Source of the DNA: a virus | Strand: one strand, 5' to 3' | IMG/VR virus record: IMGVR_UViG_3300045117_000026 | Span: 1 to 64,000 of that record | DNA: 64,000 nucleotides | Part shown: in pieces, positions 1-64,000 of the stretch | How positions within the stretch are numbered: the stretch's first letter is position 1 | How the letters are laid out: every line of letters begins with the position of its first letter | Notes under the pieces: generated by a model | The model's input: only the letters and a program-made list of their open reading frames with translations | Databases searched by the model: none | What the model was told of the DNA's origin: nothing | Made by a program: the position numbers and the translations under genes

Positions 1-10
1 TACCTCAGAC

Positions 11-283
11 TTGAAATGGAAATTTACCATACCCTCTGGTGCATCAATGACGTGGTGGTACCAATCGGTTGACGGAACACCATTGAATGGAACTGATGCC
101 ACCGGCGAATCAGTATGGCAGGGTGGTGATAGTAAATATCACGCAGTTGATATGCTTTACGTTGGTGGTACCGTTGCTGGAACGGTTCAGTTTCAGTGGG
201 CGCAGTATTCGCCTGTAGTTGTAGACGATACAATACATATTGGCTCTAACCTAATAGCACATAGGATTTCACCGGTAATGTAA
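11..283 (+). CDS. C-terminal part of tail/fibre-like protein (probably truncated at window start)
   Basis: Beta-rich sequence (GTVQFQWAQ) typical of fibre ends; ends the + strand block. Confidence 0.5.
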   Translation: MKWKFTIPSGASMTWWYQSVDGTPLNGTDATGESVWQGGDSKYHAVDMLYVGGTVAGTVQFQWAQYSPVVVDDTIHIGSNLIAHRISPVM

Positions 284-486
284 TGAGATGTCTGTATCTC
301 GTATCAGGCGCACTTACCGGGTCGCTATTGACAGTTACGACAGCGGATATAGTCTACCTGTGGTGGATAGGCAGGTGGTATGAAATCCAGCCGATACTTG
401 ACCTCGAGTTAATATCGCTGGTCCTGCTGTTCGCGTTCGGGTTGTCATTCTGTATATGGAGTCTTCGCCTGTTGAAACGCCGTTAG
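283..486 (+). CDS. small two-TM membrane protein
   Basis: Two hydrophobic segments; TAATG coupling to upstream gene. Confidence 0.55.
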   Translation: MRCLYLVSGALTGSLLTVTTADIVYLWWIGRWYEIQPILDLELISLVLLFAFGLSFCIWSLRLLKRR

Positions 487-572
487 GGTACTGTCCATTT
501 CATTCAAGAAGCCACTTTTTAGCCTGCTGGACAAGCTGGCAGTATGAAACTATAGGCTAGGCAAAATGGACG

Positions 573-1061
573 TTAATTCTGATGGCGTTCAAGATAGAAC
601 TGGTGCGTGGAACGGAATTCCCCGGACTCAATGGAGTCTTTAACCCGCGCCTTAAACAGGTCTGTCGCTTTCCAAAACGATAAGCCGTTCATGAGTTTCG
701 GCTCAAAAAGGCAGTTAGTATAAACCCATAATCGTGGGGCTATGTACCACGAATACTTATCAGCCTTGGCCATTTTCGAGCTTGGAAGCCGTGAATACTC
801 GCAGTGTCCGGCTGTTAACAAAAAGTATTCAAACCCGAACCACCGACCGGCAATCGTAGCACCTGTCCGCCAATGCGCCTTTTTCTGCTCGACATCATTC
901 AAGTAGTCAAGGCCCCAATGCCCTATATCGTGCAACAGGATGCAGACGGTTTCTTTGAAAGTTGGGAACTTCCCGTACAGCTTTCGCCATGATAGCCAAA
1001 CTAGAAAACAATGGACAAACGAATGGCAACCGAACAGTATAGAGATAGTGCCTTGTTTCAT
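573..1061 (-). CDS. HD-domain phosphohydrolase-like protein
   Basis: H...LLHDIGH...H...GH...AD pattern. Confidence 0.65.
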   Translation of the reverse strand: MKQGTISILFGCHSFVHCFLVWLSWRKLYGKFPTFKETVCILLHDIGHWGLDYLNDVEQKKAHWRTGATIAGRWFGFEYFLLTAGHCEYSRLPSSKMAKADKYSWYIAPRLWVYTNCLFEPKLMNGLSFWKATDLFKARVKDSIESGEFRSTHQFYLERHQN

Positions 1062-1062
1062 T

Positions 1063-1815
1063 TTAAGCTTCTGCTTTACATTCTATTCCCTTGAGGCTTC
1101 CAAGGTGAACAGCGAGGTCCTTCTTGATGTAGTATGACTTCTTCAGTTTCCTCAGGAGCGCCACAACATCCCTAGCGAACTTTGTCCAGTTAACTTGCTC
1201 GGCAAGCGGGTGATAGTTCAACTTGCCAATTTTATAAGTGTCAACATACTTTGCTGACTTCTCGATAAGAGACAAGGTTTGCTCCGGATAAACCACGGGT
1301 TCGCAACTTACCCATGTTCTAATCTTATAGTCATGCGCCACTTCCAAGTTCTTGAGTCTGACTTCCGGCAAGGCAGCACTCGGCTCCCACAGGAGAGAGT
1401 CGCTACAGTTATTAAAAGTAAGCGTGGTGCCGAATTCATCAAAGCCCTTGTAAAGATTAAAGTCGTCACGGACGACAGCCCCAGCCTTTGTTAGTATCTT
1501 GTAGTTTATGCTGTATCTGTTAAATATACGCATAGCTAATTGGGTATCGCTCTCAACCCCAGGCATATATGGGTCGCAGGAGAACGACATCAGCACGGGG
1601 CCCCAGTTGGCATGGTCATACATGAACGCGACATCCATTTCGAGTTTCTTGAAAGCATCGGGCTTCATCTTCGGGACGCTGTACTGCTCTCGAGTAAGAT
1701 GTAATGTCTCCGGTCCGTAGCAGTAGATGCAACCGTGTGTGCATCCATCATACAGATTTAGTGCCATGTTGCAATACTCTTTGGCACGACCACTAGTGTA
1801 GTAGATAATCCTCAT
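1063..1815 (-). CDS. radical SAM protein (spore photoproduct lyase-like clade)
   Basis: NLYDGCTHGCIYCY, DPY, ILTK, WVSCEP motifs. Confidence 0.85.
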   Translation of the reverse strand: MRIIYYTSGRAKEYCNMALNLYDGCTHGCIYCYGPETLHLTREQYSVPKMKPDAFKKLEMDVAFMYDHANWGPVLMSFSCDPYMPGVESDTQLAMRIFNRYSINYKILTKAGAVVRDDFNLYKGFDEFGTTLTFNNCSDSLLWEPSAALPEVRLKNLEVAHDYKIRTWVSCEPVVYPEQTLSLIEKSAKYVDTYKIGKLNYHPLAEQVNWTKFARDVVALLRKLKKSYYIKKDLAVHLGSLKGIECKAEA

Positions 1816-1840
1816 GTTTCTCCTTTCAAAAGTAAAAAGC

Positions 1841-2007
1841 GGTGCGGTATCCGGGAGTATAATGCGACTCTACTAAAGTGCATTAAAGCGCCTCTGGTTG
1901 CCCAGTCCCCGGCTTCACGGCGGTATTCATGGCTCCCCTTGGTGGATTTCCTTATCGGGGAGTTATAGCAACCTACGTTTTGCCACCATCCAACAGGCTA
2001 CCGCACC
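1841..2007 (-). ncRNA. unassigned ~167 nt multibranched structured RNA
   Basis: Intergenic; 9 bp closing helix GGTGCGGTA/TACCGCACC; internal helices including CTGG-GCAA-CCAG; followed by U-tract. Confidence 0.6.
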
Positions 2008-2259
2008 ATTACACAGGCGGGATAGGATATACCCATTAAACGAGTTTCCGACTCAATACCTGTATAAGCAAATTATACTACAATATCCATGTCCGGATGT
2101 GCTTCCTTTTCTGCTAGTAGATTTAGCGAGATAGCTATAGTAGCCACGGCACACCTGCCGTCAACCCACCATTGACACGCTTCGCCAACGCAGTCAATCT
2201 CGTCCGGCAATACTATAGTAGGATGGATACGAAATATTGGGCAGATGCCTTTACTCATA

Positions 2260-2538
2260 TTAGTTCCTGAATATAGTTTCTGGTCTATAAGTGGTGTCGT
2301 CAGACATAAGCACAAAGTCGACCTTTTCCCATGAACTAGCCGCATTGTCCGGCATACCGAGTATACGGATCATCCTTGCTACCAAAGCATTCCACCCTTT
2401 GTTAAGCGACTGCCTTAGCGCAATCGCCCTAACAAGCACGATATACTCTTCATGGGGAATCTGGTCAAACTCCTTTTGTGTTAATAGCACTTTCTTCATA
2501 GGCTCGCTCCTCGCTCTATCGGCTCGTCGCTTCGCCAC
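2260..2538 (-). CDS. hypothetical protein
   Basis: Co-oriented ORF in tightly packed operon. Confidence 0.5.
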   Translation of the reverse strand: MAKRRADRARSEPMKKVLLTQKEFDQIPHEEYIVLVRAIALRQSLNKGWNALVARMIRILGMPDNAASSWEKVDFVLMSDDTTYRPETIFRN

Positions 2539-3038
2539 ACAATCCTATCCCAAGTAATTTCGGTGCTGTCGGCAAAGCCACGGCGCCATATACAATACGC
2601 ACTAATGCCATACCAATTAAAGACTTTTGTTAGAAACATGGTTGACAATCCAAACCCGCGCTGTTGACAATACTCAAGGCGTGCCGGAGTTATAGCATGC
2701 ATCAGCAGTAATAACCCAAAGCCTTTACGACATGATGCCGTTGCCGTTGATAGCGTCTTGTCAATCATTGAATACGGCGGATTTGTAACTATCCAATCAA
2801 CATTGGCGGGAAACCAAAAAGCGTCCTTGCCGTCTTCCATCTCTGCCCATCTCTTATCAACAAAGTCGGGCAGATTGTCATAGAAAGCCCCGCTTCCTCG
2901 AAACGGCTCCATCACAACATCATTCTCTATAAGCGGGGTAGAGCTAATTAGTTTTCCAGCCAAAACCCTGGGAGTATAGAACTTGTCATTCGGCTTTTCA
3001 CGGTGCTTGATTCCGTGCGACGTACTAGATAATGACAT
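2496..3038 (-). CDS. small N6-adenine DNA methyltransferase
   Basis: FYTP, MEPFRGSGAF (SAM binding), TNPPY catalytic motif. Confidence 0.85.
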   Translation of the reverse strand: MSLSSTSHGIKHREKPNDKFYTPRVLAGKLISSTPLIENDVVMEPFRGSGAFYDNLPDFVDKRWAEMEDGKDAFWFPANVDWIVTNPPYSMIDKTLSTATASCRKGFGLLLLMHAITPARLEYCQQRGFGLSTMFLTKVFNWYGISAYCIWRRGFADSTEITWDRIVWRSDEPIERGASL

Positions 3039-3054
3039 AACTCTTTTCTTATTA

Positions 3055-3120
3055 GGGGCCTACACTCCGGGTCGGCCCCCAGTCTTCGGTACCCGGCTAC
3101 CTCGCCACTGGTGCACGCCA
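3055..3120 (-). ncRNA. two-hairpin pseudoknot/kissing-loop element
   Basis: CCAGT/ACTGG and GGGCC/GGCCC hairpins whose loops hold complementary CCGGGT and ACCCGG. Confidence 0.4.
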
Positions 3121-3166
3121 TAAGTAAGAGCCTAGGAATTACTCACGGTAACTGACCTGTGGCTAG

Positions 3167-3207
3167 AAAATAAAAGCCCAGTTAACTGGTGGTTGCCAGA
3201 ACTGGGC
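3167..3207 (-). terminator. intrinsic terminator after the tRNA
   Basis: GCCCAGTT...AACTGGGC stem followed by TTTTATTTT. Confidence 0.75.
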
Positions 3208-3208
3208 A

Positions 3209-3284
3209 TGGTAGCGGGGGACGGAGTCGAACCGCCTATTTCAACCGCATGGGGGTTGTGAGATGCCGTTTCTCCACACCCGCG
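3209..3284 (-). tRNA. tRNA with CAT anticodon (Met/fMet-like, atypical)
   Basis: D stem GAGA/TCTC, anticodon arm CAACC-CCCATGC-GGTTG, T arm GGCGG-TTCGACT-CCGTC, encoded ACCA, C1 mismatch. Confidence 0.85.
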
Positions 3285-3297
3285 ACGCAACATAATC

Positions 3298-3840
3298 TTA
3301 AGTTGTCTTAAGGTGAAAGTCAATATCAATGTCTCCCCTAAATCGCCACCGTTCTATGTGCTTGTCTTTGTCGGAAGTGATTAACTGTCCGCCAGCCTTA
3401 CAGATTACGTCCAGAAAGACCTCGAGTTCGCCAGGTTCACTTACATCAACATTAACCTCGGCTACATTATATACCCACCCATGAGTAACTATCCTGCCAA
3501 CAGGCAGGGCAACAATCTCGACAATGTCCAGTTCCTGCAAAATGAAAGTAATCTCCTCGAACCGAATTTCTCTACGACCAAGCCTGTCATGGATGCCAAT
3601 GCTTCCGCAAAATTGTCTATGTTCTATCACCTTGTCGGTAGGCAGAACACTAATGACAAATGACTTATTGCCGACGTGCTTATGTATGATGAGGAATATC
3701 TCATCAAAGCTGAGATAGCCAGCCGGAGTATCAACGAAGTTTTGAGTCAATGGATATTCCAGCCCGGCGCCGTTCTCGATATCGTCAAGCGTTCTTTCCT
3801 CGAACTTGCACAGGAAGTTAGTGTATTCAGTTTCGTTCAT
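3298..3840 (-). CDS. hypothetical protein
   Basis: 180 aa ORF, co-oriented. Confidence 0.6.
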   Translation of the reverse strand: MNETEYTNFLCKFEERTLDDIENGAGLEYPLTQNFVDTPAGYLSFDEIFLIIHKHVGNKSFVISVLPTDKVIEHRQFCGSIGIHDRLGRREIRFEEITFILQELDIVEIVALPVGRIVTHGWVYNVAEVNVDVSEPGELEVFLDVICKAGGQLITSDKDKHIERWRFRGDIDIDFHLKTT

Positions 3841-3982
3841 CTATTCTCTTCGCCTTAAATAACTTTGCGCACTTACTGCATAGCGGACCGTTGTGTTTGG
3901 ATATCTTGAGTTCTTTATCAAGCCCTAACCATTCATATGTAACAAGCTGAGTCACCCTGTGACCGCAGATGCCATATTTCAC

Positions 3983-4897
3983 TTAGGACCTTTTCTTGCC
4001 CCAGACATTGCCCTTGGAGCAGACCTCGACATCACGGCGTCCGTGATGTAACCCATGAAGGATTATCTTTGACGTGCCAAGGTCTGTCGGTTGATGACCG
4101 CCACGCTGGGCATAACCGCCCCATTTGACCCAGGCACCGCAACCAACAAAGTTCTTGCGGTGGTTTCTAGCAAGACCGACTTTCCACGGCTTGCCATCTA
4201 CAGCGTATGTCCTGTTATCAGGTACTAGATAGTTCTGCGGGTGAGTGTGGGTTGTGTGGTCATGAGCAATCAGATAGACATCAGCATGGACGGCATCGCC
4301 GAGGTCTTCCACCTTGACTACTTTCGAGCCTATACGCCTAGCACCACCCCACCCATGAGTGCCATAGACCCAGAAAGAGTAGCCCCTATCGGGGAGAGAG
4401 TAATTGCTACTTCCAAAAGTAACCTTGAGATAGATACCATCGGGGAAATACGGCACGCCCAGTTCGGTAGCCATTTCCTCAGAGACGTCCGTGCTGGTGT
4501 TGCGGTATATGCGTGCCTCATGGTTGCCACTGGTCATTCCTAGAATCTTATGCTTGATTGGTTTCAAAATCTCGATGACCGCACGCTTCTGCTTCGATGG
4601 GGTAATAATCTGGTCCCAAGCTGACCCTTTCGAGTCAAGGAGATTTGCTTCAATGAGATCGCCAATGCAGATAGCGTAGGCGTTGGGGGTGGTGGCGATG
4701 TAGTCCCTTAACTCAAGGAAATGGGGTAGGGAACAAAAGGGGTTGCCGAGATGAAGATCGCAAATACCGAACAACTCAAGGTTTTCGAATTCCTTGCCGA
4801 GGGACCAAGCTACATACTTCAGTTCTTTAAGATCGGCTTTGAGTAGTAATGACTCCCAATCTTTTTCTTGGTTTGTTAACTTCGGTTTAGTACTAAT
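3983..4897 (-). CDS. calcineurin-like metallophosphoesterase (probable ATT start)
   Basis: DLHLG, GDLIE, GNHE, HG, AHDH motifs; frame stays open upstream of the TTG at 4774 to an ATT at 4897 with GAAAGAGG SD. Confidence 0.85.
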   Translation of the reverse strand: MSTKPKLTNQEKDWESLLLKADLKELKYVAWSLGKEFENLELFGICDLHLGNPFCSLPHFLELRDYIATTPNAYAICIGDLIEANLLDSKGSAWDQIITPSKQKRAVIEILKPIKHKILGMTSGNHEARIYRNTSTDVSEEMATELGVPYFPDGIYLKVTFGSSNYSLPDRGYSFWVYGTHGWGGARRIGSKVVKVEDLGDAVHADVYLIAHDHTTHTHPQNYLVPDNRTYAVDGKPWKVGLARNHRKNFVGCGAWVKWGGYAQRGGHQPTDLGTSKIILHGLHHGRRDVEVCSKGNVWGKKRS

Positions 4898-4932
4898 GTC
4901 TAACCTCTTTCCCTATATTAGCATAGTGGATT

Positions 4933-5349
4933 TTATACGTCAATTCTTACCCCTCTGGTTCGGGACCACGTTAGATGCGACCGGTGTGAACGGCTACAAC
5001 AGTATTCATTCCTGTCTATCTTGGCACGATATTTAATCTGAGACATACGGATTTGTATCGTCTTCCCGCACCATGCGCATTTGACTGCCTTGTAGTGTGA
5101 GGCAGACTGACATGCCATATTGCAGAATATCCTGTGTCCTGCTATCGGCTTACCGCAACTTGGGTTGGCGCACAGGTGCATATTCTTTGTCTTTCTTGCG
5201 CCAAGCATTGCCTTGTACATCTCGGGTGCTTTCCTAACAAAGATTTGACGGATGTTCTCGTATGAACAGTCAAACTTCTTGCTGATATGGCGAAGCGTAA
5301 CGTCCGGATGTTTCTTCTTATAATCAATTACTGCTTTATGATTAACCAC
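4933..5349 (-). CDS. HTH plus Zn-finger DNA-binding protein
   Basis: TLRHISKKFDCSYENIRQI helix-turn-helix; CANPSC/FCNMAC, CAWC/CCSRSH. Confidence 0.65.
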   Translation of the reverse strand: MVNHKAVIDYKKKHPDVTLRHISKKFDCSYENIRQIFVRKAPEMYKAMLGARKTKNMHLCANPSCGKPIAGHRIFCNMACQSASHYKAVKCAWCGKTIQIRMSQIKYRAKIDRNEYCCSRSHRSHLTWSRTRGVRIDV

Positions 5350-5674
5350 GATTACTCCTTGCCCATTCCATTAAGGATGTTCTGAATTTCTCTTTTGTCA
5401 TCTCCAACAGAGACGAGTTCCCGCTGTCAATTGCTCGGAAGATAATCGGCCACAGGGCCAACAGTTCCTTATGCTTCTCTTCCGCAACAGCCTTTAAGTA
5501 TGCTTTGCTACAATCCGGCAACACGATGGTTGACGGGTCTACACCATTGGCCACCTGTTCCTGAACGTAGCGCCACCAATCGTCTTGGGATACTTCGTAG
5601 ACAATCCATTCGATGCCACTACGTCCAGGAATCAGATGACCGCCGCCCGCGGTTTTGTTAAAACCTAGGTACAT
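5342..5674 (-). CDS. hypothetical protein
   Basis: Overlapping start/stop with neighbours. Confidence 0.55.
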   Translation of the reverse strand: MYLGFNKTAGGGHLIPGRSGIEWIVYEVSQDDWWRYVQEQVANGVDPSTIVLPDCSKAYLKAVAEEKHKELLALWPIIFRAIDSGNSSLLEMTKEKFRTSLMEWARSNRG

Positions 5675-6591
5675 TAGGAAGCCGCTTTAGTAGCAATCTC
5701 CTTTGCTTTATTCCAGATTTCTTCCTGAGTGACCTGTGCTGCGGTGCGGCCGCCAAGTGCTGAGAGCACCTGATTAGGAAGGAGACCAAACTGTTCTCTT
5801 ACTTTCTTGAAGCAAACAGTTTTGTCGGAGAATGGCGGTTCTGTATTCGTGGCTGTCGGGTCGACTTTAGGCTCAACCTTTTCCACGGTAATCTTCGGTG
5901 TCCTTTGCGGCATGGAGTCGGAATCCATTTCTTCCGGCATTGAGCCAAGCCCTTCACCGAGAGCCTTACGGCAGGCATCTCCGAACGCTCTTGTGCGAGC
6001 CATGTTGACTACTCGCTCGAGATTGGCTGAAGCGCCTGCTTGCATCTTGGCGCCGGACAGGGTACAGATACCGTGCCCGTCGTAGTGTTCGCCATTCCAG
6101 AATTCGATGACAACATCAATCTGCGCCCACGGGTCCTGACTTTCCTCATGAACATTAAGGTTGCGGAAAGTAATGGACTTCTTCAGCCTTGGGTCGGCAT
6201 CAAGTCGCCACTTTCTACCGTCAACACCAGCGTAGGGCCGGCCGCTGATGATAGACACGGTGTCATACGGCACATTGGCGATGTTGACGAACTGGTCAAT
6301 CATCTTGAGTGTCTTCTTGTCAATGTACGTACCCGGCTTCACCTTTAACAGCGCTGAACGTTCGTTGTCGGGCAGGCGCCGTTGCTGTTCAATACAGTTG
6401 AACAACGAAGCACGGGATTGTGCCGACATCAGGAATGCTGGTATTGCTTCCCGTGGAAAGCCAGCGACAGTCATGAGTTGCGAGAGTTCGGAAATCTGCG
6501 CCTGTTCTTTCTTTATGATTTCAGTATTTATAACTCCCTGTACTGAAGCAGGGACCAGAGCAGAGGTAGGTTCGTCTTGTTTCTTTGGCAT
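5674..6591 (-). CDS. putative ssDNA-annealing recombinase (Rad52/RecT-like)
   Basis: GRPYAGVDG...MARTRAFGDACRKALG pattern; recombination context. Confidence 0.55.
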   Translation of the reverse strand: MPKKQDEPTSALVPASVQGVINTEIIKKEQAQISELSQLMTVAGFPREAIPAFLMSAQSRASLFNCIEQQRRLPDNERSALLKVKPGTYIDKKTLKMIDQFVNIANVPYDTVSIISGRPYAGVDGRKWRLDADPRLKKSITFRNLNVHEESQDPWAQIDVVIEFWNGEHYDGHGICTLSGAKMQAGASANLERVVNMARTRAFGDACRKALGEGLGSMPEEMDSDSMPQRTPKITVEKVEPKVDPTATNTEPPFSDKTVCFKKVREQFGLLPNQVLSALGGRTAAQVTQEEIWNKAKEIATKAAS

Positions 6592-6613
6592 ATAAACTCC
6601 TTTTATTTATTTA

Positions 6614-6940
6614 CTATCCGAGTACCTTGCCAGCGGGATTGCGTTCCCGTGGTGTCCACTCAAAAGTGACCTTACGGCCGTCACAAAGCTTGAAAGCTTG
6701 ATGCGCTAATGCCTGTAACCGCTTCTCTTTAATCGACCATTCGCAGCGAAGCTGATTAATTATAAGCTGACTGTCTGACACGATATTTACATCATCGGGT
6801 ATAGACTCCAGCGCCCAGATAACCGCCATATACTCAGCCTCATTGTTAGTTGCTGTTTCAATTTCCTTTATCCGAGGCGGTTCATCCTTTACCTTGTAAC
6901 AGATTTGGTGCGGGTTGGCATCTACATAGACTGTCTTCAT
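6614..6940 (-). CDS. ribonuclease HI-like protein
   Basis: VYVD, TNNEAEY, SDSQL, W.PRE.N.A motifs. Confidence 0.9.
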   Translation of the reverse strand: MKTVYVDANPHQICYKVKDEPPRIKEIETATNNEAEYMAVIWALESIPDDVNIVSDSQLIINQLRCEWSIKEKRLQALAHQAFKLCDGRKVTFEWTPRERNPAGKVLG

Positions 6941-7629
6941 AGCGGTATGAAAGTTGTCCTGCCTTTCTTGATTACTTCACCAGAAGCCTCAGGGACGTTG
7001 ATTTTAGGCTGTTTTTGAGGCTTCTCGCTTGCTCCAGTAGAATTCCTTTGCCTTGTCGGAATGGACGCTAAATCTTGCCCTTCTCGCAAGGCTTTGACGC
7101 GAGTAAAGACCCATCCACGGGATTTGCCCAGCAACTTACCCTTTTGCTCCATCGTTAATGATTCGTCCATCAATATGGACTTTACGTCAGTCGGCTGAGC
7201 TGGTGGAGCGTCAATCGGTACCGCCTCTTCCATCACCTGCACAAGTTCTATCGGCATATCAATCGGTCGCCTTACTTCGGGGATATATTGAGGCGGTGGT
7301 GCGATCTTGCCATCCTTAGTAATAAGGCAATTCACTTTAATCCATGAACTACCGCCGGCTAAACGCACCCCCATAAAGTGGTCCCCGTTCTCACGGGACA
7401 TGAACCAGAGTTCGTCCTTCTTATTGGACGTCGGGCACTTCTCCTCTCGCAACTTGATTATTGACTCAGGAGAAATCGGCTCGACGAGGGCCTTTGTGCA
7501 CCATCCGCAGAAGAACTCGCCTTTCTTTCTTACGTTCTTACCGCACGTTGGACATGTCTGCTGTTCATCCGGAGTATCCAGTATGTCGGTTTCAAGGTCC
7601 TTAAATCTTCTTATTCTGCCCACCTGCAT
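6937..7629 (-). CDS. Zn-ribbon/HTH protein
   Basis: CPTC..CGWC; C-terminal HTH-like segment; ATG 7629 has AAGGAG SD. Confidence 0.55.
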   Translation of the reverse strand: MQVGRIRRFKDLETDILDTPDEQQTCPTCGKNVRKKGEFFCGWCTKALVEPISPESIIKLREEKCPTSNKKDELWFMSRENGDHFMGVRLAGGSSWIKVNCLITKDGKIAPPPQYIPEVRRPIDMPIELVQVMEEAVPIDAPPAQPTDVKSILMDESLTMEQKGKLLGKSRGWVFTRVKALREGQDLASIPTRQRNSTGASEKPQKQPKINVPEASGEVIKKGRTTFIPL

Positions 7630-8383
7630 CTCCTTTCGTTTTCTTTTCGGGGATATAGGCTTGAGGGGTATAAATCGTATTGTCGTTCTGAGGTCTGCCG
7701 AAGACTTCAAAGATGTCATTGATTGTCTGCGGGCCCACATCGGGCACGGCGCCTTTAAGCTTCTTGAACGGCTGGGCAAGGAAGTCTATAAACTTCGGGA
7801 ATTCTTTCTTAATCGCAGTTGCCCTTGCTAACCCAACGCCTTTTATAGACGTCAGCATTTCAATAACAGGGTCACGCACAAGCAACGGGATGGCATAATG
7901 GACCGGCGCCTTTCCGGCTACATGCTCAGGGTCGTTGTACCATGAAACGATTTTCTGCACCGCAGTATAGGCAGCCCCGGCGCCCTCAGACGGGAAGCGA
8001 TAGTGGTAAATGCCAGCGTGCCACATCTCAAGTAACCAGTTCTCAAGAAAGAACCAGTTATAGTTACGTTCACCGTATTTGGTGCGGATATTCATCCTGG
8101 GGAATGAACAACTGTAGTAACCGAGTATCATCAGTATTGGAATGTCAACTGCTTCGGCAAGGCCTCGCAGTTGTTCCTTAATCCTGTTTGTCTGCATATC
8201 GGTCAATAGCGCACCGATTGTTTTCTCTTCCATGCCGACAGTCAAGTGAGGAGGACACTCCATGATAAACCGGTAATCGCCACCTCTGTCCCCGAGGTCG
8301 CAAATCTCGACATTGTCGTTCATTAATTCCTGAAACTTCTTCTTCGTAGGATCAGGTTGTCTGTAGTCCATCCATAAGTGCAT
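7601..8383 (-). CDS. ERCC4/XPF-like structure-specific nuclease with HhH motifs
   Basis: D.RQ, GDY, EEKT, then IKGVGLARA and DVGP HhH motifs. Confidence 0.75.
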   Translation of the reverse strand: MHLWMDYRQPDPTKKKFQELMNDNVEICDLGDRGGDYRFIMECPPHLTVGMEEKTIGALLTDMQTNRIKEQLRGLAEAVDIPILMILGYYSCSFPRMNIRTKYGERNYNWFFLENWLLEMWHAGIYHYRFPSEGAGAAYTAVQKIVSWYNDPEHVAGKAPVHYAIPLLVRDPVIEMLTSIKGVGLARATAIKKEFPKFIDFLAQPFKKLKGAVPDVGPQTINDIFEVFGRPQNDNTIYTPQAYIPEKKTKGDAGGQNKKI

Positions 8384-8395
8384 TTCTGTATTCTC

Positions 8396-9184
8396 CTACT
8401 TCTGCATCCACGGTCGGCATAATCCAGCGAACTGACAGCCGGGGCACGTGAATATGTTCGGCCTCGGCGGAAACAGCCCTGTCTTAATCAACCCGATAAC
8501 TGGTTTCAAGACTTCGTTGATATACCAGTTAACGTGCTCAATTGTTCTAACAACTGTCATTTCTTGGACTTCCGGCGTCCGTTTCCTTACGGCGGTATGG
8601 AAACTGAACTTGACCGGCGCAGTAACCCCGGCATTAAGGAAACGGCTCATTGAATATGAGTAAGGTTGCAAGCTTGACTCGACATCGGAAACGGTCTTAC
8701 TGCGCTTTGATGTCTTGTGGTCTATGATTGCCTCATGCTCCTCACGGACATCAATCCTTCCTGTAAAGGCAACCCCTGTATCGGGAATGACAAGTTCAAA
8801 GTTCTCTTCAACGGCAATCGGCTTAATCTTTTTTGCTCTCTGGTCGTACTGGGCACGGACAAGTTGTATGCCCTCGTCCTTGATAATGCCCGGGTCCTCA
8901 TCGCCAAAGTCAATCTCCAGATGGCGCGATTCCTCGTCATCAATCTGGTCTTTCTTTTCCCATGATGTTGAGAATATATCCTCTACATCGCTGAGTGGCA
9001 ACAGTTTTGCAGTCTTCATCTTGTGAGCAAGGTTATCGCCAACTGCTTTGTGATAGGCACCACCTAGGAACAGGTTGTAACTTACCCTGCCTGGTATCTT
9101 GAGTATGTACTGGTATTCAGCCAACCGCGGGCAGTTCATGTAGGCTTGAACTAGTGAGTTACGGAAAGTCAAGGACTGCATCAA
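8396..9184 (-). CDS. Cas4/RecB-like PD-(D/E)XK exonuclease
   Basis: CPR, G.AYH, GRID, IIDHKT, Q...Y, C-terminal CPGC..C. Confidence 0.85.
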   Translation of the reverse strand: MMQSLTFRNSLVQAYMNCPRLAEYQYILKIPGRVSYNLFLGGAYHKAVGDNLAHKMKTAKLLPLSDVEDIFSTSWEKKDQIDDEESRHLEIDFGDEDPGIIKDEGIQLVRAQYDQRAKKIKPIAVEENFELVIPDTGVAFTGRIDVREEHEAIIDHKTSKRSKTVSDVESSLQPYSYSMSRFLNAGVTAPVKFSFHTAVRKRTPEVQEMTVVRTIEHVNWYINEVLKPVIGLIKTGLFPPRPNIFTCPGCQFAGLCRPWMQK

Positions 9185-9426
9185 TTCCCCCTAACCGGCC
9201 TTGGCATTCCTCGTGCATAAACGGCAGAATGCCTAGTACCTCGAATTCTACATCATCGTTGGGACAGAACTTCCCATGACCTTTTGGCTGTAACACCCTG
9301 TACCTTACAACCCGCTTTTTGCCACACCAACAACATTGTTCTAGGGAGATGATTTCGTCTTCTCCTGCCGGCATATCATCAGTATCCGGTGTTTGATGCC
9401 AGCAATGTTCCATAGTATTGCTCCTT

Positions 9427-9873
9427 CTATTTTAATCTTTGTCTTACTAATTCTGAACTTGATTGTAATTTCTCACCACCAACGTTATATCTGATCTCGA
9501 TATTAAGGTTATTACACGTTATGATTTCCTGTGGCGGGAGAGTAAATGGGCCACGGTCGCCACCCTTTGCGAATATGTTCGGGTGGTAATGACTCAGACT
9601 CTGGGCAACAGAGCCGTCATTGTCTATATTGGGGAGTACGGCGTTAACGTCCTTCATGGCAAGCAGGATTTCCGAACGTTCTTTGTAAGGCATAAAGCAG
9701 TAGCCCTTTTTGGCTACTGCCTGTTCATCCGTATTAAGTATGACCCATAAGATGTCACCGAGTTTCTTTGCGGCCTGTATGTATCTTACGTGTCCGATAT
9801 GGAGAGGGTCGAAGTAACCTGAAACCGCAACGACTGTTGTAGCACGTTTCTTTTTCTTACATAGACCGCCCAT
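9427..9873 (-). CDS. HIGH-motif cytidylyl/adenylyltransferase (TagD/RibL/RfaE-like)
   Basis: SGYFDPLHIGH, KGGDR, SSS; likely start at MGGL. Confidence 0.85.
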   Translation of the reverse strand: MGGLCKKKKRATTVVAVSGYFDPLHIGHVRYIQAAKKLGDILWVILNTDEQAVAKKGYCFMPYKERSEILLAMKDVNAVLPNIDNDGSVAQSLSHYHPNIFAKGGDRGPFTLPPQEIITCNNLNIEIRYNVGGEKLQSSSELVRQRLK

Positions 9874-10315
9874 AGTCATCTTCCATTCTAACGATATCCG
9901 TATCGTCATAGTCCTCTGGCCGTGGGAAGCATTCAAGCAATGACAGTGGCGTATCGGCAAGCGATGAAACGCGGTGGATAGTATTAGCTGGTATTACTAC
10001 TGAAGTACCTGTTCTGAGGTACACTCTGGCAAATTCAACGTGGTCAGGGCTATCATGCTCAGTAATCATGCACGGTACCTCTAGATAACCATCATCTAGG
10101 AATGTCATAATTTCTGAACGTTTCTTATGGTACTGGAGTGATGTCCTTGACGCCTTGATAATATGCAACGTCTTGGCTACCACTTTGCCATCCGAGTCTA
10201 CGATAAGATGCTCGTGGCCCCACGGCTTATCAACGCGCACAGGGGCAGAAATAGTTATCATTGGAAACTCCTTCTCGATAGTAGAAACTAAAGCTGATTG
10301 TCGTTTATCATCCAA
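9857..10315 (-). CDS. cupin, mannose-6-phosphate isomerase type II-like
   Basis: VDKPWG, SLQYH..R.E, HR, DIVRMEDDYGR. Confidence 0.85.
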   Translation of the reverse strand: MDDKRQSALVSTIEKEFPMITISAPVRVDKPWGHEHLIVDSDGKVVAKTLHIIKASRTSLQYHKKRSEIMTFLDDGYLEVPCMITEHDSPDHVEFARVYLRTGTSVVIPANTIHRVSSLADTPLSLLECFPRPEDYDDTDIVRMEDDYGRSM

Positions 10316-10545
10316 AGACCGCGACCTGTTGAAAACAATACCATCAGCAATGCCGCAATCCCCATGACAGATACAAGGATAGCTAGAATATTTCCATCCG
10401 CATTAAGTAGAATGGAAATAAAAACCGGCCACCACCCCCCGGTCATTAAGAGTAAAACGAAAACCCTGTAGGCTTTGGCTAACATTGCCATATTCTACCA
10501 CAAACTGTGAGAGACTTTCAAGTAAGGTTTGGGTGCGCGGGAGTC

Positions 10546-10788
10546 TTAACCGCGTACCGCTCCGCTAAGGTTTTTATCTTTTATAGCTCCTGGTGTCAGA
10601 GAGTTCTCTTGAGGGCTTCGACCATCTTTATCGCCCAACACCAGCACCCATCCTTTGTCTCTCAGATATTCGTCCATGAGTTTGAGGACGCTCGAAGCAG
10701 CGAGTGTCATGAACCCCTGCTCTTTACGCATCCAATCTTTGAAGTCTTGCCACTCTATATCAGATACTTTAAGCGTCCTCGTACTCAT
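10546..10788 (-). CDS. ribbon-helix-helix-like small regulator
   Basis: TRTLKVSD strand followed by two helices. Confidence 0.45.
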   Translation of the reverse strand: MSTRTLKVSDIEWQDFKDWMRKEQGFMTLAASSVLKLMDEYLRDKGWVLVLGDKDGRSPQENSLTPGAIKDKNLSGAVRG

Positions 10789-11001
10789 GGATAGCTCCTT
10801 ATGCTACTGCCGTGAACTTTCCCGGTGCGGCTTCCTTAAGCTGCAGGGATACCGTCATGTCCTTCACAAGTTGCGTGGATTTAGGAGCGAAGCTTGCGAA
10901 CTCAGGTTTGTTCTTGAGCATTGAAGCTATCTCCAGCGTTGTTTTCGATGTGCCTGTGCAGAACACGTAAACAGCATCCTTTACTGCAGACATTGGGTCA
11001 G

Positions 11002-11637
11002 CTACCGGGTTGGTGCTTTTGGGGTTGCCTTTACAGGGGCAGCTTTCGTAGGTGGCGAAGTAGCTACCGGGGTAGCAACCTTCTTCGCTGGCGCCGGTGC
11101 CGGGGCCGGTGCTGGCGCTGGCTCTTCGCCGAAGTAGCCGTAGAATTTCGTTGGGACCAATCTCTCAAAGGTTTTGGGTGGGGCATTGGGGTTCTTCCGG
11201 TCTTCCATTGTTTCTTCCTGCCACTTCCAATCGCACTCGAGTCCCTGGAAGCCCTTGGCGTTCTGCCATGTCTTACCTTCATCATCGGTGAGGGAGAATC
11301 TGGCGCTTTCGAAGTTGACTCCGACACTCTCGAGAGCGGCGCAGAATACGGCAAGACCGGCGAGTTCGTTCATTTGCTGGTCAGAAGCGAAGAGAGAACC
11401 ATCTTCATTGATTTCGAACTCCGAGATTGTCTTACCCATTTTGAGGGTAACGTCTTCAACACCATCAGAACCATCCGATGGGACGATGGCGATCTTGAGC
11501 GACGGGCCGTTCATGTACTTTGGGTCATTGGGTAGCCAGCCGGCTGCAGCGATGTAGCCCTTGATTCCGTCCGGGAATGTCTTGGGCTTCCCCTGCGCTG
11601 AGGGGGCAAAGGTGTTCTTTCCAAGTCCAAAAGGCAT
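11002..11637 (-). CDS. putative ssDNA-binding protein with Pro/Ala/Lys tail
   Basis: Acidic beta-rich core, PAPAPA/KA tail, strong SD, replication context. Confidence 0.4.
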   Translation of the reverse strand: MPFGLGKNTFAPSAQGKPKTFPDGIKGYIAAAGWLPNDPKYMNGPSLKIAIVPSDGSDGVEDVTLKMGKTISEFEINEDGSLFASDQQMNELAGLAVFCAALESVGVNFESARFSLTDDEGKTWQNAKGFQGLECDWKWQEETMEDRKNPNAPPKTFERLVPTKFYGYFGEEPAPAPAPAPAPAKKVATPVATSPPTKAAPVKATPKAPTR

Positions 11638-12116
11638 TTAGTTTTCCTCCTTAAAGGATGTATTTTGTTGGACTATCGCTATCATGTGCTGGGCAAGCAA
11701 CACAGTCTTAGCCGAAGATTTTGGCGAGCCAGGATTTGGCGAGCCGAAATCGAGGCGCAATTGTTTGCCATTTGCGCTTGTGGTATACCATGCTGGTTCG
11801 CCCATGGTACACTCGCTTTGGACATCTGTGGGAGACAACTGTAATCGGGCTGTTGCCGGGGTGAGTAACCATATGGGAGACTTTCAGCGCCGTGTTACAG
11901 AAGCTGCACAGGACCTTAGGCTGTCTGATACGTGAGTTCAGCAGGTGCTTTTTATTCGGGAGACGCTTCGGCTTCAAGCTGATTGTCTCCGTTGTACCGC
12001 TCTCGTCTTGTATCAGTTCAGTCCGGTGCGTGAGTGTGGTTTCCATCGCTTCTCCTTTCATTTAGACTTGTCCATTATCTTGCCCTAGTGAATTCCTAGG
12101 GTAGCCTGTTGGACGC

Positions 12117-13133
12117 TTAATTTGAGGCATTGGACGCTGTTTCAGAGGCGTCCCTGCTAGCGTTTACAGGCAATAAGAACCGTGGCGAAATGTTATCTGG
12201 TCGTAAAAGCGACTCATAAGCCATCTCTTCCATCGTAAGCCTAACTTTAGGCGGTGCCTGTTGCGCGACTAGGCTTATGGCATTGGCTATGCCTAGAGTT
12301 GACTTGTCGCTAGCGTATTTACCGTATTGTAACTCAAACAGCACCTTCGCTTTATACTTGCGCGCCATGTTGAGCCGTTCCACTAGAGTCTGAACGTTAG
12401 CAGGTGCAAGCGGGACCGGTTTAGCAAGTTCGCTCATTGGCTTGATAGCCGACAGAAAGCTGTGGAGTTTTGAGCGGAATAAGTCAAGGATTAACTCGGC
12501 GTTGCCCCTATGGACCTGCCGTGATAGCATAACTTCGTCCGTGCTCTTGAGGCCGTTGGAGCAGATAAGGACTTCCCAATAACCGGAGAATGATAGGCTC
12601 GCCAGCCCGCGTACAGAGTTGATAATGATAAGCCCCGTAGATATGCCGAAACTGTCGAGCTTATCCTTGAAAAGGTATTTCGTGTAAGTCTTGGAGCCAA
12701 GGTTAAGATAACCTCGCTTTGCGAAACCAACTTTGTCCTCGGTCATAACTTCCTCTGCGATGTCAATCGCGGACTTCGTCCTTATCGGAACATACTCCTC
12801 GGTAACGGCAGCGTAAATCGTGTTGTTATAAACTCGCAAGACGATCTCGTTGTTTCTGTCCTCGACGAGCGCCCTTGCGACAACAGTATCACGCTGTTGC
12901 CATTGCATCTGTTCGAGTCCCCGTATCGAAAGCCCGAGGTGGTGCATGAGTTGTGTTTCAGCACTGCCCCTGGCGTACATCGCTGTACCATCAGGGAACA
13001 AGACTTTAGTGTATTTGACTTTCTCGTGGTTGTCGTCCGTGATGCGATAGACGGACAGCCTACAATCCGGGGTCAGCTTAACGTCAACGAATTCCTCATT
13101 GGCTACGGCTTCCGGCAATTGTTGATACGACAT
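12117..13133 (-). CDS. DUF932-like protein
   Basis: NS..G...LICSNG...H motif; ATG 13133 has AAGGAG SD. Confidence 0.65.
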   Translation of the reverse strand: MSYQQLPEAVANEEFVDVKLTPDCRLSVYRITDDNHEKVKYTKVLFPDGTAMYARGSAETQLMHHLGLSIRGLEQMQWQQRDTVVARALVEDRNNEIVLRVYNNTIYAAVTEEYVPIRTKSAIDIAEEVMTEDKVGFAKRGYLNLGSKTYTKYLFKDKLDSFGISTGLIIINSVRGLASLSFSGYWEVLICSNGLKSTDEVMLSRQVHRGNAELILDLFRSKLHSFLSAIKPMSELAKPVPLAPANVQTLVERLNMARKYKAKVLFELQYGKYASDKSTLGIANAISLVAQQAPPKVRLTMEEMAYESLLRPDNISPRFLLPVNASRDASETASNASN

Positions 13134-13180
13134 TGTTTCTACTCCTTTACTTTTTTGACCAATTGTTCTACTTTTCTCAG

Positions 13181-13484
13181 AGTTGACAGGAAATTTCCTG
13201 TTTTTGAAGCTAGAGTTGACAGTTGACACCAGTTGACGCGAATTGACAAGGGGAAAGGGGCATTGGGGATAGGGGTCGTACCCTAACCAGAAGAGAGAAT
13301 ACTAGGTTGGACAGTACCGTTAATATATATATATATATATTAATAATAATATTATAATAAGACCCCATGGTTTTATCTCCTCTCTATATATTAAGGCTCA
13401 GCTATAACAACCTGTCAACTAGCTTTAGTCTAGGCTGTCAACTGCCTGTCAACTCTGTCAACTACGATTGGAAGCCTGTCAACT
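13181..13484. repeat. putative replication origin: inverted iteron arrays around an AT-rich core
   Basis: AGTTGACAG-like x5 (13181-13249), (TA)n core about 13320-13360, CTGTCAACT x5 exact (13412-13484). Confidence 0.8.
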
Positions 13485-13875
13485 CCCTAACTTCCATCGT
13501 CGGGCGTCTTTGGAATCATCTTACGGATTGTCCTACCGCAAGAGGCACTGGTGCAGTACCCTGTAGGTATCAGGACATCATCACTGGGAATCTTGACCCT
13601 TATCTTAAAGTCGTCCTCTTTCTTTGACGGCTTGGGTCTCTTTCTCATGTTAGTACATTTCCTCCCAATTCTTTAACTCCTCGCTCGCTATTCGCTCGCG
13701 AGTCGTTAGCCCACTGCTCTTGCGCTGGTTTCCACAACAGAGCGGGTTGGAGCACCGCACCCTGGTCTTGCGCGCTATACCGAGGGTCCTGTCGCTGACC
13801 GATATCATGTGGATCAACCTGCAGAATTTCTTTGCCTTTTTGATGCCATCCCGGAGACGCTTTGTGTGCATCATT

Positions 13876-15072
13876 TTATTTCACCTCTATCTCCATAGAC
13901 TGCCGGAGTTTCAAGAAAGACTTCTGCCCCGTCTTAATAAGTTCAATACGTTCAGCCTGTTGTAAGCCACCTATAATATACCAGAACTGGTCGGCACGAA
14001 CCCTGCCGGACAACTGACGGTGAATATCAGATATGGACATTATATTATTATTCTGTGACAATAACTGGAGTATCTTTGCTTCTACCTTTCCTGCAGACGA
14101 TAACGGGAAGTTGCCATACACGCATGAGGAACTCTGAATGGCATAGTTGCCCCATGCTAAAGCTGCCGACATTGATACATCGGATATCTCGACTTCCCCA
14201 TCGGTAACGGCATAGAGTAACGCCATCTTGAATATCTGCTCCGGAACACGTTCTATGATTTGCCCTAGGATGCCAGGGAACTTCTGATTGCGCCAGTCGG
14301 TGTAGAATGATTTCCACAGCCGTTTAGCATTGTCGCTCATGTAAATCATCCTGACTTCAGTATCGTGGAGCGACTTAATCATGTCGGCAAGGACCATCCA
14401 CATGTCCTGGTCCGGAGAGTCGGGGAATGGATTGGCCGGCTTTGGATAGCCTGTATAGTAAACGAAACGATTGGAAAAGCCACCCATCACCTCTTCCTCT
14501 TGTATGGAAGACTCCAGCCATTCGGGGGTAGTTGATGACAAGATTGAGATAAATGGCTTTTGAAGAGTTAATGGCGCCTTGCGGGTGGGTAAGCTTATGG
14601 CATCAGGGCTATCGTACATATGAGTTAGCATTGGTGGCAAGTTGCTCGAGAAATCCTGCCTTGCCTTACGTAGCAGGGTTGCTAGTTCATCTATATGCAG
14701 GATGTTATTCCATGAGTCCCTGGGTGGGTCCTCATCCGGATTAAACGCCCCCATATGAGATAACAAGCCCTCAGCCGTGGAAACTGAATGTATTGTATGA
14801 ACAAGAGGAATACTCATATCCTTGAGAAGCTTGAGACCCAATGAAGCTGCGGTCGACTTTCGGCTCACGCCGGTGTCGCCTACTAATACTGTGAAGAAAT
14901 TCGGGAACACGGGTCTGCCGTACCATCCACCGACACGACGCCCGATGACCGTCCCAATAACGGTAGCAAGTGTCCCAAAGTGGTATTCATCACATGCCTC
15001 AGTACAATTGCCTACAAGCTCTCGATAGGAAGAAAAGATTCCTCTCCAAACAACGTCAGGGAGAGTTGGCAT
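13876..15072 (-). CDS. DUF3987-family P-loop ATPase/helicase with C-terminal wHTH
   Basis: GDTGVSRKS Walker A, HIDEL Walker B, GF.NRF. Confidence 0.8.
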   Translation of the reverse strand: MPTLPDVVWRGIFSSYRELVGNCTEACDEYHFGTLATVIGTVIGRRVGGWYGRPVFPNFFTVLVGDTGVSRKSTAASLGLKLLKDMSIPLVHTIHSVSTAEGLLSHMGAFNPDEDPPRDSWNNILHIDELATLLRKARQDFSSNLPPMLTHMYDSPDAISLPTRKAPLTLQKPFISILSSTTPEWLESSIQEEEVMGGFSNRFVYYTGYPKPANPFPDSPDQDMWMVLADMIKSLHDTEVRMIYMSDNAKRLWKSFYTDWRNQKFPGILGQIIERVPEQIFKMALLYAVTDGEVEISDVSMSAALAWGNYAIQSSSCVYGNFPLSSAGKVEAKILQLLSQNNNIMSISDIHRQLSGRVRADQFWYIIGGLQQAERIELIKTGQKSFLKLRQSMEIEVK

Positions 15073-15117
15073 ATGTCCCCTTTCGAGTAATGGCTAGCTG
15101 AAAATTGCCAGACTGCC

Positions 15118-15146
15118 ATTCTAGCAAACTAGCCTATCAGAGTCAA
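15118..15146 (-). promoter_or_regulatory. sigma70-type promoter for the helicase gene
   Basis: TTGACT-17-TAGAAT with extended TG. Confidence 0.75.
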
Positions 15147-15154
15147 GTGGGTTA

Positions 15155-15484
15155 TTAGCCCCTCAGGGCTACAATATTATTAGGGTCAGTAAGGTCAATA
15201 ACGAATGGTCCATTGTCGCTGTCGTCACCATCTGCTTGGTTCGCACAGATATAAAGATCGCTTTCAACCCTGTCTAGATGCTTGGTGATGTACCTGATGA
15301 AGTCGACCATGACAGTTTGTGGCTCCAGCCGGTCCAGAGGCATTACTTGTCCAGACCTCTCTTTGCTCAAGAGTTGTGCGTACTCAAGAGCTTGTAAGGC
15401 GAATGCTCTGCCTCCCCAATGGCTGAATAACTGCGGACTCCTTTCTCCTTTGTTCCTGAATGAGATACTTACCCTGTCGCCCAT
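15155..15484 (-). CDS. conserved phage hypothetical protein
   Basis: MGDR...LFSHWGG pattern. Confidence 0.55.
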   Translation of the reverse strand: MGDRVSISFRNKGERSPQLFSHWGGRAFALQALEYAQLLSKERSGQVMPLDRLEPQTVMVDFIRYITKHLDRVESDLYICANQADGDDSDNGPFVIDLTDPNNIVALRG

Positions 15485-15489
15485 TTCTT

Positions 15490-15675
15490 TTATCCTTTTT
15501 GCCCTCGCCGGTGACCGGCCGCAGAGCTAACATTTGGTGACTTCTCAACCATATCCCCTGTATCGCCTATGTAGATACTTGGCCCCTTTAGTTCCTTGAG
15601 TTTGTGCTCGAATGCATCTTTGTTATCCGCTATGTTGCCTATATGGGTATCCCTAAATTGAATTATCTTAGGCAC
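15490..15675 (-). pseudogene. truncated metallophosphoesterase fragment
   Basis: DTHIGN and IGDTGD present; GNHE and later motifs missing. Confidence 0.55.
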
Positions 15676-16339
15676 TTTTACCACTCCTTTGGTTCTTTGT
15701 GTACCACTCAAGACTGCGTAAGGCTTTGTAGACCTCTTCGGTTTTATCCTCGGTACAGCGGACGGAGATGTCAACAAATACTTTTCCTAATACATCAAAC
15801 GCTGGGAATACTATGTTTCCGCATAGCCTTAGTTCGACTGCTTTGTCTGTGTCGGAGATAAGGTAGGCCCTGCCCTCACGATTGTATTTATCTTCATCTT
15901 TCATCCCCAACTTCGCCCTGATATGCTGGGCAAAGGCAGTCGCTTTATCATGCTCGACTTTCTCGTCCTCGATACCTTGGAGCACCCGTTTCTGTTGCTC
16001 CAGCCCTTCGGCATACTTGGCTTTGAGTTTATCGGAGTCAAGGTAGTAGGCAAATTGCTCTGCGCGTGAGACGGTTGTGGTCTTCCCCTCCTTTGGGGGA
16101 GGTATCGCCGTGGCTTTCACGCGCCTAAACCACGTTCTGTTTATTGTGAACGCCACCCCGCCGACATAGTCATTCCAGAGCGGCGGGAACGTGCCGTACT
16201 CCTTGATTCTCAGGTGGTTATAGTCGGTGTATACGAAACCTACTCCAATGATCTCCTTGACGGTCTCTGATAGGCACTTCGACCAGTTGATACTACCATC
16301 CGTGTTCTTGCTGGTTGGTTGGATTCTAACATTGCTCAT
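15668..16339 (-). CDS. hypothetical protein
   Basis: 223 aa ORF with AGGAG SD. Confidence 0.6.
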   Translation of the reverse strand: MSNVRIQPTSKNTDGSINWSKCLSETVKEIIGVGFVYTDYNHLRIKEYGTFPPLWNDYVGGVAFTINRTWFRRVKATAIPPPKEGKTTTVSRAEQFAYYLDSDKLKAKYAEGLEQQKRVLQGIEDEKVEHDKATAFAQHIRAKLGMKDEDKYNREGRAYLISDTDKAVELRLCGNIVFPAFDVLGKVFVDISVRCTEDKTEEVYKALRSLEWYTKNQRSGKSA

Positions 16340-16618
16340 CGTACTCTCCTTCTTGCCCTAGAGTGGACACTCATCAATGATTGTCAATACAAATATTTCC
16401 ATTCTGCTATTTCAAAACATCATAAGCACGAACGTGATACTCTGCTGGTATTATCAAACCATCTCCAGTGCCAAGCTTCTCGAGTGCTACCATATCGCCG
16501 TATTCGTTACGTTTCCACTCCAGTTCTTTTACTTCCGGAAGCTGGGCTGCTTCCTCAGTGTTATATACTCCGAGTATATCAGTAGAGCGTCCCTGTATTG
16601 CTGTCAGGATAAATACTT

Positions 16619-17056
16619 TCATCTTGTTTCCCCTTTCTGTTGGTCTTCTTTTGTTGTTGATTGACAGCAGGTTAGCGTATCAAGCGGAATGCAATGTCGG
16701 CATCGCATCGGGAACATGGAGTACAAATCACATATTTCCTTGTCATGCATAACGGCATGTTGGCACTTCCTTTCAATGCATAAATACCGTTCTTGATTAA
16801 AACAGATGTAACTTGTGTTTATAACAGAGGGATTTGATAGTTCATAGGATTGCTCGAAAATCTCCTTGTCGCAGATGTAGAGTTCTCCCTTAACTCCCTC
16901 GATTAAGTAGTCGCCCTCTTTCCCTTGATGGTTGCCCTCGAGAGAAGCGACCCAGAATGTCTGGTCAATCTGCAATGCTCGTAATGGAATCGGCTTCTTG
17001 ACGTAGAACCTTGCGACTCCATTCATCATTTCCTTGGTAGCTTCAATACCTTTCAT
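16619..17056 (-). CDS. PGDYG-like domain protein with Cys-rich tail
   Basis: KKPI...LEG...GDYLIEGVKGELY.C...IF..SY. Confidence 0.7.
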   Translation of the reverse strand: MKGIEATKEMMNGVARFYVKKPIPLRALQIDQTFWVASLEGNHQGKEGDYLIEGVKGELYICDKEIFEQSYELSNPSVINTSYICFNQERYLCIERKCQHAVMHDKEICDLYSMFPMRCRHCIPLDTLTCCQSTTKEDQQKGETR

Positions 17057-17251
17057 TTACCTGTATCTCCTTACATCCTCTTGAAAAGCACAAAAGCTAT
17101 AAGCACGCCCGCCGCTGCTCCTATAAGCGGGGCAAGTATAATACCTAAGAACGTGTATTGAGGAAACGCTCGTACGAGTAAATAGGTGATTATAATCGAG
17201 ATGAAGAATATTAGCGCGACTAATATAGAGGTTATTGCTGTTTTCATATTA

Positions 17252-17623
17252 CTACTCCTGTTCGATTGTAAAGCTATCAAGGAACTTATCCATCTTGGAA
17301 ACTATTGCTTTGGCTTTCGCCATAGATGAAGCATAAACAATAACTATGTCATTCGACAAATTGATAGAACGTGACTCCATAACCTCTCTAGCAATATCAG
17401 CACAAGAGGCATAGTAGTTTGGATTGTAATTAAGAGGACATTTCGGGCATCTCATCTCTTGATTTGTCTCCCATGGTACTGTGCCACATATGCAATATCC
17501 TTCAATACAGTAAGCGTTACGAGACAACTCGTACAGCCTTTCAGGATTAAACCTCTTTTTGAGCCTGCTCCACTGCTTGTCAGTTAGTCTTATAGCAAAG
17601 TCATTATATTTACCTATTCTCAT
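17252..17623 (-). CDS. Cys-containing paralog family, copy 1
   Basis: M.IG.Y...I.L.D.QW..L..RF.P, CIC, C..CPL shared with 38237 and 38618. Confidence 0.7.
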   Translation of the reverse strand: MRIGKYNDFAIRLTDKQWSRLKKRFNPERLYELSRNAYCIEGYCICGTVPWETNQEMRCPKCPLNYNPNYYASCADIAREVMESRSINLSNDIVIVYASSMAKAKAIVSKMDKFLDSFTIEQE

Positions 17624-17636
17624 TTATATCCTCATT

Positions 17637-18446
17637 TTAGACTAATTCCGTTCCTGTAAGTTCAAATTGAATAGCCTGTTTATACCTGTCAACTGCTATA
17701 CGGCAATAGCGTTCCTCGATGTCAATACCGATACACTTGCGTCCTAGTTTCTTGGCAGCAACAATAGCGGTACCCGAACCGAGAAACGGGTCAAGTATCG
17801 TTTGCCCCTCTAGTGAGTATGTCTGGATAAAGTACTCGAATAGCTTTAATGGTTTTTGTGTCGGATGCAATCCTCTGTCACCCGTTGCTCGGTTGTTAAA
17901 CTCTACGACAGAAGACGGGAATCGCAAAGTGTCTGCTTTGTTATTATATTCCGCTTCTAGATTATTAAACTTACCTACGAACTCGCCACTATTCCGGCGT
18001 GTCGCATCACTGAATAGGTACTTAACACGTTCTGTACCGCTTCCTCGCCTCTCTATCTTTATAGGATAGTAGTTCACCTTTGCTTTGCCGAACACAAGCA
18101 CTTCCTCGTGCTCTTTCATCGGGGCATAGTCGGCTTGAGCAAAATTGCTCGCACACAGTTTCTTGTATATCCATTCATGCCTAAACTGCTTTGGATTACT
18201 GGAAACCAATACAGAAGTATATGGTTGGCTAGCAGTGAATATCATGGCAGAGGACGGCTTGATTAGCCGATTAAATAACGACCACATTTCGTTAGTAGGT
18301 ATAGTTGAATCCCATGAGCAAGATGTTATCCCGTAAGGCGGGTCAGTTAGTATCAAGTCTATGCTCAGTTCGGGGAGTAATGGCAACACGCTCTTGTAGT
18401 CGGCATTATAGACGCATATGTCATTGTCTTGGAAATAGGGTTTCAT
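17637..18446 (-). CDS. N4/N6 DNA methyltransferase (beta class)
   Basis: TDPPY...HPTQKP...ILDPFLGSGT. Confidence 0.92.
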   Translation of the reverse strand: MKPYFQDNDICVYNADYKSVLPLLPELSIDLILTDPPYGITSCSWDSTIPTNEMWSLFNRLIKPSSAMIFTASQPYTSVLVSSNPKQFRHEWIYKKLCASNFAQADYAPMKEHEEVLVFGKAKVNYYPIKIERRGSGTERVKYLFSDATRRNSGEFVGKFNNLEAEYNNKADTLRFPSSVVEFNNRATGDRGLHPTQKPLKLFEYFIQTYSLEGQTILDPFLGSGTAIVAAKKLGRKCIGIDIEERYCRIAVDRYKQAIQFELTGTELV

Positions 18447-18504
18447 CTATAGCTCCATTGCCTGTTGCGCCATTCGCGCGATAATCCATTTAGCACCCCC
18501 TTGC

Positions 18505-18981
18505 TTATGGTACTATGTACATTCTTTTTGCTACTACTACTGTCGGCGAGTACCGGAAGCCAAGCCAGTTGCGGAGTATATTACTGTTCTTGCCTTTAGC
18601 GACTACCTGCTCATAGCGGACTTTGAATACTTTATACCTACAAACTATCTGTGAATGGAGTTCTTGAGAAAGAAGCCTCTTTGCGTCCCTCTTGTTTGTA
18701 TAGATATGAAAACCTGCCGGATAGCTATCATAGTCAAGACAAACAAGCACAGTAGAAGAGTCCTCCTCAGACATATGAACCGATTCGAGCAGAGCATTGT
18801 TAGCATCAGTGTACCATTTGGCTAATTGGAATGGCTCGTGCTCTGAGTCCCTGAATAGGCTGTGGAGTTTGTAATTAGCTTCTGTATCTTGCCTCTCATA
18901 GATAGCGAATACTTTATACCCAACCTTGATCTCTGTACTGGGTGTCTTGAATACCTTGAGACCTTTTGTTTGTAAGCACAT
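18505..18981 (-). CDS. conserved phage hypothetical protein
   Basis: GYKVF...YPAGFHIY pattern. Confidence 0.55.
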   Translation of the reverse strand: MCLQTKGLKVFKTPSTEIKVGYKVFAIYERQDTEANYKLHSLFRDSEHEPFQLAKWYTDANNALLESVHMSEEDSSTVLVCLDYDSYPAGFHIYTNKRDAKRLLSQELHSQIVCRYKVFKVRYEQVVAKGKNSNILRNWLGFRYSPTVVVAKRMYIVP

Positions 18982-19356
18982 TTTATTCCTCTAGAATAAA
19001 TGGTGGTAGCAAGTTCGATAATAGGGCCAGCCGGAACTATCTTTTGGATAATAGGGGTAGAGAGGATGCCAATAAGATGGTACGCCCAGCTCGTAGTGTG
19101 ATTCCTTGTGGTTGGGGTTGTTCTTGCAGGTGCTGCACGCTATGCCCTCTTCTAGGCAGTTACCAGAGAATTGGCACCTTGTTGCTACTGTCTTTGTAAT
19201 CCTTGTAATTCCTTCCATTGGTTTCTCCTTTATTCTTGTAATTTCATCGAAGCCGGTGTTTTCAAAATGCAGAAATGTTTTAGCGAACCATTGCTCAAAT
19301 CCGTTCATTAGCTTGCTCCATTCTCCCATCCAGCAATTCTTAATTTACCTTGCTTA

Positions 19357-20355
19357 TCATCCCAAGTCTGTAAATGCTGTAATAGATAACTGCTCGTGCT
19401 TCAGGCAACTAGGGGAAAACCATATTGTTTCACGCTTGCTGTTTTCACGCCCTTGCCCTTCGCCTTGATTTCCGTAGCCACCCCCGGACTTCCATCGGTA
19501 AACAGCCCAATCATCGGGCATGGGATGTTCTGTATCATAACCGCATAGGGCAATCCGCATTAGTGGATTTTTGCCTGCTTCGATTGCCCACGCTCTGACC
19601 TCCGCCGATACTGCATTACCGCCAGTAGTGTACATACTTTCATAGTCATCATACGGTGGGTCAAGGAATATCCCCGTTAGTCCTAGCACAAACGTAGGTG
19701 ACGGCGTTACTATACGTGACCAATCGCCACAGCATACACGCACATCCTTAAACCGTCCCGATAACCTATCAAACCACTCATATAATGGTTGAGTGGGGCG
19801 GTTGACACCTTCCCCTAGGTTTCTCAGCTGAGGTAGTTGGCGGTTGATACCCCGTGAACCACTCATGTGGGGTAACTGACGATTGACACCCTGTCCTTTA
19901 CCAGCCTTAACCATCAATCCATTCTCTGATACCCATGAGCCTTTTCCTCTACAAAAACCCCGACCTATCCAGCAGGACATACCCCATGCCCACCAGCCTG
20001 CTATCTTTGGGTCATACCAATCAGGGTTGCCCTCCAGTTTAGCAGCCAGTTCATCCTTGCGCTGTACCAGCCAATAGTGACGGGCGTGTAGGTCATTCTC
20101 AATAACAGGATAATCCGCATATTCAGCCGTCTTCTGTGGGTCATGCTTAACTGCTCGCCAAAAGTTGCTAACGTAGCCATCTTTATCATTCACCGTTTCG
20201 ATATGCCCTGTATGCCATGCCGGGCGGCGTAGCAAAACAGCACCGGAGCCAAAGAACGGCTCTACATAGTTCGGCACATCTCCGAACCTGCGCCATACCT
20301 CATCGGCTATTTTAGACTTCCCTCCGAAATAGGGGAACGGTGCTTCAAGTACCAT
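19357..20355 (-). CDS. Dam/D12-class N6-adenine methyltransferase
   Basis: PFPYFGGKS, YVEPFFGSGA, VND, FLDPPY. Confidence 0.9.
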   Translation of the reverse strand: MVLEAPFPYFGGKSKIADEVWRRFGDVPNYVEPFFGSGAVLLRRPAWHTGHIETVNDKDGYVSNFWRAVKHDPQKTAEYADYPVIENDLHARHYWLVQRKDELAAKLEGNPDWYDPKIAGWWAWGMSCWIGRGFCRGKGSWVSENGLMVKAGKGQGVNRQLPHMSGSRGINRQLPQLRNLGEGVNRPTQPLYEWFDRLSGRFKDVRVCCGDWSRIVTPSPTFVLGLTGIFLDPPYDDYESMYTTGGNAVSAEVRAWAIEAGKNPLMRIALCGYDTEHPMPDDWAVYRWKSGGGYGNQGEGQGRENSKRETIWFSPSCLKHEQLSITAFTDLG

Positions 20356-20797
20356 CGGCTACTCGCTTTTATAACTCTCTTTTCATAAACCGCTTGACTT
20401 TTCTGACAACTTCGGCAGACTGTTTCCTGACTGCTTCCGCAACGGATGACTCGTTATCCGAACTGTAAGGATTGGTAACAACCACCAGTATCCCGATGTT
20501 CTTGTATCGGAGACCCACCCTGTAACAGTATTCGCACCCTTCTTTGGAAATGCGGTGAGAAGCACCTAGCCTATTTACAATTATCCTATCCATTATCTCT
20601 CCCCATGCTTACGTCTGTCACAAGGGCTAACGACTTTGCTTTCTCAAATGCCTCTCGTAATTCATCGTAAGCCTCAACGTCATCAAGAACTCGCTCGGCG
20701 TCATTTATCGCTTGTATTAACGGCGTAACATCCACAAGTCTGTTGTCGATTCTTCCAACGGCAATCTTAGCCATTTTAATAAGTTGTTCTACTTCTT

Positions 20798-21958
20798 TTA
20801 GCATCGTTGCCTCTCCACATCCGCTATCGCCTTGAGTATTGGGTAAGCCTGTGGGACGCAAATTGCATTACCTAACGCCGTGAGCCGGTTGACCCTTTCC
20901 GTTTTGTCTGTCGTGAGGGGGTGCGGCATTTCCCATTCTCCCCCTGCCCAGGTGGGGATATATCCAGCCAGCCCTTCGGAAATCCCATCATCCATGCTAC
21001 AAAGTCGGGGTTCAATGTCCCCTTGTTTTTCGGAAACTGGTTTGTCCATTCGGGCAGATTCCCGTGATAATCCTTGCTCCCCGGTTTCCTGGTGGACACG
21101 CATCCCTTGTAATCCCTTGCCGACGGAGTGGGTATCGTGACTGAACGAGTCAGTGATTGATATTGACCGCTCTCCCGTGTCGCATTGTTGGCGTCGTCCG
21201 CTGTCGGTGTAGCCAATAATCCAGACCCGGTCCCGGCGGTGGATGGCGTTGACGGCGCAAGCTGGAATAATAATCGGTTGGACTCTGTAACCGATTCGCT
21301 CCATCTCGGTTGTGATTCCGTCCAACCACGAAAACAATTCTGCTTGTGTCTGACCACCTTCTTCGTCCTCGTCACCCGCCACTTCAGATACGCTATCTGA
21401 CTTGTCCATTCCCTTGATTCCAGCAGGATTCTCAAACACGCACCAAGTGGGTCTGAGTTCTTCAAGCACGCGGATAGTTTCATCCCAGAGCCAGCGGTCA
21501 TCTGCCGTGCCTCCTCGCTTCCCGGCAACACTGACAGGCTGGCATGGAGGAGAGGCTGTAAGCAGGGTGAGGGGGATTGACCAACTCTGACTGCTATCCC
21601 CAACGGTGTTCCCCCTTGCTGATAAGGGGTTTTCCTGTCCCCCTCGCTGGCTCTCGGTGTCGGCAGTAACCCCTTTTGTGCGAATGTTTCCAGCGTCCTG
21701 TCCGATTGCCGCTTGCTGCGAGGATTGTATTCCTTGCCAGGTCCTCTCCGTCCGTCCCATGCATTTGGTGTCGGAATTAATCCGCTCATACGTAACCTCC
21801 TTGACATCTGAGATAATCGGCACACCTGGGAAATGGTGTCTGAGTATGGATTGGCAGTAGGGGTTGATTTCACATAGGGCAACCGTGCGAAACCCTGCCC
21901 ATTCAGCAGCCAAGGTAAACCCGCCAATCCCGCTATACAGGTCGATGTGCGATAACAT
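20798..21958 (-). CDS. C5-cytosine methyltransferase, large polypeptide
   Basis: DLYSGIGG, SPPCQ, FENP, H.RDR.W, motif X ALGNA. Confidence 0.9.
   Translation of the reverse strand: MLSHIDLYSGIGGFTLAAEWAGFRTVALCEINPYCQSILRHHFPGVPIISDVKEVTYERINSDTKCMGRTERTWQGIQSSQQAAIGQDAGNIRTKGVTADTESQRGGQENPLSARGNTVGDSSQSWSIPLTLLTASPPCQPVSVAGKRGGTADDRWLWDETIRVLEELRPTWCVFENPAGIKGMDKSDSVSEVAGDEDEEGGQTQAELFSWLDGITTEMERIGYRVQPIIIPACAVNAIHRRDRVWIIGYTDSGRRQQCDTGERSISITDSFSHDTHSVGKGLQGMRVHQETGEQGLSRESARMDKPVSEKQGDIEPRLCSMDDGISEGLAGYIPTWAGGEWEMPHPLTTDKTERVNRLTALGNAICVPQAYPILKAIADVERQRC
20872..21927 (-). CDS. nested alternative-frame polypeptide carrying C5-MTase TRD repeats and motif IX (true start uncertain)
   Basis: Repeated PTP.A motifs and LNPDFVAWMMGFPKGW. 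Confidence 0.7.
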   Translation of the reverse strand: MAGLPWLLNGQGFARLPYVKSTPTANPYSDTISQVCRLSQMSRRLRMSGLIPTPNAWDGRRGPGKEYNPRSKRQSDRTLETFAQKGLLPTPRASEGDRKTPYQQGGTPLGIAVRVGQSPSPCLQPLLHASLSVLPGSEEARQMTAGSGMKLSACLKNSDPLGACLRILLESREWTSQIAYLKWRVTRTKKVVRHKQNCFRGWTESQPRWSESVTESNRLLFQLAPSTPSTAGTGSGLLATPTADDANNATRESGQYQSLTRSVTIPTPSARDYKGCVSTRKPGSKDYHGNLPEWTNQFPKNKGTLNPDFVAWMMGFPKGWLDISPPGQGENGKCRTPSRQTKRKGSTGSRR

Positions 21959-21973
21959 TCCCTATTATCTTGT

Positions 21974-22585
21974 CTACTTAAGACACTCCTCTAAAACTCC
22001 TGTAAGCATCATCACCAGCACAAAGGCATGGCCCATCTTACGGTCCGGATTATTGATTACGTCTTTAAGTGTCATGCCCAATACTACATGGTCATAAGCG
22101 TCATAGTCACGCAGTATGATGTTTTGTCCCTCAGTATAGAGGGATTGTAACCGCTTGAATGCGCTGGTCTGTCCTACATACTTGGAATAAATTGGTACGT
22201 AGATAGCTTTCCTTGCTTCAACATAACTCAACCTCTCGCCGTTCCAGTATGAATACTCAGCCTTTACACCTTTGCCCATCGGATAGCGTACTGGAGTATT
22301 CAGCTTAAGCCCAGCCTCTCGCCACTTAAACCAACCGGCATTAGGGAAGCCGTTCTTATTGACGTGCTGTAAATATACTTTGCTGTACTGCCAGAGGTTC
22401 TCGAATATCACACCATGAGGATTAAACTCGACAGCAAAGGGTATGCGGAGTATGAACGGGCTTAGTTCCTTGAAAACACTATTCGATGATGATGTTGTAT
22501 CTATATCCACCACGGGCTGTGGTTCATTATGCTTGGCAAACTTAAATAAGGCTTTTATCATTATAGTTCCTTTACTATCTTCCAA
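21974..22585 (-). CDS. DUF6939-like protein, possible NADAR fold
   Basis: ENLWQYSKV, EARKAIYVPIY, LRDYD, GHAFVL. Confidence 0.6.
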   Translation of the reverse strand: MEDSKGTIMIKALFKFAKHNEPQPVVDIDTTSSSNSVFKELSPFILRIPFAVEFNPHGVIFENLWQYSKVYLQHVNKNGFPNAGWFKWREAGLKLNTPVRYPMGKGVKAEYSYWNGERLSYVEARKAIYVPIYSKYVGQTSAFKRLQSLYTEGQNIILRDYDAYDHVVLGMTLKDVINNPDRKMGHAFVLVMMLTGVLEECLK

Positions 22586-22867
22586 TCTTTTACCAAGCCC
22601 TCTTTCTCTTCGGGCATTTCTGTTCTAAAGTTATAAAGCCACAGCACGATATCCTCTAGCTTCTCAGCAAAGTCTTTTACATTATGGTCAAGTGTTATTT
22701 CAATAAGATATTTCCTGCCCATTGTTACTCCTCTTTAGCTTTCATTATGGGTATCTCCTTAGAAAATATCATGAATTAACATTATGAGTCCGTAGACTGC
22801 ACCGACAAGGATTGCAATGTCTATCAAGATACCAATGGCTACTATGAACCACTTAATCATTATATCT

Positions 22868-24088
22868 TTAATCCAAACTCAACCCAGGTGTCACCGTAAC
22901 CCTGTGTTTAATCAGTTCGCAATAGTTCTCGGATTGCTCCACCAGTATTGACCGCCTGCCTAATTGAGTCGCTACCTTTCCTGTAGTACCTGTTCCGGCG
23001 AACGGGTCAAGGACAATTTGCGGTTCAATAGGAGCATTACAATCGCACTGTGGTACCCAAGAACTTTTAGTTACCTGCGACATTCGTTCCAAAATGCGTT
23101 GCTTCAGGCGTGAGGGAGTAACGGCGCCAGTACCTTCATAATCTTTCATGTCGCTACCGAAATACTCGCCGTCACTATTACAGCCGGCTCGTTTCATTTC
23201 CTCGGTAATCTGGTGGTCAATAATAGTAATCTCACGCTGCCAAGGTTTGCCACACTTTGAGCATTGTCCTTTAGCAGATGTAGCCATTGAAATACACAGG
23301 CGAGGTATCTCTTCGGGGAAAGCAGCGAAGTGCGAAAGCCAATTATTTGTCCCACACTTCCGGCACCACCGCCCATCTTCTTTGAGAACAGTCCCCTTGG
23401 TGAATTCATCCCGCCCGTAAATCGTCTTGCACGTCAGGCACATATTGGCTGAGTAAGATACAGTCGGTATCTCCCATATTGCTCGGATGTTTCTGCCCGA
23501 GTTTGCGCACCTGTCACCAGGCTCGACTTGCCTCATGCCGTGCTCACCCTGCCCCTTAAGCTTCATGTTGCCATCGCCATATTCATTGCGCATTCTGGTT
23601 GACTCTTTATATGGGACACGGACGGCTTCCATGTCAAAGAAGTAATCTTCATTTAGCACAAACATAAGAATATGCTCGTAGTCAATCGTCGGTCTATCCG
23701 GTGCGGATGACGGCATTGAATTCGGCTTCACCCATATTATATCAGCTCGTGGTATCCAGCCCTCATCAGCTAATGCTATAGCAATGCGATGCGGGATTAA
23801 CTCGAGGTCCTTTGCTCTGGTGACGCCGAACTTATCGCCGACATTCCAGAAAACAACCCCGTCATTACGCAACACTGGTAACAGCGAGCCACAAAAGAAA
23901 TCAACTGTATGCTGTACATATTCGGCAACCGTTTTCTCTGCTCCAAACCATGCGTTACCATCATAGTCTCGCTGATTGAAATACGGTGGCGAAGTGACTA
24001 CGCATTGTACCTGGTAGGGCAGGGTGGCAAGGTCCTTGTTATCTCCATGATAGAGGGAGAGGAGAGGGGTCTGGTAAAAGACTTTCAT
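22868..24088 (-). CDS. N4-cytosine/N6 DNA methyltransferase with Zn-ribbon insertions
   Basis: TSPPY, HFAAFP, VLDPFAGTGTT; several CxxC. Confidence 0.9.
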   Translation of the reverse strand: MKVFYQTPLLSLYHGDNKDLATLPYQVQCVVTSPPYFNQRDYDGNAWFGAEKTVAEYVQHTVDFFCGSLLPVLRNDGVVFWNVGDKFGVTRAKDLELIPHRIAIALADEGWIPRADIIWVKPNSMPSSAPDRPTIDYEHILMFVLNEDYFFDMEAVRVPYKESTRMRNEYGDGNMKLKGQGEHGMRQVEPGDRCANSGRNIRAIWEIPTVSYSANMCLTCKTIYGRDEFTKGTVLKEDGRWCRKCGTNNWLSHFAAFPEEIPRLCISMATSAKGQCSKCGKPWQREITIIDHQITEEMKRAGCNSDGEYFGSDMKDYEGTGAVTPSRLKQRILERMSQVTKSSWVPQCDCNAPIEPQIVLDPFAGTGTTGKVATQLGRRSILVEQSENYCELIKHRVTVTPGLSLD

Positions 24089-24447
24089 CTTAAGTCTATC
24101 TCGCTAGGTTTATCTCATAGACGATCTTGTACATATCCTTTAGTTTGGCTGCGTGCTCCGGGTCTTTAAGCTGTTCTTTCCACCATTCAAGAGGATGGCT
24201 CCAATCAAACATATTGACTATTTTAGAGATTATCTCCAGCCCTTTGGTTGCTGTAGGAGTTGAGCAGACTGCGTGCCCCGTAGGGGCATGAGAGACTCTC
24301 CATTCTCTTCCATCGGCATTATAACGCGGTGGCGTAAGTTCACGGTGAACAACTAACAGCGGAGAGTCTTTTGATGCGATGGCGGAAACCGGAACGTGAC
24401 GTATCTCCCCATCGCGGTCAATGATAACTGCGTCGAAGAGTTTATGT

Positions 24448-24882
24448 TTATACTTCATTTGCTACCCCCGGTTGCATGTTAACAGTTGCTTGCATCACGT
24501 TTGATATAAGGGAGATTTCGTCTCTCCTTAGTGCCGGAGAGTAGCAGGACTTAAACGCAAAGCCAACTTTCCGCAGGTGCCCGCGACCTTCCCGTAAGAG
24601 TATCGGCAAGGTAGAATTAGCCATGTATACAGCGTGCACGGCCCTGCTGAATGATTTCTTGCGCCCAAGCTTCTTACAGAACTGGTCACTGGGGGATTGG
24701 ATTGCGACGCCACGGGAGACTACTGCTACTTCCCTCTCGAGGACAAGAGGCAAGTTTTTAACAAGCAAGCAGACCGTCATCCTTGCGTTGTCGTTTAATT
24801 GCTGATTGTAGAAGATGGCGCGGTCGAGTTTCATTTCCTGTAGTTTTTTGTTGATACGTTCTTGTTGATTGTCACCTTTCAT
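24448..24882 (-). CDS. conserved phage hypothetical protein
   Basis: G.A..SP.DQF.K..GR..S..RA pattern. Confidence 0.55.
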   Translation of the reverse strand: MKGDNQQERINKKLQEMKLDRAIFYNQQLNDNARMTVCLLVKNLPLVLEREVAVVSRGVAIQSPSDQFCKKLGRKKSFSRAVHAVYMANSTLPILLREGRGHLRKVGFAFKSCYSPALRRDEISLISNVMQATVNMQPGVANEV

Positions 24883-25272
24883 TTATTGCTCCTTTAATAT
24901 TTTAGGTCTATATAGACCAAGCCCTGCTTCGTATTCCTCTCTGTTAGAGAGTTTGAACTTGAGTATGAATACTCGCTTGTCCTCGTCCCACGAACTGGGG
25001 CCGTTAATCTCCTCCCACACTTCGATAAATCTTTGAGGTGAGTATCTACCCTCATAGTAATAATCAAAATGGTCGAAGTCCCCGAGTGCCTTTGTTTTAA
25101 CTTCCTCGATTGAGATATAAGTTTGAGTTAATACTCCGGCAGAGCGAATCCGCATGATGGCGCCGGGCTTGGTTTCAAGCCCGAGTTTAATGCGGGCAGT
25201 TTGCGTCTTGGTGCCATCAATAATCATCTGATGGTGCACAGGCGTAAAGTTAATAGTAAGGGGGGTACTCAT
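24883..25272 (-). CDS. ASCH/PUA-like domain protein
   Basis: I.F......I.DG.KTQT.R, EG, F...W. Confidence 0.8.
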   Translation of the reverse strand: MSTPLTINFTPVHHQMIIDGTKTQTARIKLGLETKPGAIMRIRSAGVLTQTYISIEEVKTKALGDFDHFDYYYEGRYSPQRFIEVWEEINGPSSWDEDKRVFILKFKLSNREEYEAGLGLYRPKILKEQ

Positions 25273-25383
25273 ATTGCTCCTTTTTCCTTAATGCTTGCTG
25301 TTACTTGGACAGCATAATAACCAAAAGAAAGACGATTATGAAAGAACAGGTGAACCACAGAAGCGGGCTGTCTGTCGTGTACA

Positions 25384-26013
25384 TTAGACTATTGCGCCTT
25401 CGGTAGTCAGGACACCGCTTGCTACCAGCTTCAGACCTTTAGCGTATTCATAATCCCAGGGGAAGGTCGGAATATCGGTTCGGCTAAAGAAACGATAATC
25501 ATATACGAAGTCGGCTGCCTCGGAGCAAATATAGCGGGAGTCTCGAGCATAACCGAAGCCACACCACTTGCCGGATATGCGGTGCCATAATATAGAGGGG
25601 ATTGCGTACCGGAATATGCACCAGTAATCATAGACCTGGTCGCCATCAAGAACAAGGTTGTTCATCTTGATTGCGGCTTCAGTGCTGACGCTGACGGTCT
25701 TATACCTGTAGACATCAACGTGCCGTCCGGCGGATTTTAACAACTCGGTCTTACACTGGCCCCTGCCGATACTCTCACAATGGAGAGGAGAGAACTTCTT
25801 GTTCAGCGAAGTATCCCAATCTCCACAGAGTTCGTCACCACCAGGGGTCTTGAATCCCCAAAAGACAGAGACGTGCCCGCGGTCCGATTGGGTGATAAAG
25901 TGCTTTATCCTGCGGATGATGCCCTTCTCTGAACTCTCCCAAACGAGAATGTCCCCGGGTTGAAGCGTAATCTCCATATCTCTCCTTATACCAGAATCTT
26001 TAGGTCTTGTCAA
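25384..26013 (-). CDS. permuted papain-like NlpC/P60 amidase (YiiX/YaeF-like)
   Basis: LQPGDILV, GHV, YD, ICSE with His preceding Cys. Confidence 0.75.
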   Translation of the reverse strand: MTRPKDSGIRRDMEITLQPGDILVWESSEKGIIRRIKHFITQSDRGHVSVFWGFKTPGGDELCGDWDTSLNKKFSPLHCESIGRGQCKTELLKSAGRHVDVYRYKTVSVSTEAAIKMNNLVLDGDQVYDYWCIFRYAIPSILWHRISGKWCGFGYARDSRYICSEAADFVYDYRFFSRTDIPTFPWDYEYAKGLKLVASGVLTTEGAIV

Positions 26014-26252
26014 TCGAGCGTCTTGATTTTCAGGAAATTAAGGATGTCCTTGACAGCTTCCCTATTCGGAAGACCCTTAAGCTTCACACCCTCACTAACA
26101 GACATCAAATCCACACCCACAACTCTTGCAGGGGGAAGTGTATAGTCCACAAGGCGATTGTGGTCCAACGTATTTGTACAGCCTATCGGCTCTATCAACC
26201 ACTGGATATAGACTGCGTCTGCTTTATCGTCATATTCAATTCTCAACATCAT
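26010..26252 (-). CDS. DUF2283 protein
   Basis: IEYD..ADA.YI...VD......VGV. Confidence 0.75.
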   Translation of the reverse strand: MMLRIEYDDKADAVYIQWLIEPIGCTNTLDHNRLVDYTLPPARVVGVDLMSVSEGVKLKGLPNREAVKDILNFLKIKTLD

Positions 26253-26348
26253 TTAACTCCTATTGTTTTTGAGGCATCCATTTAACAGGCTGACTGTTTC
26301 CATAGCCCAGATAGTGGACGTGGCAAAAACAGCCTTAAATCGCTATTT

Positions 26349-26930
26349 CTAGGCTTTCTGTGCTTTAGTTAAAAGCCGTTTCTTAGCTTGGTACTTCCGG
26401 CAAGCTTTACGGGAAATCTCCCGATAGCGTTCGGGGTGTTCAACTTGCCACTGCTTTACGCACCATGCGTGCTTCGTCCTGCGGGATGTCGACCAGTTAA
26501 CATAGCGGAGCCTCTCATGCTGGCATTCAGGACGGCTACAGTATATCTGCCTGATGGAAGTTTTACGGCCCATGGGTTGATTACAGAAAGCACATGTCGA
26601 GTTGAAGATCACATCCTTTAGCAAAGGGATGGACTGAACCGGGACTAGAATATTACTGTTATTAGACCCACCGCTTTTACGTGTAGGTAGTTTAATGGAC
26701 CGACAGAACTTGCGGACCACGCTCTTAGACACGTTGAGTTGAGAGGCAACTACCGCTATCCGGAGATAACTGCAGTCCTCGTAATTGACATATATCCTAT
26801 GCCGCTTAATCAACTGCTCTATGCGTTGACGGCTGACGCCACCAAGTAACTGACCTATGCGGTCATAGGATAACCCGAGTGCGAGCGATTTCTTAATTAT
26901 TTGTATCTTGTCCGGCACGCTTAGTTTCAT
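26349..26930 (-). CDS. double HTH plus Zn-finger regulator
   Basis: SYDRIGQLLGGVSRQRIEQL; second HTH; CAFC..YCSRPEC. Confidence 0.65.
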   Translation of the reverse strand: MKLSVPDKIQIIKKSLALGLSYDRIGQLLGGVSRQRIEQLIKRHRIYVNYEDCSYLRIAVVASQLNVSKSVVRKFCRSIKLPTRKSGGSNNSNILVPVQSIPLLKDVIFNSTCAFCNQPMGRKTSIRQIYCSRPECQHERLRYVNWSTSRRTKHAWCVKQWQVEHPERYREISRKACRKYQAKKRLLTKAQKA

Positions 26931-29874
26931 CTGTCTCTCTCCAGTGCATTTAGCGCCAAGTGGAAACAAGTAAAACAATAGTTCTTGTAATACATCGGCA
27001 TGAAGTTATGGCATTCTGCGCACCACGCAAAGTCCATGGGCAACTTGAGTGGAATCTTGTAATCTTCCAACAGTAGCTTAAGCGCAACCTTAGGGTCTTC
27101 GTTGGGGTCCCTCAGCGTGGAATCATTGAGTATTGTCCATGCCCATATCATTATTACTTGCGGTTGGTGCTCCTTGTTGAGCAGATGATACAAGCTTTTG
27201 AATAGCCTGTAGTTCTTGCCATTCCGAATCTCTGTATCCGTCACGCTCTGTCTCCTTGTTATGGGTGAACTTGAATGTCTTGACGGCGAAAGGTACATCC
27301 GGCTTTATCTTGCTTTGCAGAAACTTCAGCGCCTCATCAGCATCTTCCTGGTGCAACCTTATCCACTTCAAAAGACCAGGGCGGTCAAGCGATACAGGGA
27401 TAAGCCCATCAGACTTATCAGGAAGAAGGAACTGCTCGATGTTCCCCCATGAACCAACGAGTAGATAACCCCGCCTTATAAGTGAGGCTTCGCAATCGGA
27501 ACAGATGTTGACACCGCTTCTCTTTACAGAATACATTGCCAGGTAGCCGGGGCCGTATAATACCCCGCAGGAAAAACATTGATTGTGTCTAATTTCGTCT
27601 TCCAATTGGTTCTCCTGTATACAGGTCCTCTAACCAAGTTCTGGCCCGACCGATAGCAAAATTAGCAATGCTCCTTGCCTCGCTTAATAGTTCAGGCTCT
27701 TTTATATCGGAATCCCACCCGCTGACTCTTTCACTACTTATCACTACTCCATTGAGAGAGACTTTTGCGGATATGGTTAACATGCACCAGTCTATCCCGT
27801 ATTTACAAAGCCTCTTGCTGTCTGCTATGGCCCAAGAACCACGGAGATGTCCGTTATTGTGAAAGGAATAAAGATACATTATATTCTTTCGATAATGGTC
27901 GGGCGCAAAAGAGACGAACCTGCCCTTGTCGTCGCGCCATATTCCCTTATGGTCCATAACATATCTAAAGTTAAGGTATACCAGCTTCTCCTCTTTGTTC
28001 TTGGGGAGTCTCCAATCGGAGAACTCTCCAAGCCAGCTTAAGTCCGGGGATTCTGAGCAGTCTGTACCTACTACCAGCCGGATGCGACCAACAGTCTTGT
28101 CAATCAAGGTGTCCACGACTTATCCCTTAGTGGGCTTGCCAGCCACGATGTACCTTCCAGCCAACGATCTGCTTGATATTCTCTTGCTCTGCTTCCTCTT
28201 TACCAGCATTATCTTTCTCTTTGAAGAACTCGAATGCGTACATGAAAGCAGCTCCTCGAAGCGCTCTAGCTTTTTCGATGAAGTCTTCCTGATCAGCAGA
28301 GGTAAATCTTTCCTGCTTGTTTAACTTCATATCCGCTAGCATAGTAGCCGAGACAACCGATGCTACATCGCACGTGGAGAGAGCAGCAAGTGTCGGCGTA
28401 GCGGCAAGCACTCTGACCTGCTGTTGCAACTCCTTATAGAATCGCTCCACCACATCTTCATCATCAATGAGAGTGAATACTAGTCCTACTGGTTTCATTT
28501 GGTTTACTCCTTCTTAATATATATTTTGAATTCATCATCGCCTGGGTAGAAGCGATACTTCTTACCATCGGCGGTCTTCCCCCCAAAGTTTAAGTCGTCA
28601 TCAATGCTGATTACTTCTACCAGAGAGGCCGGCTCAATATGTTCCCAGGGATCGTTGTACTTGATGACTTCAATTATGTCCCCGACCGCCAGCCCCCCTA
28701 GACCATCAAGTAGTAATTGCTTCTTGCGCAACCATTGCGGGTATAAGTCTTCTGGCGTTAGTTCATAAGCGGGACCGCGTCTAACGTCTGCTTCCTCTTC
28801 GGCGTTCTTGATTCGGGGTTTACGGCTTGTTGTTGCTTTGAGCTTGGTTGTGGAAGCCTTTGAGAAACCGCCGAGTTTCATTTATGCTGTCCCTTTAAGA
28901 AAGGCTAACGCCTGTTGCTCCGATATGAATAGCAATGCTTCGCACTCGGGACAATGAAAGGTGATAGAACGTAATACGCACGGGTCAAGCTTAGTATATT
29001 GAATGGCTTTGGTTTTCTTGTTGACCATGACCTCGAATATATCTGTAACCTGAGGACCCTTGGCAAGCAGGTAAGCGATATGCTTATTACAACTATGGCA
29101 TTGTGGATACACGTCTAGACCTCTTCCTCAAAGATATTAGGCGGGTCATCCGACTCGACAATATCGAAATCATCACGGGTATAGCTGTCTTCCATATCAC
29201 CCCTCTTAACAGCTTCATCGCACTCATGGATTTCTGCTTCTATCTCCGCTTCAGCAAGCGCCCTTGTCGCAAAGCGGATAGGGACCTCTAGCTTGCCATC
29301 TTCGCTAAATGTCCAGCAGTCCACCCAACCATCAAGCAGTGTGTCGGTTAGTACTATCCAACTCATCTTTTGTAATCCTTTCTATTCTCCACTACGGAAA
29401 TAGTACGTTACGCCATCGAGCTTCGCCGATGTACAACTCATTTGCCTCATTACCGCACAGTACACAGATATTGTGCTCAACTGACTCGCTAAGTTTTCTA
29501 CCATAGTTTTTTTCATATATTAAATCAAGCGTCTCTTTGTGCTTCTCTTCGCTCCACCATTTTTCTGTATTCATTAATGCACGCTGTTCAACATCCTGTT
29601 AATGTATTCAGCCTCACGCACCATCCCTTTGGTCAGATGGTTCATTAACTCGCTGTGTGTGAACGGTGGTGGAGTATCTCCAATAAGAGCAGGGTCAACA
29701 CTCCTGATAGCCTTACACGCTTGGCTAAATGCTTTATAATCGTGAGTCATAAGGTACTCACGACAAACCAGTGTTACTACCATCAGAGCGTCAAGCAGTT
29801 GGACCTGTCTTACTAGGAGTTCTGCTTGTATCGTTAATTCATCCATTATTCTACTTCTCCATCGCTGTTCATGT

Positions 29875-30261
29875 TTACTCGCTTGAGACTTCACCATAGA
29901 ACAAATCAACCTCGTTCTCAGCAAAGTCTACCCCGTATTGCTTACATATACGGATGAACATCAATCTCAGTTCGCGCACTGTTAGGTTGGCGCAGAGTTT
30001 GTCAAACGCTGGTATGCCCACATAATATGGTTCATAATCTCTCCAATATACCTCATCATCATCAACGCCATAGGCAAGTTCTCCGCCAATGAACACCAGC
30101 GCCTTTCCTTGGTTAGTACCACCCCATCCTTCGGTGCACTCATCCAGCTTTATGAGCTTGTGGATTTTCTCGTTGAACTTCTTGTCATCCGAATTCGCAA
30201 CACCCACGATGAGGAAGCTGGATGAACTCGAATTGGAGACAAAGCCGGTTCTGATTTTCAT
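29875..30261 (-). CDS. MKxRxxFVSNSSSSSF-family protein
   Basis: N-terminus MKIRTGFVSNSSSSSF. Confidence 0.75.
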   Translation of the reverse strand: MKIRTGFVSNSSSSSFLIVGVANSDDKKFNEKIHKLIKLDECTEGWGGTNQGKALVFIGGELAYGVDDDEVYWRDYEPYYVGIPAFDKLCANLTVRELRLMFIRICKQYGVDFAENEVDLFYGEVSSE

Positions 30262-30279
30262 TGCTTACTCCTTATTACT

Positions 30280-30633
30280 TTAATCGTGCCAAGCTTCGGA
30301 AATATCCCTGATGTCTGTATCCGAAAGGTCTTCGCCAAATGCTTCCTTGAGTGAAAGGTTCTTAGTGGCAGCAAGGGACAGCAAGGCAAGCATAATTTTA
30401 ACCTTGGTAGTATACCGGAATGAAGCCCCTGTTTCGTCATCCTTTAATGAGTCATAACTGCGACCAATGTAGAGATCGTCATAGGGTGACACCCTGACGG
30501 TGAGACCATGCTTACCACAAATGTCGCTGATTTGCAAAGCGTCAAATGCGCAATCAAGGAGATTGAGGTATACTCCGTGGATCAGGAAAGAGGTGGTACT
30601 ACTGTTGCTTACGAAGCTTGTTCTTAGTTTCAT
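30280..30633 (-). CDS. MKxRxxFVSNSSSSSF-family protein (paralog)
   Basis: N-terminus MKLRTSFVSNSSTTSF. Confidence 0.75.
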   Translation of the reverse strand: MKLRTSFVSNSSTTSFLIHGVYLNLLDCAFDALQISDICGKHGLTVRVSPYDDLYIGRSYDSLKDDETGASFRYTTKVKIMLALLSLAATKNLSLKEAFGEDLSDTDIRDISEAWHD

Positions 30634-30645
30634 GTTTAGCCTCCT

Positions 30646-31452
30646 TTACACCTCATTAACGTAAACATAATCTACCAAGAGGTAGATAGCATCTTGTTTA
30701 TCAGAGGGGGAGAGCGGAGCATCGGTGCGCAGTAGGTTAATAAGCCTTTTAGCAATAGACTTATCAAGGGTATCTCGCAAAGAACCAGATGTTGCCGGAC
30801 CATTGTAATTGTAATGAGCCTCAAGAGGGTACTCGTCTACAAGAGGAGCTTTTGATACATTAGTCTCTGGTAGCGGGTCAGCCTTGACTGTTACAGGCGC
30901 AGTTGTGAATACTTGAGTTAGCGTGCCTTTACCTCCCCATGTATCTGCTTTATCCGGCATTGACAAGAGGAATGTTTTTGTTTCCTCTGCCCATTTGGTA
31001 TGATCGGGCCAGTCATGCACATGGACCGTAATCTCTTTCACCATGACTGCACCGCACAATGTCTTTCCTTTGACTGATGCGCTGATGGCGCCGGAGTTGG
31101 TGATTATCAAGCTGACAGGATTATTGGCGTCTACATAACTCTGATCAGCCGGCGAATGGAATGTCCCCATGTTGTGGTGCGAATGTATGACGCCGACTTT
31201 CCGCTCCGGGGAGACTTCCCCAGGTAACATCTCGCACCAGCCGGAACTGGGTTTGACCTGGCGTGGAATAACGATGTCATCGACAAGTACCAGTTCATCA
31301 GAGATCGTGCCGAGACACCATCCAATCCACTCAAGGTTGCTCATTGCATCGCATAGGGAACATGCTTTGGCAAAGGCGTCAAGGGTTATTGAAACATCTG
31401 GGAAGATACCGGGTTTTCCGCATTGGGTAATACACTCTTTAGATTGCCACAT
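30646..31452 (-). CDS. JAB/JAMM metallopeptidase (deubiquitinase-like)
   Basis: E in LEWIG plus HSHHNMGTFHSPAD (HxH-x7-S-x2-D). Confidence 0.85.
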   Translation of the reverse strand: MWQSKECITQCGKPGIFPDVSITLDAFAKACSLCDAMSNLEWIGWCLGTISDELVLVDDIVIPRQVKPSSGWCEMLPGEVSPERKVGVIHSHHNMGTFHSPADQSYVDANNPVSLIITNSGAISASVKGKTLCGAVMVKEITVHVHDWPDHTKWAEETKTFLLSMPDKADTWGGKGTLTQVFTTAPVTVKADPLPETNVSKAPLVDEYPLEAHYNYNGPATSGSLRDTLDKSIAKRLINLLRTDAPLSPSDKQDAIYLLVDYVYVNEV

Positions 31453-32483
31453 TATGTCTTAATCTCCTTTCTTCCTTTTTCCAGACCTGCCATGAATGCC
31501 TCGCAATAATCGCAATTATGTTGCTTACAGTTAAGACACTTACCAGGTCCGTCAGCTAGACCCTTATTGTATGCTCTGCAGTCCTCACAATCTCTGTGTA
31601 CGCATTCATTACAATTACCAAAGTCAACTTCATCCGCGTCAACCTTACCGCAGTTCTCGCACGCATTTGCGACGGCTCTACAACCATCACACTTGTCGCA
31701 GTCATCGCAGTCCCCACGGTAGCAGTCATCGCACATTTCTCTGTGCGCCTTGCATTCGTCACGTTTACAGCGGTCACAATCATCGAAGCTGTCTTTCTTG
31801 GTACATGTCTTGCACAGTTCTGGGCTGGCAACCTCTTGAGTAACAATCCTGGGTTGTCCTACATCACCGATATCCATTGATAGTTGAAGCAATGGAAACT
31901 TCATGAGCTTGGCTACACCCATTGCGGCGGCCGCTATAGCTGGGACGACCCAGCTTGGGATAAAGTTGTAGGCCGCTATCTTACCGTTCTCGTCTACTAC
32001 GGCAGGAACTTTCTCCTGAACCCATCCGGGTAACTTGTCTGCTACCATGAAGTGAGTACCATCATACCCAAGCTTTGTGTATGTCACTCCATAGTCAACT
32101 GACCATTTGTAGTTAATCCCCTGGGAAATCAGAGTGTCGGTACAATCTATCAGATTGTCGGGTAAGACATAGTCATTGTGGAAATCCTCGAGCGGGAACT
32201 TTACGATATACGCATTACACGTAATATCCGGTCGCAGGGCTATGATAAGCTCCCTTGTCGCTTCAGCTTTATACTGGTCAAGCTGATGGATTGTGAACGG
32301 CAGTCGGTTCAGGTTAGAAGCTTCAATCCGGTCAGGGTCGTACAGTTCAATGTGCGGTACCCCTGACATCGCAAGGAGCAAAGCTACCCAAGCACCGACA
32401 CCACCGCACCCAACTACTGCCACCTTTTGTGGCATCAAGAGGTGCAACTCCTGTTGCCTGTTATAAATTATGTCGGCTTCCAT
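31452..32483 (-). CDS. E1/ThiF-family activating enzyme with poly-CxxC tail
   Basis: Y.RQ, GCGGVG, D.D.IE.SNLNR, K, DCTD; about ten CxxC in C-terminal third. Confidence 0.9.
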   Translation of the reverse strand: MEADIIYNRQQELHLLMPQKVAVVGCGGVGAWVALLLAMSGVPHIELYDPDRIEASNLNRLPFTIHQLDQYKAEATRELIIALRPDITCNAYIVKFPLEDFHNDYVLPDNLIDCTDTLISQGINYKWSVDYGVTYTKLGYDGTHFMVADKLPGWVQEKVPAVVDENGKIAAYNFIPSWVVPAIAAAAMGVAKLMKFPLLQLSMDIGDVGQPRIVTQEVASPELCKTCTKKDSFDDCDRCKRDECKAHREMCDDCYRGDCDDCDKCDGCRAVANACENCGKVDADEVDFGNCNECVHRDCEDCRAYNKGLADGPGKCLNCKQHNCDYCEAFMAGLEKGRKEIKT

Positions 32484-33343
32484 AATCCTGATCCTTTCGC
32501 TTCGTCATTAAAGTCTTCCTTCAATGCATTAATCACATCATTGTACGTCGGGATATTATCCTCTGGATTTTCATGCATACCGGAAAACTCGTTAATGTAA
32601 CCCTGTTGTGCTATTGCTTGTGTTATTAGTTGTGTCGGCTCGGGGTTTAAGGGAACGTTGCGATAAGCAAGAGATCGCACACAGTTATTGTACCCGGAGC
32701 CGTAATAGTTGCGGAACGGGGCGCCGTCCTGCCGGAAGAGACCAATGTTACTGCATACAGGTGATCTGGTGCCTGTGAAACGGAGTTGCAGGAATACGTT
32801 ACGGCTTGAGGCTTCTTGTATTTCCTTTGGTATATCGTAGAACTTCCCGTGACGTTCAAGCTTTGTCGGGCACCAAGTGAACGGGACTGCATATACAAGA
32901 CAGTCTAGATGATAGAACAACCTCTTACCGCTAACGGCGTATTGTATGGTGAACCACTTTGGGAACTTGAACTCGTTTGACGTATTTACTTTTCTGAGGA
33001 ATTCGTTAATGGCAATGACAGCAACCCTTTTGTTAGAACTTGCTTGGTCTGCCATTACACCAACCAAACTCTTTATGATAGGCTCTTTGGTTTTCTTGTT
33101 GGTGACGGAAACGTCGCAGGAGCCAATGTCTGCGTCGTTTAATTTCAGGGTAATGGAGTTGTCTTCCGTCCTTAGAGCGTCAATGATCTGCTTATACTCA
33201 GGTGGCTCTTCAGGCACATGTCCGTTTGATGCCAGCCATACCGACAGCGGGCAACGTTCACTAAAAGAACAAGCGGTGTGCGGTATCAATGACTGCGGAA
33301 CACGTGCACCGTTGACAGACATTACTTCTTGATTTGTCGGCAT
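32468..33343 (-). CDS. unknown protein in Ubl operon; E2-like candidate
   Basis: Between Ubl and E1, overlapping the E1 start; Cys in FRNYYGSGYNNCV; assignment mainly contextual. Confidence 0.4.
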   Translation of the reverse strand: MPTNQEVMSVNGARVPQSLIPHTACSFSERCPLSVWLASNGHVPEEPPEYKQIIDALRTEDNSITLKLNDADIGSCDVSVTNKKTKEPIIKSLVGVMADQASSNKRVAVIAINEFLRKVNTSNEFKFPKWFTIQYAVSGKRLFYHLDCLVYAVPFTWCPTKLERHGKFYDIPKEIQEASSRNVFLQLRFTGTRSPVCSNIGLFRQDGAPFRNYYGSGYNNCVRSLAYRNVPLNPEPTQLITQAIAQQGYINEFSGMHENPEDNIPTYNDVINALKEDFNDEAKGSGLWKPT

Positions 33344-33366
33344 AGTTACCCTCCTTAAGGATTATG

Positions 33367-33395
33367 AAGTCGGGGGTCATTACGACCCCCGACTT
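33367..33395 (-). promoter_or_regulatory. perfect 12 bp hairpin after the Ubl gene
   Basis: AAGTCGGGGGTC-5 nt-GACCCCCGACTT; no U-tract on the coding strand. Confidence 0.6.
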
Positions 33396-33434
33396 GTTTG
33401 TTGTCCGGACAGTCAAACTATATAAGCTACGGGA

Positions 33435-33671
33435 TTAGCACCCGCCAGCGTTATAAGCCTCAATCCGAACGGTCATACCAACCTCGAAGGAAGCTGGTAC
33501 GTTGTTGCCGGTCTCGTCAATCTCTACATCGTTGACGTAGACGCGGGCACTGTTGATACCGTGCTTGATAAGGAGATCATTGATGCCGCTACCGAATTTG
33601 GTCCCTGCAGCGACTTCGACCGCCTTACCATCGACCGTGACACTGAGCGCCTTTGCTTTCTGTTCCCACAT
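33435..33671 (-). CDS. ubiquitin-like (beta-grasp) protein ending AGGC
   Basis: 78 aa; VTVDG, VYVND, G..V.I....GG pattern of ThiS/MoaD/Ub. Confidence 0.8.
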   Translation of the reverse strand: MWEQKAKALSVTVDGKAVEVAAGTKFGSGINDLLIKHGINSARVYVNDVEIDETGNNVPASFEVGMTVRIEAYNAGGC

Positions 33672-33728
33672 CGGAGAACTCCTTTCGTGAGCTATATATT
33701 TTGCGGTCTTTGACCGCGTAGCTCCAAA

Positions 33729-34265
33729 CTACCCGCCCCTCGGGCCGTTATAGAAATCGTTTCCATCAACCTTGACTTCTCCACCCTCTATCACAAGCGT
33801 TGCTTGGAAACCCATCCCGCCCTCGTAAGAGAGCATTTCAAATCGCAATGACGGGAATAACTCACCAGCTTTTATGATAAGCGGAGTAGGCGGGGACCAT
33901 GCGGTCTCAAAGGTATACTCCACTTTACCTTTTGGCTTGGTGGTTGACTTAGAGATCATTTTCACCTCGCAGAACCCCCACTTGGTACCCCAGTTGTCAA
34001 TACACCACTCATAGCCACCGCTGTTAAAGCCGTTCTTTGGACGGTTCTCCAACAGAGATGAGAAGTTAGGGTCCTTAGCTTTATTCTCCCGTACTTCCCT
34101 GTCCCACTTCGTGGCTTCCTCATCCAGTGTCCTGAACTCCTCTGGATAAGGGATAAGCTTGTTGGCATCCATTAAAGAGTTTTTCCCTTTAACTAACTCC
34201 ACAAACTTCTTTAACTCTCCAGAGGGCCCCGTGATTGTAAGATCGTTCTCGCACCAGTTAGGCAT
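33729..34265 (-). CDS. DUF1281/YubB ferredoxin-like family protein
   Basis: MPNWCEN, W...NWGTKW, FETAWSPP. Confidence 0.8.
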   Translation of the reverse strand: MPNWCENDLTITGPSGELKKFVELVKGKNSLMDANKLIPYPEEFRTLDEEATKWDREVRENKAKDPNFSSLLENRPKNGFNSGGYEWCIDNWGTKWGFCEVKMISKSTTKPKGKVEYTFETAWSPPTPLIIKAGELFPSLRFEMLSYEGGMGFQATLVIEGGEVKVDGNDFYNGPRGG

Positions 34266-34285
34266 TACCTTTTCTCCTTTCTGTT

Positions 34286-34960
34286 TTATTCGCGGGATAT
34301 ATCACGTAAATCCAGTTTACCCTTAAGTATCATGACACCACCGTTCTCCACGTTACGATACGTATTAAACTCCTCGAGTGCTTTGAATACAGCATCAACA
34401 TCATCCGTTGGTATAGCAATAATCTCGTTATCCGAATTCAAAGAGGTACCACGCACATATAGTGTCTTGGTCTTCTCATTAAACTGAGGATGGATTATGC
34501 TGGCTATGATTATCCCGTTTGATGCTTCGAAGGGACGGAATTCACGTGCTGTTTGCTGTTCCACTTGGTACAAGTACATCTTATCCCCATCGACATCAAA
34601 CAAGTCCATATGTATATCTGCCGGTCTTAGTTTTAATACTATATCGGTCCCTGATATACCGTTTAACTCATGGATAGCTGCTACCAGCGTATCAAGACTT
34701 ACATCGGACTTAGGAATAGTGACAACATCGTTGTCCCTATCTTTTACAGAACCTTGAACGTACAGAACCTTATGATTCCAATCAGGAAAATCTTCACTGC
34801 TGATAACAATCCCGCAACTAGTTCCATAATCCCTTGCGTGCTCAAACCCACGTTGCTCGACTACTTGGAGTAATATGACATTCCCGATGTCCTTCAGCAA
34901 TACTGATAGATAGGGTCTATCGCCAGATTCAATCGTTGATGGAGTATTAATTTTCTGCAT
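34286..34960 (-). CDS. hypothetical protein with tandem internal duplication
   Basis: Two copies of QV.Q..S.GI.I.S...P....LYV.G.....DN....IP..DV. Confidence 0.65.
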   Translation of the reverse strand: MQKINTPSTIESGDRPYLSVLLKDIGNVILLQVVEQRGFEHARDYGTSCGIVISSEDFPDWNHKVLYVQGSVKDRDNDVVTIPKSDVSLDTLVAAIHELNGISGTDIVLKLRPADIHMDLFDVDGDKMYLYQVEQQTAREFRPFEASNGIIIASIIHPQFNEKTKTLYVRGTSLNSDNEIIAIPTDDVDAVFKALEEFNTYRNVENGGVMILKGKLDLRDISRE

Positions 34961-35020
34961 TTACCTTTTCTCCTTTCTGTTATTACTCAGCTTATTACTA
35001 CTCCTTAGCGCACTTTCATT

Positions 35021-36004
35021 TTACACCTCGTATATCGGACATCTGCGGTAATTGGTTAACAGCCTATTCCGGAAAGCAATAGTGTGTCGATTGTTCCATA
35101 CCTCGTTCATAAAGTTACCAGAATGAACAACATCCACGCCATCGCACACATTCTCGGTGAATGAGCAAGGGAAGCCAATGCCTTTAGCGTTAATGTAGTA
35201 GGAGAACAAGGTTGACTCACACGGCTCAACGCTACTAGCATCCACAGATACGCCGGAGTTGATTACGTTATGAGCACTACAGCTATCAAAGCCGACAGTT
35301 ACCTGCCTGTCCAATGATGCTTGGAGTAATCGCTGATATGACCTTGTATCCTTTACTTTACTGAACCTTGATGTCTGTCCGCGACCCTTTGGCTTAAAGG
35401 CAAGAAAGACAATAGCGTTGACCTCGAGACCCATAGCTTTAGTGTTACTCACCTCGGTAATAAGGCGAACGCAATCATCAAGTGTTTCCTCAGAGAGAAG
35501 TGCATGGATATTATTCTGCGTGATACCACGTTTCCTTAATTCATGGAGAGCGGTAAAGCATACGTCTTTGTCATAGTACGACACCGCCACCGCTCCACAC
35601 AGCTTGGAGAGAATGTCATAGTACCTCGGCGTCATACGGAAGCCGTTGATAGTAATGTTGGGTATAACGCCTTTGCTTCGAGTATACTCAAGGATGGCGG
35701 GGAGGTCGGGGTTGCCATCAATGTCTCCTATGCCGAACGCTATTTGCGTGAGGTTACTTGGAGCTTTATCAATGATACCCTTGAATGTATCAAGGCTCAT
35801 GTTGTAACCATCAGCAGTATTACCCTTATAGCAGAACCTGCATCCTTGATGACAGACGGTGCTCAGTTCAATATCAAGGAGTTCCGGACCAAGTGGCGAC
35901 ACCTGCGGGTCGTCCTGTATGGTGTTACCCCAACGCATAAAGAAGCCGTTGTTTTGATTGAATATGTAGTTGTAACCAGGGTGCTTAACTACTTTGAGCG
36001 ACAC
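35021..36004 (-). CDS. radical SAM protein with Twitch/SPASM-like end
   Basis: CHQGCRFCY, KPKGRG, FDSC, CES...PCSF. Confidence 0.88.
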   Translation of the reverse strand: MSLKVVKHPGYNYIFNQNNGFFMRWGNTIQDDPQVSPLGPELLDIELSTVCHQGCRFCYKGNTADGYNMSLDTFKGIIDKAPSNLTQIAFGIGDIDGNPDLPAILEYTRSKGVIPNITINGFRMTPRYYDILSKLCGAVAVSYYDKDVCFTALHELRKRGITQNNIHALLSEETLDDCVRLITEVSNTKAMGLEVNAIVFLAFKPKGRGQTSRFSKVKDTRSYQRLLQASLDRQVTVGFDSCSAHNVINSGVSVDASSVEPCESTLFSYYINAKGIGFPCSFTENVCDGVDVVHSGNFMNEVWNNRHTIAFRNRLLTNYRRCPIYEV

Positions 36005-36418
36005 GCTAATGACCTTTGCTGTGCTTGTTCTATCGCCTCTTTAAGGCTCCAGTGCGGGGTATACTTAAATGTCTTCTCATTGACCTTTAACTTGCTTGTC
36101 CAGTTTTCCCATTCTTCTTTGGTCACATCCTTATCAATCCATTTGACGTCATACTGGGTTAAGCGGAAAGGCTCATGAACAAGGAATGGTAAGCGGTATG
36201 TAGCCATGAAGATTGCCTGCACAAGGGTCTTGCCTGCGCCATTGTTGAACCAGAAGTTCGCTTCGAATGACCCCCATCGGATATAGTGTCCCTTGCTATC
36301 GGTACCGATGCGCCATCCGTATCCGTCAATGGTGAAATCGTAATGCTCAATACGCTTGTAAGGAAAGATTCCATTGCGCTTGTCGTCCTTTTCGACAGTT
36401 ACCGTGATGACCGGTTCT

Positions 36419-36925
36419 TTAACTATTATGCATTCTGTCTCTATTGTTCTCCTGTTCGTCTGTACAAAAGACATTAAACTCTGTACCGCAGGATGAGCAT
36501 TTGGCACAGGTTATCCTTGCCGGTGATATGCTTACATCCGCCAAGCAATCAGGATTAGGACAAACTACCTTGTGTGGTGGTGGTACCATTCGCCTTAATT
36601 CGGCAGTATCAATGTAGCAGATATTACCGGGAGGTACAGTCTCAGTTTGGAATGCACGCTTGAAAGCTTCGATGGTAAGAACAACTATATCACCAGTTGG
36701 TCTTGCTTCAAGCTTGTTTGGACCATCAACCCCGATAAGCAGAACGCCATTGGTGAGATACTTGTCACCGCATTCCTTGCATACGTTAGGAGACCATGAC
36801 CTCATTGGTGCCTTGTCTTTACATTTGTTACCAAGCAGCATTATCTCCCCATTGTCTCTTTGGCATATGGGACAGATGCCGATGGTCGGGTTTAATCCGT
36901 ATTCTTTATGGAGATTGATGGTCAT
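36419..36925 (-). CDS. multi-Zn-finger hypothetical protein
   Basis: HKEYGLNPT..CPIC, CKEC, CPNPDC, CSSC. Confidence 0.6.
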   Translation of the reverse strand: MTINLHKEYGLNPTIGICPICQRDNGEIMLLGNKCKDKAPMRSWSPNVCKECGDKYLTNGVLLIGVDGPNKLEARPTGDIVVLTIEAFKRAFQTETVPPGNICYIDTAELRRMVPPPHKVVCPNPDCLADVSISPARITCAKCSSCGTEFNVFCTDEQENNRDRMHNS

Positions 36926-37110
36926 TTACTTTACCTTCTTTGCTGTCGGCGCTTTTGCAGTCGGCTTGCTATCCACAGGCTTCAGATCGCTGACTACCTT
37001 GACGCCTTGGATGGACTGTATCCAATCCCGTAGGAAGCTGGCATTCTCTTTGCTGGATGCCTCGATGTTGACCTCAACACTGAAGATCGGCATGGTGTCT
37101 CCTTTCTTTC

Positions 37111-38142
37111 TTAATAGTTCATGTCTATATCAAGTTTATACTTGACCGCTGTTTTAAGCACTGAGATGTAATTCTTGAGAATACTTTGGAATCGGGTTAC
37201 TACGCCATACGTCATAAGACGCGTTGCGTTGTCCTCGAATGAGATGGAGAAGAACAACAGGTGGTCCGATGATTCCAGTATGGTCTCAAGTAACGGGATA
37301 AGAGGCTCGGCATCTTTATACCATAGGTACTTGTTGCGGTAGATAAGAGTTGACATGAAGCGATTAATAATTGGACCACCTGTATTCGGTATCCTATCAG
37401 CCTTTATAGACTCGCTTATGGAGCCTAGCGCCACAACAGCTTCGTTAAAGAACTTCTCACCGGCAAGGTTAACTTCACCATTACCCAATAACATCATTAG
37501 CTTTGGTATGACATCCTTTGGTTTCTCATTATCGGCATGGCGGAGATGTGGGAAGCTGAAGAGACCATCAGTCGCTTTCTCATTAAACTCCGAACTGAAC
37601 ATGTATGACAGGGTCAGATTAAAGCCAGCCTTGAACCCTGCTATTGACGGGTAGTTGGAAAAGCGGACATAGCAATTGCGCTCGTTCTCCATGCAGATTG
37701 GACACTTGCTACATATCTTGATGCGTTGCTCATAGGTTAGTTCACCGTACCAATAACTTTCCCTGTGGTCTTCACCAGCTTCCAATAGGGCCTTATTCAC
37801 ACGTTGTGAGGTAAGACCCTTGAATGGAATATAGGTAGTGGCTCTGTATTCGGCAACCGGTTCAAGCAACCGTCGGGTTGCGGGACTTAGTTCGTCAAAG
37901 AACATGGTATTGGTTTCAGAACGGAAAGCTTCCTTGAATAACTGATCCGCAACATCAACCGAGATTTTTTGAGCTGCCTCACGGGTAAGTATCTTGTTCT
38001 TTTTGCGGTACTTCAACCACGGGTCATTGCCGGTTTCAGGTATCTTAATATAGACCCCGACAACAGAGGTCCTATGCTTACGGCACAATGCGAACTTGGA
38101 AGCCATTAAACTCTTTTCGGTAAAACTGATATCAATACCCAT
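37111..38142 (-). CDS. hypothetical protein
   Basis: 343 aa; AAGGAG SD; CSKCPIC..C cluster. Confidence 0.65.
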   Translation of the reverse strand: MGIDISFTEKSLMASKFALCRKHRTSVVGVYIKIPETGNDPWLKYRKKNKILTREAAQKISVDVADQLFKEAFRSETNTMFFDELSPATRRLLEPVAEYRATTYIPFKGLTSQRVNKALLEAGEDHRESYWYGELTYEQRIKICSKCPICMENERNCYVRFSNYPSIAGFKAGFNLTLSYMFSSEFNEKATDGLFSFPHLRHADNEKPKDVIPKLMMLLGNGEVNLAGEKFFNEAVVALGSISESIKADRIPNTGGPIINRFMSTLIYRNKYLWYKDAEPLIPLLETILESSDHLLFFSISFEDNATRLMTYGVVTRFQSILKNYISVLKTAVKYKLDIDMNY

Positions 38143-38236
38143 TCTACTCCTTTAACCATTAATTAGTGTGACGGCTCTAATGATGATTGCCAACACCATG
38201 AGGGTGATTATAACGGTGGATACTTCAAGCACTTGA

Positions 38237-38617
38237 TTAGGCTTCTTCCACAGGTTCAAAGGTGTTGAGGAAGTTGAACATCTTGGAGACTATCATCCGC
38301 GCTCTCGACTCAGAGTCGGTAAAGACCGTGACATTAAATATACCGAGATGAACTTGGTCTGTATCCAGTATCTCATGCGCCGGATACTTGCAAGGAGTAT
38401 AAGCATCATCAGAGTTCCTATGAGGGGTGAAGCTTAACGGACATGCATCACATGGGTTTCTGCTATCTATGGTATCGCAGATGCATCTCCCCGCAATCTC
38501 GTAAGTGTTTCGCAATGAATTGTAGGAGAGAAGTGCCGGGTCAAAGCGGGTCTTAAGAGTGCTCCATTGTTGATCGGTTAATACAATCTTGATTCCATTA
38601 TAGTAACCTATTTTCAT
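38237..38617 (-). CDS. Cys-containing paralog family, copy 2
   Basis: Aligns by eye with 17252 and 38618. Confidence 0.7.
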   Translation of the reverse strand: MKIGYYNGIKIVLTDQQWSTLKTRFDPALLSYNSLRNTYEIAGRCICDTIDSRNPCDACPLSFTPHRNSDDAYTPCKYPAHEILDTDQVHLGIFNVTVFTDSESRARMIVSKMFNFLNTFEPVEEA

Positions 38618-38992
38618 TTATCTCCTTCGCTTAAAGCTCTTCAGGAATTCGCTCATCCTTGAAACTACCTCTTTGGCTTCTTCCGTAGAGTTGGTGGAGA
38701 GAGTAAGTCGGCTATGGTAGAAACGTACAGAACTTGTCTCCATGATATCCCTTGCGACTTTAACGCAAGGAGCGTAACTCTCGGGGTCGAAGCTAAGAGG
38801 ACATTGCTTGCAATCAGGGTACTCATACAGGGGATAACGGGGTATCGTGTCGCAAATACATTTCTCCTCAACACAGTGACCCTCAATTGCTTCGTGCTTG
38901 ACGATGTTCTTTGGATCGAACCTGCGCCGGAGCCTGTTCCACTGCTCGTCAGAGAGCAGGATTTCTTTACCCTTATACGTGCCAACCCTCAT
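38618..38992 (-). CDS. Cys-containing paralog family, copy 3
   Basis: Aligns by eye with 17252 and 38237. Confidence 0.7.
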   Translation of the reverse strand: MRVGTYKGKEILLSDEQWNRLRRRFDPKNIVKHEAIEGHCVEEKCICDTIPRYPLYEYPDCKQCPLSFDPESYAPCVKVARDIMETSSVRFYHSRLTLSTNSTEEAKEVVSRMSEFLKSFKRRR

Positions 38993-39327
38993 CTTATTAT
39001 CCCCCTATCTTGTAGGACATAATAAGACCGCAACGTGTGCAGATATAGGTGGCAGTGCGCAGGGTATCATTCTTCCTTCTCCCCTTTGCCCGCGCATGGC
39101 AATCCTCGCACAGCACCCATTTTGGTGCATTGAATGCCGGAGGAGTCGGCTTTATGAACTTTAACTTGGATGTTTCCTCAAGACGCTTGCGCATTGAGGA
39201 CGAGAGGTCATCCCATGGTTTCTTGAGCACCTTCTTGACCCACTGGTTAAGCGGGTGCTCGAGAATTTCCGCTGGAGTAACGAGCACCACAGGAGATTCA
39301 CCTGTACCAATAGCCTTTAATTCTTTC

Positions 39328-39564
39328 TCAGGCATCTAATGTACTCCTTATTACCTTACTTAATCTCTTTGCTACATTCAGGAGATTCTTCCTGAAGCAA
39401 TTGGGGTGCGCATAGTTGGTAATCTTGTTCTCAGGATAAAAGGTGTCAATCCTGCTTGCACCACGCTGTATCGGGGTGTTGCAGTACTTGCACTTTGTCC
39501 TGCCGGTAGGAGCAGTGACAAGTTTAAGGTCCAGTCCCGTGCTACTTGAGTAACCGCTTACCAT
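39328..39564 (-). CDS. stand-alone PARP-type zinc finger
   Basis: APTGRTKCKYC...IQRG..RI...H.NCF. Confidence 0.65.
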   Translation of the reverse strand: MVSGYSSSTGLDLKLVTAPTGRTKCKYCNTPIQRGASRIDTFYPENKITNYAHPNCFRKNLLNVAKRLSKVIRSTLDA

Positions 39565-40216
39565 GCTTCCCGCCTTTCCAAGTTGCTTCGTCCTGTATTA
39601 TGCTATCTTCGAGGACATCGACCTCGTCGAGCGAAACCACCGATTCGATGACAACACTCTCAACCATTCCCGGCACATCTCGGTAATATACCCGACGATA
39701 GATTGTTCCTGGGGATGGACCGGCACGAGGCGTAAACTCCTTGAACCGCATCGCTTTAAGATGTACTTCAAGGGAGTCGAGCGAATACTCCGGCTGTTTC
39801 TTTTCCGCATTATCCATTTCATTTGAACTATCTTACTTTTATCTCATAACTGCAATCGAGCATAATCTGTTCAATGCCATCCACGAGGTCCTTGACCCGC
39901 GATAGTCCGGGTTCTTCCTTGACCCAATGGAGACCCTTATCGCCATCCATTGCGATATCAGAAAAGCGGGTCTGAAGGTACTTGATTATTGGAATCTTGA
40001 GGAAGAAGTGAGGGGGTCTCGAAGCCAATTCATCCTTGGTTTTCGCAAGTTCTTTCCTCATGGTATAGTCTGACAAGTCCCTCTCAGCGAGAGCCTCGTT
40101 CGCTACATTGTACCTGTCAACCAGGTTCTGCAAGGAACATACGCTGCCGTCCTTGAGCTTGATCCTGATTTGATTACCATCGACCTTACTGGGTGTCATG
40201 GAGTCGGGGAATAATA

Positions 40217-40633
40217 TCAACATTCTATTTTCCTCCTTGTTTTCCTTTCCCGCAGGACAAAATTACTGCCACGGCGCTCGACGATGTCCCCGAGGTCAAA
40301 AGCCTCTGATACCGTTTTGATGTCGTCTATGCAATCCGAGATTGTTTGAGCAGCATCATCCGGGGTCATGATACTTAACCAGCCACCAGCCTCCAAACTC
40401 TTCCTAATTATTCCCTTAAACGTGTTTACGCTCATGGGAATATTAACCACCCTCATTGTGGTTGTAGCTTTGTGGCTAGTGGCTCCTGACCATGACCGGC
40501 GACATCCGCAAAAACCATCTACCTCTTCATGGTCACAGTCAAGGTGTGGCAGGACAATCTCACCCTCGACCGCATGGCAGAAGTCATTTGTCCTCTGACC
40601 CTGTGTCTGCTTGGTTGCTACTAATAGTTTCAT
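40217..40633 (-). CDS. conserved Cys-containing hypothetical protein
   Basis: LVAT..TQG.R.NDF...C...DG.CGC.R. Confidence 0.6.
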   Translation of the reverse strand: MKLLVATKQTQGQRTNDFCHAVEGEIVLPHLDCDHEEVDGFCGCRRSWSGATSHKATTTMRVVNIPMSVNTFKGIIRKSLEAGGWLSIMTPDDAAQTISDCIDDIKTVSEAFDLGDIVERRGSNFVLRERKTRRKIEC

Positions 40634-40884
40634 CGTTCTCCTTTCCTTAATTCATGCACCGCTCTATGATAAGAGTGGTGGGATCAAGCTGATATATCCT
40701 TGATGTTCTAAGGATATGGATGAAAGCATTCAGCTTAGCGGTCTCGACCTCGAGAATGATAAGTTTGTTACCGCAGGCGCAATAGGCAACTTGGGTCTTC
40801 GGTTCATAGTTGCCACCAGCGGCAAGCACACCATCAATCTCATACCCGCCCATCTTGCACTTTGTACAATAGTATGTCATCCTA

Positions 40885-41208
40885 TTACAGCTTACCCTCG
40901 TTTAACTCATCCTTGGCTATTGCATCCCACTTGTCCGGGGTATTGTTCTCCACTTCAAAAGCCTGAAGCACCTGCTCTCCATCGGAGTCGTCGTAGCAAA
41001 CCACGACCTCTAGGTAGGACCCGAAATCATGAGGGAATATTTTCGTCTTGAAATAGCAACCGACCTCCAGCGCCTTTGGGAATGTCCGCTCGAGTTGCCG
41101 TACGAATACACGGGACTCCCGCTTCGCCTCCTCCATGTAGTTGTCTGTACCGACCTGGACACAATCCTCGCTGCACGGTACAGGGCCAAGCTCCACATAC
41201 TCTATCAT
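40885..41208 (-). CDS. conserved phage hypothetical protein
   Basis: GPVP..E.C.QVG, FPHDFGSY.EV. Confidence 0.6.
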   Translation of the reverse strand: MIEYVELGPVPCSEDCVQVGTDNYMEEAKRESRVFVRQLERTFPKALEVGCYFKTKIFPHDFGSYLEVVVCYDDSDGEQVLQAFEVENNTPDKWDAIAKDELNEGKL

Positions 41209-41238
41209 TGTTTTCTCCTTTCTTTTACTTCCTTTTAA

Positions 41239-41814
41239 TTACGGACAAGAAGCTCTTGGTGACTCGTGTACATCTTTATAAGTGTCAACATATATATCAG
41301 GTATAGTTCCTGCGATCATACCTGCCGCTACAAGAACCGGGGAGTACGACCAAGCCGGTACAAAGTATTGTGTCTCTTCTCCAGAGTTGTTAGTGATAGC
41401 GAAGTAACATCCTTTGTAACTAATCTCCGCATAATTTGCTCCTAGTCCCGAGGCCCAGTCGGAGCATGCGACCCGTTCGGAAGGACTTTTAATACCGCAC
41501 GTTACAATCCACTGTGGTTGCTCGCAAGAATAAACAGGTGCGCTTGTGGTCCTAATATTCAATTTACAATCGGGTCTAATGGACAGTATCATTCTCCTTA
41601 CTGCTTCTACCTTATAGGCGCCAACCTGATGGGGCAAAAGAGCTAACATAAGTTCCTCGTTGGTTTTGCTCTCGACCCTGGCAGGATCAATCAGCGTAAT
41701 GGTTTTGATACCAGATGTCGCCAACAACAGGGACTCCAATATACCAATGGAGCCAAGTCCGACTACAATGACATGGTCATCCAATGGATTATGCTGTTTA
41801 ATACCTTCATCCAT
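41239..41814 (-). CDS. degenerate E1/ThiF paralog
   Basis: GLGSIG, IDP..VE, QVG.YKVEA; lacks SNLNR and DxxD. Confidence 0.7.
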   Translation of the reverse strand: MDEGIKQHNPLDDHVIVVGLGSIGILESLLLATSGIKTITLIDPARVESKTNEELMLALLPHQVGAYKVEAVRRMILSIRPDCKLNIRTTSAPVYSCEQPQWIVTCGIKSPSERVACSDWASGLGANYAEISYKGCYFAITNNSGEETQYFVPAWSYSPVLVAAGMIAGTIPDIYVDTYKDVHESPRASCP

Positions 41815-42215
41815 TAGCCTGACATCTCCTTAACATCCTTGATTGCGACCTTTATCATCCTATGCTCCTGCTCCAGCGTCTCCCTGTACTCGAAGCTCTT
41901 AAGGACAATAATCTGATAAGCCGCTTCCATCTCTACCCGTGGTGGGTTCAAGTAGGAGTACTTGGCAAGTTCCCAACATAGGTCGGTAATGTCTTCCTCG
42001 ACCCCACAGGATGCGCACTTGTAATATATAAAACCGCCGTTGAAGCGGAGCATTGGGACACCACCTTTCGGATTTGCGGTTAAAGTATCGGATTCACCAC
42101 AGACAATCGTCCCGTGTATTTGAATAGGAATACGGATAGCGCACATGTTCTATTCTTACCCCTTGGAAGTTGGAAATGTGGGGCCCGGGGACGGCATACC
42201 CGGGCCCCTATAACC

Positions 42216-43328
42216 TTAAGGAAGCCGGAGCTTGTGGCGTCGCTCCATCGTGGAAAAGGCTTCCAGGCGCTCGCGCTCGGCTATGAAGCACTCCTGCGCC
42301 CTCATCCCCTGCTCCACGGATATGCGGGTCGTGTCCCTCTCGATCTCGTCCCTATCGGGACATAGTCTTGATACCAAGTCCTCTATCTGCTGGTAGCGCT
42401 CCTGGGCTTCCCGCTTCTCTACCAACTTCAGCATGAGTGCGTGGTCACGGTACACTTCCCTCTTCGCAGCCACCACAATGGTAAGCACCATGTCAGGCGG
42501 CACCTTGTGCCACCTTGGTTTGTACCGCTTCATCGCCACCTGTAGGGTGATGGGGTCCTTGCGGTACTTCCACCAGTATTCCATTCCCCCGTAGTGATGG
42601 GGACAATCGGCGGCTTCTTTGGAATAGACGCAGTTGGTACAAGTCTGTTTAACCGCTGTACCTGGCTTCTTCGGGTTGTATACCAGAGTCCGCATTAACT
42701 GCGCCTGACGGAGCAATGACCTGTCGGGCTTGCACCGCCATAAGCCGGAATGTTGTTCGTAGGTGAAAGGTGGTCGCTCATAAGTGCCGCACCTTTCGGT
42801 AATGATGTCATTACGGATGTTGAACTTGTGGATGTAATTGGCTAGGGGATGCTCCATGCTATCCCAGTGGTCACACCCCTTGCGAGTGGTACACTGCGGG
42901 CACCGGCATCCCACAACCCGTGGGTAGCCATTCCCGTCACATAACGCTGGCACATTCAACCCTGGATAGACAACGGTGTCTTCACCAGCGGTAAAGTCCC
43001 AGCCGAATGCAGTTACCTTGCCGGTGTCATGGTCATGCGGAGGCTGCCGCTTGGGACAGACCTCAGCGGCGATGCACCTCAGATTTTCACTCGGTCGGTA
43101 ACACTTCAAATGTACTGCAGAGAGCGGCATCCATCGGGGCTTCTTCCGTTCCTCCTCTTGGAGACGGAGATATTCCTCGAACGCCGCATTCCGTTCAGCC
43201 GTCGGTAACGAGTTGATCTCCTTGAGGGTACGGCGCTTGGTAACTTGCGCCGTACCTTTCAAGGACTTCCGGCGGACAGAGGGTGCTCTCGTGATCGTAC
43301 CGTCGAGGTTAATAAGCACCCTACCCAT
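42216..43328 (-). CDS. Cys/His-rich early protein with N-terminal LDG motif
   Basis: 370 aa; starts MGRVLINLDGTIT. Confidence 0.65.
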   Translation of the reverse strand: MGRVLINLDGTITRAPSVRRKSLKGTAQVTKRRTLKEINSLPTAERNAAFEEYLRLQEEERKKPRWMPLSAVHLKCYRPSENLRCIAAEVCPKRQPPHDHDTGKVTAFGWDFTAGEDTVVYPGLNVPALCDGNGYPRVVGCRCPQCTTRKGCDHWDSMEHPLANYIHKFNIRNDIITERCGTYERPPFTYEQHSGLWRCKPDRSLLRQAQLMRTLVYNPKKPGTAVKQTCTNCVYSKEAADCPHHYGGMEYWWKYRKDPITLQVAMKRYKPRWHKVPPDMVLTIVVAAKREVYRDHALMLKLVEKREAQERYQQIEDLVSRLCPDRDEIERDTTRISVEQGMRAQECFIAERERLEAFSTMERRHKLRLP

Positions 43329-43331
43329 TGA

Positions 43332-43640
43332 CTAGTTTCCTGCCGGTGCAGTTTCGATGGTTGCCGGGACTTCGGTGACCTTGGCAGCGACCTTCTTGGG
43401 ACGGGGAGTAGCCTTCTTCCCCGGACGAGCCAGGAGATTGGAGGCGATTTTGACGCAGTAATCAAGGATGGCGGAATCGGGGGCGTTGGTGAAGCGCTTC
43501 TGGAGGCGATCCCATGCCTTGAGTCCCTCATCGGACAGGGTCGTGCTCTTGCGACCGGGGTACTTGACCTCACCGTTGCCAGAGGCGCCGCCGGTGATGG
43601 TCCCATCGAGTTTGATTTCCACCTTGGAACGAGTAGACAT
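43332..43640 (-). CDS. RHH-like protein with LDG motif and basic tail
   Basis: IKLDGTITG; STTLSDE..helix..AILDYCV; first gene after promoter. Confidence 0.6.
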   Translation of the reverse strand: MSTRSKVEIKLDGTITGGASGNGEVKYPGRKSTTLSDEGLKAWDRLQKRFTNAPDSAILDYCVKIASNLLARPGKKATPRPKKVAAKVTEVPATIETAPAGN

Positions 43641-43780
43641 CTTGGGTCTCCTTTCCTATTTGGTGCCACACCCGGTAAGCGTATGCTCCTCGCTGGTGTA
43701 GTCACCTGTCAGGTGCTTGCGGAGCTTTTGGTCTATCGACCCCTCGACCCCACGCTCCGCCCTGCCTCCCTGACAGTGAT

Positions 43781-43809
43781 ATTCTAGCATAGCCAGACTA
43801 GGCAGTCAA
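43781..43809 (-). promoter_or_regulatory. sigma70-type early promoter
   Basis: TTGACT-17-TAGAAT with extended TG; same hexamers as 15118-15146. Confidence 0.8.
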
Positions 43810-43867
43810 GTCGGTACTGTGGGTGAACTGGGTGCTGTGGGAGGCCAGGGTGCTGACTACCGGCTGA

Positions 43868-44560
43868 GTATATACCCACAGAGTATATACCCGCGTGGTA
43901 TATACCCCCCTGATAGCCCACTGACTCAGGTGGCATAGGTGGGCAGTACCCGGCCGGAGGAAGCCCCGCAAACACGCAAAATCCTTTCAGGAAGGGGCAT
44001 CCTTGGGGGTGGCAAGGGAATCAGTCACCCAGGTGGAAATGGACACCAAATAGGGGCATTGCACAACGTTTTCCTCGTGGGCGTTTAAGGGGCCGTAGGT
44101 GGACAAGGTATATACCCACGTTGGTGCTGGCACCTCGATTTGCGTTTAATAGGCCGGGTATATACCCAAACGGCACCCCCACCATCTCAGGTATATACCC
44201 GCGTTAGGTATATACCCAAACGAGTGGGCTATTAGGCTTGGTATATTCCCCTGTCTCTATCTTTGTACTGCACCTAGTACTATATCTAGTATTATATATT
44301 ATATTATATATTATATATATATATATATATTATATAGTGCACAGGGGGGTGGGGATGATATTGCTTATAGAGAGCAATATCATATGGGGTGGGGCTGTAG
44401 TATGCACATGTAATTAACATGCACTTAATAGACCCCACCCACTGTGCTCTTTATAAGCACAGTACCCCACCCCCCATTGTTGTGCAATATGGACTAAGAC
44501 CTATATATGGACCAAGACCTATGTAGGTGCTGTAGGTATATACCGTCTTAATAGCCCACT
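43868..44560. repeat. GTATATACCC repeat cluster, AT-rich core and nested inverted repeat
   Basis: 7 exact GTATATACCC; (TA)n about 44280-44335; imperfect palindrome centred near 44412. Confidence 0.85.
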
Positions 44561-44646
44561 GAAAATGGTAGTGGACACCAACTACACCTATATGACCATA
44601 TGCACCATGGTACGTCTGCCTGGTGTTCGGCTTGCCTCAGTAATAG

Positions 44647-44675
44647 TTGACAAGGCATAGCCGATATGATAGACT
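44647..44675 (+). promoter_or_regulatory. sigma70-type early promoter (divergent)
   Basis: TTGACA-17-TAGACT with extended TG. Confidence 0.8.
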
Positions 44676-44850
44676 ATTTACAGTCAGACGACAGACGTTT
44701 GACAGGAAAGGAGAAAGGGTATCATGGGTGACACGGGGTGTAGGTCTTTCGGACGTCAAGTGCGACTCTCACACACCGATGGCTACACGGCTAGAGTACA
44801 ACGATGTCTCGAGGACTTACATCGCAAGGTAAGGCAAGTGAGGAGCTAGG

Positions 44851-45066
44851 GTGAATTACTTCGTCAACAAGAACCAAACACCTGAAGAGAGGAGAGCCAA
44901 GTATGCTCTCCTCCGCTCCCACGGATTTAGCCCCATGAGGGCAAGGAGAATGAGAGACTGCACAATGTCCACGATAAGGAGTTTCGTCAGCTCCGGGTTC
45001 ACCGATAATTGCTTCGGTAGACCCACGACACACATCTCACTCGATGGTATAGTAACGAAATATTAA
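44851..45066 (+). CDS. small basic protein with C-terminal ISLDGIVT motif
   Basis: GAGGAG SD, GTG start. Confidence 0.6.
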   Translation: MNYFVNKNQTPEERRAKYALLRSHGFSPMRARRMRDCTMSTIRSFVSSGFTDNCFGRPTTHISLDGIVTKY

Positions 45067-45264
45067 GGAGACGGCAGTGGACCCAATTGTACAACTAATA
45101 GAGGCTATCGCCAGGGACATCACCGTAAGGGATGAGAATGGCAACCCTACACTCGCTACTGACTCCGACAGGGAACTAGGGATTCTCGGAATACTGGCTG
45201 CTTACTCCATTGGTGAAGAGGCTGTCACCAATATCCTGGGGAAATAAATATAAAGGAGAACGAA

Positions 45265-45594
45265 GTGAAAGGACTTATCAAGCACCACGAAGTCGCAGTC
45301 TCCGAACTCCCGATGTGCGACATCTGTAAGAAACAGGTAGCCGCCTACGATGCCAAGATGAAAGCGGGGCCGTGGGCCTACATGTGCGAGAGCTGCTTCG
45401 GCTCTCACGGGATCAGCACCGGGCTGGGGCTGGGACAGCGACTCATCTGGTGCGAACCAGTGAACCTGCCCGCCACCGCTCCAGTGCCCTCTGTACCACT
45501 TCACGTCGGCACCAACAAGGTGGTGCTCTTCGGCACACCGCTCAATGTGAAAGTGGGAGTCAAGGGGCAAGTCACCAAAATCCAAGTCATCTAG
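45265..45594 (+). CDS. Zn-finger phage protein
   Basis: CDIC...YDAK...GPWA.MC..C...GLG.GQ. Confidence 0.7.
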   Translation: MKGLIKHHEVAVSELPMCDICKKQVAAYDAKMKAGPWAYMCESCFGSHGISTGLGLGQRLIWCEPVNLPATAPVPSVPLHVGTNKVVLFGTPLNVKVGVKGQVTKIQVI

Positions 45595-45607
45595 ACCACT
45601 GACCAAA

Positions 45608-45647
45608 GGGGGCCGGGGCCTTTCTCCCCGGCCCCCTTTTCTTTTTG
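45608..45647 (+). terminator. intrinsic terminator
   Basis: GGGGGCCGGGG/CCCCGGCCCCC stem plus T-tract. Confidence 0.85.
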
Positions 45648-45659
45648 TCCGCAGTTAAA

Positions 45660-45940
45660 TACCCGGTATGTATATACCCATAGGTATACTTGGAGCAAGC
45701 TCCACTAGCCAAAGGCGATTCAAGAGGTGGTGCACATGGATAATACCCATACCGCAGGTGCTTGCCCCGTTTGCGTTTAATAGGACGGATGGTATATACC
45801 CATTGGTATACACGGAATATACCTATTGGCGTTTAAGAGGACGGTACGGATGGTATATACCCACGACGTGGGAGCGCTCAAGATTGCGTTTAAGAGGACG
45901 GTATATACCCATAGGTACGTATACGTGGGAATATACCCAC
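45660..45940. repeat. second GTATATACCC cluster with GCGTTTAA(G/T)AGGACGG units
   Basis: 4 exact GTATATACCC; three GCGTTTAA(G/T)AGGACGG about 57 bp apart. Confidence 0.85.
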
Positions 45941-45960
45941 GACAGCCTGGAGGGGGCCAC

Positions 45961-45993
45961 AAAAAAAAGAGGCTGTCTTGCGACAGCCTCTTT
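45961..45993 (-). terminator. intrinsic terminator
   Basis: AAAGAGGCTGTC/GACAGCCTCTTT stem plus T8 on - strand. Confidence 0.85.
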
Positions 45994-46013
45994 CACTGTG
46001 TTGCTACTCTGGC

Positions 46014-46295
46014 TTATGGCATCGGTAGTAAGTCTCGATCGCCTTTGCCTTCGACGATATCGTGTCTGCCTGAAGCCGTCATGTCGCCATACAGCCGACT
46101 TCGCCAAAATTGGCAGCCGGCTTTTTTATTTAGCAAGCCAAAGCTTTTCAATATCTTGGCTTGCTTCTGCCTGCCTTTTCTATCAAGACTTTTATACTTC
46201 AAGTCTTGACACGGCTTGGCAGCCGGACACACTAAACACTTGTAGTTGCCACGTGTGACTACGCCGTCGCTGATGCCTGATAAAATCTCTGCCAT
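46014..46295 (-). CDS. small Cys-containing early protein
   Basis: CLVCP....C...C; GAAAGAGG SD. Confidence 0.6.
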   Translation of the reverse strand: MAEILSGISDGVVTRGNYKCLVCPAAKPCQDLKYKSLDRKGRQKQAKILKSFGLLNKKAGCQFWRSRLYGDMTASGRHDIVEGKGDRDLLPMP

Positions 46296-46560
46296 ACTTT
46301 TGCCTCTTTCGTTTCATATTTGGCAGTTTATACGATACTGCCAAACGTCTTGATTATGATAACTTTGCTTTTAACTCTGCCAATGTAGCGTTTTTTGCCT
46401 TGAGTATCTTTTTGACGTCTGCCATCTTGCCTATGATTTTGACAATCAACATCGCTGCCTCTTCTCTTATGTATTGGCAGTTCTACGCTACTGCCAAACG
46501 GCTGAGATGTATTTAGCAGACTATTTGCTTACTCGCCGTCTGCCATGGCGATTTTCGTCT

Positions 46561-47022
46561 CTAGACTTTCGCCTCTTCTGCTTCAGCCTTCGCCGTAGCT
46601 GTTTTCTTCGTCTCTGCCTTTGCCTTTGCCTCTGCCTTTGCCTTTGCCTTTGCTGTAGCCTTGGCAGTAGCTTCAGCCTTTGACTTGATTTCGCTTCTGA
46701 GTTCAGCAATTTCATCAGCAAACGTAGTCACTGATGCAGCCTCAAGCCTTGCTATGGCTGCTTGAATAGCTGCCTTGCGATGCGATGACGTGTTATAGCC
46801 AGACTTGACAGCAGTGTACATCACGCAATAGTTCATCACCATTGTCATTGATACCTCATCGCCTTTATTCTTCGCCTGTAGCCATAAGCGAACGAACATC
46901 AAGAATGCTAAGTAAAGTGGCTGTATGAAGTAATGAAGAGTATTTCTCTTCACTTGAACACCGCCGGCGTCTTTGCTTCTAGCGCCGCTGATTTTGCCAT
47001 CTAGAGAGATTATTGTTTTCAT
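46561..47022 (-). CDS. RHH-like protein with LDG motif and histone-like AK tail; paralog of 43332
   Basis: IISLDGKISG, QVK, NYCV, (AK)n tail. Confidence 0.65.
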   Translation of the reverse strand: MKTIISLDGKISGARSKDAGGVQVKRNTLHYFIQPLYLAFLMFVRLWLQAKNKGDEVSMTMVMNYCVMYTAVKSGYNTSSHRKAAIQAAIARLEAASVTTFADEIAELRSEIKSKAEATAKATAKAKAKAEAKAKAETKKTATAKAEAEEAKV

Positions 47023-47274
47023 TTTAGTAGCCTTTTCTACTTTAACAGTTAGGCGTTTAATATTTCGTCTAACTCTATCATTCTAGGCTTCAACATCTAA
47101 GCTTTAATGATAGTGATTGCCTGTCTAGCTTTGAATTTGCCTGTTTATAGCCTCCTGACTATTGACGCCGGCTAATAGCCGGCTGATTAGCATAAGCTAA
47201 TCAAGGCAATCATTGAAACTGTATTAAATTGTTAACTGTTTTCGTATCGTCGTGACATACGAAAGTATGTCACT

Positions 47275-47303
47275 ATAATATATTTCAACATTTGATATGT
47301 TAA
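47275..47303 (-). promoter_or_regulatory. putative sigma70 promoter
   Basis: TTAACA-17-TATTAT upstream of hairpin-rich leader. Confidence 0.5.
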
Positions 47304-47769
47304 TACGTGTAACCACTACACTTTTACGAATGAGCTTTATAGGTATCCTTACATGGTTAAAGCCAGGTGTATGGGGGATTCCCTCTCGTCCAATTTGCGT
47401 CGGGCCAGTGGAATTTGGGCAATTCTACTTATGGTGATTGAGCGAAGTGGACGGTGGCGGATGGTGGTGGGGATGATAGAGTAGCCGCATAGGAGGGCGA
47501 ATTCGATGAAGAACATAACTCGGGCGAAATATATAACCAAGGTAAAATACATTGCGATTGCGTTGCTAGGGGCGATTTTGGCGCCTGTTTTGCTGTGGGT
47601 GGCACTCGGGGTCGCCTTGCATATCAGGTGCCGTAAAAACAGCCCCAGACAACGATTTAGCGAGATACTACAAAAGGTCGGCACTTGTTGATAACTACCG
47701 ACAATTTGTATGGCCCTTGACACGGGGTCTTCGCTCTGTTAAAACTATATATTAGAGGACGACCCGAAT

Positions 47770-49338
47770 ATGACAAAAAATCCGACAATGTTGCCCACCC
47801 CGGAGATAGAACTCCTCAATGAGCTAGAGGGGCAACTCAACCGCCCCGAGAGCAAGGAAGCCAAGAGAGCCAAGAGCGACTTCGGGTATTTTATTTCCAA
47901 GATATTCCCCGCATGGAAACTCAAGCCCTTCCACAGGGAAGCCATCAGGTTACTGGAATCCACGAACTCCGAAGATGAGAGATTGCTGTTCCTCTGGCCC
48001 CGTGGATTCGGCAAGTCGTCACTCACCTCGGTCGCCTACCCGCTATGGAGAATCGCCAAGAACCGCGATGTCAGGGTAGTTATTGCCACCAATATCCAGA
48101 GGCTCGGTATGGAGTGGCTCCGCGAGATGGAAGACATCATGATGAAGAACTTCATCTACCGGGATTGGTTCGGCAACATGGTCCCAGAACCGCGGACGCT
48201 TACCTGGACCGATACTGAAAAGATTGTTCTAGGACGGACGCCGATGGCAACCCATACCACTTTGTATACCATCGCTGTCGGCGGGTCAGCTCTTGGCAAG
48301 CGTGCCGATGTATTGATAGTTGATGACATAATGGAGCCGGAAGAGGGTATCATGACGTCGCTGATGGCGAATAAGGTCAATGAATGGTTCTGGAAGGTCC
48401 TCTACCCCGTATGCGAACCCGGCAGCAAGAAGATAGTCATCGGGACACGGTTTGGAGACGGTGACCTTTATGGTCGCCTTGTTGACAGGCGATGGAACAC
48501 CTTCCGGATACCGGCGCTTGACGAGCATGGCGAGTCAACCTTCCCTGAAAGATTCTCCACCAAGGAACTACACTCCCGCCGAGAGGATATGGGTACCACT
48601 ATTTTCAATCTTCAATATATGAACGATATCGGTGGTCTGATAGGGAACATGCTCAAGAGCGATTGGCTCCACTATTATTTCGAGACCCCGCCGCTTAGAG
48701 AGATGACCGTTATGATGGCGGTTGACCCACAGGCGTTCGACAAAGTAAAGGTCAAAGACGGTACGGACCCGGACTATTTCATTATCATGGTTGGCGGATA
48801 CTATGCCAAGATAAGAACACTTTATCTACTTGACATGATCCGCACCAGAGCAACACCCATGCGACAACTTGAACTTATCAAGACACAACTTGATAAATGG
48901 CATCCGGCGGTGACAGGCATTGAAAGCAATGCGTCCCAGGTCTTTGTTGCCGAGATGGTACAAAAGACAACCAATCTCCCAATCAAGAAAGTGCCGTCCG
49001 TTACCAGCAAGGAACTTCGCTTCATGAGTATGTCGGCACTGTTTGAGGCCGGCCGGATATTGATTCCCGGTACCAAGGACGCCGATACCGTCATGCCAAG
49101 AGAGGAGTTCAAGGCATTCAAAGATGAGTGGGCTTTGTTCCCCAACGGGAAACATGATGACACGCTCGACGCTGCTTCCATTCTTGCCAGGATGCTGCCG
49201 AACGCTTCACCAAAAGCAGCCGTTGGCTCGCTTGATGTCAAGGACGATAAACCGCAACAGTTTATGACGAGGCCTATAGTCAAAATGTTCGACAGGACAA
49301 TTGGGCCAAATCGTGTTAATATACTTAGGAGAATGTAA
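47770..49338 (+). CDS. terL: terminase large subunit
   Basis: PRGFGKS Walker A, IVDD Walker B, AVDP, HDD.LDA nuclease motifs. Confidence 0.95.
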   Translation: MTKNPTMLPTPEIELLNELEGQLNRPESKEAKRAKSDFGYFISKIFPAWKLKPFHREAIRLLESTNSEDERLLFLWPRGFGKSSLTSVAYPLWRIAKNRDVRVVIATNIQRLGMEWLREMEDIMMKNFIYRDWFGNMVPEPRTLTWTDTEKIVLGRTPMATHTTLYTIAVGGSALGKRADVLIVDDIMEPEEGIMTSLMANKVNEWFWKVLYPVCEPGSKKIVIGTRFGDGDLYGRLVDRRWNTFRIPALDEHGESTFPERFSTKELHSRREDMGTTIFNLQYMNDIGGLIGNMLKSDWLHYYFETPPLREMTVMMAVDPQAFDKVKVKDGTDPDYFIIMVGGYYAKIRTLYLLDMIRTRATPMRQLELIKTQLDKWHPAVTGIESNASQVFVAEMVQKTTNLPIKKVPSVTSKELRFMSMSALFEAGRILIPGTKDADTVMPREEFKAFKDEWALFPNGKHDDTLDAASILARMLPNASPKAAVGSLDVKDDKPQQFMTRPIVKMFDRTIGPNRVNILRRM

Positions 49339-50006
49339 TGAGCAACTGGGCAGGCAAAGAAAGACCTATATGTGGCGCGAAGACCCGCACCGGCGAGCCT
49401 TGTAAGAAGACAGCCGGTCAGGGCACGCCTTTCTTTGGTAAAGAAGGATATAGGTGCAGCAATCACGGGGGCCTCTCGCCAAAGGCGATGACCGCTGCCG
49501 ACGAAACAACCGCGAGAGGGCTGACATTCGATACCCTGGACCAGGCTCTGGCAAAGCGGATTGAGGACTTTGCCAACGACCCAAACATTCTTGACTTAAA
49601 AAGGGAAATAGGTCTCTGCCGAGCACAGCTTGAGAACCTTGCTACGAGTGGCGATAAGGCAATCGAAACCGCCGCCATAGTATCCAGCCTGTCCAGTACC
49701 ATCGGTAGGCTGGTGGTCCGAGTGCACAAGATGGAGATGGATAGGCAGGGGTTGGTGCAGGTTTCATTGGTGCGAATCCTTATTGACTCCTGGCGAAGAG
49801 CAATACTTGAGACGTTGCCGGATGCCGATGTCAGGAACATGCTTATCGCAAGAATGCTCGACCTTAGCAAGTCCAAAATGGCTGTAATATTAAGCGGAGA
49901 CGTAAGGAGACAAGGTGTTATCACTAAGAACTCTACTGATTCGGTGGTTGCTAAAGGACTCACAACTGGAGAAGGTAATAACTTCACGAGTCCGGACGGC
50001 AGTTAA
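49338..50006 (+). CDS. HGGxSTG-like Zn-domain protein, possible terminase small subunit
   Basis: CGAKTRTGEPC...C..HGGLS plus helical domain. Confidence 0.6.
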   Translation: MSNWAGKERPICGAKTRTGEPCKKTAGQGTPFFGKEGYRCSNHGGLSPKAMTAADETTARGLTFDTLDQALAKRIEDFANDPNILDLKREIGLCRAQLENLATSGDKAIETAAIVSSLSSTIGRLVVRVHKMEMDRQGLVQVSLVRILIDSWRRAILETLPDADVRNMLIARMLDLSKSKMAVILSGDVRRQGVITKNSTDSVVAKGLTTGEGNNFTSPDGS

Positions 50007-50358
50007 CAACAAAATTGAAAGCATCCTGGACGCCCGAGATGTCAAAGGCTCCAAGTCCAACGAACTAGTAACGGTGCCGGATGCCGAGTTTACTATCGTT
50101 GAGGTTAACGAGCCGTGTAGCATATGGGGCTTCATGGATTTATCCGGTCTTGCTAACGGGGATAAGGTAGAAGTGAGTTTGGATATGAAACTGAATACAG
50201 CTTCCGAGTTCAAACTCAACAGGGTTATCGCCTTTAGCGGGCCGATTGTAGACCCGCTTGTCAACTTCCCCGTATTCGAGACTGAGTCAGCTAGGGTCAG
50301 GATCAAGCAGGTCTCAGGGCAACAGCGCAAGATTAAGTACCACTTTAAGTGGAGGTAA
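49915..50358 (+). CDS. hypothetical beta-rich virion-associated protein
   Basis: Between TerL module and portal. Confidence 0.5.
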   Translation: MLSLRTLLIRWLLKDSQLEKVITSRVRTAVNNKIESILDARDVKGSKSNELVTVPDAEFTIVEVNEPCSIWGFMDLSGLANGDKVEVSLDMKLNTASEFKLNRVIAFSGPIVDPLVNFPVFETESARVRIKQVSGQQRKIKYHFKWR

Positions 50359-51668
50359 GAATGGCGGAGTTTTCTAATAGACTAGTAGAGTCGTCAGGGC
50401 AATTCCCAATGCTGGTAGACGAAGAGGATGTCGGCTGGCAGCCAATCAACAGGCAGCCAACGACCAAGTTCGATCTTGCCCCTTATACTCGAGAGCGCAT
50501 GCATAATGTTGCGCAATACCTTTATGTTACGAACCCGTTTGCCCACCAGCTTGTTGAACTCTCCGTTGCCCTCACTATTGGCTCAGGACCAGAGTTTGAG
50601 TTCCGGAGCCGTGCTACTCAAGATGTCGTGACACGATTCTGGGAAGACCCGATCAACAACTGGCCGAAGAAGTTGCCGGAACGTATCCGTGAACTCTCGT
50701 TATATGGTGAGCAGTTCTACAGCACTTCTGTCAGTCAAAGCGGCAGGGTCCGTATCGGCTACATCAACCCGCTTGATGTAAGCGAGATCGTGGTTGATAA
50801 GGAGAATGTCGAGATATACAAGAAAGTTCGTGTTAAGACCGGCGTTGATGCGACAAGCTTCCAAGATATCCCCGTGATTAACATGGACGAGGACCCCGAG
50901 TCCGAGACATTCGGGTACAGGGTTGGTGAAGTATTCGTCTTTAACATCAACAAGCCGATAGACGCTACCCGTGGCAACTCCGACCTCTTGGCAATTGCTG
51001 ACGCAATCTCGATGTACGACCAGTTCATCTTTAATACTCTCGAGCGTTCACAGCATATGAACTCATGGTTGTGGGATGTCGAACTTACCGGTAAGACCGA
51101 GAGCGAGATAGTCAAGTGGCTCAAGACAATACAGGCGCGTTCGCCGAGGCCCGGTTCTATCCGTGCTCATAATGAGAATGTCAAATGGAACGCAGTCGCT
51201 CCTAACCTGCATAATGAAGACCTCGAGGACTCTGCCAAGATATTCAAGAGTTACGTCCTGGGTGGAGTAGGTTATCCGGATTACTTCTTTGGCGAAACCC
51301 AGTACGCCACCCGTGGTATCGCATCCGAAGCAAGCATGCCCGTCTTTAAGCGAATTGAGCGACGGCAGGGCATAGTCAAATCAATACTGTTCGACATGCT
51401 GAATTATGTTATTGACCAGGCCATCCTGCACAATACACTACCCAAGACAGAGAACAGGGAATTCACAATCACCCTGCCAGAACTTGCCCTCAGGGATTTA
51501 CAGAGGACAAGTGGCGCCGTTTATCGCCTGACACAGGCAATGCAACTTGCCAAGCAAGAGGGATGGTTAAAGGACATTGACTGCCGTAGAATAATCAATG
51601 AAGTCATGAGGGAACTAGGGCTTCCTGTTAACAAAATACTTGATACAAGGGAGATAAGTAATGAGTAA
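50349..51668 (+). CDS. portal protein
   Basis: NP.A, FW, LYGE, RG.SDL, G.P..FG, Q motifs; position after TerL. Confidence 0.85.
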   Translation: MEVRMAEFSNRLVESSGQFPMLVDEEDVGWQPINRQPTTKFDLAPYTRERMHNVAQYLYVTNPFAHQLVELSVALTIGSGPEFEFRSRATQDVVTRFWEDPINNWPKKLPERIRELSLYGEQFYSTSVSQSGRVRIGYINPLDVSEIVVDKENVEIYKKVRVKTGVDATSFQDIPVINMDEDPESETFGYRVGEVFVFNINKPIDATRGNSDLLAIADAISMYDQFIFNTLERSQHMNSWLWDVELTGKTESEIVKWLKTIQARSPRPGSIRAHNENVKWNAVAPNLHNEDLEDSAKIFKSYVLGGVGYPDYFFGETQYATRGIASEASMPVFKRIERRQGIVKSILFDMLNYVIDQAILHNTLPKTENREFTITLPELALRDLQRTSGAVYRLTQAMQLAKQEGWLKDIDCRRIINEVMRELGLPVNKILDTREISNE

Positions 51669-52043
51669 GAAGAACTACAGACCATCGCCAAAGACCGTCA
51701 AAGAGGAAACGACTGAAGCGCCGGAGAAAAACGTACCCATAAGCACCGAAGTCGCAGAGCCAAAGATAGTTATCGAAATACATCCCAACGGAAGTAGCCC
51801 GAGCGGGGATGCTATCGAGAACCCGATAATGGAGATTCCGTCAATGGTCAGCATTGTCGACATTGTCCGGCAGTGCGCAAATGGTGTTGAACCAAACATC
51901 GAGGACGCCGATATACTTGAAGCAATGAAAGCATTTAAGATTGATGCCAAGGAAGTGCTGTGCGTCAAGCATTGGGACGTCCAGAATATCAAGATAATCA
52001 CCGTCGCCGGTAAGAAACTGATATGGCCGAAAGGTAGAAAAGC

Positions 52044-52253
52044 ATGAAACTAAAGGAAGACTTCGGGGTAACGGCATTATTCGGTTGCCTGATAATTGTC
52101 GGCGCCTTTGCTGTTATCCTTGCCGCCCTGTTAAAGGACAAGATAGAGTTCGAGTCTGTTTTTGTTGCTGTTTCATCCTGGGTAGGGTCGATAATCACAG
52201 CGTACGTACTCAAGGCTAAGACCAACGGCTTTGGGGGGAAAGAACAAAAATGA
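52044..52253 (+). CDS. small two-TM protein
   Basis: Two hydrophobic helices. Confidence 0.55.
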   Translation: MKLKEDFGVTALFGCLIIVGAFAVILAALLKDKIEFESVFVAVSSWVGSIITAYVLKAKTNGFGGKEQK

Positions 52254-53923
52254 CTGAAGAAAACGGGTCCCTCGCTAGCAGACCAGATGAAGTTGTTGGA
52301 GCTGATGGCTCGTTGAATGCGGCTGGGCTTCACAAGGACGGTCGAGAGGGACCCGCCGAACTCAATGAACAGCATATCCTGACAGGAATGCCACCGATAC
52401 CGCAAATATTACAGTGCGTTGTCACCTTTCAGGCAGTTAACCTTGTCGGCTCCTCTGTATATGACGGTAGCAAACCCCACGATGCCGATGTTCTGGTTCG
52501 CTCGTCAAGCTCGCTCCCAGAACTCGAGCGTAATCTGGAAACACAACTTGGGCCAAAGGTACATTTCCTCTACGAGACTAAAGGGCCGTCTTGGGACCAC
52601 ATGCCTCTCGGCGACTTTGTTCTTTATCCGGTTAACGGCAAACCAGCTATAAGCGAAAGTTCTGCAGCAGATACGCTAGCTGGAAAGTTACGGCCAATAC
52701 TCGTCGACCCTCGGTATCTCAACCTCGTCAAATCTTCCGGAACTATCAAATTCCGAGTGAACTCCGATTCGCCTGACCCCGGTTTCTTTCTGAAGTTACA
52801 GAGGATGATGGGTGACTTGGGGCAGGATGCGGTGGGTTTCTCTCAGAAGACTGAGGTGGGGGAGGTACCGGTGGGGATGCTTTATTTTATTCCATATCCG
52901 GCCTTTCAGAAAGTCGTGGTTAACGAACCGGACTTTAAGCGATTCTATATTAAGAAAACAAATGTTGAGGAGAATGCAATGCTTGTAAAAGATTTTTTGG
53001 AGTTGATTGAGGGTGTCGGTCTAGTTGAGGGAACGCGGCCGCCGTGGGGTTCTCCAGGTGGCAAACGCTTCATGGCAAGGCGTCTTATAAAGATGTTTCC
53101 GGAAGAGTTCAAAACCTATGTCGAGCCGTTCTTTGGCGGTGGCGCCGTTTTCTATGCGATGGATAATCAAAAGCAGGGACGCAAAGAGATTATCAACGAC
53201 CTTAATAAAGACATCGTCCGTGCCGTCAAGTTTATCCAGCATATATCCGACGCACAAATTGACGCCCTGTCGAAGAAGGATTGGAAGCCGACTGCCGATC
53301 ACTATGCTTATCTTAAGAACTTGAAGCCGGTGCGGGAAGTTGATTGGATGTACCGCTTCCTCTACATGAAGCGTCATTCCTACGGTGGCAATATCGGTCA
53401 GCAAGGATTGAAACAAGCCACCCACACCCCCGCCTACTTTGAGAACCTGAAGAGGGTGAGAGAGCGTCTCAAGGGTGTCGATGTCCGTAGCGAAGACGCT
53501 GCGAAACTCATCCCCAAAGTTGACGGCAAGGACGTGTTCTTTTTCCTTGACCCGCCGTATCCTGAGAAGACAAAGAACTGGTTTAATCTCGGCTGGATAG
53601 AGATGGACGACCTCGTCAAGCTGGCAAAGGGGATGAAAGGCAAGTTCCTGATGACATTACAGGCCGGTACCAAGGTCCGGAGTGCTTTCAAAGACTTCAA
53701 CGTCAAGTCAATGAAGACATATGCCTACATTATCACCAATCGTCCAGGACAGGCCCCTGCAGTCCGCAACGAAACCATCATCACGAACTACGATAAGAAG
53801 AACGTCAAGGAAGCTTTTCCTGAGAAGTTCTTTACTATTACTGCGAGTGATGGCATTACTGTCATCGAGCAGAAACTACTGACGCCTGAAGAAATGGAAG
53901 CCCTCGAGTTTTCTGAGGATTAG
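52250..53923 (+). CDS. Pol-beta-like nucleotidyltransferase fused to Dam-class methyltransferase
   Basis: LVGS....HDAD; then PGGK, YVEPFFGGGA, IND, FLDPPY, E.IITNY. Confidence 0.8.
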   Translation: MTEENGSLASRPDEVVGADGSLNAAGLHKDGREGPAELNEQHILTGMPPIPQILQCVVTFQAVNLVGSSVYDGSKPHDADVLVRSSSSLPELERNLETQLGPKVHFLYETKGPSWDHMPLGDFVLYPVNGKPAISESSAADTLAGKLRPILVDPRYLNLVKSSGTIKFRVNSDSPDPGFFLKLQRMMGDLGQDAVGFSQKTEVGEVPVGMLYFIPYPAFQKVVVNEPDFKRFYIKKTNVEENAMLVKDFLELIEGVGLVEGTRPPWGSPGGKRFMARRLIKMFPEEFKTYVEPFFGGGAVFYAMDNQKQGRKEIINDLNKDIVRAVKFIQHISDAQIDALSKKDWKPTADHYAYLKNLKPVREVDWMYRFLYMKRHSYGGNIGQQGLKQATHTPAYFENLKRVRERLKGVDVRSEDAAKLIPKVDGKDVFFFLDPPYPEKTKNWFNLGWIEMDDLVKLAKGMKGKFLMTLQAGTKVRSAFKDFNVKSMKTYAYIITNRPGQAPAVRNETIITNYDKKNVKEAFPEKFFTITASDGITVIEQKLLTPEEMEALEFSED

Positions 53924-53926
53924 AAG

Positions 53927-54931
53927 ATGCCGTCTAGAGAAGAGCAAAGGGAATTAGGCGAAATCGCTAAAGGCGACCTGTATATGAATAAACAGGAGAG
54001 CGATAAGCCGTCGCCTTTTGTTGTGCAGATGCACGTTCGTGGAATCTTTACCGACTCGGAGAGATTGGCATTACTCAAGAAGCCGACTGCCGAGTCTTTA
54101 CGAAAAGCCGGTTGTGAGTATCTGAACGGTAGTGTCCAGGAATTCACCAACAAGCTGGATAAGGCTGATGCTTCAGAGGATATCTCGAGCATACAGAAGC
54201 AGTTTATCGTTGACGTCCCAGACGACTTCGATATTGCGAAAGTCATCAATCGTGGTAATTCGCACCATGACTTGAGGATTCATCCTGCAGGAGAGAAGCA
54301 CCTGATTGGCTGGACGATTACGGCTCCTCGATTCGCCGTACAGTTGTTAAAGACAGGCAACATACTATTCCCCGGCAGAGACAAACTTCTTGCGAATGAG
54401 GCTGGCGACAAGATACCGTCGGTAAAGAAAGCGAAGCAACCCGTGGAATGGTTGACGCTGGTTACTAACGGCAAGAAAACATATGAAGCAGACGCAGGGG
54501 AAGTTGGTGCTACTCCTGAAACCGGTGGCAAGTTCTTCTTCAATGCTTCCGGCTCCCTGCTGTTCGGCGTACAGAAAGATGACTATCACGAACTGTTCCT
54601 GCGGTTTGATCCCCCGTATAGTAAACTCTCCGGAAGATGGGGTTTTCAAAAGATAGCTGGCAGCCCGTCATACAATAAGGTTTCTGCCCAGTGGTGGATG
54701 ATGGATAAGGTGTATGAAAACCCTGCCCCTTATATAATCCATTATTCCAGGGAAGCTAAAGAGAAGCAAGCGAAAGAAGATGGAATCAAACAGATTATAT
54801 GGAATGCCAAGACACTATCTTTACTTAAGTCTCTTGATTTCGGCAAGCAATTGCTAGAGGGTATTGACAAGGAGAAGATAGATGAAAAGATTGCCGAATA
54901 CTCCAATGGTGGTGGAGTATGGGAAGCCTAA
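53927..54931 (+). CDS. LigD 3'-phosphoesterase-like protein
   Basis: FVVQMH...HHDLR...GWT...K..Q..EWL resembles LigD PE catalytic motifs. Confidence 0.6.
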   Translation: MPSREEQRELGEIAKGDLYMNKQESDKPSPFVVQMHVRGIFTDSERLALLKKPTAESLRKAGCEYLNGSVQEFTNKLDKADASEDISSIQKQFIVDVPDDFDIAKVINRGNSHHDLRIHPAGEKHLIGWTITAPRFAVQLLKTGNILFPGRDKLLANEAGDKIPSVKKAKQPVEWLTLVTNGKKTYEADAGEVGATPETGGKFFFNASGSLLFGVQKDDYHELFLRFDPPYSKLSGRWGFQKIAGSPSYNKVSAQWWMMDKVYENPAPYIIHYSREAKEKQAKEDGIKQIIWNAKTLSLLKSLDFGKQLLEGIDKEKIDEKIAEYSNGGGVWEA

Positions 54932-55121
54932 TGATTAAAAGCGCGTGGACAGCACAAGGCAACGGCTTTGCTCCTTTCCCGTTCGCCCCAAATACTCCTA
55001 TCATGGCTACCACCGGCCATCGGTAGGTGCTGTCCCGTCTTTTTGTTTGGAGAGAAACTTGGCAGAGTTCGGGAGTACGTTCGACAAACCAATCAACATT
55101 ACAAGAGTGGATACTGACAGG

Positions 55122-55265
55122 ATGCGCGAATCTGCTAGTCCTTCCGCCTTAAGGCTGTTGTGGGTTATCTCGCAGATAGGGTACGGTGAACTACGGGTAA
55201 TAGTTAAGAATGGTGAGCCGGTCAGGGTGGTAGAGGCCGTCAAGGAGATCAAACTCGATGTCTAA
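55122..55265 (+). CDS. DUF2292/YezD-like small protein
   Basis: IGYGELRVIVKNGEPVRV.E. Confidence 0.6.
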   Translation: MRESASPSALRLLWVISQIGYGELRVIVKNGEPVRVVEAVKEIKLDV

Positions 55266-55875
55266 TACGTCAGAACTTTCGCAGTTTTCCAAATACAACA
55301 GGTTTATTGTTAACTTCCAGATTGGCAGCAAAGGCGCTGATATTGCTGGGACCCCGTGGCACCTGAAACTTGATATGTCGTTCTTTATTGACAAGCTTGG
55401 AGATGACAAATTCCTTGCCTGGTGGAATCAGTATGCCGGATACGGAGATTGCCCGCGGTCTGCCATCAGCGATGCGATCATCCATATTGCTCATGAATAC
55501 ACAAGGCTGTTGTCTAACCTTGAGAATTTGTCCAGCGAGGAAGCCAAGAATGCCGAGATGCTAGGCTGGATATTCGAGCCACGCAAATGATCCTAAAAGT
55601 TGTGATGGTGCACTGGAGAGATGTTTCTACCGAGGATTCTTTGGTTCCTCAGAAGGGCACTAGCCTGTTAAGCACGTGGCCCAGATGTGATGTCGGCTTC
55701 CTGTTATTCGATGGTAAAGATGAAGACGGCGTTGAGGTTGTAAGGATTTCTCCGTTCTATGCGTTCCATAATAACGAGGTCTTTTACCAGAGTATCGTAA
55801 CGTACCCGAGGGCCATCATTACTAAGTTAATGCATTTATGCGAGCTGGATGTTGGGAAAATTTCTCCAACAGCCC

Positions 55876-55972
55876 TTGACAAATAAATATTTGTGTGCTT
55901 TACTTCCTGTCAGAACACTTGTTTTTGCCTAACAGGACAACCGGGGCAGTCTTACGACTGTCCCGTTTTTTT
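55876..55972 (+). promoter_or_regulatory. promoter plus leader terminator upstream of capsid gene
   Basis: TTGACA-17-TTTACT with TG; CGGGGCAGTC-TTAC-GACTGTCCCG-T7. Confidence 0.65.
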
Positions 55973-55980
55973 AGGTCTGA

Positions 55981-58698
55981 GTGGCAAAACAAAGAATGGA
56001 GGACGCAAGGTCGATGTCCAAAACTTTACTAGAGGCCAAAGTGGATGCGGAGGTGTTTGGGGCTATCAAAGCCGCACTGGGGAAACTCAGTGCCGTGTCT
56101 GACAAGTTGCCCGAAAAGGCAAAGAAAGCTGTCGAGACACTAGCCTCTATCCTTGGTGGCAAAGTTGAAGCCAAGGAATCCGAAAAAGCTGAAGAGAAGG
56201 CGGATGAGGAAGAAGTGAAGTGTACCGGCAAGGAAGATTGTCCTTGTCCTGAATGCAAGAAAAAGCGCGGGGAAGAAGTAGAGGAAGCTTGCAAGGGCAA
56301 AAAGCCGGGTGAGGCTGATGAGGAATCCGGGGAATGCACTGGGGAAGAAGATTGTGAATGTCCGGAGTGCAAGAAAAACAAAGCCAAGGCTAAAGAGGCC
56401 CTGCGGCCGAGTGAAATCGTAAAATCACTCGACCTGCTTTATGAGGCCGAGAAAGAATCCGGGGACAAACTGCCCAAGGATGTCATTACCGCTATCAAGG
56501 CGCTGATGACAAAACTAGCTGATGTTCTCAAGGACCTCGGTTACTCATACAGTGATGGTGGGAGCGGTAAGGGGTTCTATCATAATGATAAGGACTCCAA
56601 GCACAAGGGTAAGAAACCGCCTGCCTACTATTACTCATCTTCCTATGGAGATGCCACTCAAACTGTGCGTGAGCCTGTACCACATGACAGGAAGCGCATC
56701 CAGGCTTCCGCCAGACTGATTGAGTCTGTTAGCGGAACAGAGGGCAAGAAGTGGCACGCCGTCCTGATTCAGTCAGGTCTATCGAAGAACCGTTTCATGT
56801 ACCGGGATGATGTACTCGAAAAGGCTACGCCTCTCTTTGAGGGGTGTAAATCCTATGTTGACCATCCGAATACAACCGACAGGAAACAGTTACCTGAGAG
56901 AAGCGTGGCTGATATTGCTGGATGGTTCGAGGGTGCTACGAAGCAACCCGATGGCATTCATGCTACGTTCCATGTAGCAGGGGGCAAGGAATGGCTCCGT
57001 GAAATGTTCATTGATGCTTACGAGCACAATAAGCCCGACCTGCTCGGTTTCTCAATCTACGCCGAGGGTAAGACCCGTGTTGACAGACAAGACGGGAAAC
57101 TAATCTGGATGGTTGAGAGTATTGACAAGGTAGATTCCGTTGACGTTGTGACTCAACCTGCAGCCGGCGGTCGAATTGCCGGACTAATTGAATCCGAAGA
57201 TGGAGAAAGAGAAATGAAAGAACTCGAAAACATGACAGTTGAAGAACTGTCGAAGATTCGTCCGGACCTGGTCGAATCTATCAAGAAAACTGCTCAGCCC
57301 CAGCCGCCACCCAAGAATGATGAGGGGGATAAGGTGATTGCGAGGATGGCTGAAGCGGAAAAGGCAATTAATGTTAAGCTTTGCGGCGTTGCCTTAAAGG
57401 AAAAGCTTGCTGGTAGTAAGCTTCCTGTCGCCTTTAAGGAAGCCATCGAGAAGGACTTCGCCGGTCGTGTTTACCCCGAAGCCGAACTTGATGCCCGAAT
57501 CACCCGCGATACCGATATCTGGGCAAAAGCTTCTCCCCCGCCCCAGCCCGTTACTTCGAGAGTACGGGAAATGCACGAGAACAAGGACAACATCAGCAAG
57601 GCTCTTGATGCCATGATACAGAACAAGACGGATGTAGATGGCGTCAAACCGTTCCGGTCTCTTACCGAGGCCTACGCAACCTTTAAGGGAGTGCCGATTG
57701 TCGATGTTAATCCCCTGAACATACTCCGTGAATCGGCTGCCGGATACGATTCTGGCGCCAGGACCCTGAGGGAATCCGTTACCACTTCCTCTTGGGGTGA
57801 AATTCTTGGCGACTCCGTTACCCGTGCCCTGCTTGCCGAATACAACATCCCCGGCCTTGATGATTGGCGCAAGGTGGTCTCCACCATTACCAGCCTCAAG
57901 GACTTCCGGACTCAGCGCCGGCAGAGACTCGGCGGATACGGCACTCTGCCGTCCGTCGGACAGGGTGCTACTTATCAGTCTCTTACCTCACCAACTGATG
58001 AGGAAGTCACCTACTCTCCGAGCAAATATGGTGGGTTGGAAGACCTGACCATAGAAACCATCGCCAATGACGACCTCGGTGCCGTTCAGTCCATTCCGAG
58101 GCGTCTCGCACGTGCCGCCAAGATTACGCTGTATCGCTTCGTGTTTGACTTCCTTGCGAACAACAGCTCCATCTATGACGCACTTGCCCTCGCCCACTCG
58201 ACCCACGGCAACATCAGCACCACCGCCCTGAGTTATGCTCAGGTAATCTCTGCCGTCCAGAAGATGCGTGACTTCACCGCCTACGGCGCGACAACCGAGT
58301 TCTTGCAGATTCGGCCCAAGTTGCTCGTAGTCCCGAATGAACTCGAAGCCACTGCGTTCTACATCAACACGATGGATACCTATCCGGATACCGTTACCCC
58401 GGCTGCCGGTGGTACCGCTGCCGTTGACCTTCGCCGCAACATGGTTAAGGGATGGTTCGAAGTTATCGTGGTTGACTACTGGACCGATGCCGATAACTGG
58501 TGGCTGGTTGCTGATCCCAAACTCGCCCCGACATTCGAACTCGGCTTCCTTAACGGGAAGCAGGAGCCTGAACTGCTCTCGCAGAACGACCCGACCCAAG
58601 GCTCACTGTTCTCTGCCGATAAGGTCTCCTACAAGATACGCCATATCTACGGCGGAGCCGTTCTTGATTGGCGGTCATACTTCGGCGGGATAGTGTAG
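55981..58698 (+). CDS. prohead protease/scaffold fused to major capsid protein (Mu gpT-like)
   Basis: DHP, GFSI, SVD.V..PAAGG protease motifs; DDLGA, LVVP.EL, GFLNG..EP capsid motifs. Confidence 0.9.
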   Translation: MAKQRMEDARSMSKTLLEAKVDAEVFGAIKAALGKLSAVSDKLPEKAKKAVETLASILGGKVEAKESEKAEEKADEEEVKCTGKEDCPCPECKKKRGEEVEEACKGKKPGEADEESGECTGEEDCECPECKKNKAKAKEALRPSEIVKSLDLLYEAEKESGDKLPKDVITAIKALMTKLADVLKDLGYSYSDGGSGKGFYHNDKDSKHKGKKPPAYYYSSSYGDATQTVREPVPHDRKRIQASARLIESVSGTEGKKWHAVLIQSGLSKNRFMYRDDVLEKATPLFEGCKSYVDHPNTTDRKQLPERSVADIAGWFEGATKQPDGIHATFHVAGGKEWLREMFIDAYEHNKPDLLGFSIYAEGKTRVDRQDGKLIWMVESIDKVDSVDVVTQPAAGGRIAGLIESEDGEREMKELENMTVEELSKIRPDLVESIKKTAQPQPPPKNDEGDKVIARMAEAEKAINVKLCGVALKEKLAGSKLPVAFKEAIEKDFAGRVYPEAELDARITRDTDIWAKASPPPQPVTSRVREMHENKDNISKALDAMIQNKTDVDGVKPFRSLTEAYATFKGVPIVDVNPLNILRESAAGYDSGARTLRESVTTSSWGEILGDSVTRALLAEYNIPGLDDWRKVVSTITSLKDFRTQRRQRLGGYGTLPSVGQGATYQSLTSPTDEEVTYSPSKYGGLEDLTIETIANDDLGAVQSIPRRLARAAKITLYRFVFDFLANNSSIYDALALAHSTHGNISTTALSYAQVISAVQKMRDFTAYGATTEFLQIRPKLLVVPNELEATAFYINTMDTYPDTVTPAAGGTAAVDLRRNMVKGWFEVIVVDYWTDADNWWLVADPKLAPTFELGFLNGKQEPELLSQNDPTQGSLFSADKVSYKIRHIYGGAVLDWRSYFGGIV

Positions 58699-58714
58699 AA
58701 GGAGGAATGATAAA

Positions 58715-59134
58715 ATGGTAATCTCTTTACATGATGTCCCCGGAACTTTCGTAAGCGATCCGATCACCATCCCGAAGCAGGCTAACGCCGAACTGGCCGA
58801 CTTCGTGGTATTCCGGGCGCCTTTTAAGTGCAAGGTAACAAAGGTTCTTGTTACTACTGGCGCCAACTGGGCTGGAGTAAACGATGCTACTAACCACAAC
58901 AGATTTGTCCTTCTTGATGTTGGTGTTGGTGGCACCGCAACCCCAAGTGGCCTTGGTACAATTTCCGGTTCTCCAACTGGAACTGTACTGACTGCCTATC
59001 AGCCGGGTACCCTCTATTCTGGTACTCTTAGCTGCGAGGCAAATCATGAACTAGTCTTCCGTGTCGGCACCGTCGGCACCGGTACTACGGCTGCACCTGC
59101 GGCCGCTTGTATTGTGGAGTTTATAGGCGCCTAG
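58715..59134 (+). CDS. putative capsid decoration protein
   Basis: Small Gly/Thr-rich beta protein right after MCP. Confidence 0.55.
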   Translation: MVISLHDVPGTFVSDPITIPKQANAELADFVVFRAPFKCKVTKVLVTTGANWAGVNDATNHNRFVLLDVGVGGTATPSGLGTISGSPTGTVLTAYQPGTLYSGTLSCEANHELVFRVGTVGTGTTAAPAAACIVEFIGA

Positions 59135-59250
59135 ACACACTTGACCTGACCTGCTATACTAGTTGTGTGGGGGGAGTGGGAAGTTGCTAATCCGCTCTCC
59201 CCGCACGAATCACCTAGCGGTAGAGAAAAACACACTATCGGAGGAAGAGA

Positions 59251-59568
59251 ATGTGGGAAACCGTAGCTTATGGCACCGTGGCAGTTGGTACTGCCGCAGT
59301 AGGACTTAATAATACCGACGCAGGTGCGGTTCTTGCGCCTGCTAGTTCACCGCCTATTCAGGCAGCCCTCGTATACGTTGAACTCAATGCTGGAAGTGTC
59401 CGTTTCCGCGTGGACGGAGGGACCCCGGGTACAGCCTACGGCGGTGGATTCCTTGGTGCTTCAGATGACTACATCTGGATAACCGGACAAAACGACCTAA
59501 GAAACTTCAAGGCTGTTGCTGCTAACAGCACTGTAGATGGTATATTGGTAGTTGCTTTCAAGCGGTAG
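59251..59568 (+). CDS. virion structural protein
   Basis: VRFRVDGGTP beta-sandwich-like sequence. Confidence 0.55.
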   Translation: MWETVAYGTVAVGTAAVGLNNTDAGAVLAPASSPPIQAALVYVELNAGSVRFRVDGGTPGTAYGGGFLGASDDYIWITGQNDLRNFKAVAANSTVDGILVVAFKR

Positions 59569-59574
59569 GTAGTT

Positions 59575-60120
59575 ATGATAACTATCATCAACAGAAAGAC
59601 CGCGGTAAGCGATATTCGTGCCACCGTTAATGAAATCAAAACGGAGGCCGAGTTCACTGAGGACCACATCCATTCTAAGAACCGCGCATTAGGGAAGAAG
59701 AACCCCCAAACGGCTACTGTTTGGGCTGAACTTCAGTCCCTGAATCCGTTTGTTGTAACCTCTGGCAATAATGATTTCGGAGCAGCAGAGCAACTGATTG
59801 GCTCTGCTGATACACCGTTTATAGTTGGAGAACTATCGTTCGACTGCGGTGATATGCTTATAACAGCCACATCAGCAACAACCCCGTACATCATAAGGAC
59901 TATATTTGGGACGGTCGATGCCGCGACTGCTGAAGCTGCCGGAGATTTTTCCGAGATACAATTTATGAAAGAAAGTGCTTCGGGTAGAGCTACCATTGTA
60001 AGAATTGGTATGCCAGCGATAGTCTCCGGTACTAAGGTCTGGGCAAAAGTCAAGAATGCGAGTAACGGGGAAACCATCTCGTTCTTGCTAAATATTCACC
60101 ATTACGATATTGTGTATTAA
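59575..60120 (+). CDS. virion structural protein
   Basis: Co-oriented, beta-rich. Confidence 0.5.
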   Translation: MITIINRKTAVSDIRATVNEIKTEAEFTEDHIHSKNRALGKKNPQTATVWAELQSLNPFVVTSGNNDFGAAEQLIGSADTPFIVGELSFDCGDMLITATSATTPYIIRTIFGTVDAATAEAAGDFSEIQFMKESASGRATIVRIGMPAIVSGTKVWAKVKNASNGETISFLLNIHHYDIVY

Positions 60121-60186
60121 GATGGCTTTTGTAATGATTCGCAAAAAGGATAAGACCAAGATGCCAGGGAAGGTGCAGAAAGTCTA

Positions 60187-62307
60187 ATGGGCGCAGTTAT
60201 TACTAGGGATGTCTCTCTTTCCGAGTTTACTGATAACGAGTACTGCTACTTTGGCAGTAGCAACGACGCTGCTATCTTTTATGATACCAATGACGCTAAT
60301 GCCAATCACCTGAAGATTAAGTTGCCAACAGGCGATGCAACCAATGTGCCAGTTATCTCAATCGGCATTGGCATCAATGTTGATCTCGGCTTTTTCAACG
60401 GCATAACCGAGCCACAGTTAGCAGTGCTGGACGCTGATCGTGACTCGTATATCCGGCTAGGGCATAAAGCAGACGACGAACCTACTCTATTCGGATATGC
60501 GACTGGACGGCTTCACATTCTATCTTGGGGCGAACTCGCACTTGAAGCAAACAATGATGCGACTCACTACATTCGTATTAACTCAGGTGCAGTCCCCACT
60601 ATGTATGGCACAGGCGCATATCTACGAATAGGCGACGCCGCTACCACAAGTCACGCGCTCGCCACCGAAGATGATTTAATGGTATCAGGGAAACTTGAAG
60701 CCGATGGCGCGTCATTCTTCGATGGTCTAGTCACGCTCGGTGCGGCTATGAATATGTCGGCGACTGACCTCTTCGGTGTTGAAACAATCACGCGCTCCGA
60801 CTCCTCTTTCACTTTGCGCGCGAAGTCGGGACTTAACTTCCAATCACAGAAGGCTGACGCGAGTTACCTGACTCGGCTTGCGCTATCAGGATTCGCCGAC
60901 GAAGTGATATTGACCGTCCAAAACGCGACGCGCTTTATCTTCAACTCTTCGATAGCTGGTAATTACAACGGAGCGGTAGCTTTAGCGCCTACGCTTACAG
61001 GGACGGCTGGTTCACAAGCGGCAGTCAAGATTAATCCGACATTTACGGGCGACCCAGCTGACGCTAATCCGATGTTCGCAACGGCTATTGAGCCTGTTTT
61101 CAATATCGGCGGCGGGAATACTCACGGCGATTTGCGCGCCTTGTGGATTGCCGCGCCGACTATTAGTAGCGGGACGCTGACGAATTATTACGCGCTATTC
61201 CTTGATTCAGGCGGCGCGGCAACGTCTAATTACGCGATATTTGTATCGTCGGGTAAAAGCCGACTCGCACCTGATAGCGTAGCCGTCGGATGGGGTAATT
61301 CAGACGACGCGAAATTCATGTTTGACGCCGCCGACGCGAACGCCAATTTATTCAAACTCGATTTGCCCGCGGGTAGCGCGACAAACGTGCCTGTTTTTGC
61401 CCTTGGTATAGGTATTATCAGTGTTGACCTTGGTTTCTTTAACGGTGTCACAGAACCACGCTTAGCGATTTTCGACTCTGACCGCAACTCATGGATTGGA
61501 ATTGGTGCTGTCAATTCAAGCGGGCGAGTAGGCATACTATCATCCGAATGGATTGAGATATGCCCGTCCAGTCAGACAACTTACCTTGTCAAAGTCGGCG
61601 CACCCTCAAACGTACCTACACTATTCGGTACAGGCGCATATCTCAGAGTAGGTGATGCCGGAACGACTAATCATAGCCTCGCTTCCGAAGATGACTTGAT
61701 GGTGAGCGGTATCTTCGAGGTCAAGGGCTACGCCTATTTCGATGGTAAACTCCGAATGTTGAATAATTATGATATTCAGATGAGGAATGTCGCCGGAACT
61801 GATAAAAGCGTTCTTTACGTTTCCACCAGTGACCAAGTAGTCCTCTCGGGCGATGGGCTGAATATCATAACATCTGCCCCGCAGAAACAGATGAATATCA
61901 CCAGTGCCGAAAGGGATTTTCACTGGCGGGATGTTTGGAATGTAGATGTAGTAGCATATACCACCATTTTAACTATTACCCCTAGCACTGTCAGTCAAGT
62001 ATGGACACAAGGGATTGTTAAGGCTCACATAATGGGACATACCGGGGCAGTAGGCAATGGTTGTGTCGTATCGGCTTGGCGGTTTGCGATAGCAGATAAT
62101 CCGCCTACAGTAGCAGTACTTGGAACTGATATTACAGAAGGTGGTGGCGCGCCAGCTTTTAGATTGAACATGAGTGGTAATAATATTCAAGTTCAAGTTC
62201 GGTCTAGTAATGGGTCTGCTAGTTTCACAGGGCTGGCGGCGATTGAGGTATTTGCCCCGCATGGTGCTGGCTCTAGTGGGTCAAGCATGACATATACTAT
62301 AAGTTAG
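60187..62307 (+). CDS. fibre/adhesin-like protein with ~160 aa internal duplication
   Basis: DANAN..ATNVPV..VDLGFFNG.TEP..GTGAYLR.GDA..EDDLMVSG occurs twice. Confidence 0.7.
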   Translation: MGAVITRDVSLSEFTDNEYCYFGSSNDAAIFYDTNDANANHLKIKLPTGDATNVPVISIGIGINVDLGFFNGITEPQLAVLDADRDSYIRLGHKADDEPTLFGYATGRLHILSWGELALEANNDATHYIRINSGAVPTMYGTGAYLRIGDAATTSHALATEDDLMVSGKLEADGASFFDGLVTLGAAMNMSATDLFGVETITRSDSSFTLRAKSGLNFQSQKADASYLTRLALSGFADEVILTVQNATRFIFNSSIAGNYNGAVALAPTLTGTAGSQAAVKINPTFTGDPADANPMFATAIEPVFNIGGGNTHGDLRALWIAAPTISSGTLTNYYALFLDSGGAATSNYAIFVSSGKSRLAPDSVAVGWGNSDDAKFMFDAADANANLFKLDLPAGSATNVPVFALGIGIISVDLGFFNGVTEPRLAIFDSDRNSWIGIGAVNSSGRVGILSSEWIEICPSSQTTYLVKVGAPSNVPTLFGTGAYLRVGDAGTTNHSLASEDDLMVSGIFEVKGYAYFDGKLRMLNNYDIQMRNVAGTDKSVLYVSTSDQVVLSGDGLNIITSAPQKQMNITSAERDFHWRDVWNVDVVAYTTILTITPSTVSQVWTQGIVKAHIMGHTGAVGNGCVVSAWRFAIADNPPTVAVLGTDITEGGGAPAFRLNMSGNNIQVQVRSSNGSASFTGLAAIEVFAPHGAGSSGSSMTYTIS

Positions 62308-62608
62308 AGAGGTGACAAAATGGCAACAAATGTAGAAATCAAGGCAATTGTAATCACGTTTCCGGTGGATGACAATGGAAACAAGAGTGTCGAGATCAGA
62401 ACTGATTACGAAATATCAACAGAAGTTGGTACGGACACGCTGTCTGTTATGAGAAGCAAGGACACAACGAAAGCGGATGCTACTCTTACCAAGAAGATAG
62501 AGGAGTATGTAGCCGACGTACTTGAATCCCTGCAACCGGCGTAGACGACCAACTATGTGGTATAATCGCAATGGTGGTGGATAAAAGTAATTAAAGGAGA
62601 TTAATAAG

Positions 62609-62968
62609 ATGTCAAGTAGCACAGTAAAACTAAAGAACAAGAAGCTCTTTACCATTGATGACGAGCCTATGCAAACCGATGCAAAGGACGAAGGAAAGGC
62701 AGGCATGAGAGACGCCTATCTTCGGGATGCCATCAGGGTCTTGTGTAAAAGCCTGCCGGCTGGCAAGTTCACGATGGATGACAGTATCAAGGCGTATGAA
62801 ATCGTACAAGCTGTCAAACAGCAACCTGGTGAGTTCTTTGAGATAGAACAGTCTCAGCTTGATTGGCTCCGGGATATGCTAAAGGCTCATGGCTCACTCG
62901 TCTTTGGTATCAATGAATGCATGGTCAAGTTTGCTTTGAATGCCGAGGAAGCGAAGAAGAAAGAGTAG
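62609..62968 (+). CDS. putative fibre chaperone/hypothetical protein
   Basis: AAGGAG SD; follows fibre gene. Confidence 0.45.
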   Translation: MSSSTVKLKNKKLFTIDDEPMQTDAKDEGKAGMRDAYLRDAIRVLCKSLPAGKFTMDDSIKAYEIVQAVKQQPGEFFEIEQSQLDWLRDMLKAHGSLVFGINECMVKFALNAEEAKKKE

Positions 62969-63407
62969 CAATGTGCTGATTACGCTTGATATAGGAACAA
63001 TACTAGGTATCTTAACATTCATCGCCCTTATTGTGGAGGGCTTGATAAGACATCTAGTTATTGATGCCAAGAAAGACAAGCGTATTGCTATCCTTGAAAT
63101 GCAGATAGGCCCGTTTTGGGAAATCATCAAGAAGAACATTCCGGAATTGCTTCACTCGCCAACGCATGTAGAAAAAGATGATTTGCTCAAGAAACTAGCT
63201 ACTGGAGAAATCTCGTTACCCGATGCGATTAAACTAAAGGAAATACTGGGTGAGGAACTTGTCCAATGGAAAGAGGCAGAAAAGCTAGATAAGGTCAATG
63301 GCGGAATCTGGGTCATGATGGCTTTGAATGCCGAAATCGTAAAACTCGAAACTACAAAGAAAGAACTTGAAAGGGTAACAGGGAAACATAAATGGGGATG
63401 GAAATAG
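62940..63407 (+). CDS. N-terminal TM helical protein
   Basis: IGTILGILTFIALIV hydrophobic segment. Confidence 0.5.
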   Translation: MPRKRRRKSSNVLITLDIGTILGILTFIALIVEGLIRHLVIDAKKDKRIAILEMQIGPFWEIIKKNIPELLHSPTHVEKDDLLKKLATGEISLPDAIKLKEILGEELVQWKEAEKLDKVNGGIWVMMALNAEIVKLETTKKELERVTGKHKWGWK

Positions 63408-63658
63408 GCAATATAATAACTATCACCTTTATTCTTGGGTGTCTTGGCGCAAGCATATACCTATACAAGCTTATAGACGGAAGGGCAACAAAGTTTTTCA
63501 TCTTTGCCTTTGCGTTTGGATTGGCACTGCAGTTCATGCTAATGATACCCGCTGTTTCTGATCTTGCCTTGCAATTAAGAGGCCTTTACTATGTAATGTT
63601 TTTCGCTGGAATCATGCTTATAGTCTACGATGTGAGGAAATTCTTCCGGGGAGATTAA
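63392..63658 (+). CDS. three-TM membrane protein (holin-like)
   Basis: Three hydrophobic helices. Confidence 0.45.
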   Translation: MGMEIGNIITITFILGCLGASIYLYKLIDGRATKFFIFAFAFGLALQFMLMIPAVSDLALQLRGLYYVMFFAGIMLIVYDVRKFFRGD

Positions 63659-63659
63659 T

Positions 63660-64000
63660 ATGACTAAACGATATACCACCTTAAAAGAACTAGCGTCGTT
63701 GACGTTATCAGGTTCAACGAGTGGCGTTGTTGCCTGTGATGACTATGACGTTAGTGATTATGCTGAGGGACTACTCTTCCCCTATATCTCAGCCCTTACT
63801 GGCGTTGGCACAATAGTCTTTACTTACGAACTGTCCCCGGATGGTACTAACTTTGCTGCACCTGCCAGCAATACGATTGGTACTATTGCGTCGGTTTCAT
63901 ATGGTGCCCCGCTAGCAATCACCAACTTCGGGCAATACATCCGTGTAAAATATAATGCTACAGGGGCCTTTACAGCAATGACCGCAGGTGTTAAATTTAT
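63660..64000 (+). CDS. virion structural protein, truncated at window end
   Basis: MTKRYTT... open to end; SPDGTNF and YIRVKY motifs. Confidence 0.55.
   Translation, partial: MTKRYTTLKELASLTLSGSTSGVVACDDYDVSDYAEGLLFPYISALTGVGTIVFTYELSPDGTNFAAPASNTIGTIASVSYGAPLAITNFGQYIRVKYNATGAFTAMTAGVKF

Follow-up and report, generated by a model that had tools for sequence, protein, structure and literature searches.

Gene content and organisation of the cassette

The window, viz. the whole stretch of 64,000 nucleotides that was analysed, belongs to an IMG/VR virus entry of 79.6 kb from lake water (about 67% complete), and the genes for a terminase, a portal protein and a protease-capsid fusion that it carries place it in a phage context. 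Within it, four consecutive open reading frames on the minus strand encode a ubiquitin-like (Ubl) tag of 78 aa (33435-33671), a ThiS-like beta-grasp protein ending in A-Y-N-A-G-G-C; an E2-like protein of 291 aa (32468-33343), whose C-terminal half is predicted to be UBC-like; an E1-type adenylating enzyme of 343 aa (31452-32483), recognised by the Pfam ThiF model; and a JAMM/MPN+ metalloprotease (JAB) of 268 aa (30646-31452) with the zinc/catalytic motif. The coordinates of these genes in the original prediction, which was made from the sequence alone, are exact, and the genes are translationally linked, with an overlap of 16 nt between the E2-like gene and the start of the E1 gene and of 1 nt between the E1 stop and the JAB start. 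AAGGAG-type ribosome-binding sites precede the tag gene and the gene for the 291-aa protein. Between these two genes lies a G+C-rich hairpin of 12 bp (33367-33395, minus strand), detected by a terminator scan on the plus strand and then read directly in the minus-strand sequence; it is without a T-run after it on the coding strand and may act as an mRNA 3' stabiliser or a partial attenuator, such that the tag would be expressed more highly than the enzymes. A second ThiF-like protein of 191 aa (41239-41814, minus strand), identified by its similarity to the E1, is a tentative accessory component. A radical SAM gene is located 1.3 kb upstream of the cassette.

The gene order tag, E2-like protein, E1 and JAB is shared by 39 of the 80 related viral contigs, in at least three genomic contexts, and such an identical order indicates that the cassette is not due to chance. 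The synteny search in viral metagenomes that was suggested with the original prediction thus shows that the four genes travel together. A sister cassette, in which this order is found again, is present in genome bins of Omnitrophota and Planctomycetes, including a complete Omnitrophota chromosome, and a Gly-Cys end of the tag is repeatedly seen there (YVKAGC in 7 loci, KPGC in 1).

The tag and the JAMM protease

The tag is predicted by AlphaFold2 to adopt a beta-grasp fold (pLDDT 79) with the strand and helix order b-b-a-b-b-b. Its best Foldseek match, ThiS (1zud_2), has an E-value of 0.07 and is not significant; VIA-align gave Z-scores of up to 7.7 with 67-72 of the 78 residues aligned, and its best 50 matches are all beta-grasp proteins, including ubiquitin, SUMO, ISG15, MoaD, ThiS and TtuB. 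AlphaFold2 and VIA-align thus agree with the earlier description of a 78-aa beta-grasp protein ending in AGGC, and the alternative that this protein (ORF33435) lacks the beta-grasp fold, named at the time as one that would speak against the prediction, is not what was found. Gly77 is aligned with the terminal Gly of the relatives, and Cys78, the sole Cys of the tag, is one extra residue past it. The 48 relatives forming the tag family end in [YF]-D-x-[AV]-G followed by 0-6 residues, mostly with Ala-Gly or Val-Gly rather than Gly-Gly, and in the viral relatives that share the gene order the tags end in Gly or in Gly plus 1-6 residues. Due to this form of the C-terminus, the tag resembles those Ubls which need trimming. 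Both features of the beta-grasp Ubl modifiers, viz. the fold and a C-terminal tail leading to Gly after processing, are present in the tag.

The JAB domain comprises residues 1 to about 140 and contains E41 and the sequence H90-S-H92-x7-S100-x2-D103, i.e. the Glu and the H-x-H-x7-S-x2-D by which JAMM/MPN+ metalloproteases are defined, and these residues are invariant or nearly so in an alignment of 36 homologues. When searched as a single sequence, the protein matches the Pfam model Prok-JAB at 1.3e-4, which is under the cut-off; the family profile reaches the AMSH-like Sst2 (2e-6), AMSH, BilC (1.5e-3) and Rpn11, so that its nearest relatives in the PDB are isopeptidase-type JAMMs (AMSH, BilC, Rpn11). 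The motif, together with this match to JAMM deubiquitinases, bears out the earlier assignment of a JAB peptidase with the full HxH-S-D signature; the C-terminal 130 or so residues are without a domain match. In 77 of 80 loci the gene immediately following the E1 encodes a JAB homologue, and 71 of these 77 homologues have retained the JAMM motif. Atypical tag ends occur in 22 loci (17 with residues past the Gly and 5 without a terminal Gly), all of which have an intact JAMM motif, and in the five loci with a degenerate JAB the tags all end exactly at Gly; this pattern is suggestive only, as the loci are related to each other. Judging from these sequences, it is plausible that the JAB removes the capping Cys from the tag. 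In the Bil system, the JAB protein BilC takes off the single residue past the Gly of BilA (PMC10557695).

The E1-type enzyme and its paralogue

The E1 is matched by the ThiF models of Pfam (8e-24) and NCBIfam (4.7e-18) and by ThiF in the PDB (1.2e-11). Its adenylation domain, of a minimal ThiF-like type, comprises residues 1-215 and keeps all the adenylation residues (G25, G27, G28 and G30 of the G-x-G-G-x-G loop, D49/D51, N57/N59/R60, K72 and D116). As every family-invariant residue is present, the enzyme is an E1-like (ThiF/MoeB/UBA) adenylating enzyme, a class marked by a Rossmann-type adenylation domain that has a Mg-binding Asp, an Arg finger and a Gly-rich loop, and the intact adenylation motifs noted in the original prediction stand. 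However, this domain is without a catalytic-Cys loop or domain, which makes the classical E1~Ubl thioester step unlikely: the window protein has no Cys between residues 115 and 223, and the conserved Cys residues of its family are only those in G-C-G-G and D-C-T-D. An invariant Tyr172 is located in the loop ahead of the helix P-S-W-V-V-P. The tail of the protein (residues 224-327) is rich in Cys and Asp, and its 21 Cys are arranged in ten CxxC pairs. Lacking a crossover-loop Cys or a CYS domain, the protein is not a canonical Ubl-conjugating E1 of the UBA1, BilD or Cap2 type. The family profile detects TcdA (3.6e-22), MccB (7e-20), ThiF (4e-20), UBA5 (7e-19), PaaA (3e-18) and BubCD (1.7e-13) in the PDB and is thus not specifically closer to conjugating E1s, the best matches being TcdA, ThiF and MccB. 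The PADLOC E1-E2 models align to the protein over their E1 part only (Cap2-type, 8.6e-17).

The second ThiF-like protein (41239-41814) shows 32% identity to the E1 (E 1.2e-16) and matches Pfam ThiF at 7.8e-11, and in a pairwise alignment with the E1 its counterparts of D51, N57, N59, R60, D113 and D116 are replaced. No close relative of it was found in viral contigs. By analogy with the inactive adenylation domain of BilD and of eukaryotic E1s, it could serve the E1 as an inactive partner subunit.

The E2-like protein

No relative of the 291-aa protein was found by a word-index search or an exhaustive phmmer search. However, an HMM of the unannotated family built without this protein matches it with an E-value of 1.7e-5, and HHalign aligns the two over 139 columns (probability 92.9, E 3.6e-7); on these sequence matches, the protein is a divergent member of a phage family that is always located between the tag and the E1. 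Apart from a long helix (83-121), the model of its N-terminal part is poor; the pLDDT is about 90 over residues 130-285, and the UBC-like domain corresponds to residues 124-275 or thereabouts, with Cys221 as the candidate catalytic residue. In VIA-align, the protein matches UbcH8 with Z 5.8 and rmsd 3.8 (117 of 150 aa), and its best match in the wide search is the BubB E2 chain of 9eav (Z 5.3, rmsd 3.4, 101 aa); E2 or UEV proteins account for 46 of the 50 matches listed (pdb_via), the Cap2 E2 domain (Z 4.3) is also among the fold matches, and the matches span the full core, the model from 124 to 275 being aligned with E2 residues 1-135. The Z-scores for the E2 fold (4.4-5.8) are modest and lie in a range which, as VIA-align warns, can reflect a common arrangement, and the Foldseek E-values for the protein are not significant.

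E2 enzymes have the layout HPN, then the catalytic Cys some 8-10 residues later, then W-S-P. In the family of the 291-aa protein the order is His-Tyr-His, an invariant Cys 7-9 residues on (with 6-7 residues in between), W-[ST]-P, a helix and I-N-x-x-S...P, and since this mirrors the E2 layout, it supports the UBC assignment. C221, N251 and W288 are invariant across 41 family sequences, and the Cys is also aligned in the sister family. Leaving coiled coils aside, the family profile matches a single PDB sequence, an E2, over exactly this Cys segment, and with an E-value of 0.43 this match is not significant; among the ESM-Atlas clusters that carry a Pfam assignment, Prok-E2_D is the nearest (score 0.82), which is a lead only. 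No E2 model of Pfam, PHROG, PADLOC or NCBIfam matches the protein or its family, none of the Pfam E2 models matches the window protein or six full-cassette relatives at E<=0.05-0.1, and PF14460 matches nothing in the record of the phage itself or in five related ones. Thus, the UBC/E2 fold, which consists of an N-terminal helix, a meander of four strands, an extended stretch at the active site and C-terminal helices, is found in the model (at modest Z), whereas recognition by a curated sequence model (UQ_con, Prok-E2_A-E) is not. The earlier listing of this "unknown" as an E2 candidate has nonetheless gained in substance from the UBC-like fold and from an invariant Cys that, by sequence, lies at about the expected place, and on the predicted fold these proteins look like an undescribed E2-like family. 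The window copy keeps Cys221, but it has N-Y-Y in place of the family His-x-His and V-R in place of Trp-Gly, and due to these losses around the Cys it is possibly weakened in catalysis. A Trp is found 2-7 residues from the C-terminus in every family member, including Trp288 of the window copy, in which the tail is Gly-Ser-Gly-Leu-Trp; in most relatives the tail is acidic.

The absence of His residues beside the Cys of the window copy, and the fact that the E1 profile matches non-conjugating enzymes (TcdA 3.6e-22, MccB 7e-20, PaaA 3e-18) at least equally well, would suit a reading in which the C-terminus of the tag is joined to a non-lysine target (a nucleotide, DNA, a lipid or a small amine), or is cyclised or amidated in the manner of MccB/PaaA, and the UBC-fold protein is an adaptor and not a thioester carrier. 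However, the Cys is invariant in 41 family members and aligned in the sister family, which argues for catalysis, and a JAMM partner of the isopeptidase-like kind is nearly always there. Further, the substrates of MccB and PaaA are short peptides and thus differ from a beta-grasp tag. We regard this reading as improbable.

A proposed conjugation pathway and the sulfur-carrier alternative

The four genes probably constitute a single phage-encoded Ubl-conjugation module. We infer its chemical steps and its conjugates, all of them, from the gene linkage, the folds, the conservation of catalytic motifs, the family-wide synteny and the pattern of the tag C-termini. In this pathway, the JAMM protease would cut off Cys78 from the pro-form of the tag, which ends in Gly-Gly-Cys, thereby exposing Gly77, and the minimal E1, which is probably homodimeric or possibly paired with the inactive paralogue (41239-41814), would adenylate Gly77 using ATP. 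The acyl-adenylate would then be attacked by Cys221, either directly, as the E1 is without a catalytic cysteine loop, or via another E1 residue, to yield an E2~tag thioester, from which the tag would be handed on to lysines of target proteins; the JAMM protease would also be able to reverse the modification. Of the original proposal of a protein-tagging pathway owned by the virus, the composition (Ubl, E2 candidate, E1 and JAB) is retained, whereas the E1 proved to be without a catalytic Cys and the E2-like protein of the window to be without His-x-His and Trp-Gly. The components are small and soluble-looking, and the pathway is therefore directly testable by co-expression.

The same components could also be read as a sulfur carrier system. 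In this case, adenylation of the tag by the E1 would be followed by its conversion to a thiocarboxylate by means of a host persulfide donor, and its sulfur would end up in a small molecule, a nucleoside or cysteine. The JAMM protease would only trim the Gly-Cys end, and the 291-aa protein would be an enzyme that relays or accepts sulfur by means of a single essential Cys. Sulfur-carrier systems with JAMM trimming include CysO/MoeZ/CysM/Mec+ and QbsE/QbsC/QbsD. In the CysO-cysteine adduct, which is cut by Mec+, the C-terminus is exactly Gly-Cys, and from the Gly-Gly-Cys-Phe end of QbsE residues are taken off by a JAMM. The phage cassette resembles these systems in its ThiS-like tag, in its ThiF-type E1 without an E1 catalytic domain and in JAMM trimming past Gly-Gly, with a Cys after the Gly, and the Gly-Cys end recurs in the sister cassette; the structures nearest to the tag include ThiS, MoaD, CysO and TtuB, and the best matches of the E1 are to ThiF-type models. 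The radical SAM gene upstream of the cassette could be counted on this side, but it is generic, with a score far under any curated cut-off, and it was not found in related cassettes. However, the sulfur-carrier systems have no UBC-fold partner, and rhodanese, CysM or other sulfur enzymes are located nearby, whereas no match to ThiG, MoaE, rhodanese, PALP (CysM-type) or PP-loop (TtuA-type) proteins was detected across the 79.6-kb record, the control genomes being positive. The earlier statement that thiamine or molybdopterin genes are not nearby therefore extends to the entire record, and an acceptor or donor encoded with the carrier and the E1, as expected of a ThiS/MoaD-type pathway, is lacking from it, although the record covers only about 67% of the genome and such enzymes could come from the host. 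Further, the third conserved partner has a predicted UBC fold and not a known sulfurtransferase fold, most relatives' tags end in Ala-Gly or Val-Gly and not in Gly-Gly, and the JAB profile is nearer to isopeptidases than to anything else in the PDB. The sulfur-carrier alternative is weakened by these observations and we consider it unlikely. The gene-neighbourhood class of JAMM-trimmed sulfur carriers has been described by Iyer et al. 2006 (PMC1779556).

Relationship to known systems

A conjugation module of the proposed kind can be compared with several known systems. The eukaryotic UFM1/UBA5/UFC1 system comprises a minimal homodimeric ThiF-type E1, a pro-form tag with a short extension past Val-Gly and an E2 without the canonical HPN triad; UBA5 possesses a catalytic Cys as well as a tail that binds UFC1, and UFM1 is trimmed by Cys proteases. 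The phage cassette is similar in its minimal E1 (UBA5 is among its best PDB matches, 7e-19), extended pro-tag and E2-like protein without HPN, but it differs in the absence of such a Cys and tail and in the use of a JAMM, and no specific sequence relationship to this system was detectable.

Prokaryotic Ubl/E1/E2/JAB sets have been characterised as host immune systems, viz. Bil, Bub and CBASS (PMC10557695; PMC11601596; PMC10097602). Bil (BilABCD, ISG15-like; PMC10557695; 10.1101/2023.09.04.556158) has, like the phage cassette, separate genes for Ubl, E2, JAMM and E1, and neither has an E3 gene; its Ubl may carry a single residue past the reactive Gly which is removed by the JAB, likewise to the one extra Cys of the phage tag, and the phage JAB profile reaches BilC (E 1.5e-3). 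However, BilD is a tandem of inactive and active adenylation enzyme with a mobile catalytic-Cys domain, whereas the phage E1 has one domain of about 215 aa without such a Cys, the BilB motif is CEHH in contrast to the H-Y-H...C-W-G of the phage E2-like family, and Bil is encoded by the host and not by a phage. The cassette is thus not a member of Bil, in view of its single-domain E1 without a CYS domain, its other E2 motif and the lack of a PADLOC match for the tag, the E2-like protein and the JAB. In Bub (formerly 6E/DUF6527; PMC11601596) the E1 is also without a catalytic cysteine, BubB is the best wide-search match of the 291-aa protein, and BubCD is matched by the E1 profile. However, type I Bub has Ubl-E2 and JAB-E1 fusions and type II an E2-E1 fusion, and Bub employs a DUF6527 serine protease, Ser/Tyr oxyesters and a Ser nucleophile in its E2. 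The phage proteins are all separate, the Cys of the E2-like family is invariant and no Pfam match to DUF6527 was found among the scanned neighbours of the cassette, and membership in Bub is accordingly rejected. Type II CBASS, with Cap2 (an E2-E1 fusion) and Cap3 (JAB), shares the E1, E2 and JAB chemistry on a C-terminal Gly/Ala (PMC10097602), but the phage cassette has a dedicated beta-grasp tag as substrate and its E1 and E2 are unfused. With no CD-NTase or effector families among the flanking proteins scanned (Pfam, PHROGs, NCBIfam), and with the PADLOC E1-E2 models covering the E1 part only, it does not belong to type II CBASS either. The sole phage pairing of Ubl and JAB in the literature searched is that of TAPI (Ubl) and TAPK (JAB-NlpC/P60) in lambda/T1 tail assembly (PMC1779556); this pair is without E1 and E2, forms part of a tail module and has its Ubl fused to another domain, whereas the phage cassette lies in the early/replication arm.

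In 28-31 viral loci from large T4-like phages, the cassette is located inside the replication module, with the tag gene immediately following those for the clamp loader (gp44, gp62) and for a PCNA-like sliding clamp. This setting bears on the possibility that the cassette carries out genuine Ubl conjugation, but as a phage-carried, Bil-like means of defence or exclusion against competing phages and not for the phage's own replication. It is true that every bacterial Ubl/E1/E2/JAB operon that has been studied experimentally and has a known role is part of anti-phage immunity (PMC10557695; 10.1101/2023.09.04.556158; PMC11601596), and that the sister cassette occurs in cellular genome bins, with one complete chromosome among them. 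However, accessory defence cargo is not typically sited in a replication module, the PADLOC models match neither the tag nor the E2-like protein nor the JAB, and a regulator like CapW or CapH-CapP was not observed adjoining the cassette. A defensive role is, therefore, also rather unlikely.

Significance of the cassette

In the literature searched, no paper was found on this cassette. Its genes look like a protein-tagging kit owned by a virus, of a kind of machinery that has been studied so far only in cells and mostly in anti-phage defence. Within the reading as a conjugation module, its targets may be considered in the light of the replication-module setting. The replication and transcription proteins of T4 have C-terminal clamp-binding tails, and the tail of the E2-like protein resembles them. 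It is conceivable, though we give it little chance, that the cassette is a phage counterpart of PCNA ubiquitination/SUMOylation, in which the E2-like protein docks on the sliding clamp and tags the clamp or clamp-bound proteins. If so, it would provide a reversible viral switch on the replisome or on late transcription, operated by a cascade of two enzymes, with the tag moving from the E1-bound adenylate directly onto the E2 cysteine. More generally, if the conjugation module is real, its possible uses include control of the phage's own replication machinery, remodelling of host proteins and interference with host Ubl-based immunity. The account of ubiquitination as a descendant of sulfur-carrier systems would then gain an E2-like family not described before and an E1 that lacks a catalytic cysteine, and a conserved cassette of this kind, owned by viruses, would mean that phages too use ubiquitin-style tagging.

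Gene arrangement and source of the cassette

The 79.6 kb IMG/VR virus record that holds the window is estimated to be ~67% complete, and the genes present in the window include those for a large terminase, a portal protein, a protease-capsid fusion, several DNA methyltransferases and a helicase/primase; the source of the cassette is a tailed phage. DNA that is near-identical to it is contained in at least 10 lake-water metagenome runs, with no RNA data set among the runs listed, and the sole match obtained in a blastn search with the 4.5-kb cassette region was to 56 bases of a Ralstonia phage. The cassette consists of four consecutive minus-strand ORFs, whose coordinates are exactly those of the original prediction, viz. 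a tag of 78 aa with the C-terminal end YNAGGC (33435-33671), an E2-like protein of 291 aa (32468-33343), an E1 of 343 aa (31452-32483) and a JAB protein of 268 aa (30646-31452). The 3' end of the 291-aa gene runs 16 nt into the E1 gene, whose stop in turn shares 1 nt with the start of JAB; the tag and 291-aa genes both have good Shine-Dalgarno sites. Between these latter two genes lies a perfect 12-bp G+C-rich hairpin (33367-33395), which is not accompanied by a T-run on the coding strand and which might lift the level of the tag mRNA above that of the enzyme mRNA.

Upstream of the tag, the minus strand encodes an Api92-like/DUF1281_C protein (33729-34265; phrog_12644, 5.9e-24) and a radical SAM enzyme belonging to an unannotated phage family (35021-36004; phrog_7293, 2.7e-67), the end of which is weakly SPASM-like. 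Neither of these genes is a conserved neighbour of the cassette in relatives. Directly downstream of JAB, two small paralogous genes are found side by side on the minus strand (29875-30261 and 30280-30633), whose products share the near-identical N-terminus M-K-[IL]-R-T-x-F-V-S-N-S-S...S-F-L-I-x-G-V and show only a weak PHROG match (phrog_7397).

Conservation of the cassette in viral metagenomes

A pattern search of IMG/VR for E1 identified 92 relatives, for which 80 loci were fetched. As the synteny search proposed with the original prediction now reveals, the gene order tag, E2-like protein, E1 and JAB recurs in 39 of these 80 viral loci, and a chance adjacency of the four genes is rejected on the basis of this conserved order. 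In a further 12 loci, either the tag or the E2-like protein, but no other part, went undetected by the HMMs, and 26 of the 80 contain E1 and JAB alone. At least three genomic contexts of the cassette can be distinguished. In the first of these, seen in 28-31 loci on large T4-like viral contigs (among L009-L074; examples are L025:894-3524 and L009:487-2516), it directly follows the genes for T4-type gp44-like and gp62-like clamp-loader proteins (phrog_168, up to 6e-63; Phage_clamp_A) and for a ~248-aa protein. Judged by its sequence, this last protein is a candidate PCNA-like clamp, with weak matches to a phage processivity factor (phrog_223, 5e-4) and to archaeal PCNAs (E 0.07-0.1). The phages from which these fragmentary records derive are about 230-250 kb in size. 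The second context is characterized by tags of 123-131 aa ending in K-V-G and by other neighbours, and the third is that of the window, with the Api92-like protein, unknown proteins and a generic radical SAM enzyme upstream. In a 139-kb viral contig (L007), a 390-aa E1 with its JAB is preceded, two genes upstream, by the gene for a 366-aa protein (L007:3121-4221) that has two copies of MIB/HERC2 (Pfam 6.8e-14), elsewhere a typical domain of E3 ubiquitin ligases from eukaryotes.

The tag and the JAB protease

Relatives of the tag, which were gathered by iterated HMM searches of the 80 loci, are present in 48 of them, always 1-1.5 kb upstream of E1. The beta-grasp fold that had been predicted for the 78-aa protein is borne out by its AlphaFold2 model (pLDDT 79), which, with the family alignment as input, has the b-b-a-b-b-b order. 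The top row in Foldseek was ThiS of the ThiS-ThiF complex, a match that is non-significant at so small a size; in an exhaustive VIA-align search, the top 50 rows were all ubiquitin-like folds, including SUMO, ISG15, MoaD, ThiS and TtuB (Z up to 7.7, with 67-72 of the 78 residues aligned). The C-terminal end of the relatives is [YF]-D-x-[AV]-G, followed by 0-6 more residues, and its Gly aligns with Gly77 of the window tag, Cys78 being a one-residue extension and the sole Cys of this protein.

The window JAB, as a single sequence, matches Pfam weakly and below the cut-off (1.3e-4). However, the full HxH-S-D signature that it was originally said to carry is indeed present, its JAMM residues being E41 and H90-S-H92-x7-S100-x2-D103. 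The family profile of JAB matches JAMM deubiquitinases, viz. AMSH-like Sst2 (2e-6), AMSH, BilC (1.5e-3) and Rpn11. A JAB homologue directly follows E1 in 77/80 loci and the motif is kept in 71 of these 77, the H-x-H...S-x-x-D residues being lost in the six homologues from L009, L012, L022, L024, L025 and L034. In PHROGs, the tag, the E2-like protein and JAB are practically without a family.

When the tag ends were tabulated for 46 viral loci, 24 ended exactly at the Gly, 17 had up to six further residues and 5 were without a terminal Gly. The JAMM motif is intact in all 22 loci with extended or atypical ends, and in all five of the degenerate-JAB loci where a tag was found, the tag ends exactly at the Gly, which suggests that the protease is dispensable where trimming is not needed. 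This pattern fits a pro-form of the tag that would be trimmed by JAB, but it is only suggestive, as the loci are related to one another. In the Bil system, BilC trims BilA, in which one Ala follows the Gly (PMC10557695).

E1 and its paralogue

The window E1 matches Pfam ThiF (8e-24), and its nearest relatives are minimal ThiF-like metagenome proteins of ~195 aa (33-48% identity over the aligned part). As a single sequence, neither the window E1 nor its paralogue E1b showed close relatives among viral contigs, and no match to E1 was found by tblastn in 50,697 GenBank phage records. In agreement with the intact adenylation motifs predicted earlier, all of the residues that are invariant in the family alignment are kept in the window E1 (the glycine loop, D49/D51, N57/N59/R60, K72 and D116). 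The only conserved Cys residues of the family are those in G-C-G-G and D-C-T-D, and residues 115-223 of the window E1 are free of Cys; hence the loop or domain Cys of the classical conjugating E1s is missing here. Tyr172, located just ahead of a conserved P-S-W-V-V-P helix, is invariant in the family. Residues 224-327 form a C-terminal tail that is rich in Asp/Glu and contains 21 Cys as ten CxxC pairs, several of them arranged as C-x2-C-x4-C. Some relatives have shorter Cys/Asp-rich tails. The Cys tail of the window E1 is presumably a multi-zinc (or Fe-S) module, which matches no known family.

In the same record, E1b (191 aa; 41239-41814, minus strand; Pfam ThiF 7.8e-11) is 30% identical to E1, has lost D51, N57, N59, R60, D113 and D116 and probably represents an inactive paralogue. 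Its start is overlapped by 1 nt by the stop of a gene for a 110-aa protein with a CxxC motif and the C-terminal end Met-Ser-Gly (41814-42146, minus strand). E1b may serve E1 as an inactive partner subunit, or the two genes may be what is left of another tag/E1 pair.

The 291-aa E2-like protein

In a word-index search and in an exhaustive phmmer search (1.84 billion representatives), the 291-aa protein matched only itself. A protein of ~285-350 aa is located between the tag and E1 in 47/80 loci, and a family HMM made without the window protein matches the latter with an E-value of 1.7e-5 (4,300-protein space); HHalign of the protein against the family gave a probability of 92.9 (E 3.6e-7, 139 columns). 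Cys221, Asn251 and Trp288 (window numbering) are invariant among 41 aligned members. The family block F-x-H-Y-H-(x4-7)-D-C-W-G-x-W...W-[ST]-P-x-D-I-I...V-L-E-x-I-N-x-x-S...P-x-G-L-P follows the order of features generally known from E2 enzymes, viz. the HPN motif, the catalytic Cys, W-S-P, a long helix and a proline-rich end. The window copy is divergent, with N-Y-Y replacing H-Y-H and V-R replacing W-G beside the Cys. After the block, the family has an acidic tail ending in V-W-x-x, whose sequence recalls the tails by which other proteins bind clamps. Searches of the window's own record with phrog_223, DNA_pol3_beta and the clamp-family HMM detected no sliding clamp.

In the AlphaFold2 model, residues 130-285 are confident (pLDDT ~90). 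With Foldseek, neither the tag model nor the 291-aa model reached a significant E-value in PDB or BFVD; for the latter, the top PDB row was the E2 Cdc34 (E 0.14, non-significant), and E2, UEV and a "CBASS E2" phage protein appeared as weak top rows only. Among 48,161 representative chains, the first in VIA-align was the BubB E2 chain of the Citrobacter Bub complex (Z 5.3, rmsd 3.4, 101 aa), followed by RWD domains, many E2s, UEV domains and the E2 domain of Cap2. In a second look with this tool, E2 or UEV domains made up 46 of the 50 rows, the best being UbcH8 (Z 5.8, rmsd 3.8, 117/150 residues), with residues 124-275 of the model covering E2 residues 1-135; these Z values are modest and in the range for which the tool warns. 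However, nearly all of the rows are of one kind, the UBC core is covered in full, the motifs come in the E2 order and the gene has a fixed place between the tag and E1; taken together, these four points make the prediction that this is an E2-like protein with a UBC fold persuasive.

By sequence, the family profile reaches an E2 in PDB only at E 0.43, and curated E2 models match neither the 291-aa protein nor the relatives scanned. A Prok-E2_D lead from the ESM Atlas was weak (0.82), and PF14460 (Prok-E2_D) matched nothing in the record of the phage itself or in five related ones. No match to a family member was seen by tblastn in 50,697 GenBank phage records. In a 5.8-billion-protein collection, the family forms ~60 clusters, all of which are annotated as "hypothetical" and none has a Pfam domain.

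A sister cassette in genome bins

A related four-gene set is present in contigs (L085-L106) binned as Omnitrophota, Planctomycetes, Woesearchaeota and others, one of which is a complete chromosome of Candidatus Velamenicoccus archaeovorus (L104:5068-7627). It comprises a tag of 77-104 aa ending in YVKAG or YVKAGC, a middle protein of ~200 aa, an E1 of ~310 aa with a Cys tail that is shorter than that of the window E1 and starts C-D-x-C-[DN]-R, and JAB. The middle protein aligns with the E2-like family (probability 83.8, E 7.9e-6), with the block F-H-Y...C-[TW]-G...I-N-x-E-S-L-G...L-P in register. These contigs may be prophages, mis-binned phage contigs or cellular loci. Eight of the sister tags have a Gly-Cys end like that of the window tag, indicating that the terminal Cys is recurrent and not accidental.

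Conjugation versus sulfur transfer

A Gly-Cys end is also what Mec+ cleaves from the sulfur carrier CysO, and QbsD similarly trims QbsE. Due to this, and as the tag is ThiS-like and E1 is ThiF-like, a sulfur-carrier pathway is a serious alternative. The E1 family profile matches TcdA (3.6e-22), ThiF (4e-20), MccB (7e-20), UBA5 (7e-19) and BubCD (1.7e-13) in PDB, i.e. every branch of the E1-like superfamily about equally, with alignments spanning only the N-terminal Rossmann half, and E1 alone therefore cannot separate conjugation from sulfur transfer. However, the third conserved partner is predicted to have a UBC fold, most relatives of the tag end in Ala-Gly or Val-Gly, and none of the ThiG, MoaE, rhodanese, CysM-type or TtuA-type enzymes was found in the 79.6-kb, ~67%-complete record, in line with the earlier statement that thiamine and molybdopterin genes are lacking nearby.

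Although the cassette resembles Bil in its gene content and, like Bub, has an E1 without the E1 cysteine, it does not have the features by which Bil, Bub and type II CBASS are defined. Literature searches for phage-encoded Ubl/E1/E2/JAB systems turned up systems of hosts and, from phages, just the lambda TAPI/TAPK pair, which belongs to tail assembly and has no E1 (Iyer et al. 2006, PMC1779556). No prior description of such a phage-encoded cassette was found in these searches, and its E2-like family is unannotated.

If the cassette functions in conjugation, JAB would trim the pro-form of the tag after the Gly and E1 should adenylate Gly77. As no E1 cysteine is available, the simplest route would be for the invariant Cys of the E2-like protein to attack the adenylated tag directly. 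An E1 that is without a catalytic Cys has a precedent in Bub, where a crossover-loop Tyr and an E2 Ser are used (PMC11601596). It is possible that the tag is attached to a non-protein acceptor, and a phage-carried defence, with a Bil-like role against other phages, is likewise possible. Based on the sequences, the structural models and the synteny, the cassette as a whole is best interpreted as a phage-encoded pathway in which cleavage of the tag, a thioester and conjugates would follow one another.

Follow-up and report, generated by a model that had tools for sequence, protein, structure and literature searches.

Short terminal peptides common to unrelated phage proteins are a recurring and poorly understood feature. 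In the stretch of DNA analyzed here (the window, 64,000 nucleotides of a 79,568-bp virus record), similar peptides occur on early proteins encoded around one control region, which raises the question of whether they form a docking tag. The source phage is uncultured and comes from lake water.

Occurrence of the shared peptide

A preliminary description of this DNA had reported an LDG-centered motif on four proteins and a weaker version on a fifth. All five peptides were found in the following ORFs:

42216..43328, minus strand: P370, 370 aa, MGRVLINLDGTIT; starts 4 nt past the P102 stop
43332..43640, minus strand: P102, 102 aa, with ..KVEIKLDGTIT and an AAGGAG RBS; first gene of a long leftward operon
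44851..45066, plus strand: P71, 71 aa, ending in ..THISLDGIVTKY-stop, with a GTG start and a GAGGAG RBS; heads a rightward three-gene mini-operon
46014..46295, minus strand: P93, with ..GISDGVVT
46561..47022, minus strand: P153, 153 aa, MKTIISLDGKIS; opens a second leftward unit

The copies of the motif are located as follows:

43284..43322, minus strand: tag copy in P370, residues 3-15, RVLINLDGTITRA
43587..43625, minus strand: tag copy in P102, residues 6-18, KVEIKLDGTITGG
45025-45063, plus strand: motif copy at the C-terminus of P71
46981..47019, minus strand: tag copy in P153, residues 2-14, KTIISLDGKISGA

When the full record was searched in six frames with the pattern [ILV]xLDGx[IV][TS], only four real ORFs matched, all inside 4.8 kb; one extra match was interrupted by a stop codon. 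Residue-shuffled proteomes gave a mean of 0.025 matches.

P370, P102 and P153 have a common N-terminal peptide of approximately 13 residues, [KR]-x-x-I-x-L-D-G-x-I-[TS]-[GR]-[AG], and the likeness continues past the core motif (G/R-A/G-x-S). The copies in these three proteins span residues 2-18, the genes lie within 4.8 kb, and a flexible Gly/Ala/Ser or basic linker comes after the peptide. The tag residues L-D-G-T-I-T are neutral to acidic, not basic. In pairwise comparisons of the three N-terminal copies, the codons of identical residues differed at 5/8, 6/7 and 3/7 positions, and the distance from start codon to tag varied from 12 to 24 nt. Because identical residues are mostly coded by different codons, the likeness is maintained at the protein level, which supports a shared element that works as a peptide and not as a DNA repeat.

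The carriers had also been described as promoter-proximal, and this held true: each of three sigma-70-like promoters has one of P102, P71 and P153 as its first gene. These genes head early units that flank arrays of a palindromic box, GGTATATACC, of which nine exact copies lie between 43897 and 45909. The elements of this region are:

43781..43809, minus strand: sigma-70-like promoter of P102/P370, TTGACT-17-TAGAAT, with TG
43853..45945, no strand assigned: control region in which GGTATATACC palindromes form two clusters round an AT-rich tract and the mini-operon
44647..44675, plus strand: sigma-70-like promoter of the P71 mini-operon
45605-45639, plus strand: terminator of the P71 mini-operon
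45965-45994, minus strand: terminator of the P153 unit
47275..47303, minus strand: sigma-70-like promoter of the P153 unit, TTAACA-17-TATTAT

Statistical support for the individual copies

Leave-one-out scoring placed P370, P102 and P153 each at rank 1, and none of 100 shuffled proteomes reached their scores. P71 also ranked first (score 22.3), but its score was equalled in 17 of 100 shuffled proteomes. The PSSM score of P93 (8.75) was at noise level, under that attained by approximately 11 proteins per shuffled proteome, and P93 was rejected as a tag carrier. Pair-specific shuffles for the three N-terminal pairs reached the observed likeness in 0/5000, 16/5000 and 1/5000 cases. In an all-versus-all comparison of the first 25 residues, these pairs scored 38, 35 and 33 against shuffled maxima of 34-40, and one of 58 shuffled proteomes produced a mutual triple at a score of at least 33. 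The tag motif was not singled out by a de novo reduced-alphabet search, which ranked other motifs first. By our own estimate, the clustering of carriers within 4.8 kb contributes roughly another 100-fold. Of the motif family originally proposed, just the three copies at N-termini stand on firm statistical ground; the C-terminal copy in P71 is a marginal and doubtful member, and the weaker fifth peptide is noise.

Architecture and relatedness of the carriers

P102 consists of the tagged N-terminal tail, a ribbon-helix-helix (RHH)-type core (residues 28-72) and a Lys/Pro/Ala-rich C-tail. An AlphaFold2 (AF2) model based on a 3-sequence alignment predicted a strand at residues 30-34 and helices at 37-49 and 55-71 (pLDDT ~66-78), that is, a beta-alpha-alpha unit of about 45 residues. 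Residues 1-24 had pLDDT values below 50 (block means 36-37), secondary structure was absent through residue 23, and a 10-residue flexible linker separated the tag from the RHH strand. A VIA-align comparison with 48,161 chains returned top rows that were nearly all RHH proteins, including MazE6, NikR, SvtR, PutA, AmrZ, ParD and Arc, at weak Z scores of 2.5-4.4; Foldseek matches were weak (E of at least 1.6), and ESM Atlas leads pointed to RHH_1/MetJ/VapB. No Pfam family, RHH profiles included, matched P102 even at E<=10, which is a weak negative because RHH families are short and divergent. Taken together, the models suggest that P102 is an RHH-like DNA-binding protein (Arc/MetJ/CopG).

P370 is a Cys-rich orphan; its N-terminal tag leads through a basic linker into a Cys/His-rich core, and long helices form the C-terminal part. 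It matched no Pfam or PHROG family, and its homologues comprised one distant sequence among 1.84 billion representatives and three metagenome loci. Behind its tag, P153 has a hydrophobic/helical central part and a tail rich in Lys, Ala and Glu; its homologue search was empty and its Pfam matches were sub-threshold only. It lies within a block virtually devoid of GGA, GGG and GGT, and the Gly codon of its tag is GGC. In P71, the motif codons GGT ATA GTA share nucleotides with a promoter-like TGGTATAGT sequence and look like half of a box.

Outside the tag, no similarity was detected among P102, P370 and P153 (hhalign probability 0.2), and a tag-less HMM of the P102 core retrieved neither P153 nor P370 from the proteome. 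BLASTP gave a weak 66-residue alignment of P102 and P153 (E=0.018), both of which have Lys/Ala-rich tails. As far as detectable, the carrier bodies therefore appear to share nothing beyond the tag, in agreement with the earlier statement that they were otherwise unrelated. The proposal of a portable docking tag also gains from these data: the element acts at the peptide level, sits at the extreme N-terminus of seemingly unrelated bodies, and is predicted to form an unstructured tail before a flexible linker. The accompanying suggestion of a beta-hairpin fared less well, appearing only in the poor AF2 model of P370 (pLDDT 40; low-confidence strands at 4-6 and 12-14). The roughly 13-residue peptide on P102, P370 and P153 is probably a small tethered docking tag, on evidence that is modest.

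Two known folds were considered and rejected. The pattern hhhxLDGTIT presumably resembles HAD motif I (DxDG[TV][LIV]; strand 1 and loop), a lead only; the position of the nucleophile Asp, two residues ahead of the DG Asp, is occupied in the four carriers by N, K, S and S, no HAD family was matched in Pfam, and the fold would need proteins much longer than P102 and P153. IxLDGxIT also resembles what we take to be the last hairpin of the AbrB/SpoVT-MazE swapped-hairpin domain, whose ~45-residue profile had no Pfam match in any carrier.

Relatives from groundwater

Orthologues were found on three short groundwater contigs only, two of which (L006 and L007) carry P102 orthologues. The preliminary description had held that lack of conservation among orthologues would speak against the motif; because strict IxLDGxIT is missing from these contigs, the only ones with orthologues, that objection partly applies. 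On the other hand, the P102 and P370 homologues there share another N-terminus, M[LI]D[VMI][TSA][KR], and the pre-specified homologue pairs were alike (MIDVTKF/MLDVTKL, p = 0.03; MLDMSKR/MLDIARY, p = 0.008). Cross-lineage tail scores were at noise level (10-16). Thus, the N-termini are alike within a lineage but not between lineages.

The genomic setting is also similar. The homologues of P102 and P370 are once more neighbors, downstream of the same boxes and strong promoters: the exact GGTATATACC box occurs 5' of the P102 homologues in five copies (L006) and three copies (L007), and near-consensus tandem promoters lie upstream in both. Both the boxes and the P102 strand PGRK[ST]TTLS are kept across the two lineages, a circumstantial hint that P102 may dimerize and read the repeated sites with its paired strands, as RHH proteins do. 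In L006, the shared N-terminus of the two homologues is also identical at 18 of 21 nt, with similar RBS contexts, and therefore recent DNA homogenization could explain this case. L006 and L007 are not independent of one another, and the replication in a second lineage is modest.

Possible function of the tag

Our preferred reading, held tentatively, is a lineage-specific tethered interaction peptide that would link proteins acting at the GGTATATACC box arrays. The tag would be tethered at the N-terminus, probably as a strand, an Asp-Gly turn and a strand, and through it the co-expressed early proteins P102, P370 and P153 may bind each other or one common partner. The most plausible purpose would be recruitment of P370 and P153 to P102 seated on the boxes, to which P102 presumably binds. 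The evidence base is three carriers in one genome lineage, from a record that is 67% complete. A real docking tag would assign the orphan early proteins P102, P370 and P153 to a single complex at a conserved palindromic box array, and would give a handle on protein function and on how the early control/replication region is organized in this lake-phage lineage.

A close parallel is ParG of plasmid TP228, an RHH protein whose flexible N-terminal tails dock the partner ParF and modulate nucleoprotein assembly (PMC7308502); such type Ib RHH systems have an unstructured tail of ~25-30 residues and arrays of short boxes with AT-rich spacers (PMC7308502, PMC3130281). P102 is likewise modelled as a small RHH core after an unstructured N-terminal tail, and box arrays are present. 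In contrast, P102 has no sequence similarity to ParG, no ParA/ParF-type ATPase was found in the whole 67%-complete record (PF13614 and PF01656 unmatched; positive controls in 14/14 genomes), and the tail peptide here also occurs on two proteins that are not of the RHH type, a distribution that ParG is not known to show.

Several other explanations were weighed. The three 5' gene ends might descend from one ancestral start by duplication or gene conversion of promoter-proximal cassettes, the peptide persisting as a structurally harmless or generic N-terminal strand with no docking. That the carriers are neighbors, the nearly identical gene starts and similar RBS contexts in L006, and the weak P102-P153 alignment with its Lys/Ala-rich tails would fit such an origin. 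However, synonymous sites in the window largely differ while the tag residues are kept, which indicates purifying selection on the peptide; moreover, the bodies lack detectable relatedness and the tag persists despite the unusual composition of the P153 block. Shared descent alone thus seems unlikely, and a mere remnant of shared gene starts would be of little consequence. We regard it as distinctly unlikely that a common strand-DG-strand sequence simply occurred three to four times and was spotted post hoc. The pair scores inside the chance maxima, the triple in 1 of 58 shuffles, the failure of the de novo search, the near-noise values of P71 and P93 and the missing motif in orthologues are what coincidence would predict, but it hardly accounts for three copies all at residues 2-18 within 4.8 kb, for the leave-one-out result (0/100 for each), for likeness extending beyond the motif or for a pairing repeated in a second lineage.

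ClpXP acts through N-terminal signals, as in lambda O, and the tag could be a signal by which a host AAA+ protease clears early regulators at a set time. The element is terminal, exposed and common to early proteins, and its basic-hydrophobic pattern loosely resembles what we take to be the published ClpX N-motifs. The recognition motifs of ClpX substrates lie at the N- or C-terminus, as short exposed peptides on unrelated proteins that are read by one machine (PMC5415555). Signals for a host protease would, however, be expected to be conserved between lineages, and the tails differ, which makes a degron improbable. We assign a comparably small chance to a DNA-contacting arm, in which the tail would be part of the DNA-binding surface and read DNA beside the boxes, hence its presence on box-binders. 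N-terminal arms are frequently employed by RHH proteins, the tails of ParG modulate its binding to DNA, and the carriers flank the box arrays; yet the boxes are identical in both lineages whereas the tails are not, the tag is not basic, and the 10-residue flexible linker parts it from the RHH strand. Very improbable, finally, is a nucleic-acid signal (translational operator, downstream box or DNA site) or a T4-like capsid-targeting leader, even with the tag near start codons and the P71 copy overlapping promoter-like, half-box-like sequence. Codons that differ at most synonymous sites and the variable start-to-tag distance argue against the former. Regarding the latter, T4 internal proteins are diverse and share only a short N-terminal capsid targeting sequence (CTS; PMC3012670), a similar case of one peptide on otherwise unrelated phage proteins. 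CTS proteins are late head cargo processed by the prohead protease, whereas the carriers here are regulators or orphans encoded close to the promoters of a control region; P102, an RHH-like regulator behind sigma-70 promoters, is unlikely head cargo, and inspection of the ORF translations revealed no [LIV]xE-type cleavage site after the tag.

The interaction peptide that we prefer might also, though this is quite unlikely, be part of a lineage-specific self-recognition code, in which an RHH box-binder and its clients would carry matching, co-changing tails (IxLDGxIT in this phage, MLDxxK in the groundwater lineage) against a background of unchanged boxes and an unchanged RHH reading strand. 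Pairing between tails would then determine the set of early proteins assembled at the arrays, and could make that assembly specific when related phages co-infect. A pattern of tails that agree inside a genome but diverge from one lineage to the next would illustrate the co-evolution of interaction peptides in compact form.

Occurrence and significance of the shared peptide

All of the peptides quoted in the preliminary description, which had proposed four to five carriers of a common LDG motif, were found in the ORFs to which they had been assigned (the number in each name is the protein length in amino acids):

42216-43328 (-): P370, motif at the N-terminus (residues 6-13)
43332-43640 (-): P102, motif at the N-terminus (residues 9-16)
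46561-47022 (-): P153, motif at the N-terminus (residues 5-12)
44851-45066 (+): P71, motif at the C-terminus (residues 62-69 of 71)
46014-46295 (-): P93, claimed weaker form GISDGVVT

In six frames of the whole record, the pattern [ILV].LDG.[IV][TS] occurred only in the first four of these ORFs, one further match crossing a stop codon; shuffled proteomes had a mean of 0.025 matches. Because the motif had been defined only after being seen, less flattering tests were also run. A de novo motif search with a reduced alphabet did not pick out the LDG motif, the methyltransferase motif DPFxGxG ranking first. All-against-all comparison of the first 25 residues of 147 ORFs revealed two true paralogue sets with scores of 70-76, and the three LDG pairs scored 38, 35 and 33, comparable to the highest-scoring chance pair of a shuffled proteome (34-40); a mutual triple at 33 or above appeared in one of 58 shuffled proteomes. 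With leave-one-out profiles, P370, P102 and P153 each ranked first with scores reached in none of 100 shuffled proteomes, whereas P71 also ranked first but was matched in 17 of 100. The profile score of P93 (8.75) was noise. Among the carriers proposed previously, the N-terminal copies of P370, P102 and P153 therefore stand, the P71 copy is doubtful and P93 is better discarded. By our own estimate, which takes their clustering within 4.8 kb into account, the three N-terminal copies exceed chance at a level of roughly 1e-3 to 1e-4; with only three carriers, one lineage and modest statistics, overall support for the tag is modest. P110 (41814-42146(-)), directly downstream of P370, has an N-terminal near-miss (RIPIQIHGTIVCG / MCAIRIPIQIHGTIVCG) whose score of 15 is not above chance alone, this level being reached by approximately five proteins per shuffled proteome.

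Genomic context of the carriers

The window comprises bases 1-64000 of an IMG/VR virus record; the full record is linear, 79,568 bp long and an estimated 67% complete. The stretch was found in 12 lake-water metagenome runs dated 2018 to 2025, none of the listed runs being an RNA run. Contigs from 4 of the 12 were compared and showed no sequence differences, so that they offered no microdiversity for testing selection. The gene set is that of a tailed phage and includes a portal, a protease-capsid fusion, several DNA methyltransferases, a primase/helicase-like gene and an E1/JAB cassette. In this cassette (30646-33343(-)), a ThiF/E1 gene (PF00899, E=8e-24) lies beside a Prok-JAB match that is weak and below threshold (22.3 vs 25 bits); another ThiF-like gene of shorter length (E=8e-11) occupies 41239-41814(-) in the P102/P370 operon, two genes downstream of P370. 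The carrier genes sit in a control region left of the terminase, where three transcription units begin, with sigma-70-like promoters in front and hairpin terminators at the ends:

43897-45909: all nine exact copies of the GGTATATACC palindrome (box) in the 79.6-kb record, in two clusters around an AT-rich tract
unit 1, leftward: P102, then P370 and onward
unit 2, rightward: P71, a 56-aa gene and P109
unit 3, leftward: P153, a 32-aa gene and P93
47770-49338: large terminase

All three genes of the rightward mini-operon (44851-45594(+)) start with GTG, 5-6 nt past a strong GAGGAG or AAGGAG. P109, the last of them, carries the N-terminal Cys-rich domain of phrog_23287, which is 42-56% identical to proteins of Arthrobacter, Gordonia and Streptomyces phages.

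Several features indicated that the constraint acts on the peptide. Residues identical between carriers use different codons in 5/8, 6/7 and 3/7 positions, the RBS contexts upstream are not alike, and the tag lies at varying distances from the start codon. In addition, the tag glycine of P153 is encoded by GGC inside a block almost without GGA, GGG and GGT. This codon-depleted block (45961-47340; 1.4 kb) has sharp edges and covers P153, the 32-aa ORF and P93. Within it, GGA, GGG and GGT (also TCC and CCC) occur 0-1 times (0-0.7/kb versus 12-17/kb, about 15, elsewhere), GGC has its normal frequency and GCC shows an enrichment (39/kb versus 15/kb); glycine codons of its genes are nearly all GGC, including 10 of 10 in P93. 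On the other hand, the P71 copy may be explained by a DNA-level constraint, since its motif codons GAT GGT ATA GTA coincide with the promoter-like TGGTATAGT and also resemble half a box.

Nature of the carrier proteins

No Pfam or PHROG family was found for the carriers, and a word-index protein search matched P370 and P102 only to themselves. P102 has orthologues in two groundwater contigs (37% and 32% identity), and an HMM built from these alone retrieved it with E = 8e-14. With the orthologues as alignment, AlphaFold2 predicted a strand (residues 30-34) and two helices (37-49 and 55-71) at pLDDT of about 66-78, whereas residues 1-24 were without secondary structure at pLDDT below 50 (block means 36-37). 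The top rows of an exhaustive structural comparison were almost all ribbon-helix-helix (RHH) proteins (MazE6, NikR, SvtR, PutA, AmrZ, ParD, Arc and others) with Z of at most 4.4, a low Z being expected for a 45-residue monomer, and ESM Atlas leads agreed. On the basis of these predictions, P102 is best read as an RHH DNA-binding protein whose probable layout is a flexible N-terminal tail of 27 residues, made up of the tag and a GGASGNG linker, the RHH core and a Lys/Pro/Ala-rich C-tail. Three paralogues that start with M[KR][IV]G.Y...I.L[TS]D.QW..L[KR].RF (17252-17623, 38237-38617 and 38618-38992(-); scores 70-76) are candidates for additional RHH-like proteins, as the P102 RHH-core profile has its best non-self matches within the phage proteome in two of them (E 0.026 and 0.054).

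P370, rich in Cys and His, is an orphan with one distant relative among 1.84 billion representatives and three metagenome loci. The suggestion that the motif forms a beta-hairpin agrees with its model insofar as strands are set at residues 4-6 and 12-14, flanking Asp-Gly, although at pLDDT 40 the model is too poor to use, also for structure search. No relatives of P153 appeared in the word-index search or ESM Atlas, and P71 had no PDB sequence match. The earlier view that the carriers are otherwise unrelated holds within the reach of the tools: single BLASTP comparisons among the three gave E = 0.018, 0.039 and 17, hhalign returned a probability of 0.2 for the P102 family versus P153, and when the proteome of the phage was searched with an HMM of the P102 core, from which tag and tail were excluded, neither P153 nor P370 came up.

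Homologues in a second lineage

The only relatives found anywhere were three groundwater contigs of 2-3 kb (L006, L007 and L008), which come from Hainich H43 0.1-um assemblies. Among 50,697 phage records, neither blastn nor tblastn returned a match for the region or P102; IMG/VR scans (TerL, P370, capsid, portal, P0003, and the P102 and P370 alignments) yielded nothing usable, and GTDB genomes scanned with the P370 alignment gave no match. The box-pair pattern occurred at 27 IMG/VR loci, none with a carrier homologue or the motif; the one inspected, L009, belongs to an unrelated phage.

Exact GGTATATACC boxes lie upstream of the P102 homologues (L006:222-792, five copies; L007:118-301, three copies), and both contigs also carry tandem near-consensus promoters, a conserved hairpin and the P370 homologue; L008 holds only a 5'-truncated P370 homologue and downstream genes. 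Thus, the module of boxes, P102 and P370 is conserved across lineages. Given the identical box upstream of P102 homologues in such distant relatives, the box, the RHH strand PGRK[ST]TTLS and the P370 family travel together. The hairpin (GTAGGTAGTAGC ... GTTACTACCTAC) is perfect and lies between the P102 and P370 homologues (L006:1664-1700; L007:1013-1050); it is absent from the window, where the two genes are merely 4 nt apart.

The strict motif was absent from the groundwater homologues, whose N-termini read MIDVTKFTTPLEE and MLDMSKRLEDLS (P102 family) and MLDVTKLIEELD and MLDIARYISDLD (P370 family). As the preliminary description had held that lack of conservation in orthologues would speak against the motif, this counts against it. 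Between the two lineages, the P102 core is ~53% identical (our own count on the alignment), whereas the tails have about three residues in common and score 10-16, the noise level; a cross-lineage core [KR]-h-x3-L-[DE] suggested by MAFFT is therefore not claimed. Within the second lineage, adjacent P102 and P370 homologues resemble each other N-terminally, with a score of 25 in both contigs (p = 0.03 and 0.008 for the pre-specified pairs of L006/L007). The tail of the L006 P102 homologue scored 25-26 against P370 homologues, versus 19 against its L007 orthologue and 12 against its orthologue in the window. Tail similarity thus follows lineage and not gene family, a pattern that is the signature of co-evolution or gene conversion.

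Possible function of the tag

The reading that fits best is a putative tethered interaction peptide, considering the exposed terminal position, the flexible linker, the unrelated bodies, the co-located promoter-proximal genes and the way in which the tails track each other between lineages. The tails of P370 and P153 would pair with those of P102, or engage a single shared partner, at the box arrays. That the peptide is merely left over from shared gene starts is an unlikely alternative: in L006, the first seven codons of the two gene starts are identical at 18 of 21 nt, which makes gene conversion plausible there, but such identity was not seen in the window. Chance resemblance, with which the pairwise scores and the triple in one of 58 shuffled proteomes agree but the profile results do not, seems quite improbable. 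We consider it very unlikely that the peptide acts as an N-degron, and there is similarly little probability that it is a DNA-contacting arm, as the boxes are the same in both lineages and the tails are not. An RNA/DNA signal or a capsid-targeting leader is highly improbable, the least probable of these readings.

In ParG, the nearest described analogue, the RHH core binds short boxes arranged in arrays, and the unstructured tails at the N-terminus serve to dock ParF and to modulate the assembly of higher-order nucleoprotein complexes (PMC7308502, PMC3130281). In contrast with ParG, a ParA-type ATPase was not found in the record (67% complete), and the tail is here also present on two non-RHH proteins. 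Terminal tags on otherwise unrelated phage proteins are already known as a kind, such as the capsid targeting sequence of T4 (PMC3012670); this peptide matches no described family, and no N-terminal motif common to early phage proteins came up in a full-text literature search. Although the peptide resembles HAD motif I and the AbrB hairpin, it lacks the features that define these families.

Other repeated peptides in the proteome

Of the peptide motifs repeated in the proteome, the methyltransferase motif [ILVM][DE]PFxGxG is the strongest; it occurs in five proteins, one encoded between the portal and capsid genes:

2496-3038
17637-18446
19357-20355
22868-24088
52250-53923

Two adjacent small proteins (29875-30261(-) and 30280-30633(-)) share the N-terminus MK[IL]RT[GS]FVSNSS[ST][ST]SF, with an all-against-all score of 72, and a radical-SAM enzyme (35021-36004(-)) is encoded about 4.4 kb upstream of them. 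The pair looks like a radical-SAM-linked N-terminal tag.

What the first reader, a model, noticed from the sequence alone, without database searches (positions are those of the whole stretch)
45961..47340. Sharply bounded 1.4 kb block nearly lacking GGA/GGG/GGT on both strands while keeping GGC
Seen: reading line by line I find only about 7 GG[AGT] or [ACT]CC occurrences in about 1380 bp, against dozens of GGC/GCC. Normal usage resumes abruptly at 47341 and before 45960. The bias covers genes and intergenic DNA, and the SD sites read GAGGC/AAGGC instead of the AGGAG used elsewhere. Inference: a leading (first-injected) genome end purged of a very short motif targeted by a host system such as a PAM, a guanine-modifying toxin or a short-site nuclease, or of a motif the phage itself modifies.
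Basis: partly seen in the sequence, partly recalled or inferred. Interest (0 to 1): 0.88.

Follow-up and report, generated by a model that had tools for sequence, protein, structure and literature searches.

The report
GGD/HCC-free early phage operon
One small, self-contained early gene unit of an uncultured 80-kb lake-water phage has been rewritten by natural selection so that GG is almost always followed by C on both DNA strands, which suggests that something in the infected cell reads a three-letter DNA word; what reads it is unknown.

Summary
Window 45955-47341 holds 7 GG[AGT]/[ACT]CC words, where about 121-123 are expected, and 75 GGC/GCC. It is the only such stretch in the 79.6-kb genome, and the same sequence occurs in at least 10 lake-water runs.

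The block matches one leftward transcription unit: a sigma70-like promoter hub, a strongly folded 249-nt leader, three small genes with no known relatives, and an intrinsic terminator. It lies between the two divergent genome arms, 430 bp upstream of the large terminase gene.

The cause is selection at nucleotide level. Gly codons are 16 GGC, 1 GGT and 0 GGA/GGG. G-ending codons are used before GC but not before GA/GG/GT. Ribosome-binding sites are cut back to AAGGC/GAGGC, and non-coding DNA is purged too. GGC itself is not avoided, but GGCC is. Ordinary restriction palindromes are not depleted.

My best reading (about 0.45) is a T5-pre-early-like unit kept free of a short word that an unidentified activity reads on duplex DNA. 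I could not test the "first-injected end" idea: only contigs were available, and the genome assembles as a circle. No relatives were found.

This scan has noted similar short-word-free early cassettes, with other words, in other phages. Those are unchecked AI notes.

The parts
45955..47341 (.). Block in which GG is followed only by C, and CC is preceded only by G. It holds 7 exceptions and no GGCC.
47275..47303 (-). Leftward sigma70-like promoter (TTAACA, 17 nt spacer, TATTAT). The start of the leftward transcript is inferred near 47268.
   Evidence: inferred, no RNA data
47252..47279 (+). Rightward sigma70-like promoter (GTGACA, 16 nt spacer, TATAAT). It is the best consensus match in the whole genome, and its -10 element overlaps that of the leftward promoter.
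47245..47280 (.). Palindrome GTGACATAC-GAAA-GTATGTCAC lying across the two promoters. It is a candidate operator.
   Evidence: I4; sequence read
47023..47268 (-). Untranslated leader RNA of about 249 nt. It is multi-branched and closed by the long-range helix 47044-47062/47222-47240. It holds the only GGA of the mRNA strand (AGGAGGC).
   Evidence: MFE -74.2 kcal/mol, z -6.7; z -5.5 with triplet-preserving shuffles; no Rfam match.
46561..47022 (-). Gene A, 153 aa. It has an N-terminal ISLDGKIS motif, a helical body with a hydrophobic helix, and a Lys/Ala/Glu-rich tail encoded by AAGGC repeats. No relatives were found.
46474..46497 (.). Inverted repeat TTGGCAGT-N8-ACTGCCAA upstream of gene B.
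   Evidence: 0 expected by chance
46354..46452 (-). Gene B, 32 aa (or 23 aa if translation starts at 46425).
46320..46344 (.). Second copy of the inverted repeat TTGGCAGT-N9-ACTGCCAA, upstream of gene C.
46014..46295 (-). Gene C, 93 aa, basic, with a C-x2-C-x5-C pattern. The only database match is the identical sequence itself.
45961..45994 (-). Intrinsic terminator of the leftward unit: a 13-bp stem, GCAA loop and T8 tract. The purge ends within about 6 nt of it.
   Evidence: I5
45949..45958 (+). Left border patch GGAGGGGGCC, a G5 run built from the word that the block avoids.
47342..47392 (+). Right border patch with 11 GGD/HCC words in about 50 nt, including TGGGGGATTCCC.

Best explanation
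The block is a self-contained, host-RNA-polymerase-read early unit. It consists of a promoter hub, a folded leader, three small genes with no known relatives and a terminator. It sits at the junction of the two genome arms, next to the packaging genes.

Selection has rewritten it so that it contains almost none of the three-base word GG[A/G/T] on either strand. The most likely reason is that some activity in the infected cell reads this word on duplex DNA. That activity could be a frequent-cutting or nicking nuclease, a DNA-modifying enzyme, or a PAM-type licensing step. A single hit inside the unit would stop its expression at a time when nothing else yet protects the phage. The unit's products would then protect or take over for the rest of the genome, which keeps normal word usage. 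This is the logic of the T5 pre-early region.

Shown: the purge, its borders, the recoding and the unit's anatomy. Inferred: early timing, the DNA-level reader and the protective role of the three proteins.
For: 1. Size and uniqueness of the purge.

2. Strand symmetry: on the + strand GGD is 2 against 62 expected, and HCC is 5 against 61 expected. This points to duplex DNA rather than one RNA.

3. Selection rather than drift. Gly codons are 16 GGC, 1 GGT and 0 GGA/GGG, against 173/155/94/117 in other genes. Lys/Glu/Gln codons ending in G versus A are 14:6 before GC but 1:9 before G[AGT] (Fisher p=0.005), while other genes show 210:172. All five NGG codons are followed by C. Shine-Dalgarno sites are cut back to AAGGC/GAGGC. 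Pro and Trp are reduced but Gly is kept.

4. The borders match a promoter hub and an intrinsic terminator.

5. The unit evolved in place. Gene A carries the IxLDGx[IV][TS] motif shared with three neighbouring genes (4 hits, 0.1 expected). The motif is written with GGC inside the block and GGT/GGG outside.

6. Precedents. In T5 only the pre-early DNA is vulnerable to EcoRI and to CRISPR-Cas (PMC5389539; 10.1101/866236). Enzymes that read 2-3-base words exist in viruses: M.CviPI (GC), M.CviPII/QIX (CC/CCD) and GCY methylases (PMC9636781), and Nt.CviPII (^CCD; PMC3017599).
Against: No reader with GG[A/G/T] specificity is known. The host is unknown. No relatives were found, so conservation of the ban could not be tested. 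Expression timing is inferred only from consensus promoters. The three proteins have no detectable function. A word this short occurs about every 11 bp, so a host using it would itself need dense self-protection. The rest of the phage genome is full of the word, so an unseen protective step is required.
Confidence: 0.45

Rival explanations
1. Avoidance of self-modification. One of the phage's own DNA-modifying enzymes marks GGD/HCC throughout the virion DNA. The early unit is kept free of the word so that it stays unmodified. The benefit could be clean reading by host RNA polymerase and regulators, or escape from modification-dependent (type IV) nucleases.
For: The phage carries at least five DNA methyltransferase genes: C5 at 20798-21958, PF01555 at 17637-18446 and 22868-24088, D12 at 19357-20355, and a phrog_799 match at 2496-3038. 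It also has radical-SAM enzymes. Virus methylases with 2-3-base words exist (PMC9636781). The strand symmetry and the match to a transcription unit fit this reading equally well.
Against: Simple methylation rarely blocks RNA polymerase. No specificity could be assigned to any of the methylases. No deazaguanine or other hypermodification pathway turned up among the proteins scanned, though not every ORF was scanned.
Confidence: 0.2
2. Foreign cassette (moron). The unit, with its own promoter and terminator, was imported from a donor whose whole genome lacks GGD/HCC, and it simply keeps the donor's composition.
For: The unit is an autonomous promoter-to-terminator module with odd composition. 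The mRNA strand is 34.7% A, above every other 1385-nt window in the genome (maximum 32.9%). Its proteins have no known relatives.
Against: Gene A shares the rare IxLDGx[IV][TS] motif with three resident neighbours. No donor-like sequence was found anywhere. A donor with a genome-wide ban would itself need the same explanation. The A gain and C loss are what in-place removal of the word would produce.
Confidence: 0.12
3. RNA-level cause. The early transcript avoids GGD and HCC to escape an endoribonuclease (RegB- or MazF-like), to avoid SD/anti-SD-like pairing, or to build a particular fold.
For: The borders match the transcript. The leader is very strongly folded. GGA/GGU and ACC/UCC are words found in the SD/anti-SD duplex. 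Block windows fold better than other coding windows, with mean z -3.1 against -0.6.
Against: Two unrelated words would have to be avoided in one RNA. Even the true Shine-Dalgarno sites obey the ban. Most of the extra folding disappears when triplets are preserved in the shuffles: block windows average about -2.1 (values listed) against -1.1 in controls. GGG and CCC, which are not part of the SD duplex, are the most completely absent words.
Confidence: 0.08
4. Context-specific hypermutation, for example a cytosine deaminase that prefers YCC over ACC and spares GCC, acted on this stretch. Purifying selection then kept only the immune codons.
For: The order of loss is CCC and TCC first, then ACC, with GCC spared. 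From my own knowledge, untested here, this resembles some CC-preferring deaminases. The + strand is T-rich.
Against: The expected products are not symmetric. TCT/CTT/TTT are enriched, but their complements AGA/AAG/AAA are depleted. Sixteen Gly codons were kept as GGC, and codon choice depends on context, both of which need selection anyway. Nothing explains why only this unit would be exposed.
Confidence: 0.05

Closest known systems
Pre-early (first-step-transfer) region of phage T5/BF23
   Same: Both are a small set of host-transcribed pre-early genes whose DNA is the only part of the genome vulnerable to restriction and CRISPR. T5's region is naturally free of the relevant sites. In both, a repeat-rich non-coding zone follows (10.1101/866236; PMC5389539). 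In this phage the GGTATATACCC box cluster at 45650-45950 directly follows the terminator.
   Different: The T5 region is about 10 kb, lies in a terminal repeat and encodes A1/A2/dmp. This unit is 1.4 kb and shows no homology to those genes. Its end position is unproven, and the avoided word is a degenerate 3-mer rather than a 6-bp site.
Genome-wide restriction-site and PAM avoidance in phages (PMC4246573; PMC12174588)
   Same: Selection removes short words that are read by host DNA-targeting immunity.
   Different: Those cases are genome-wide and mild. This one is local and nearly complete. Palindromic sites are not depleted in the block: 57 against 66.6 expected 4-mers, and 17 against 14.8 expected 6-mers. 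The word is not a known PAM. The CC PAM of type I-F would not spare GCC.
Chlorovirus short-word enzymes: M.CviPI (GC), M.CviPII/M.CviQIX (CC/CCD), GCY methylases, Nt.CviPII (^CCD)
   Same: They show that virus-linked enzymes can read degenerate 2-3-base words. A GC or GCY methylase would mark exactly those CC steps that follow a G (PMC9636781; PMC3017599).
   Different: They come from eukaryotic algal viruses. CCD is not the same word as HCC. I found no evidence that this phage's C5 methylase has such a specificity; its best PDB match is M.HhaI at only E 1e-7.
Morons (autonomous promoter-gene-terminator inserts in phage genomes)
   Same: Own promoter, own terminator and deviant composition.
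   Different: Gene A shares a rare peptide motif with resident neighbours. The deviation is a word ban, not a general shift in GC content.

Membership tests
T5-type first-step-transfer / pre-early DNA | Lies at a fixed physical genome end or within a terminal repeat | not testable with these tools
   Only Logan contigs were available. Contigs cross both borders, and the genome closes into a circle by arithmetic. No raw reads were available for mapping termini or coverage.
T5-type first-step-transfer / pre-early DNA | Host-promoter-driven genes expressed first | tested here: inconclusive
   There are strong sigma70-like promoters and an intrinsic terminator. There are no expression data, and no RNA run was listed.
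T5-type first-step-transfer / pre-early DNA | Homologues of A1, A2 or dmp | tested here: not met
   Pfam, PHROGs, the 5.8-billion-protein and 1.8-billion-representative searches and a fold search gave nothing.
T5-type first-step-transfer / pre-early DNA | Followed by a repeat- and palindrome-rich stop region | tested here: inconclusive
   GGTATATACCC boxes and G5 patches adjoin the unit. Their function is unknown.
Classical restriction-site avoidance | Depletion of palindromic 4-6-bp sites | tested here: not met
   Palindromic 4-mers: 57 observed, 66.6 expected. Palindromic 6-mers: 17 observed, 14.8 expected. GCCGGC is enriched, at 4 copies. Only GGCC is missing, at 0 against about 10 expected given the local GCC count.
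CRISPR PAM depletion (GG/CC PAMs) | The avoided word equals the PAM of the host's system | tested here: not met
   GGC/GCC is kept and enriched (75 copies), and AAG|GCN junctions are freely used. The host and its CRISPR type are unknown.
Phage DpdA / 7-deazaguanine motif modification | DpdA and preQ0-pathway genes in the phage | tested here: not met
   None were found among about 40 early-arm proteins scanned with Pfam, NCBIfam and PHROGs. Some small ORFs were not scanned.
Moron | Autonomous promoter and terminator with deviant composition | tested here: met
Moron | Foreign origin | tested here: inconclusive
   No donor was found. The peptide motif shared with neighbours argues for evolution in place.

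The most novel reading that the evidence does not exclude
An as yet undescribed DNA-reading activity in the infected cell has a three-base specificity: GG not followed by C. It could be a host immune nuclease or DNA modifier, or a phage weapon against host DNA. Phages answer it by writing their first-expressed operon entirely without that word. If the similar cassettes this scan has noted in other phages, each with a different 2-3-base word, hold up, this would be a general and unrecognised layer of phage-host conflict, readable directly from genome sequence.
Probability: 0.35. Interest if true: 0.88.

Novelty: new variant of a known kind. Interest (0 to 1): 0.72.

Why it matters
A near-complete, sharply bounded ban on a degenerate 3-mer cannot arise without strong, continuing selection that acts on the DNA sequence itself. 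It costs weaker ribosome-binding sites and constrains protein composition. The block is therefore a sequence-level footprint of an unknown molecular reader.

It also marks three proteins with no known relatives as prime candidates for very early anti-defence or takeover functions. The exact rule gives a concrete specificity to look for in host defence systems or in the phage's own methyltransferases. The rule is that GGC is allowed, GGCC is not, and GGT is slightly tolerated.

The same kind of scan could be applied to any phage genome to locate first-acting genes without any homology.

Tried and rejected
**Relatives.** Searches found nothing usable.
- Phage GenBank records gave no DNA match.
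- TerL relatives reach at most 48% identity.
- Their loci L001-L009 show no bias.
- Gene A and the 370-aa neighbour have no IMG/VR relatives.
- There are no prophage relatives in GTDB genomes.

**Pattern searches.**
- The TTGGCAGT-N-ACTGCCAA hairpin search in IMG/VR gave about 100 mostly chance hits, none with a GGD-free block. L026 looked GGC-poor, but this is explained by 30% GC and general GC-dinucleotide shortage.
- The GGTATATACCCA box pair search gave one unrelated contig.

**Sequencing runs.** No RNA holder was listed. The laid contigs show no joints, variants or molecule ends, and contigs cannot show termini.

**Function of the three proteins.**
- Pfam and PHROGs gave nothing.
- The ESM Atlas gave nothing usable.
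- The AlphaFold2 model of the 93-aa protein is unusable, with pLDDT 36.
- The 153-aa model (pLDDT 67, all-helical) has no PDB fold match.

**Other checks.**
- Rfam found no family in 43500-48000.
- DarT1 as the guanine-modifying toxin is not supported, because the literature reports no consensus motif (PMC11543638).
- Methylase specificity could not be read from PDB relatives.
- Whole-transcript RNA structure as the cause shrinks to a modest excess under triplet-preserving shuffles.
- Loss of a tRNA for Gly codons is rejected, because the ban holds out of frame and in non-coding DNA.
- Chance and mis-assembly are rejected.

Full report
**Observation**

Against these 7 words it holds GGC 21 and GCC 54. 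The word frequencies in the rest of the 79,568-bp genome predict about 123 GGD/HCC words. Windows of the same length elsewhere have mean 121, sd 17.6 and minimum 80. Simulations that keep the block's own dinucleotide content still give 52.9 on average, and never fewer than 29 in 2000 runs.

I also ran an unbiased scan of every 2- to 5-mer for its longest gap in the genome. The three top-ranked gaps all fall here: CCC/GGG 45954-47373, GGA/TCC 46225-47153 and ACC/GGT 46024-46838. The last GGG starts at 45954 and the first GGT at 47342. Five of the seven residual words are GGT/ACC. GGCC is absent although GGC and GCC are abundant; a second-order expectation is about 10.

The sequence is not an assembly artefact. 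All sampled words are present in at least 10 lake-water runs from 2018 to 2025. One independent 56-kb contig crosses both borders without a single difference.

**Anatomy**

The genome has a leftward arm (573-43640) with replication, recombination and many DNA methyltransferase genes. It has a rightward arm (47770-79141) that starts with the large terminase. The block lies in the 4-kb control zone between the two arms.

Its right end carries two overlapping sigma70-like promoters. One is leftward: TTAACA, 17-nt spacer, TATTAT, at 47303-47275. The other is rightward: GTGACA, 16-nt spacer, TATAAT, at 47252-47279. The rightward one is the best consensus match in the whole genome. A palindrome, GTGACATAC-GAAA-GTATGTCAC, lies across both.

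Reading leftward, the unit contains:
- A 249-nt leader that folds far better than shuffled versions. MFE is -74.2 kcal/mol, with z -6.7 under dinucleotide shuffles and z -5.5 under triplet-preserving shuffles. It has no Rfam match.
- Gene A, 153 aa (47022..46561).
- A hairpin, TTGGCAGT-N8-ACTGCCAA.
- Gene B, 32 aa (46452..46354).
- A second copy of the hairpin.
- Gene C, 93 aa (46295..46014).
- An intrinsic terminator at 45994..45965 with a T8 tract.

The purge ends within a few bases of the terminator's T tract, and about 40 bp beyond the -35 box of the leftward promoter. The block is therefore one transcription unit together with its promoter.

**Selection, not drift or composition**

- Gly codons in the three genes are 16 GGC, 1 GGT, 0 GGA and 0 GGG. 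In other genes of the phage the counts are 173, 155, 94 and 117.
- All five NGG codons are followed by C.
- Lys, Glu and Gln codons ending in G versus A are 14:6 when the next codon starts GC, but 1:9 when it starts GA, GG or GT (Fisher p = 0.005). In other genes the second ratio is 210:172.
- GGC is therefore freely used, so the target is not the GG step as such.
- Shine-Dalgarno sites read AAAGGC, GAGGC and GAGGC, where the rest of the genome uses AAAGGAG.
- Pro falls to 1.8% (4.9% elsewhere) and Trp to 0.7% (1.8% elsewhere), while Gly is kept at 6.1%.
- Non-coding DNA obeys the ban as strictly as coding DNA.
- Both strands are equally affected. On the + strand GGD is 2 against 62 expected, and HCC is 5 against 61 expected.
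- Palindromic restriction-type words are not depleted in general.

**In-place origin**

Gene A begins with ISLDGKIS. The pattern [ILV]xLDGx[IV][TS] occurs in only four real ORFs, all between 43.3 and 47.0 kb, where 0.1 matches are expected in the whole six-frame translation. Outside the block its Gly is written GGT or GGG and its Thr as ACC or ACG. Inside the block the Gly is GGC. This argues that the unit evolved within this phage rather than arriving recently from a donor with a different composition.

**What it most likely is**

I read it as an immediate-early unit whose DNA must not contain the word GG[A/G/T]. Something in the infected cell would read that word on duplex DNA, and one hit between promoter and terminator would abolish expression.

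The closest documented logic is the T5 pre-early region. EcoRI sites and CRISPR targets are effective only there, and the rest of the genome is protected by pre-early functions (PMC5389539; 10.1101/866236). The same preprint proposes that a pre-early nuclease could cut a word that is missing from the pre-early DNA itself.

Readers of degenerate 2-3-base words do exist in viruses. Examples are M.CviPI (GC), M.CviPII/QIX (CC/CCD), GCY methylases and the nicking enzyme Nt.CviPII (^CCD) (PMC9636781; PMC3017599).

This is an idea, not a result. None of the phage's five or more methyltransferases could be assigned a specificity.

**What is not shown**

Only contigs were available, and by length arithmetic they tile a circle: 21107-44283, plus 44344 through 79568 and on to about 21133. 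They cannot reveal termini. The position next to the terminase gene fits a last-packaged, first-ejected end if the phage has fixed ends, but that is inference.
- Timing of expression is inferred from consensus promoters only.
- The three proteins have no detectable relatives or folds.

**Rivals**

- Avoidance of the phage's own modification fits the symmetry and the borders equally well. It is favoured by the methylase load, but no such specificity is known here.
- A foreign moron fits the autonomy and the composition, but not the shared motif.
- An RNA-level cause fits the borders and the folded leader. It would need two unrelated words banned in one RNA, and most of the extra folding of the coding part vanishes under triplet-preserving shuffles.
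- Hypermutation alone is contradicted by the asymmetric product words and by the retained Gly codons.

**Relation to earlier notes of this scan**

Word searches of the scan's notebook returned several follow-up notes on other phages. They describe sharply bounded early cassettes purged of other short words: GG/CC, GGS/SCC, AC/GT, CAG/CTG, GA/TC, AG/CT and WGA/TCW. One note describes a patch of the avoided word at the cassette edge. These are unchecked AI notes and do not count as support, but they suggest that this case belongs to a recurring pattern. Here too, both borders are abutted by G5-containing patches of the banned word, GGAGGGGGCC at 45949-45958 and TGGGGGATTCCC near 47372-47383.

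**Verdict**

Noticed in passing
L026 (IMGVR_UViG_3300021142_000028), e.g. 25-49, 981-1022, 2140-2181, 4615-4639, 6593-6617, 9975-9999: An unrelated 69-kb, 30%-GC IMG/VR phage carries at least six or seven copies of TGTTTTGGCAGT-N9-ACTGCCAAAACA. This is nearly the same hairpin as the two copies inside the block (TTTGGCAGT-N8/9-ACTGCCAAA). It may be a recurrent type of regulatory or processing element.
   Followed up: partly
window 46295, 46425, 46546: Three start sites in the unit share ATGGCAGA(C/G): gene C, the internal start of gene B, and a five-codon mini-ORF MADGE at 46546..46529 just after the gene A stop.
   Followed up: no
window 54796-59122 and 34226-37788: Two other long word gaps in the genome: no TATA for 4.3 kb (log10 E -6.1), and no GCCC/GGGC for 3.6 kb (log10 E -5.7).
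   Followed up: no
whole genome (G000): GATC (observed/expected 0.24), CGCG (0.39), GGCC (0.47) and CTAG (0.50) are under-represented across the genome. This is a separate signature, of classical restriction type.
   Followed up: partly
window 2496-3038, 17637-18446, 19357-20355, 20798-21958, 22868-24088: The early arm holds at least five DNA methyltransferase genes: one C5, two PF01555 N4/N6, one D12 and one phrog_799 match. The scanned proteins include no recognisable DNA polymerase or phage RNA polymerase.
   Followed up: partly
window 21107 and 44284-44343: Independent Logan assemblies of two runs break at the same places: 21107, inside the C5 methylase gene, and the repeat at 44284-44343. 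By length arithmetic the contigs close the genome into a circle of about 79.6 kb.
   Followed up: partly
window 45949-45958 and 47372-47383: Both borders of the block are abutted by G5-containing patches of the banned word, GGAGGGGGCC and TGGGGGATTCCC. The genome has only 73 G5/C5 runs.
   Followed up: partly
window 43290-43313, 43593-43616, 45034-45057, 46987-47010: The peptide motif IxLDGx[IV][TS] occurs in four ORFs around the control region, where 0.1 matches are expected genome-wide. It lies at the N-terminus in three of them and at the C-terminus in one.
   Followed up: partly
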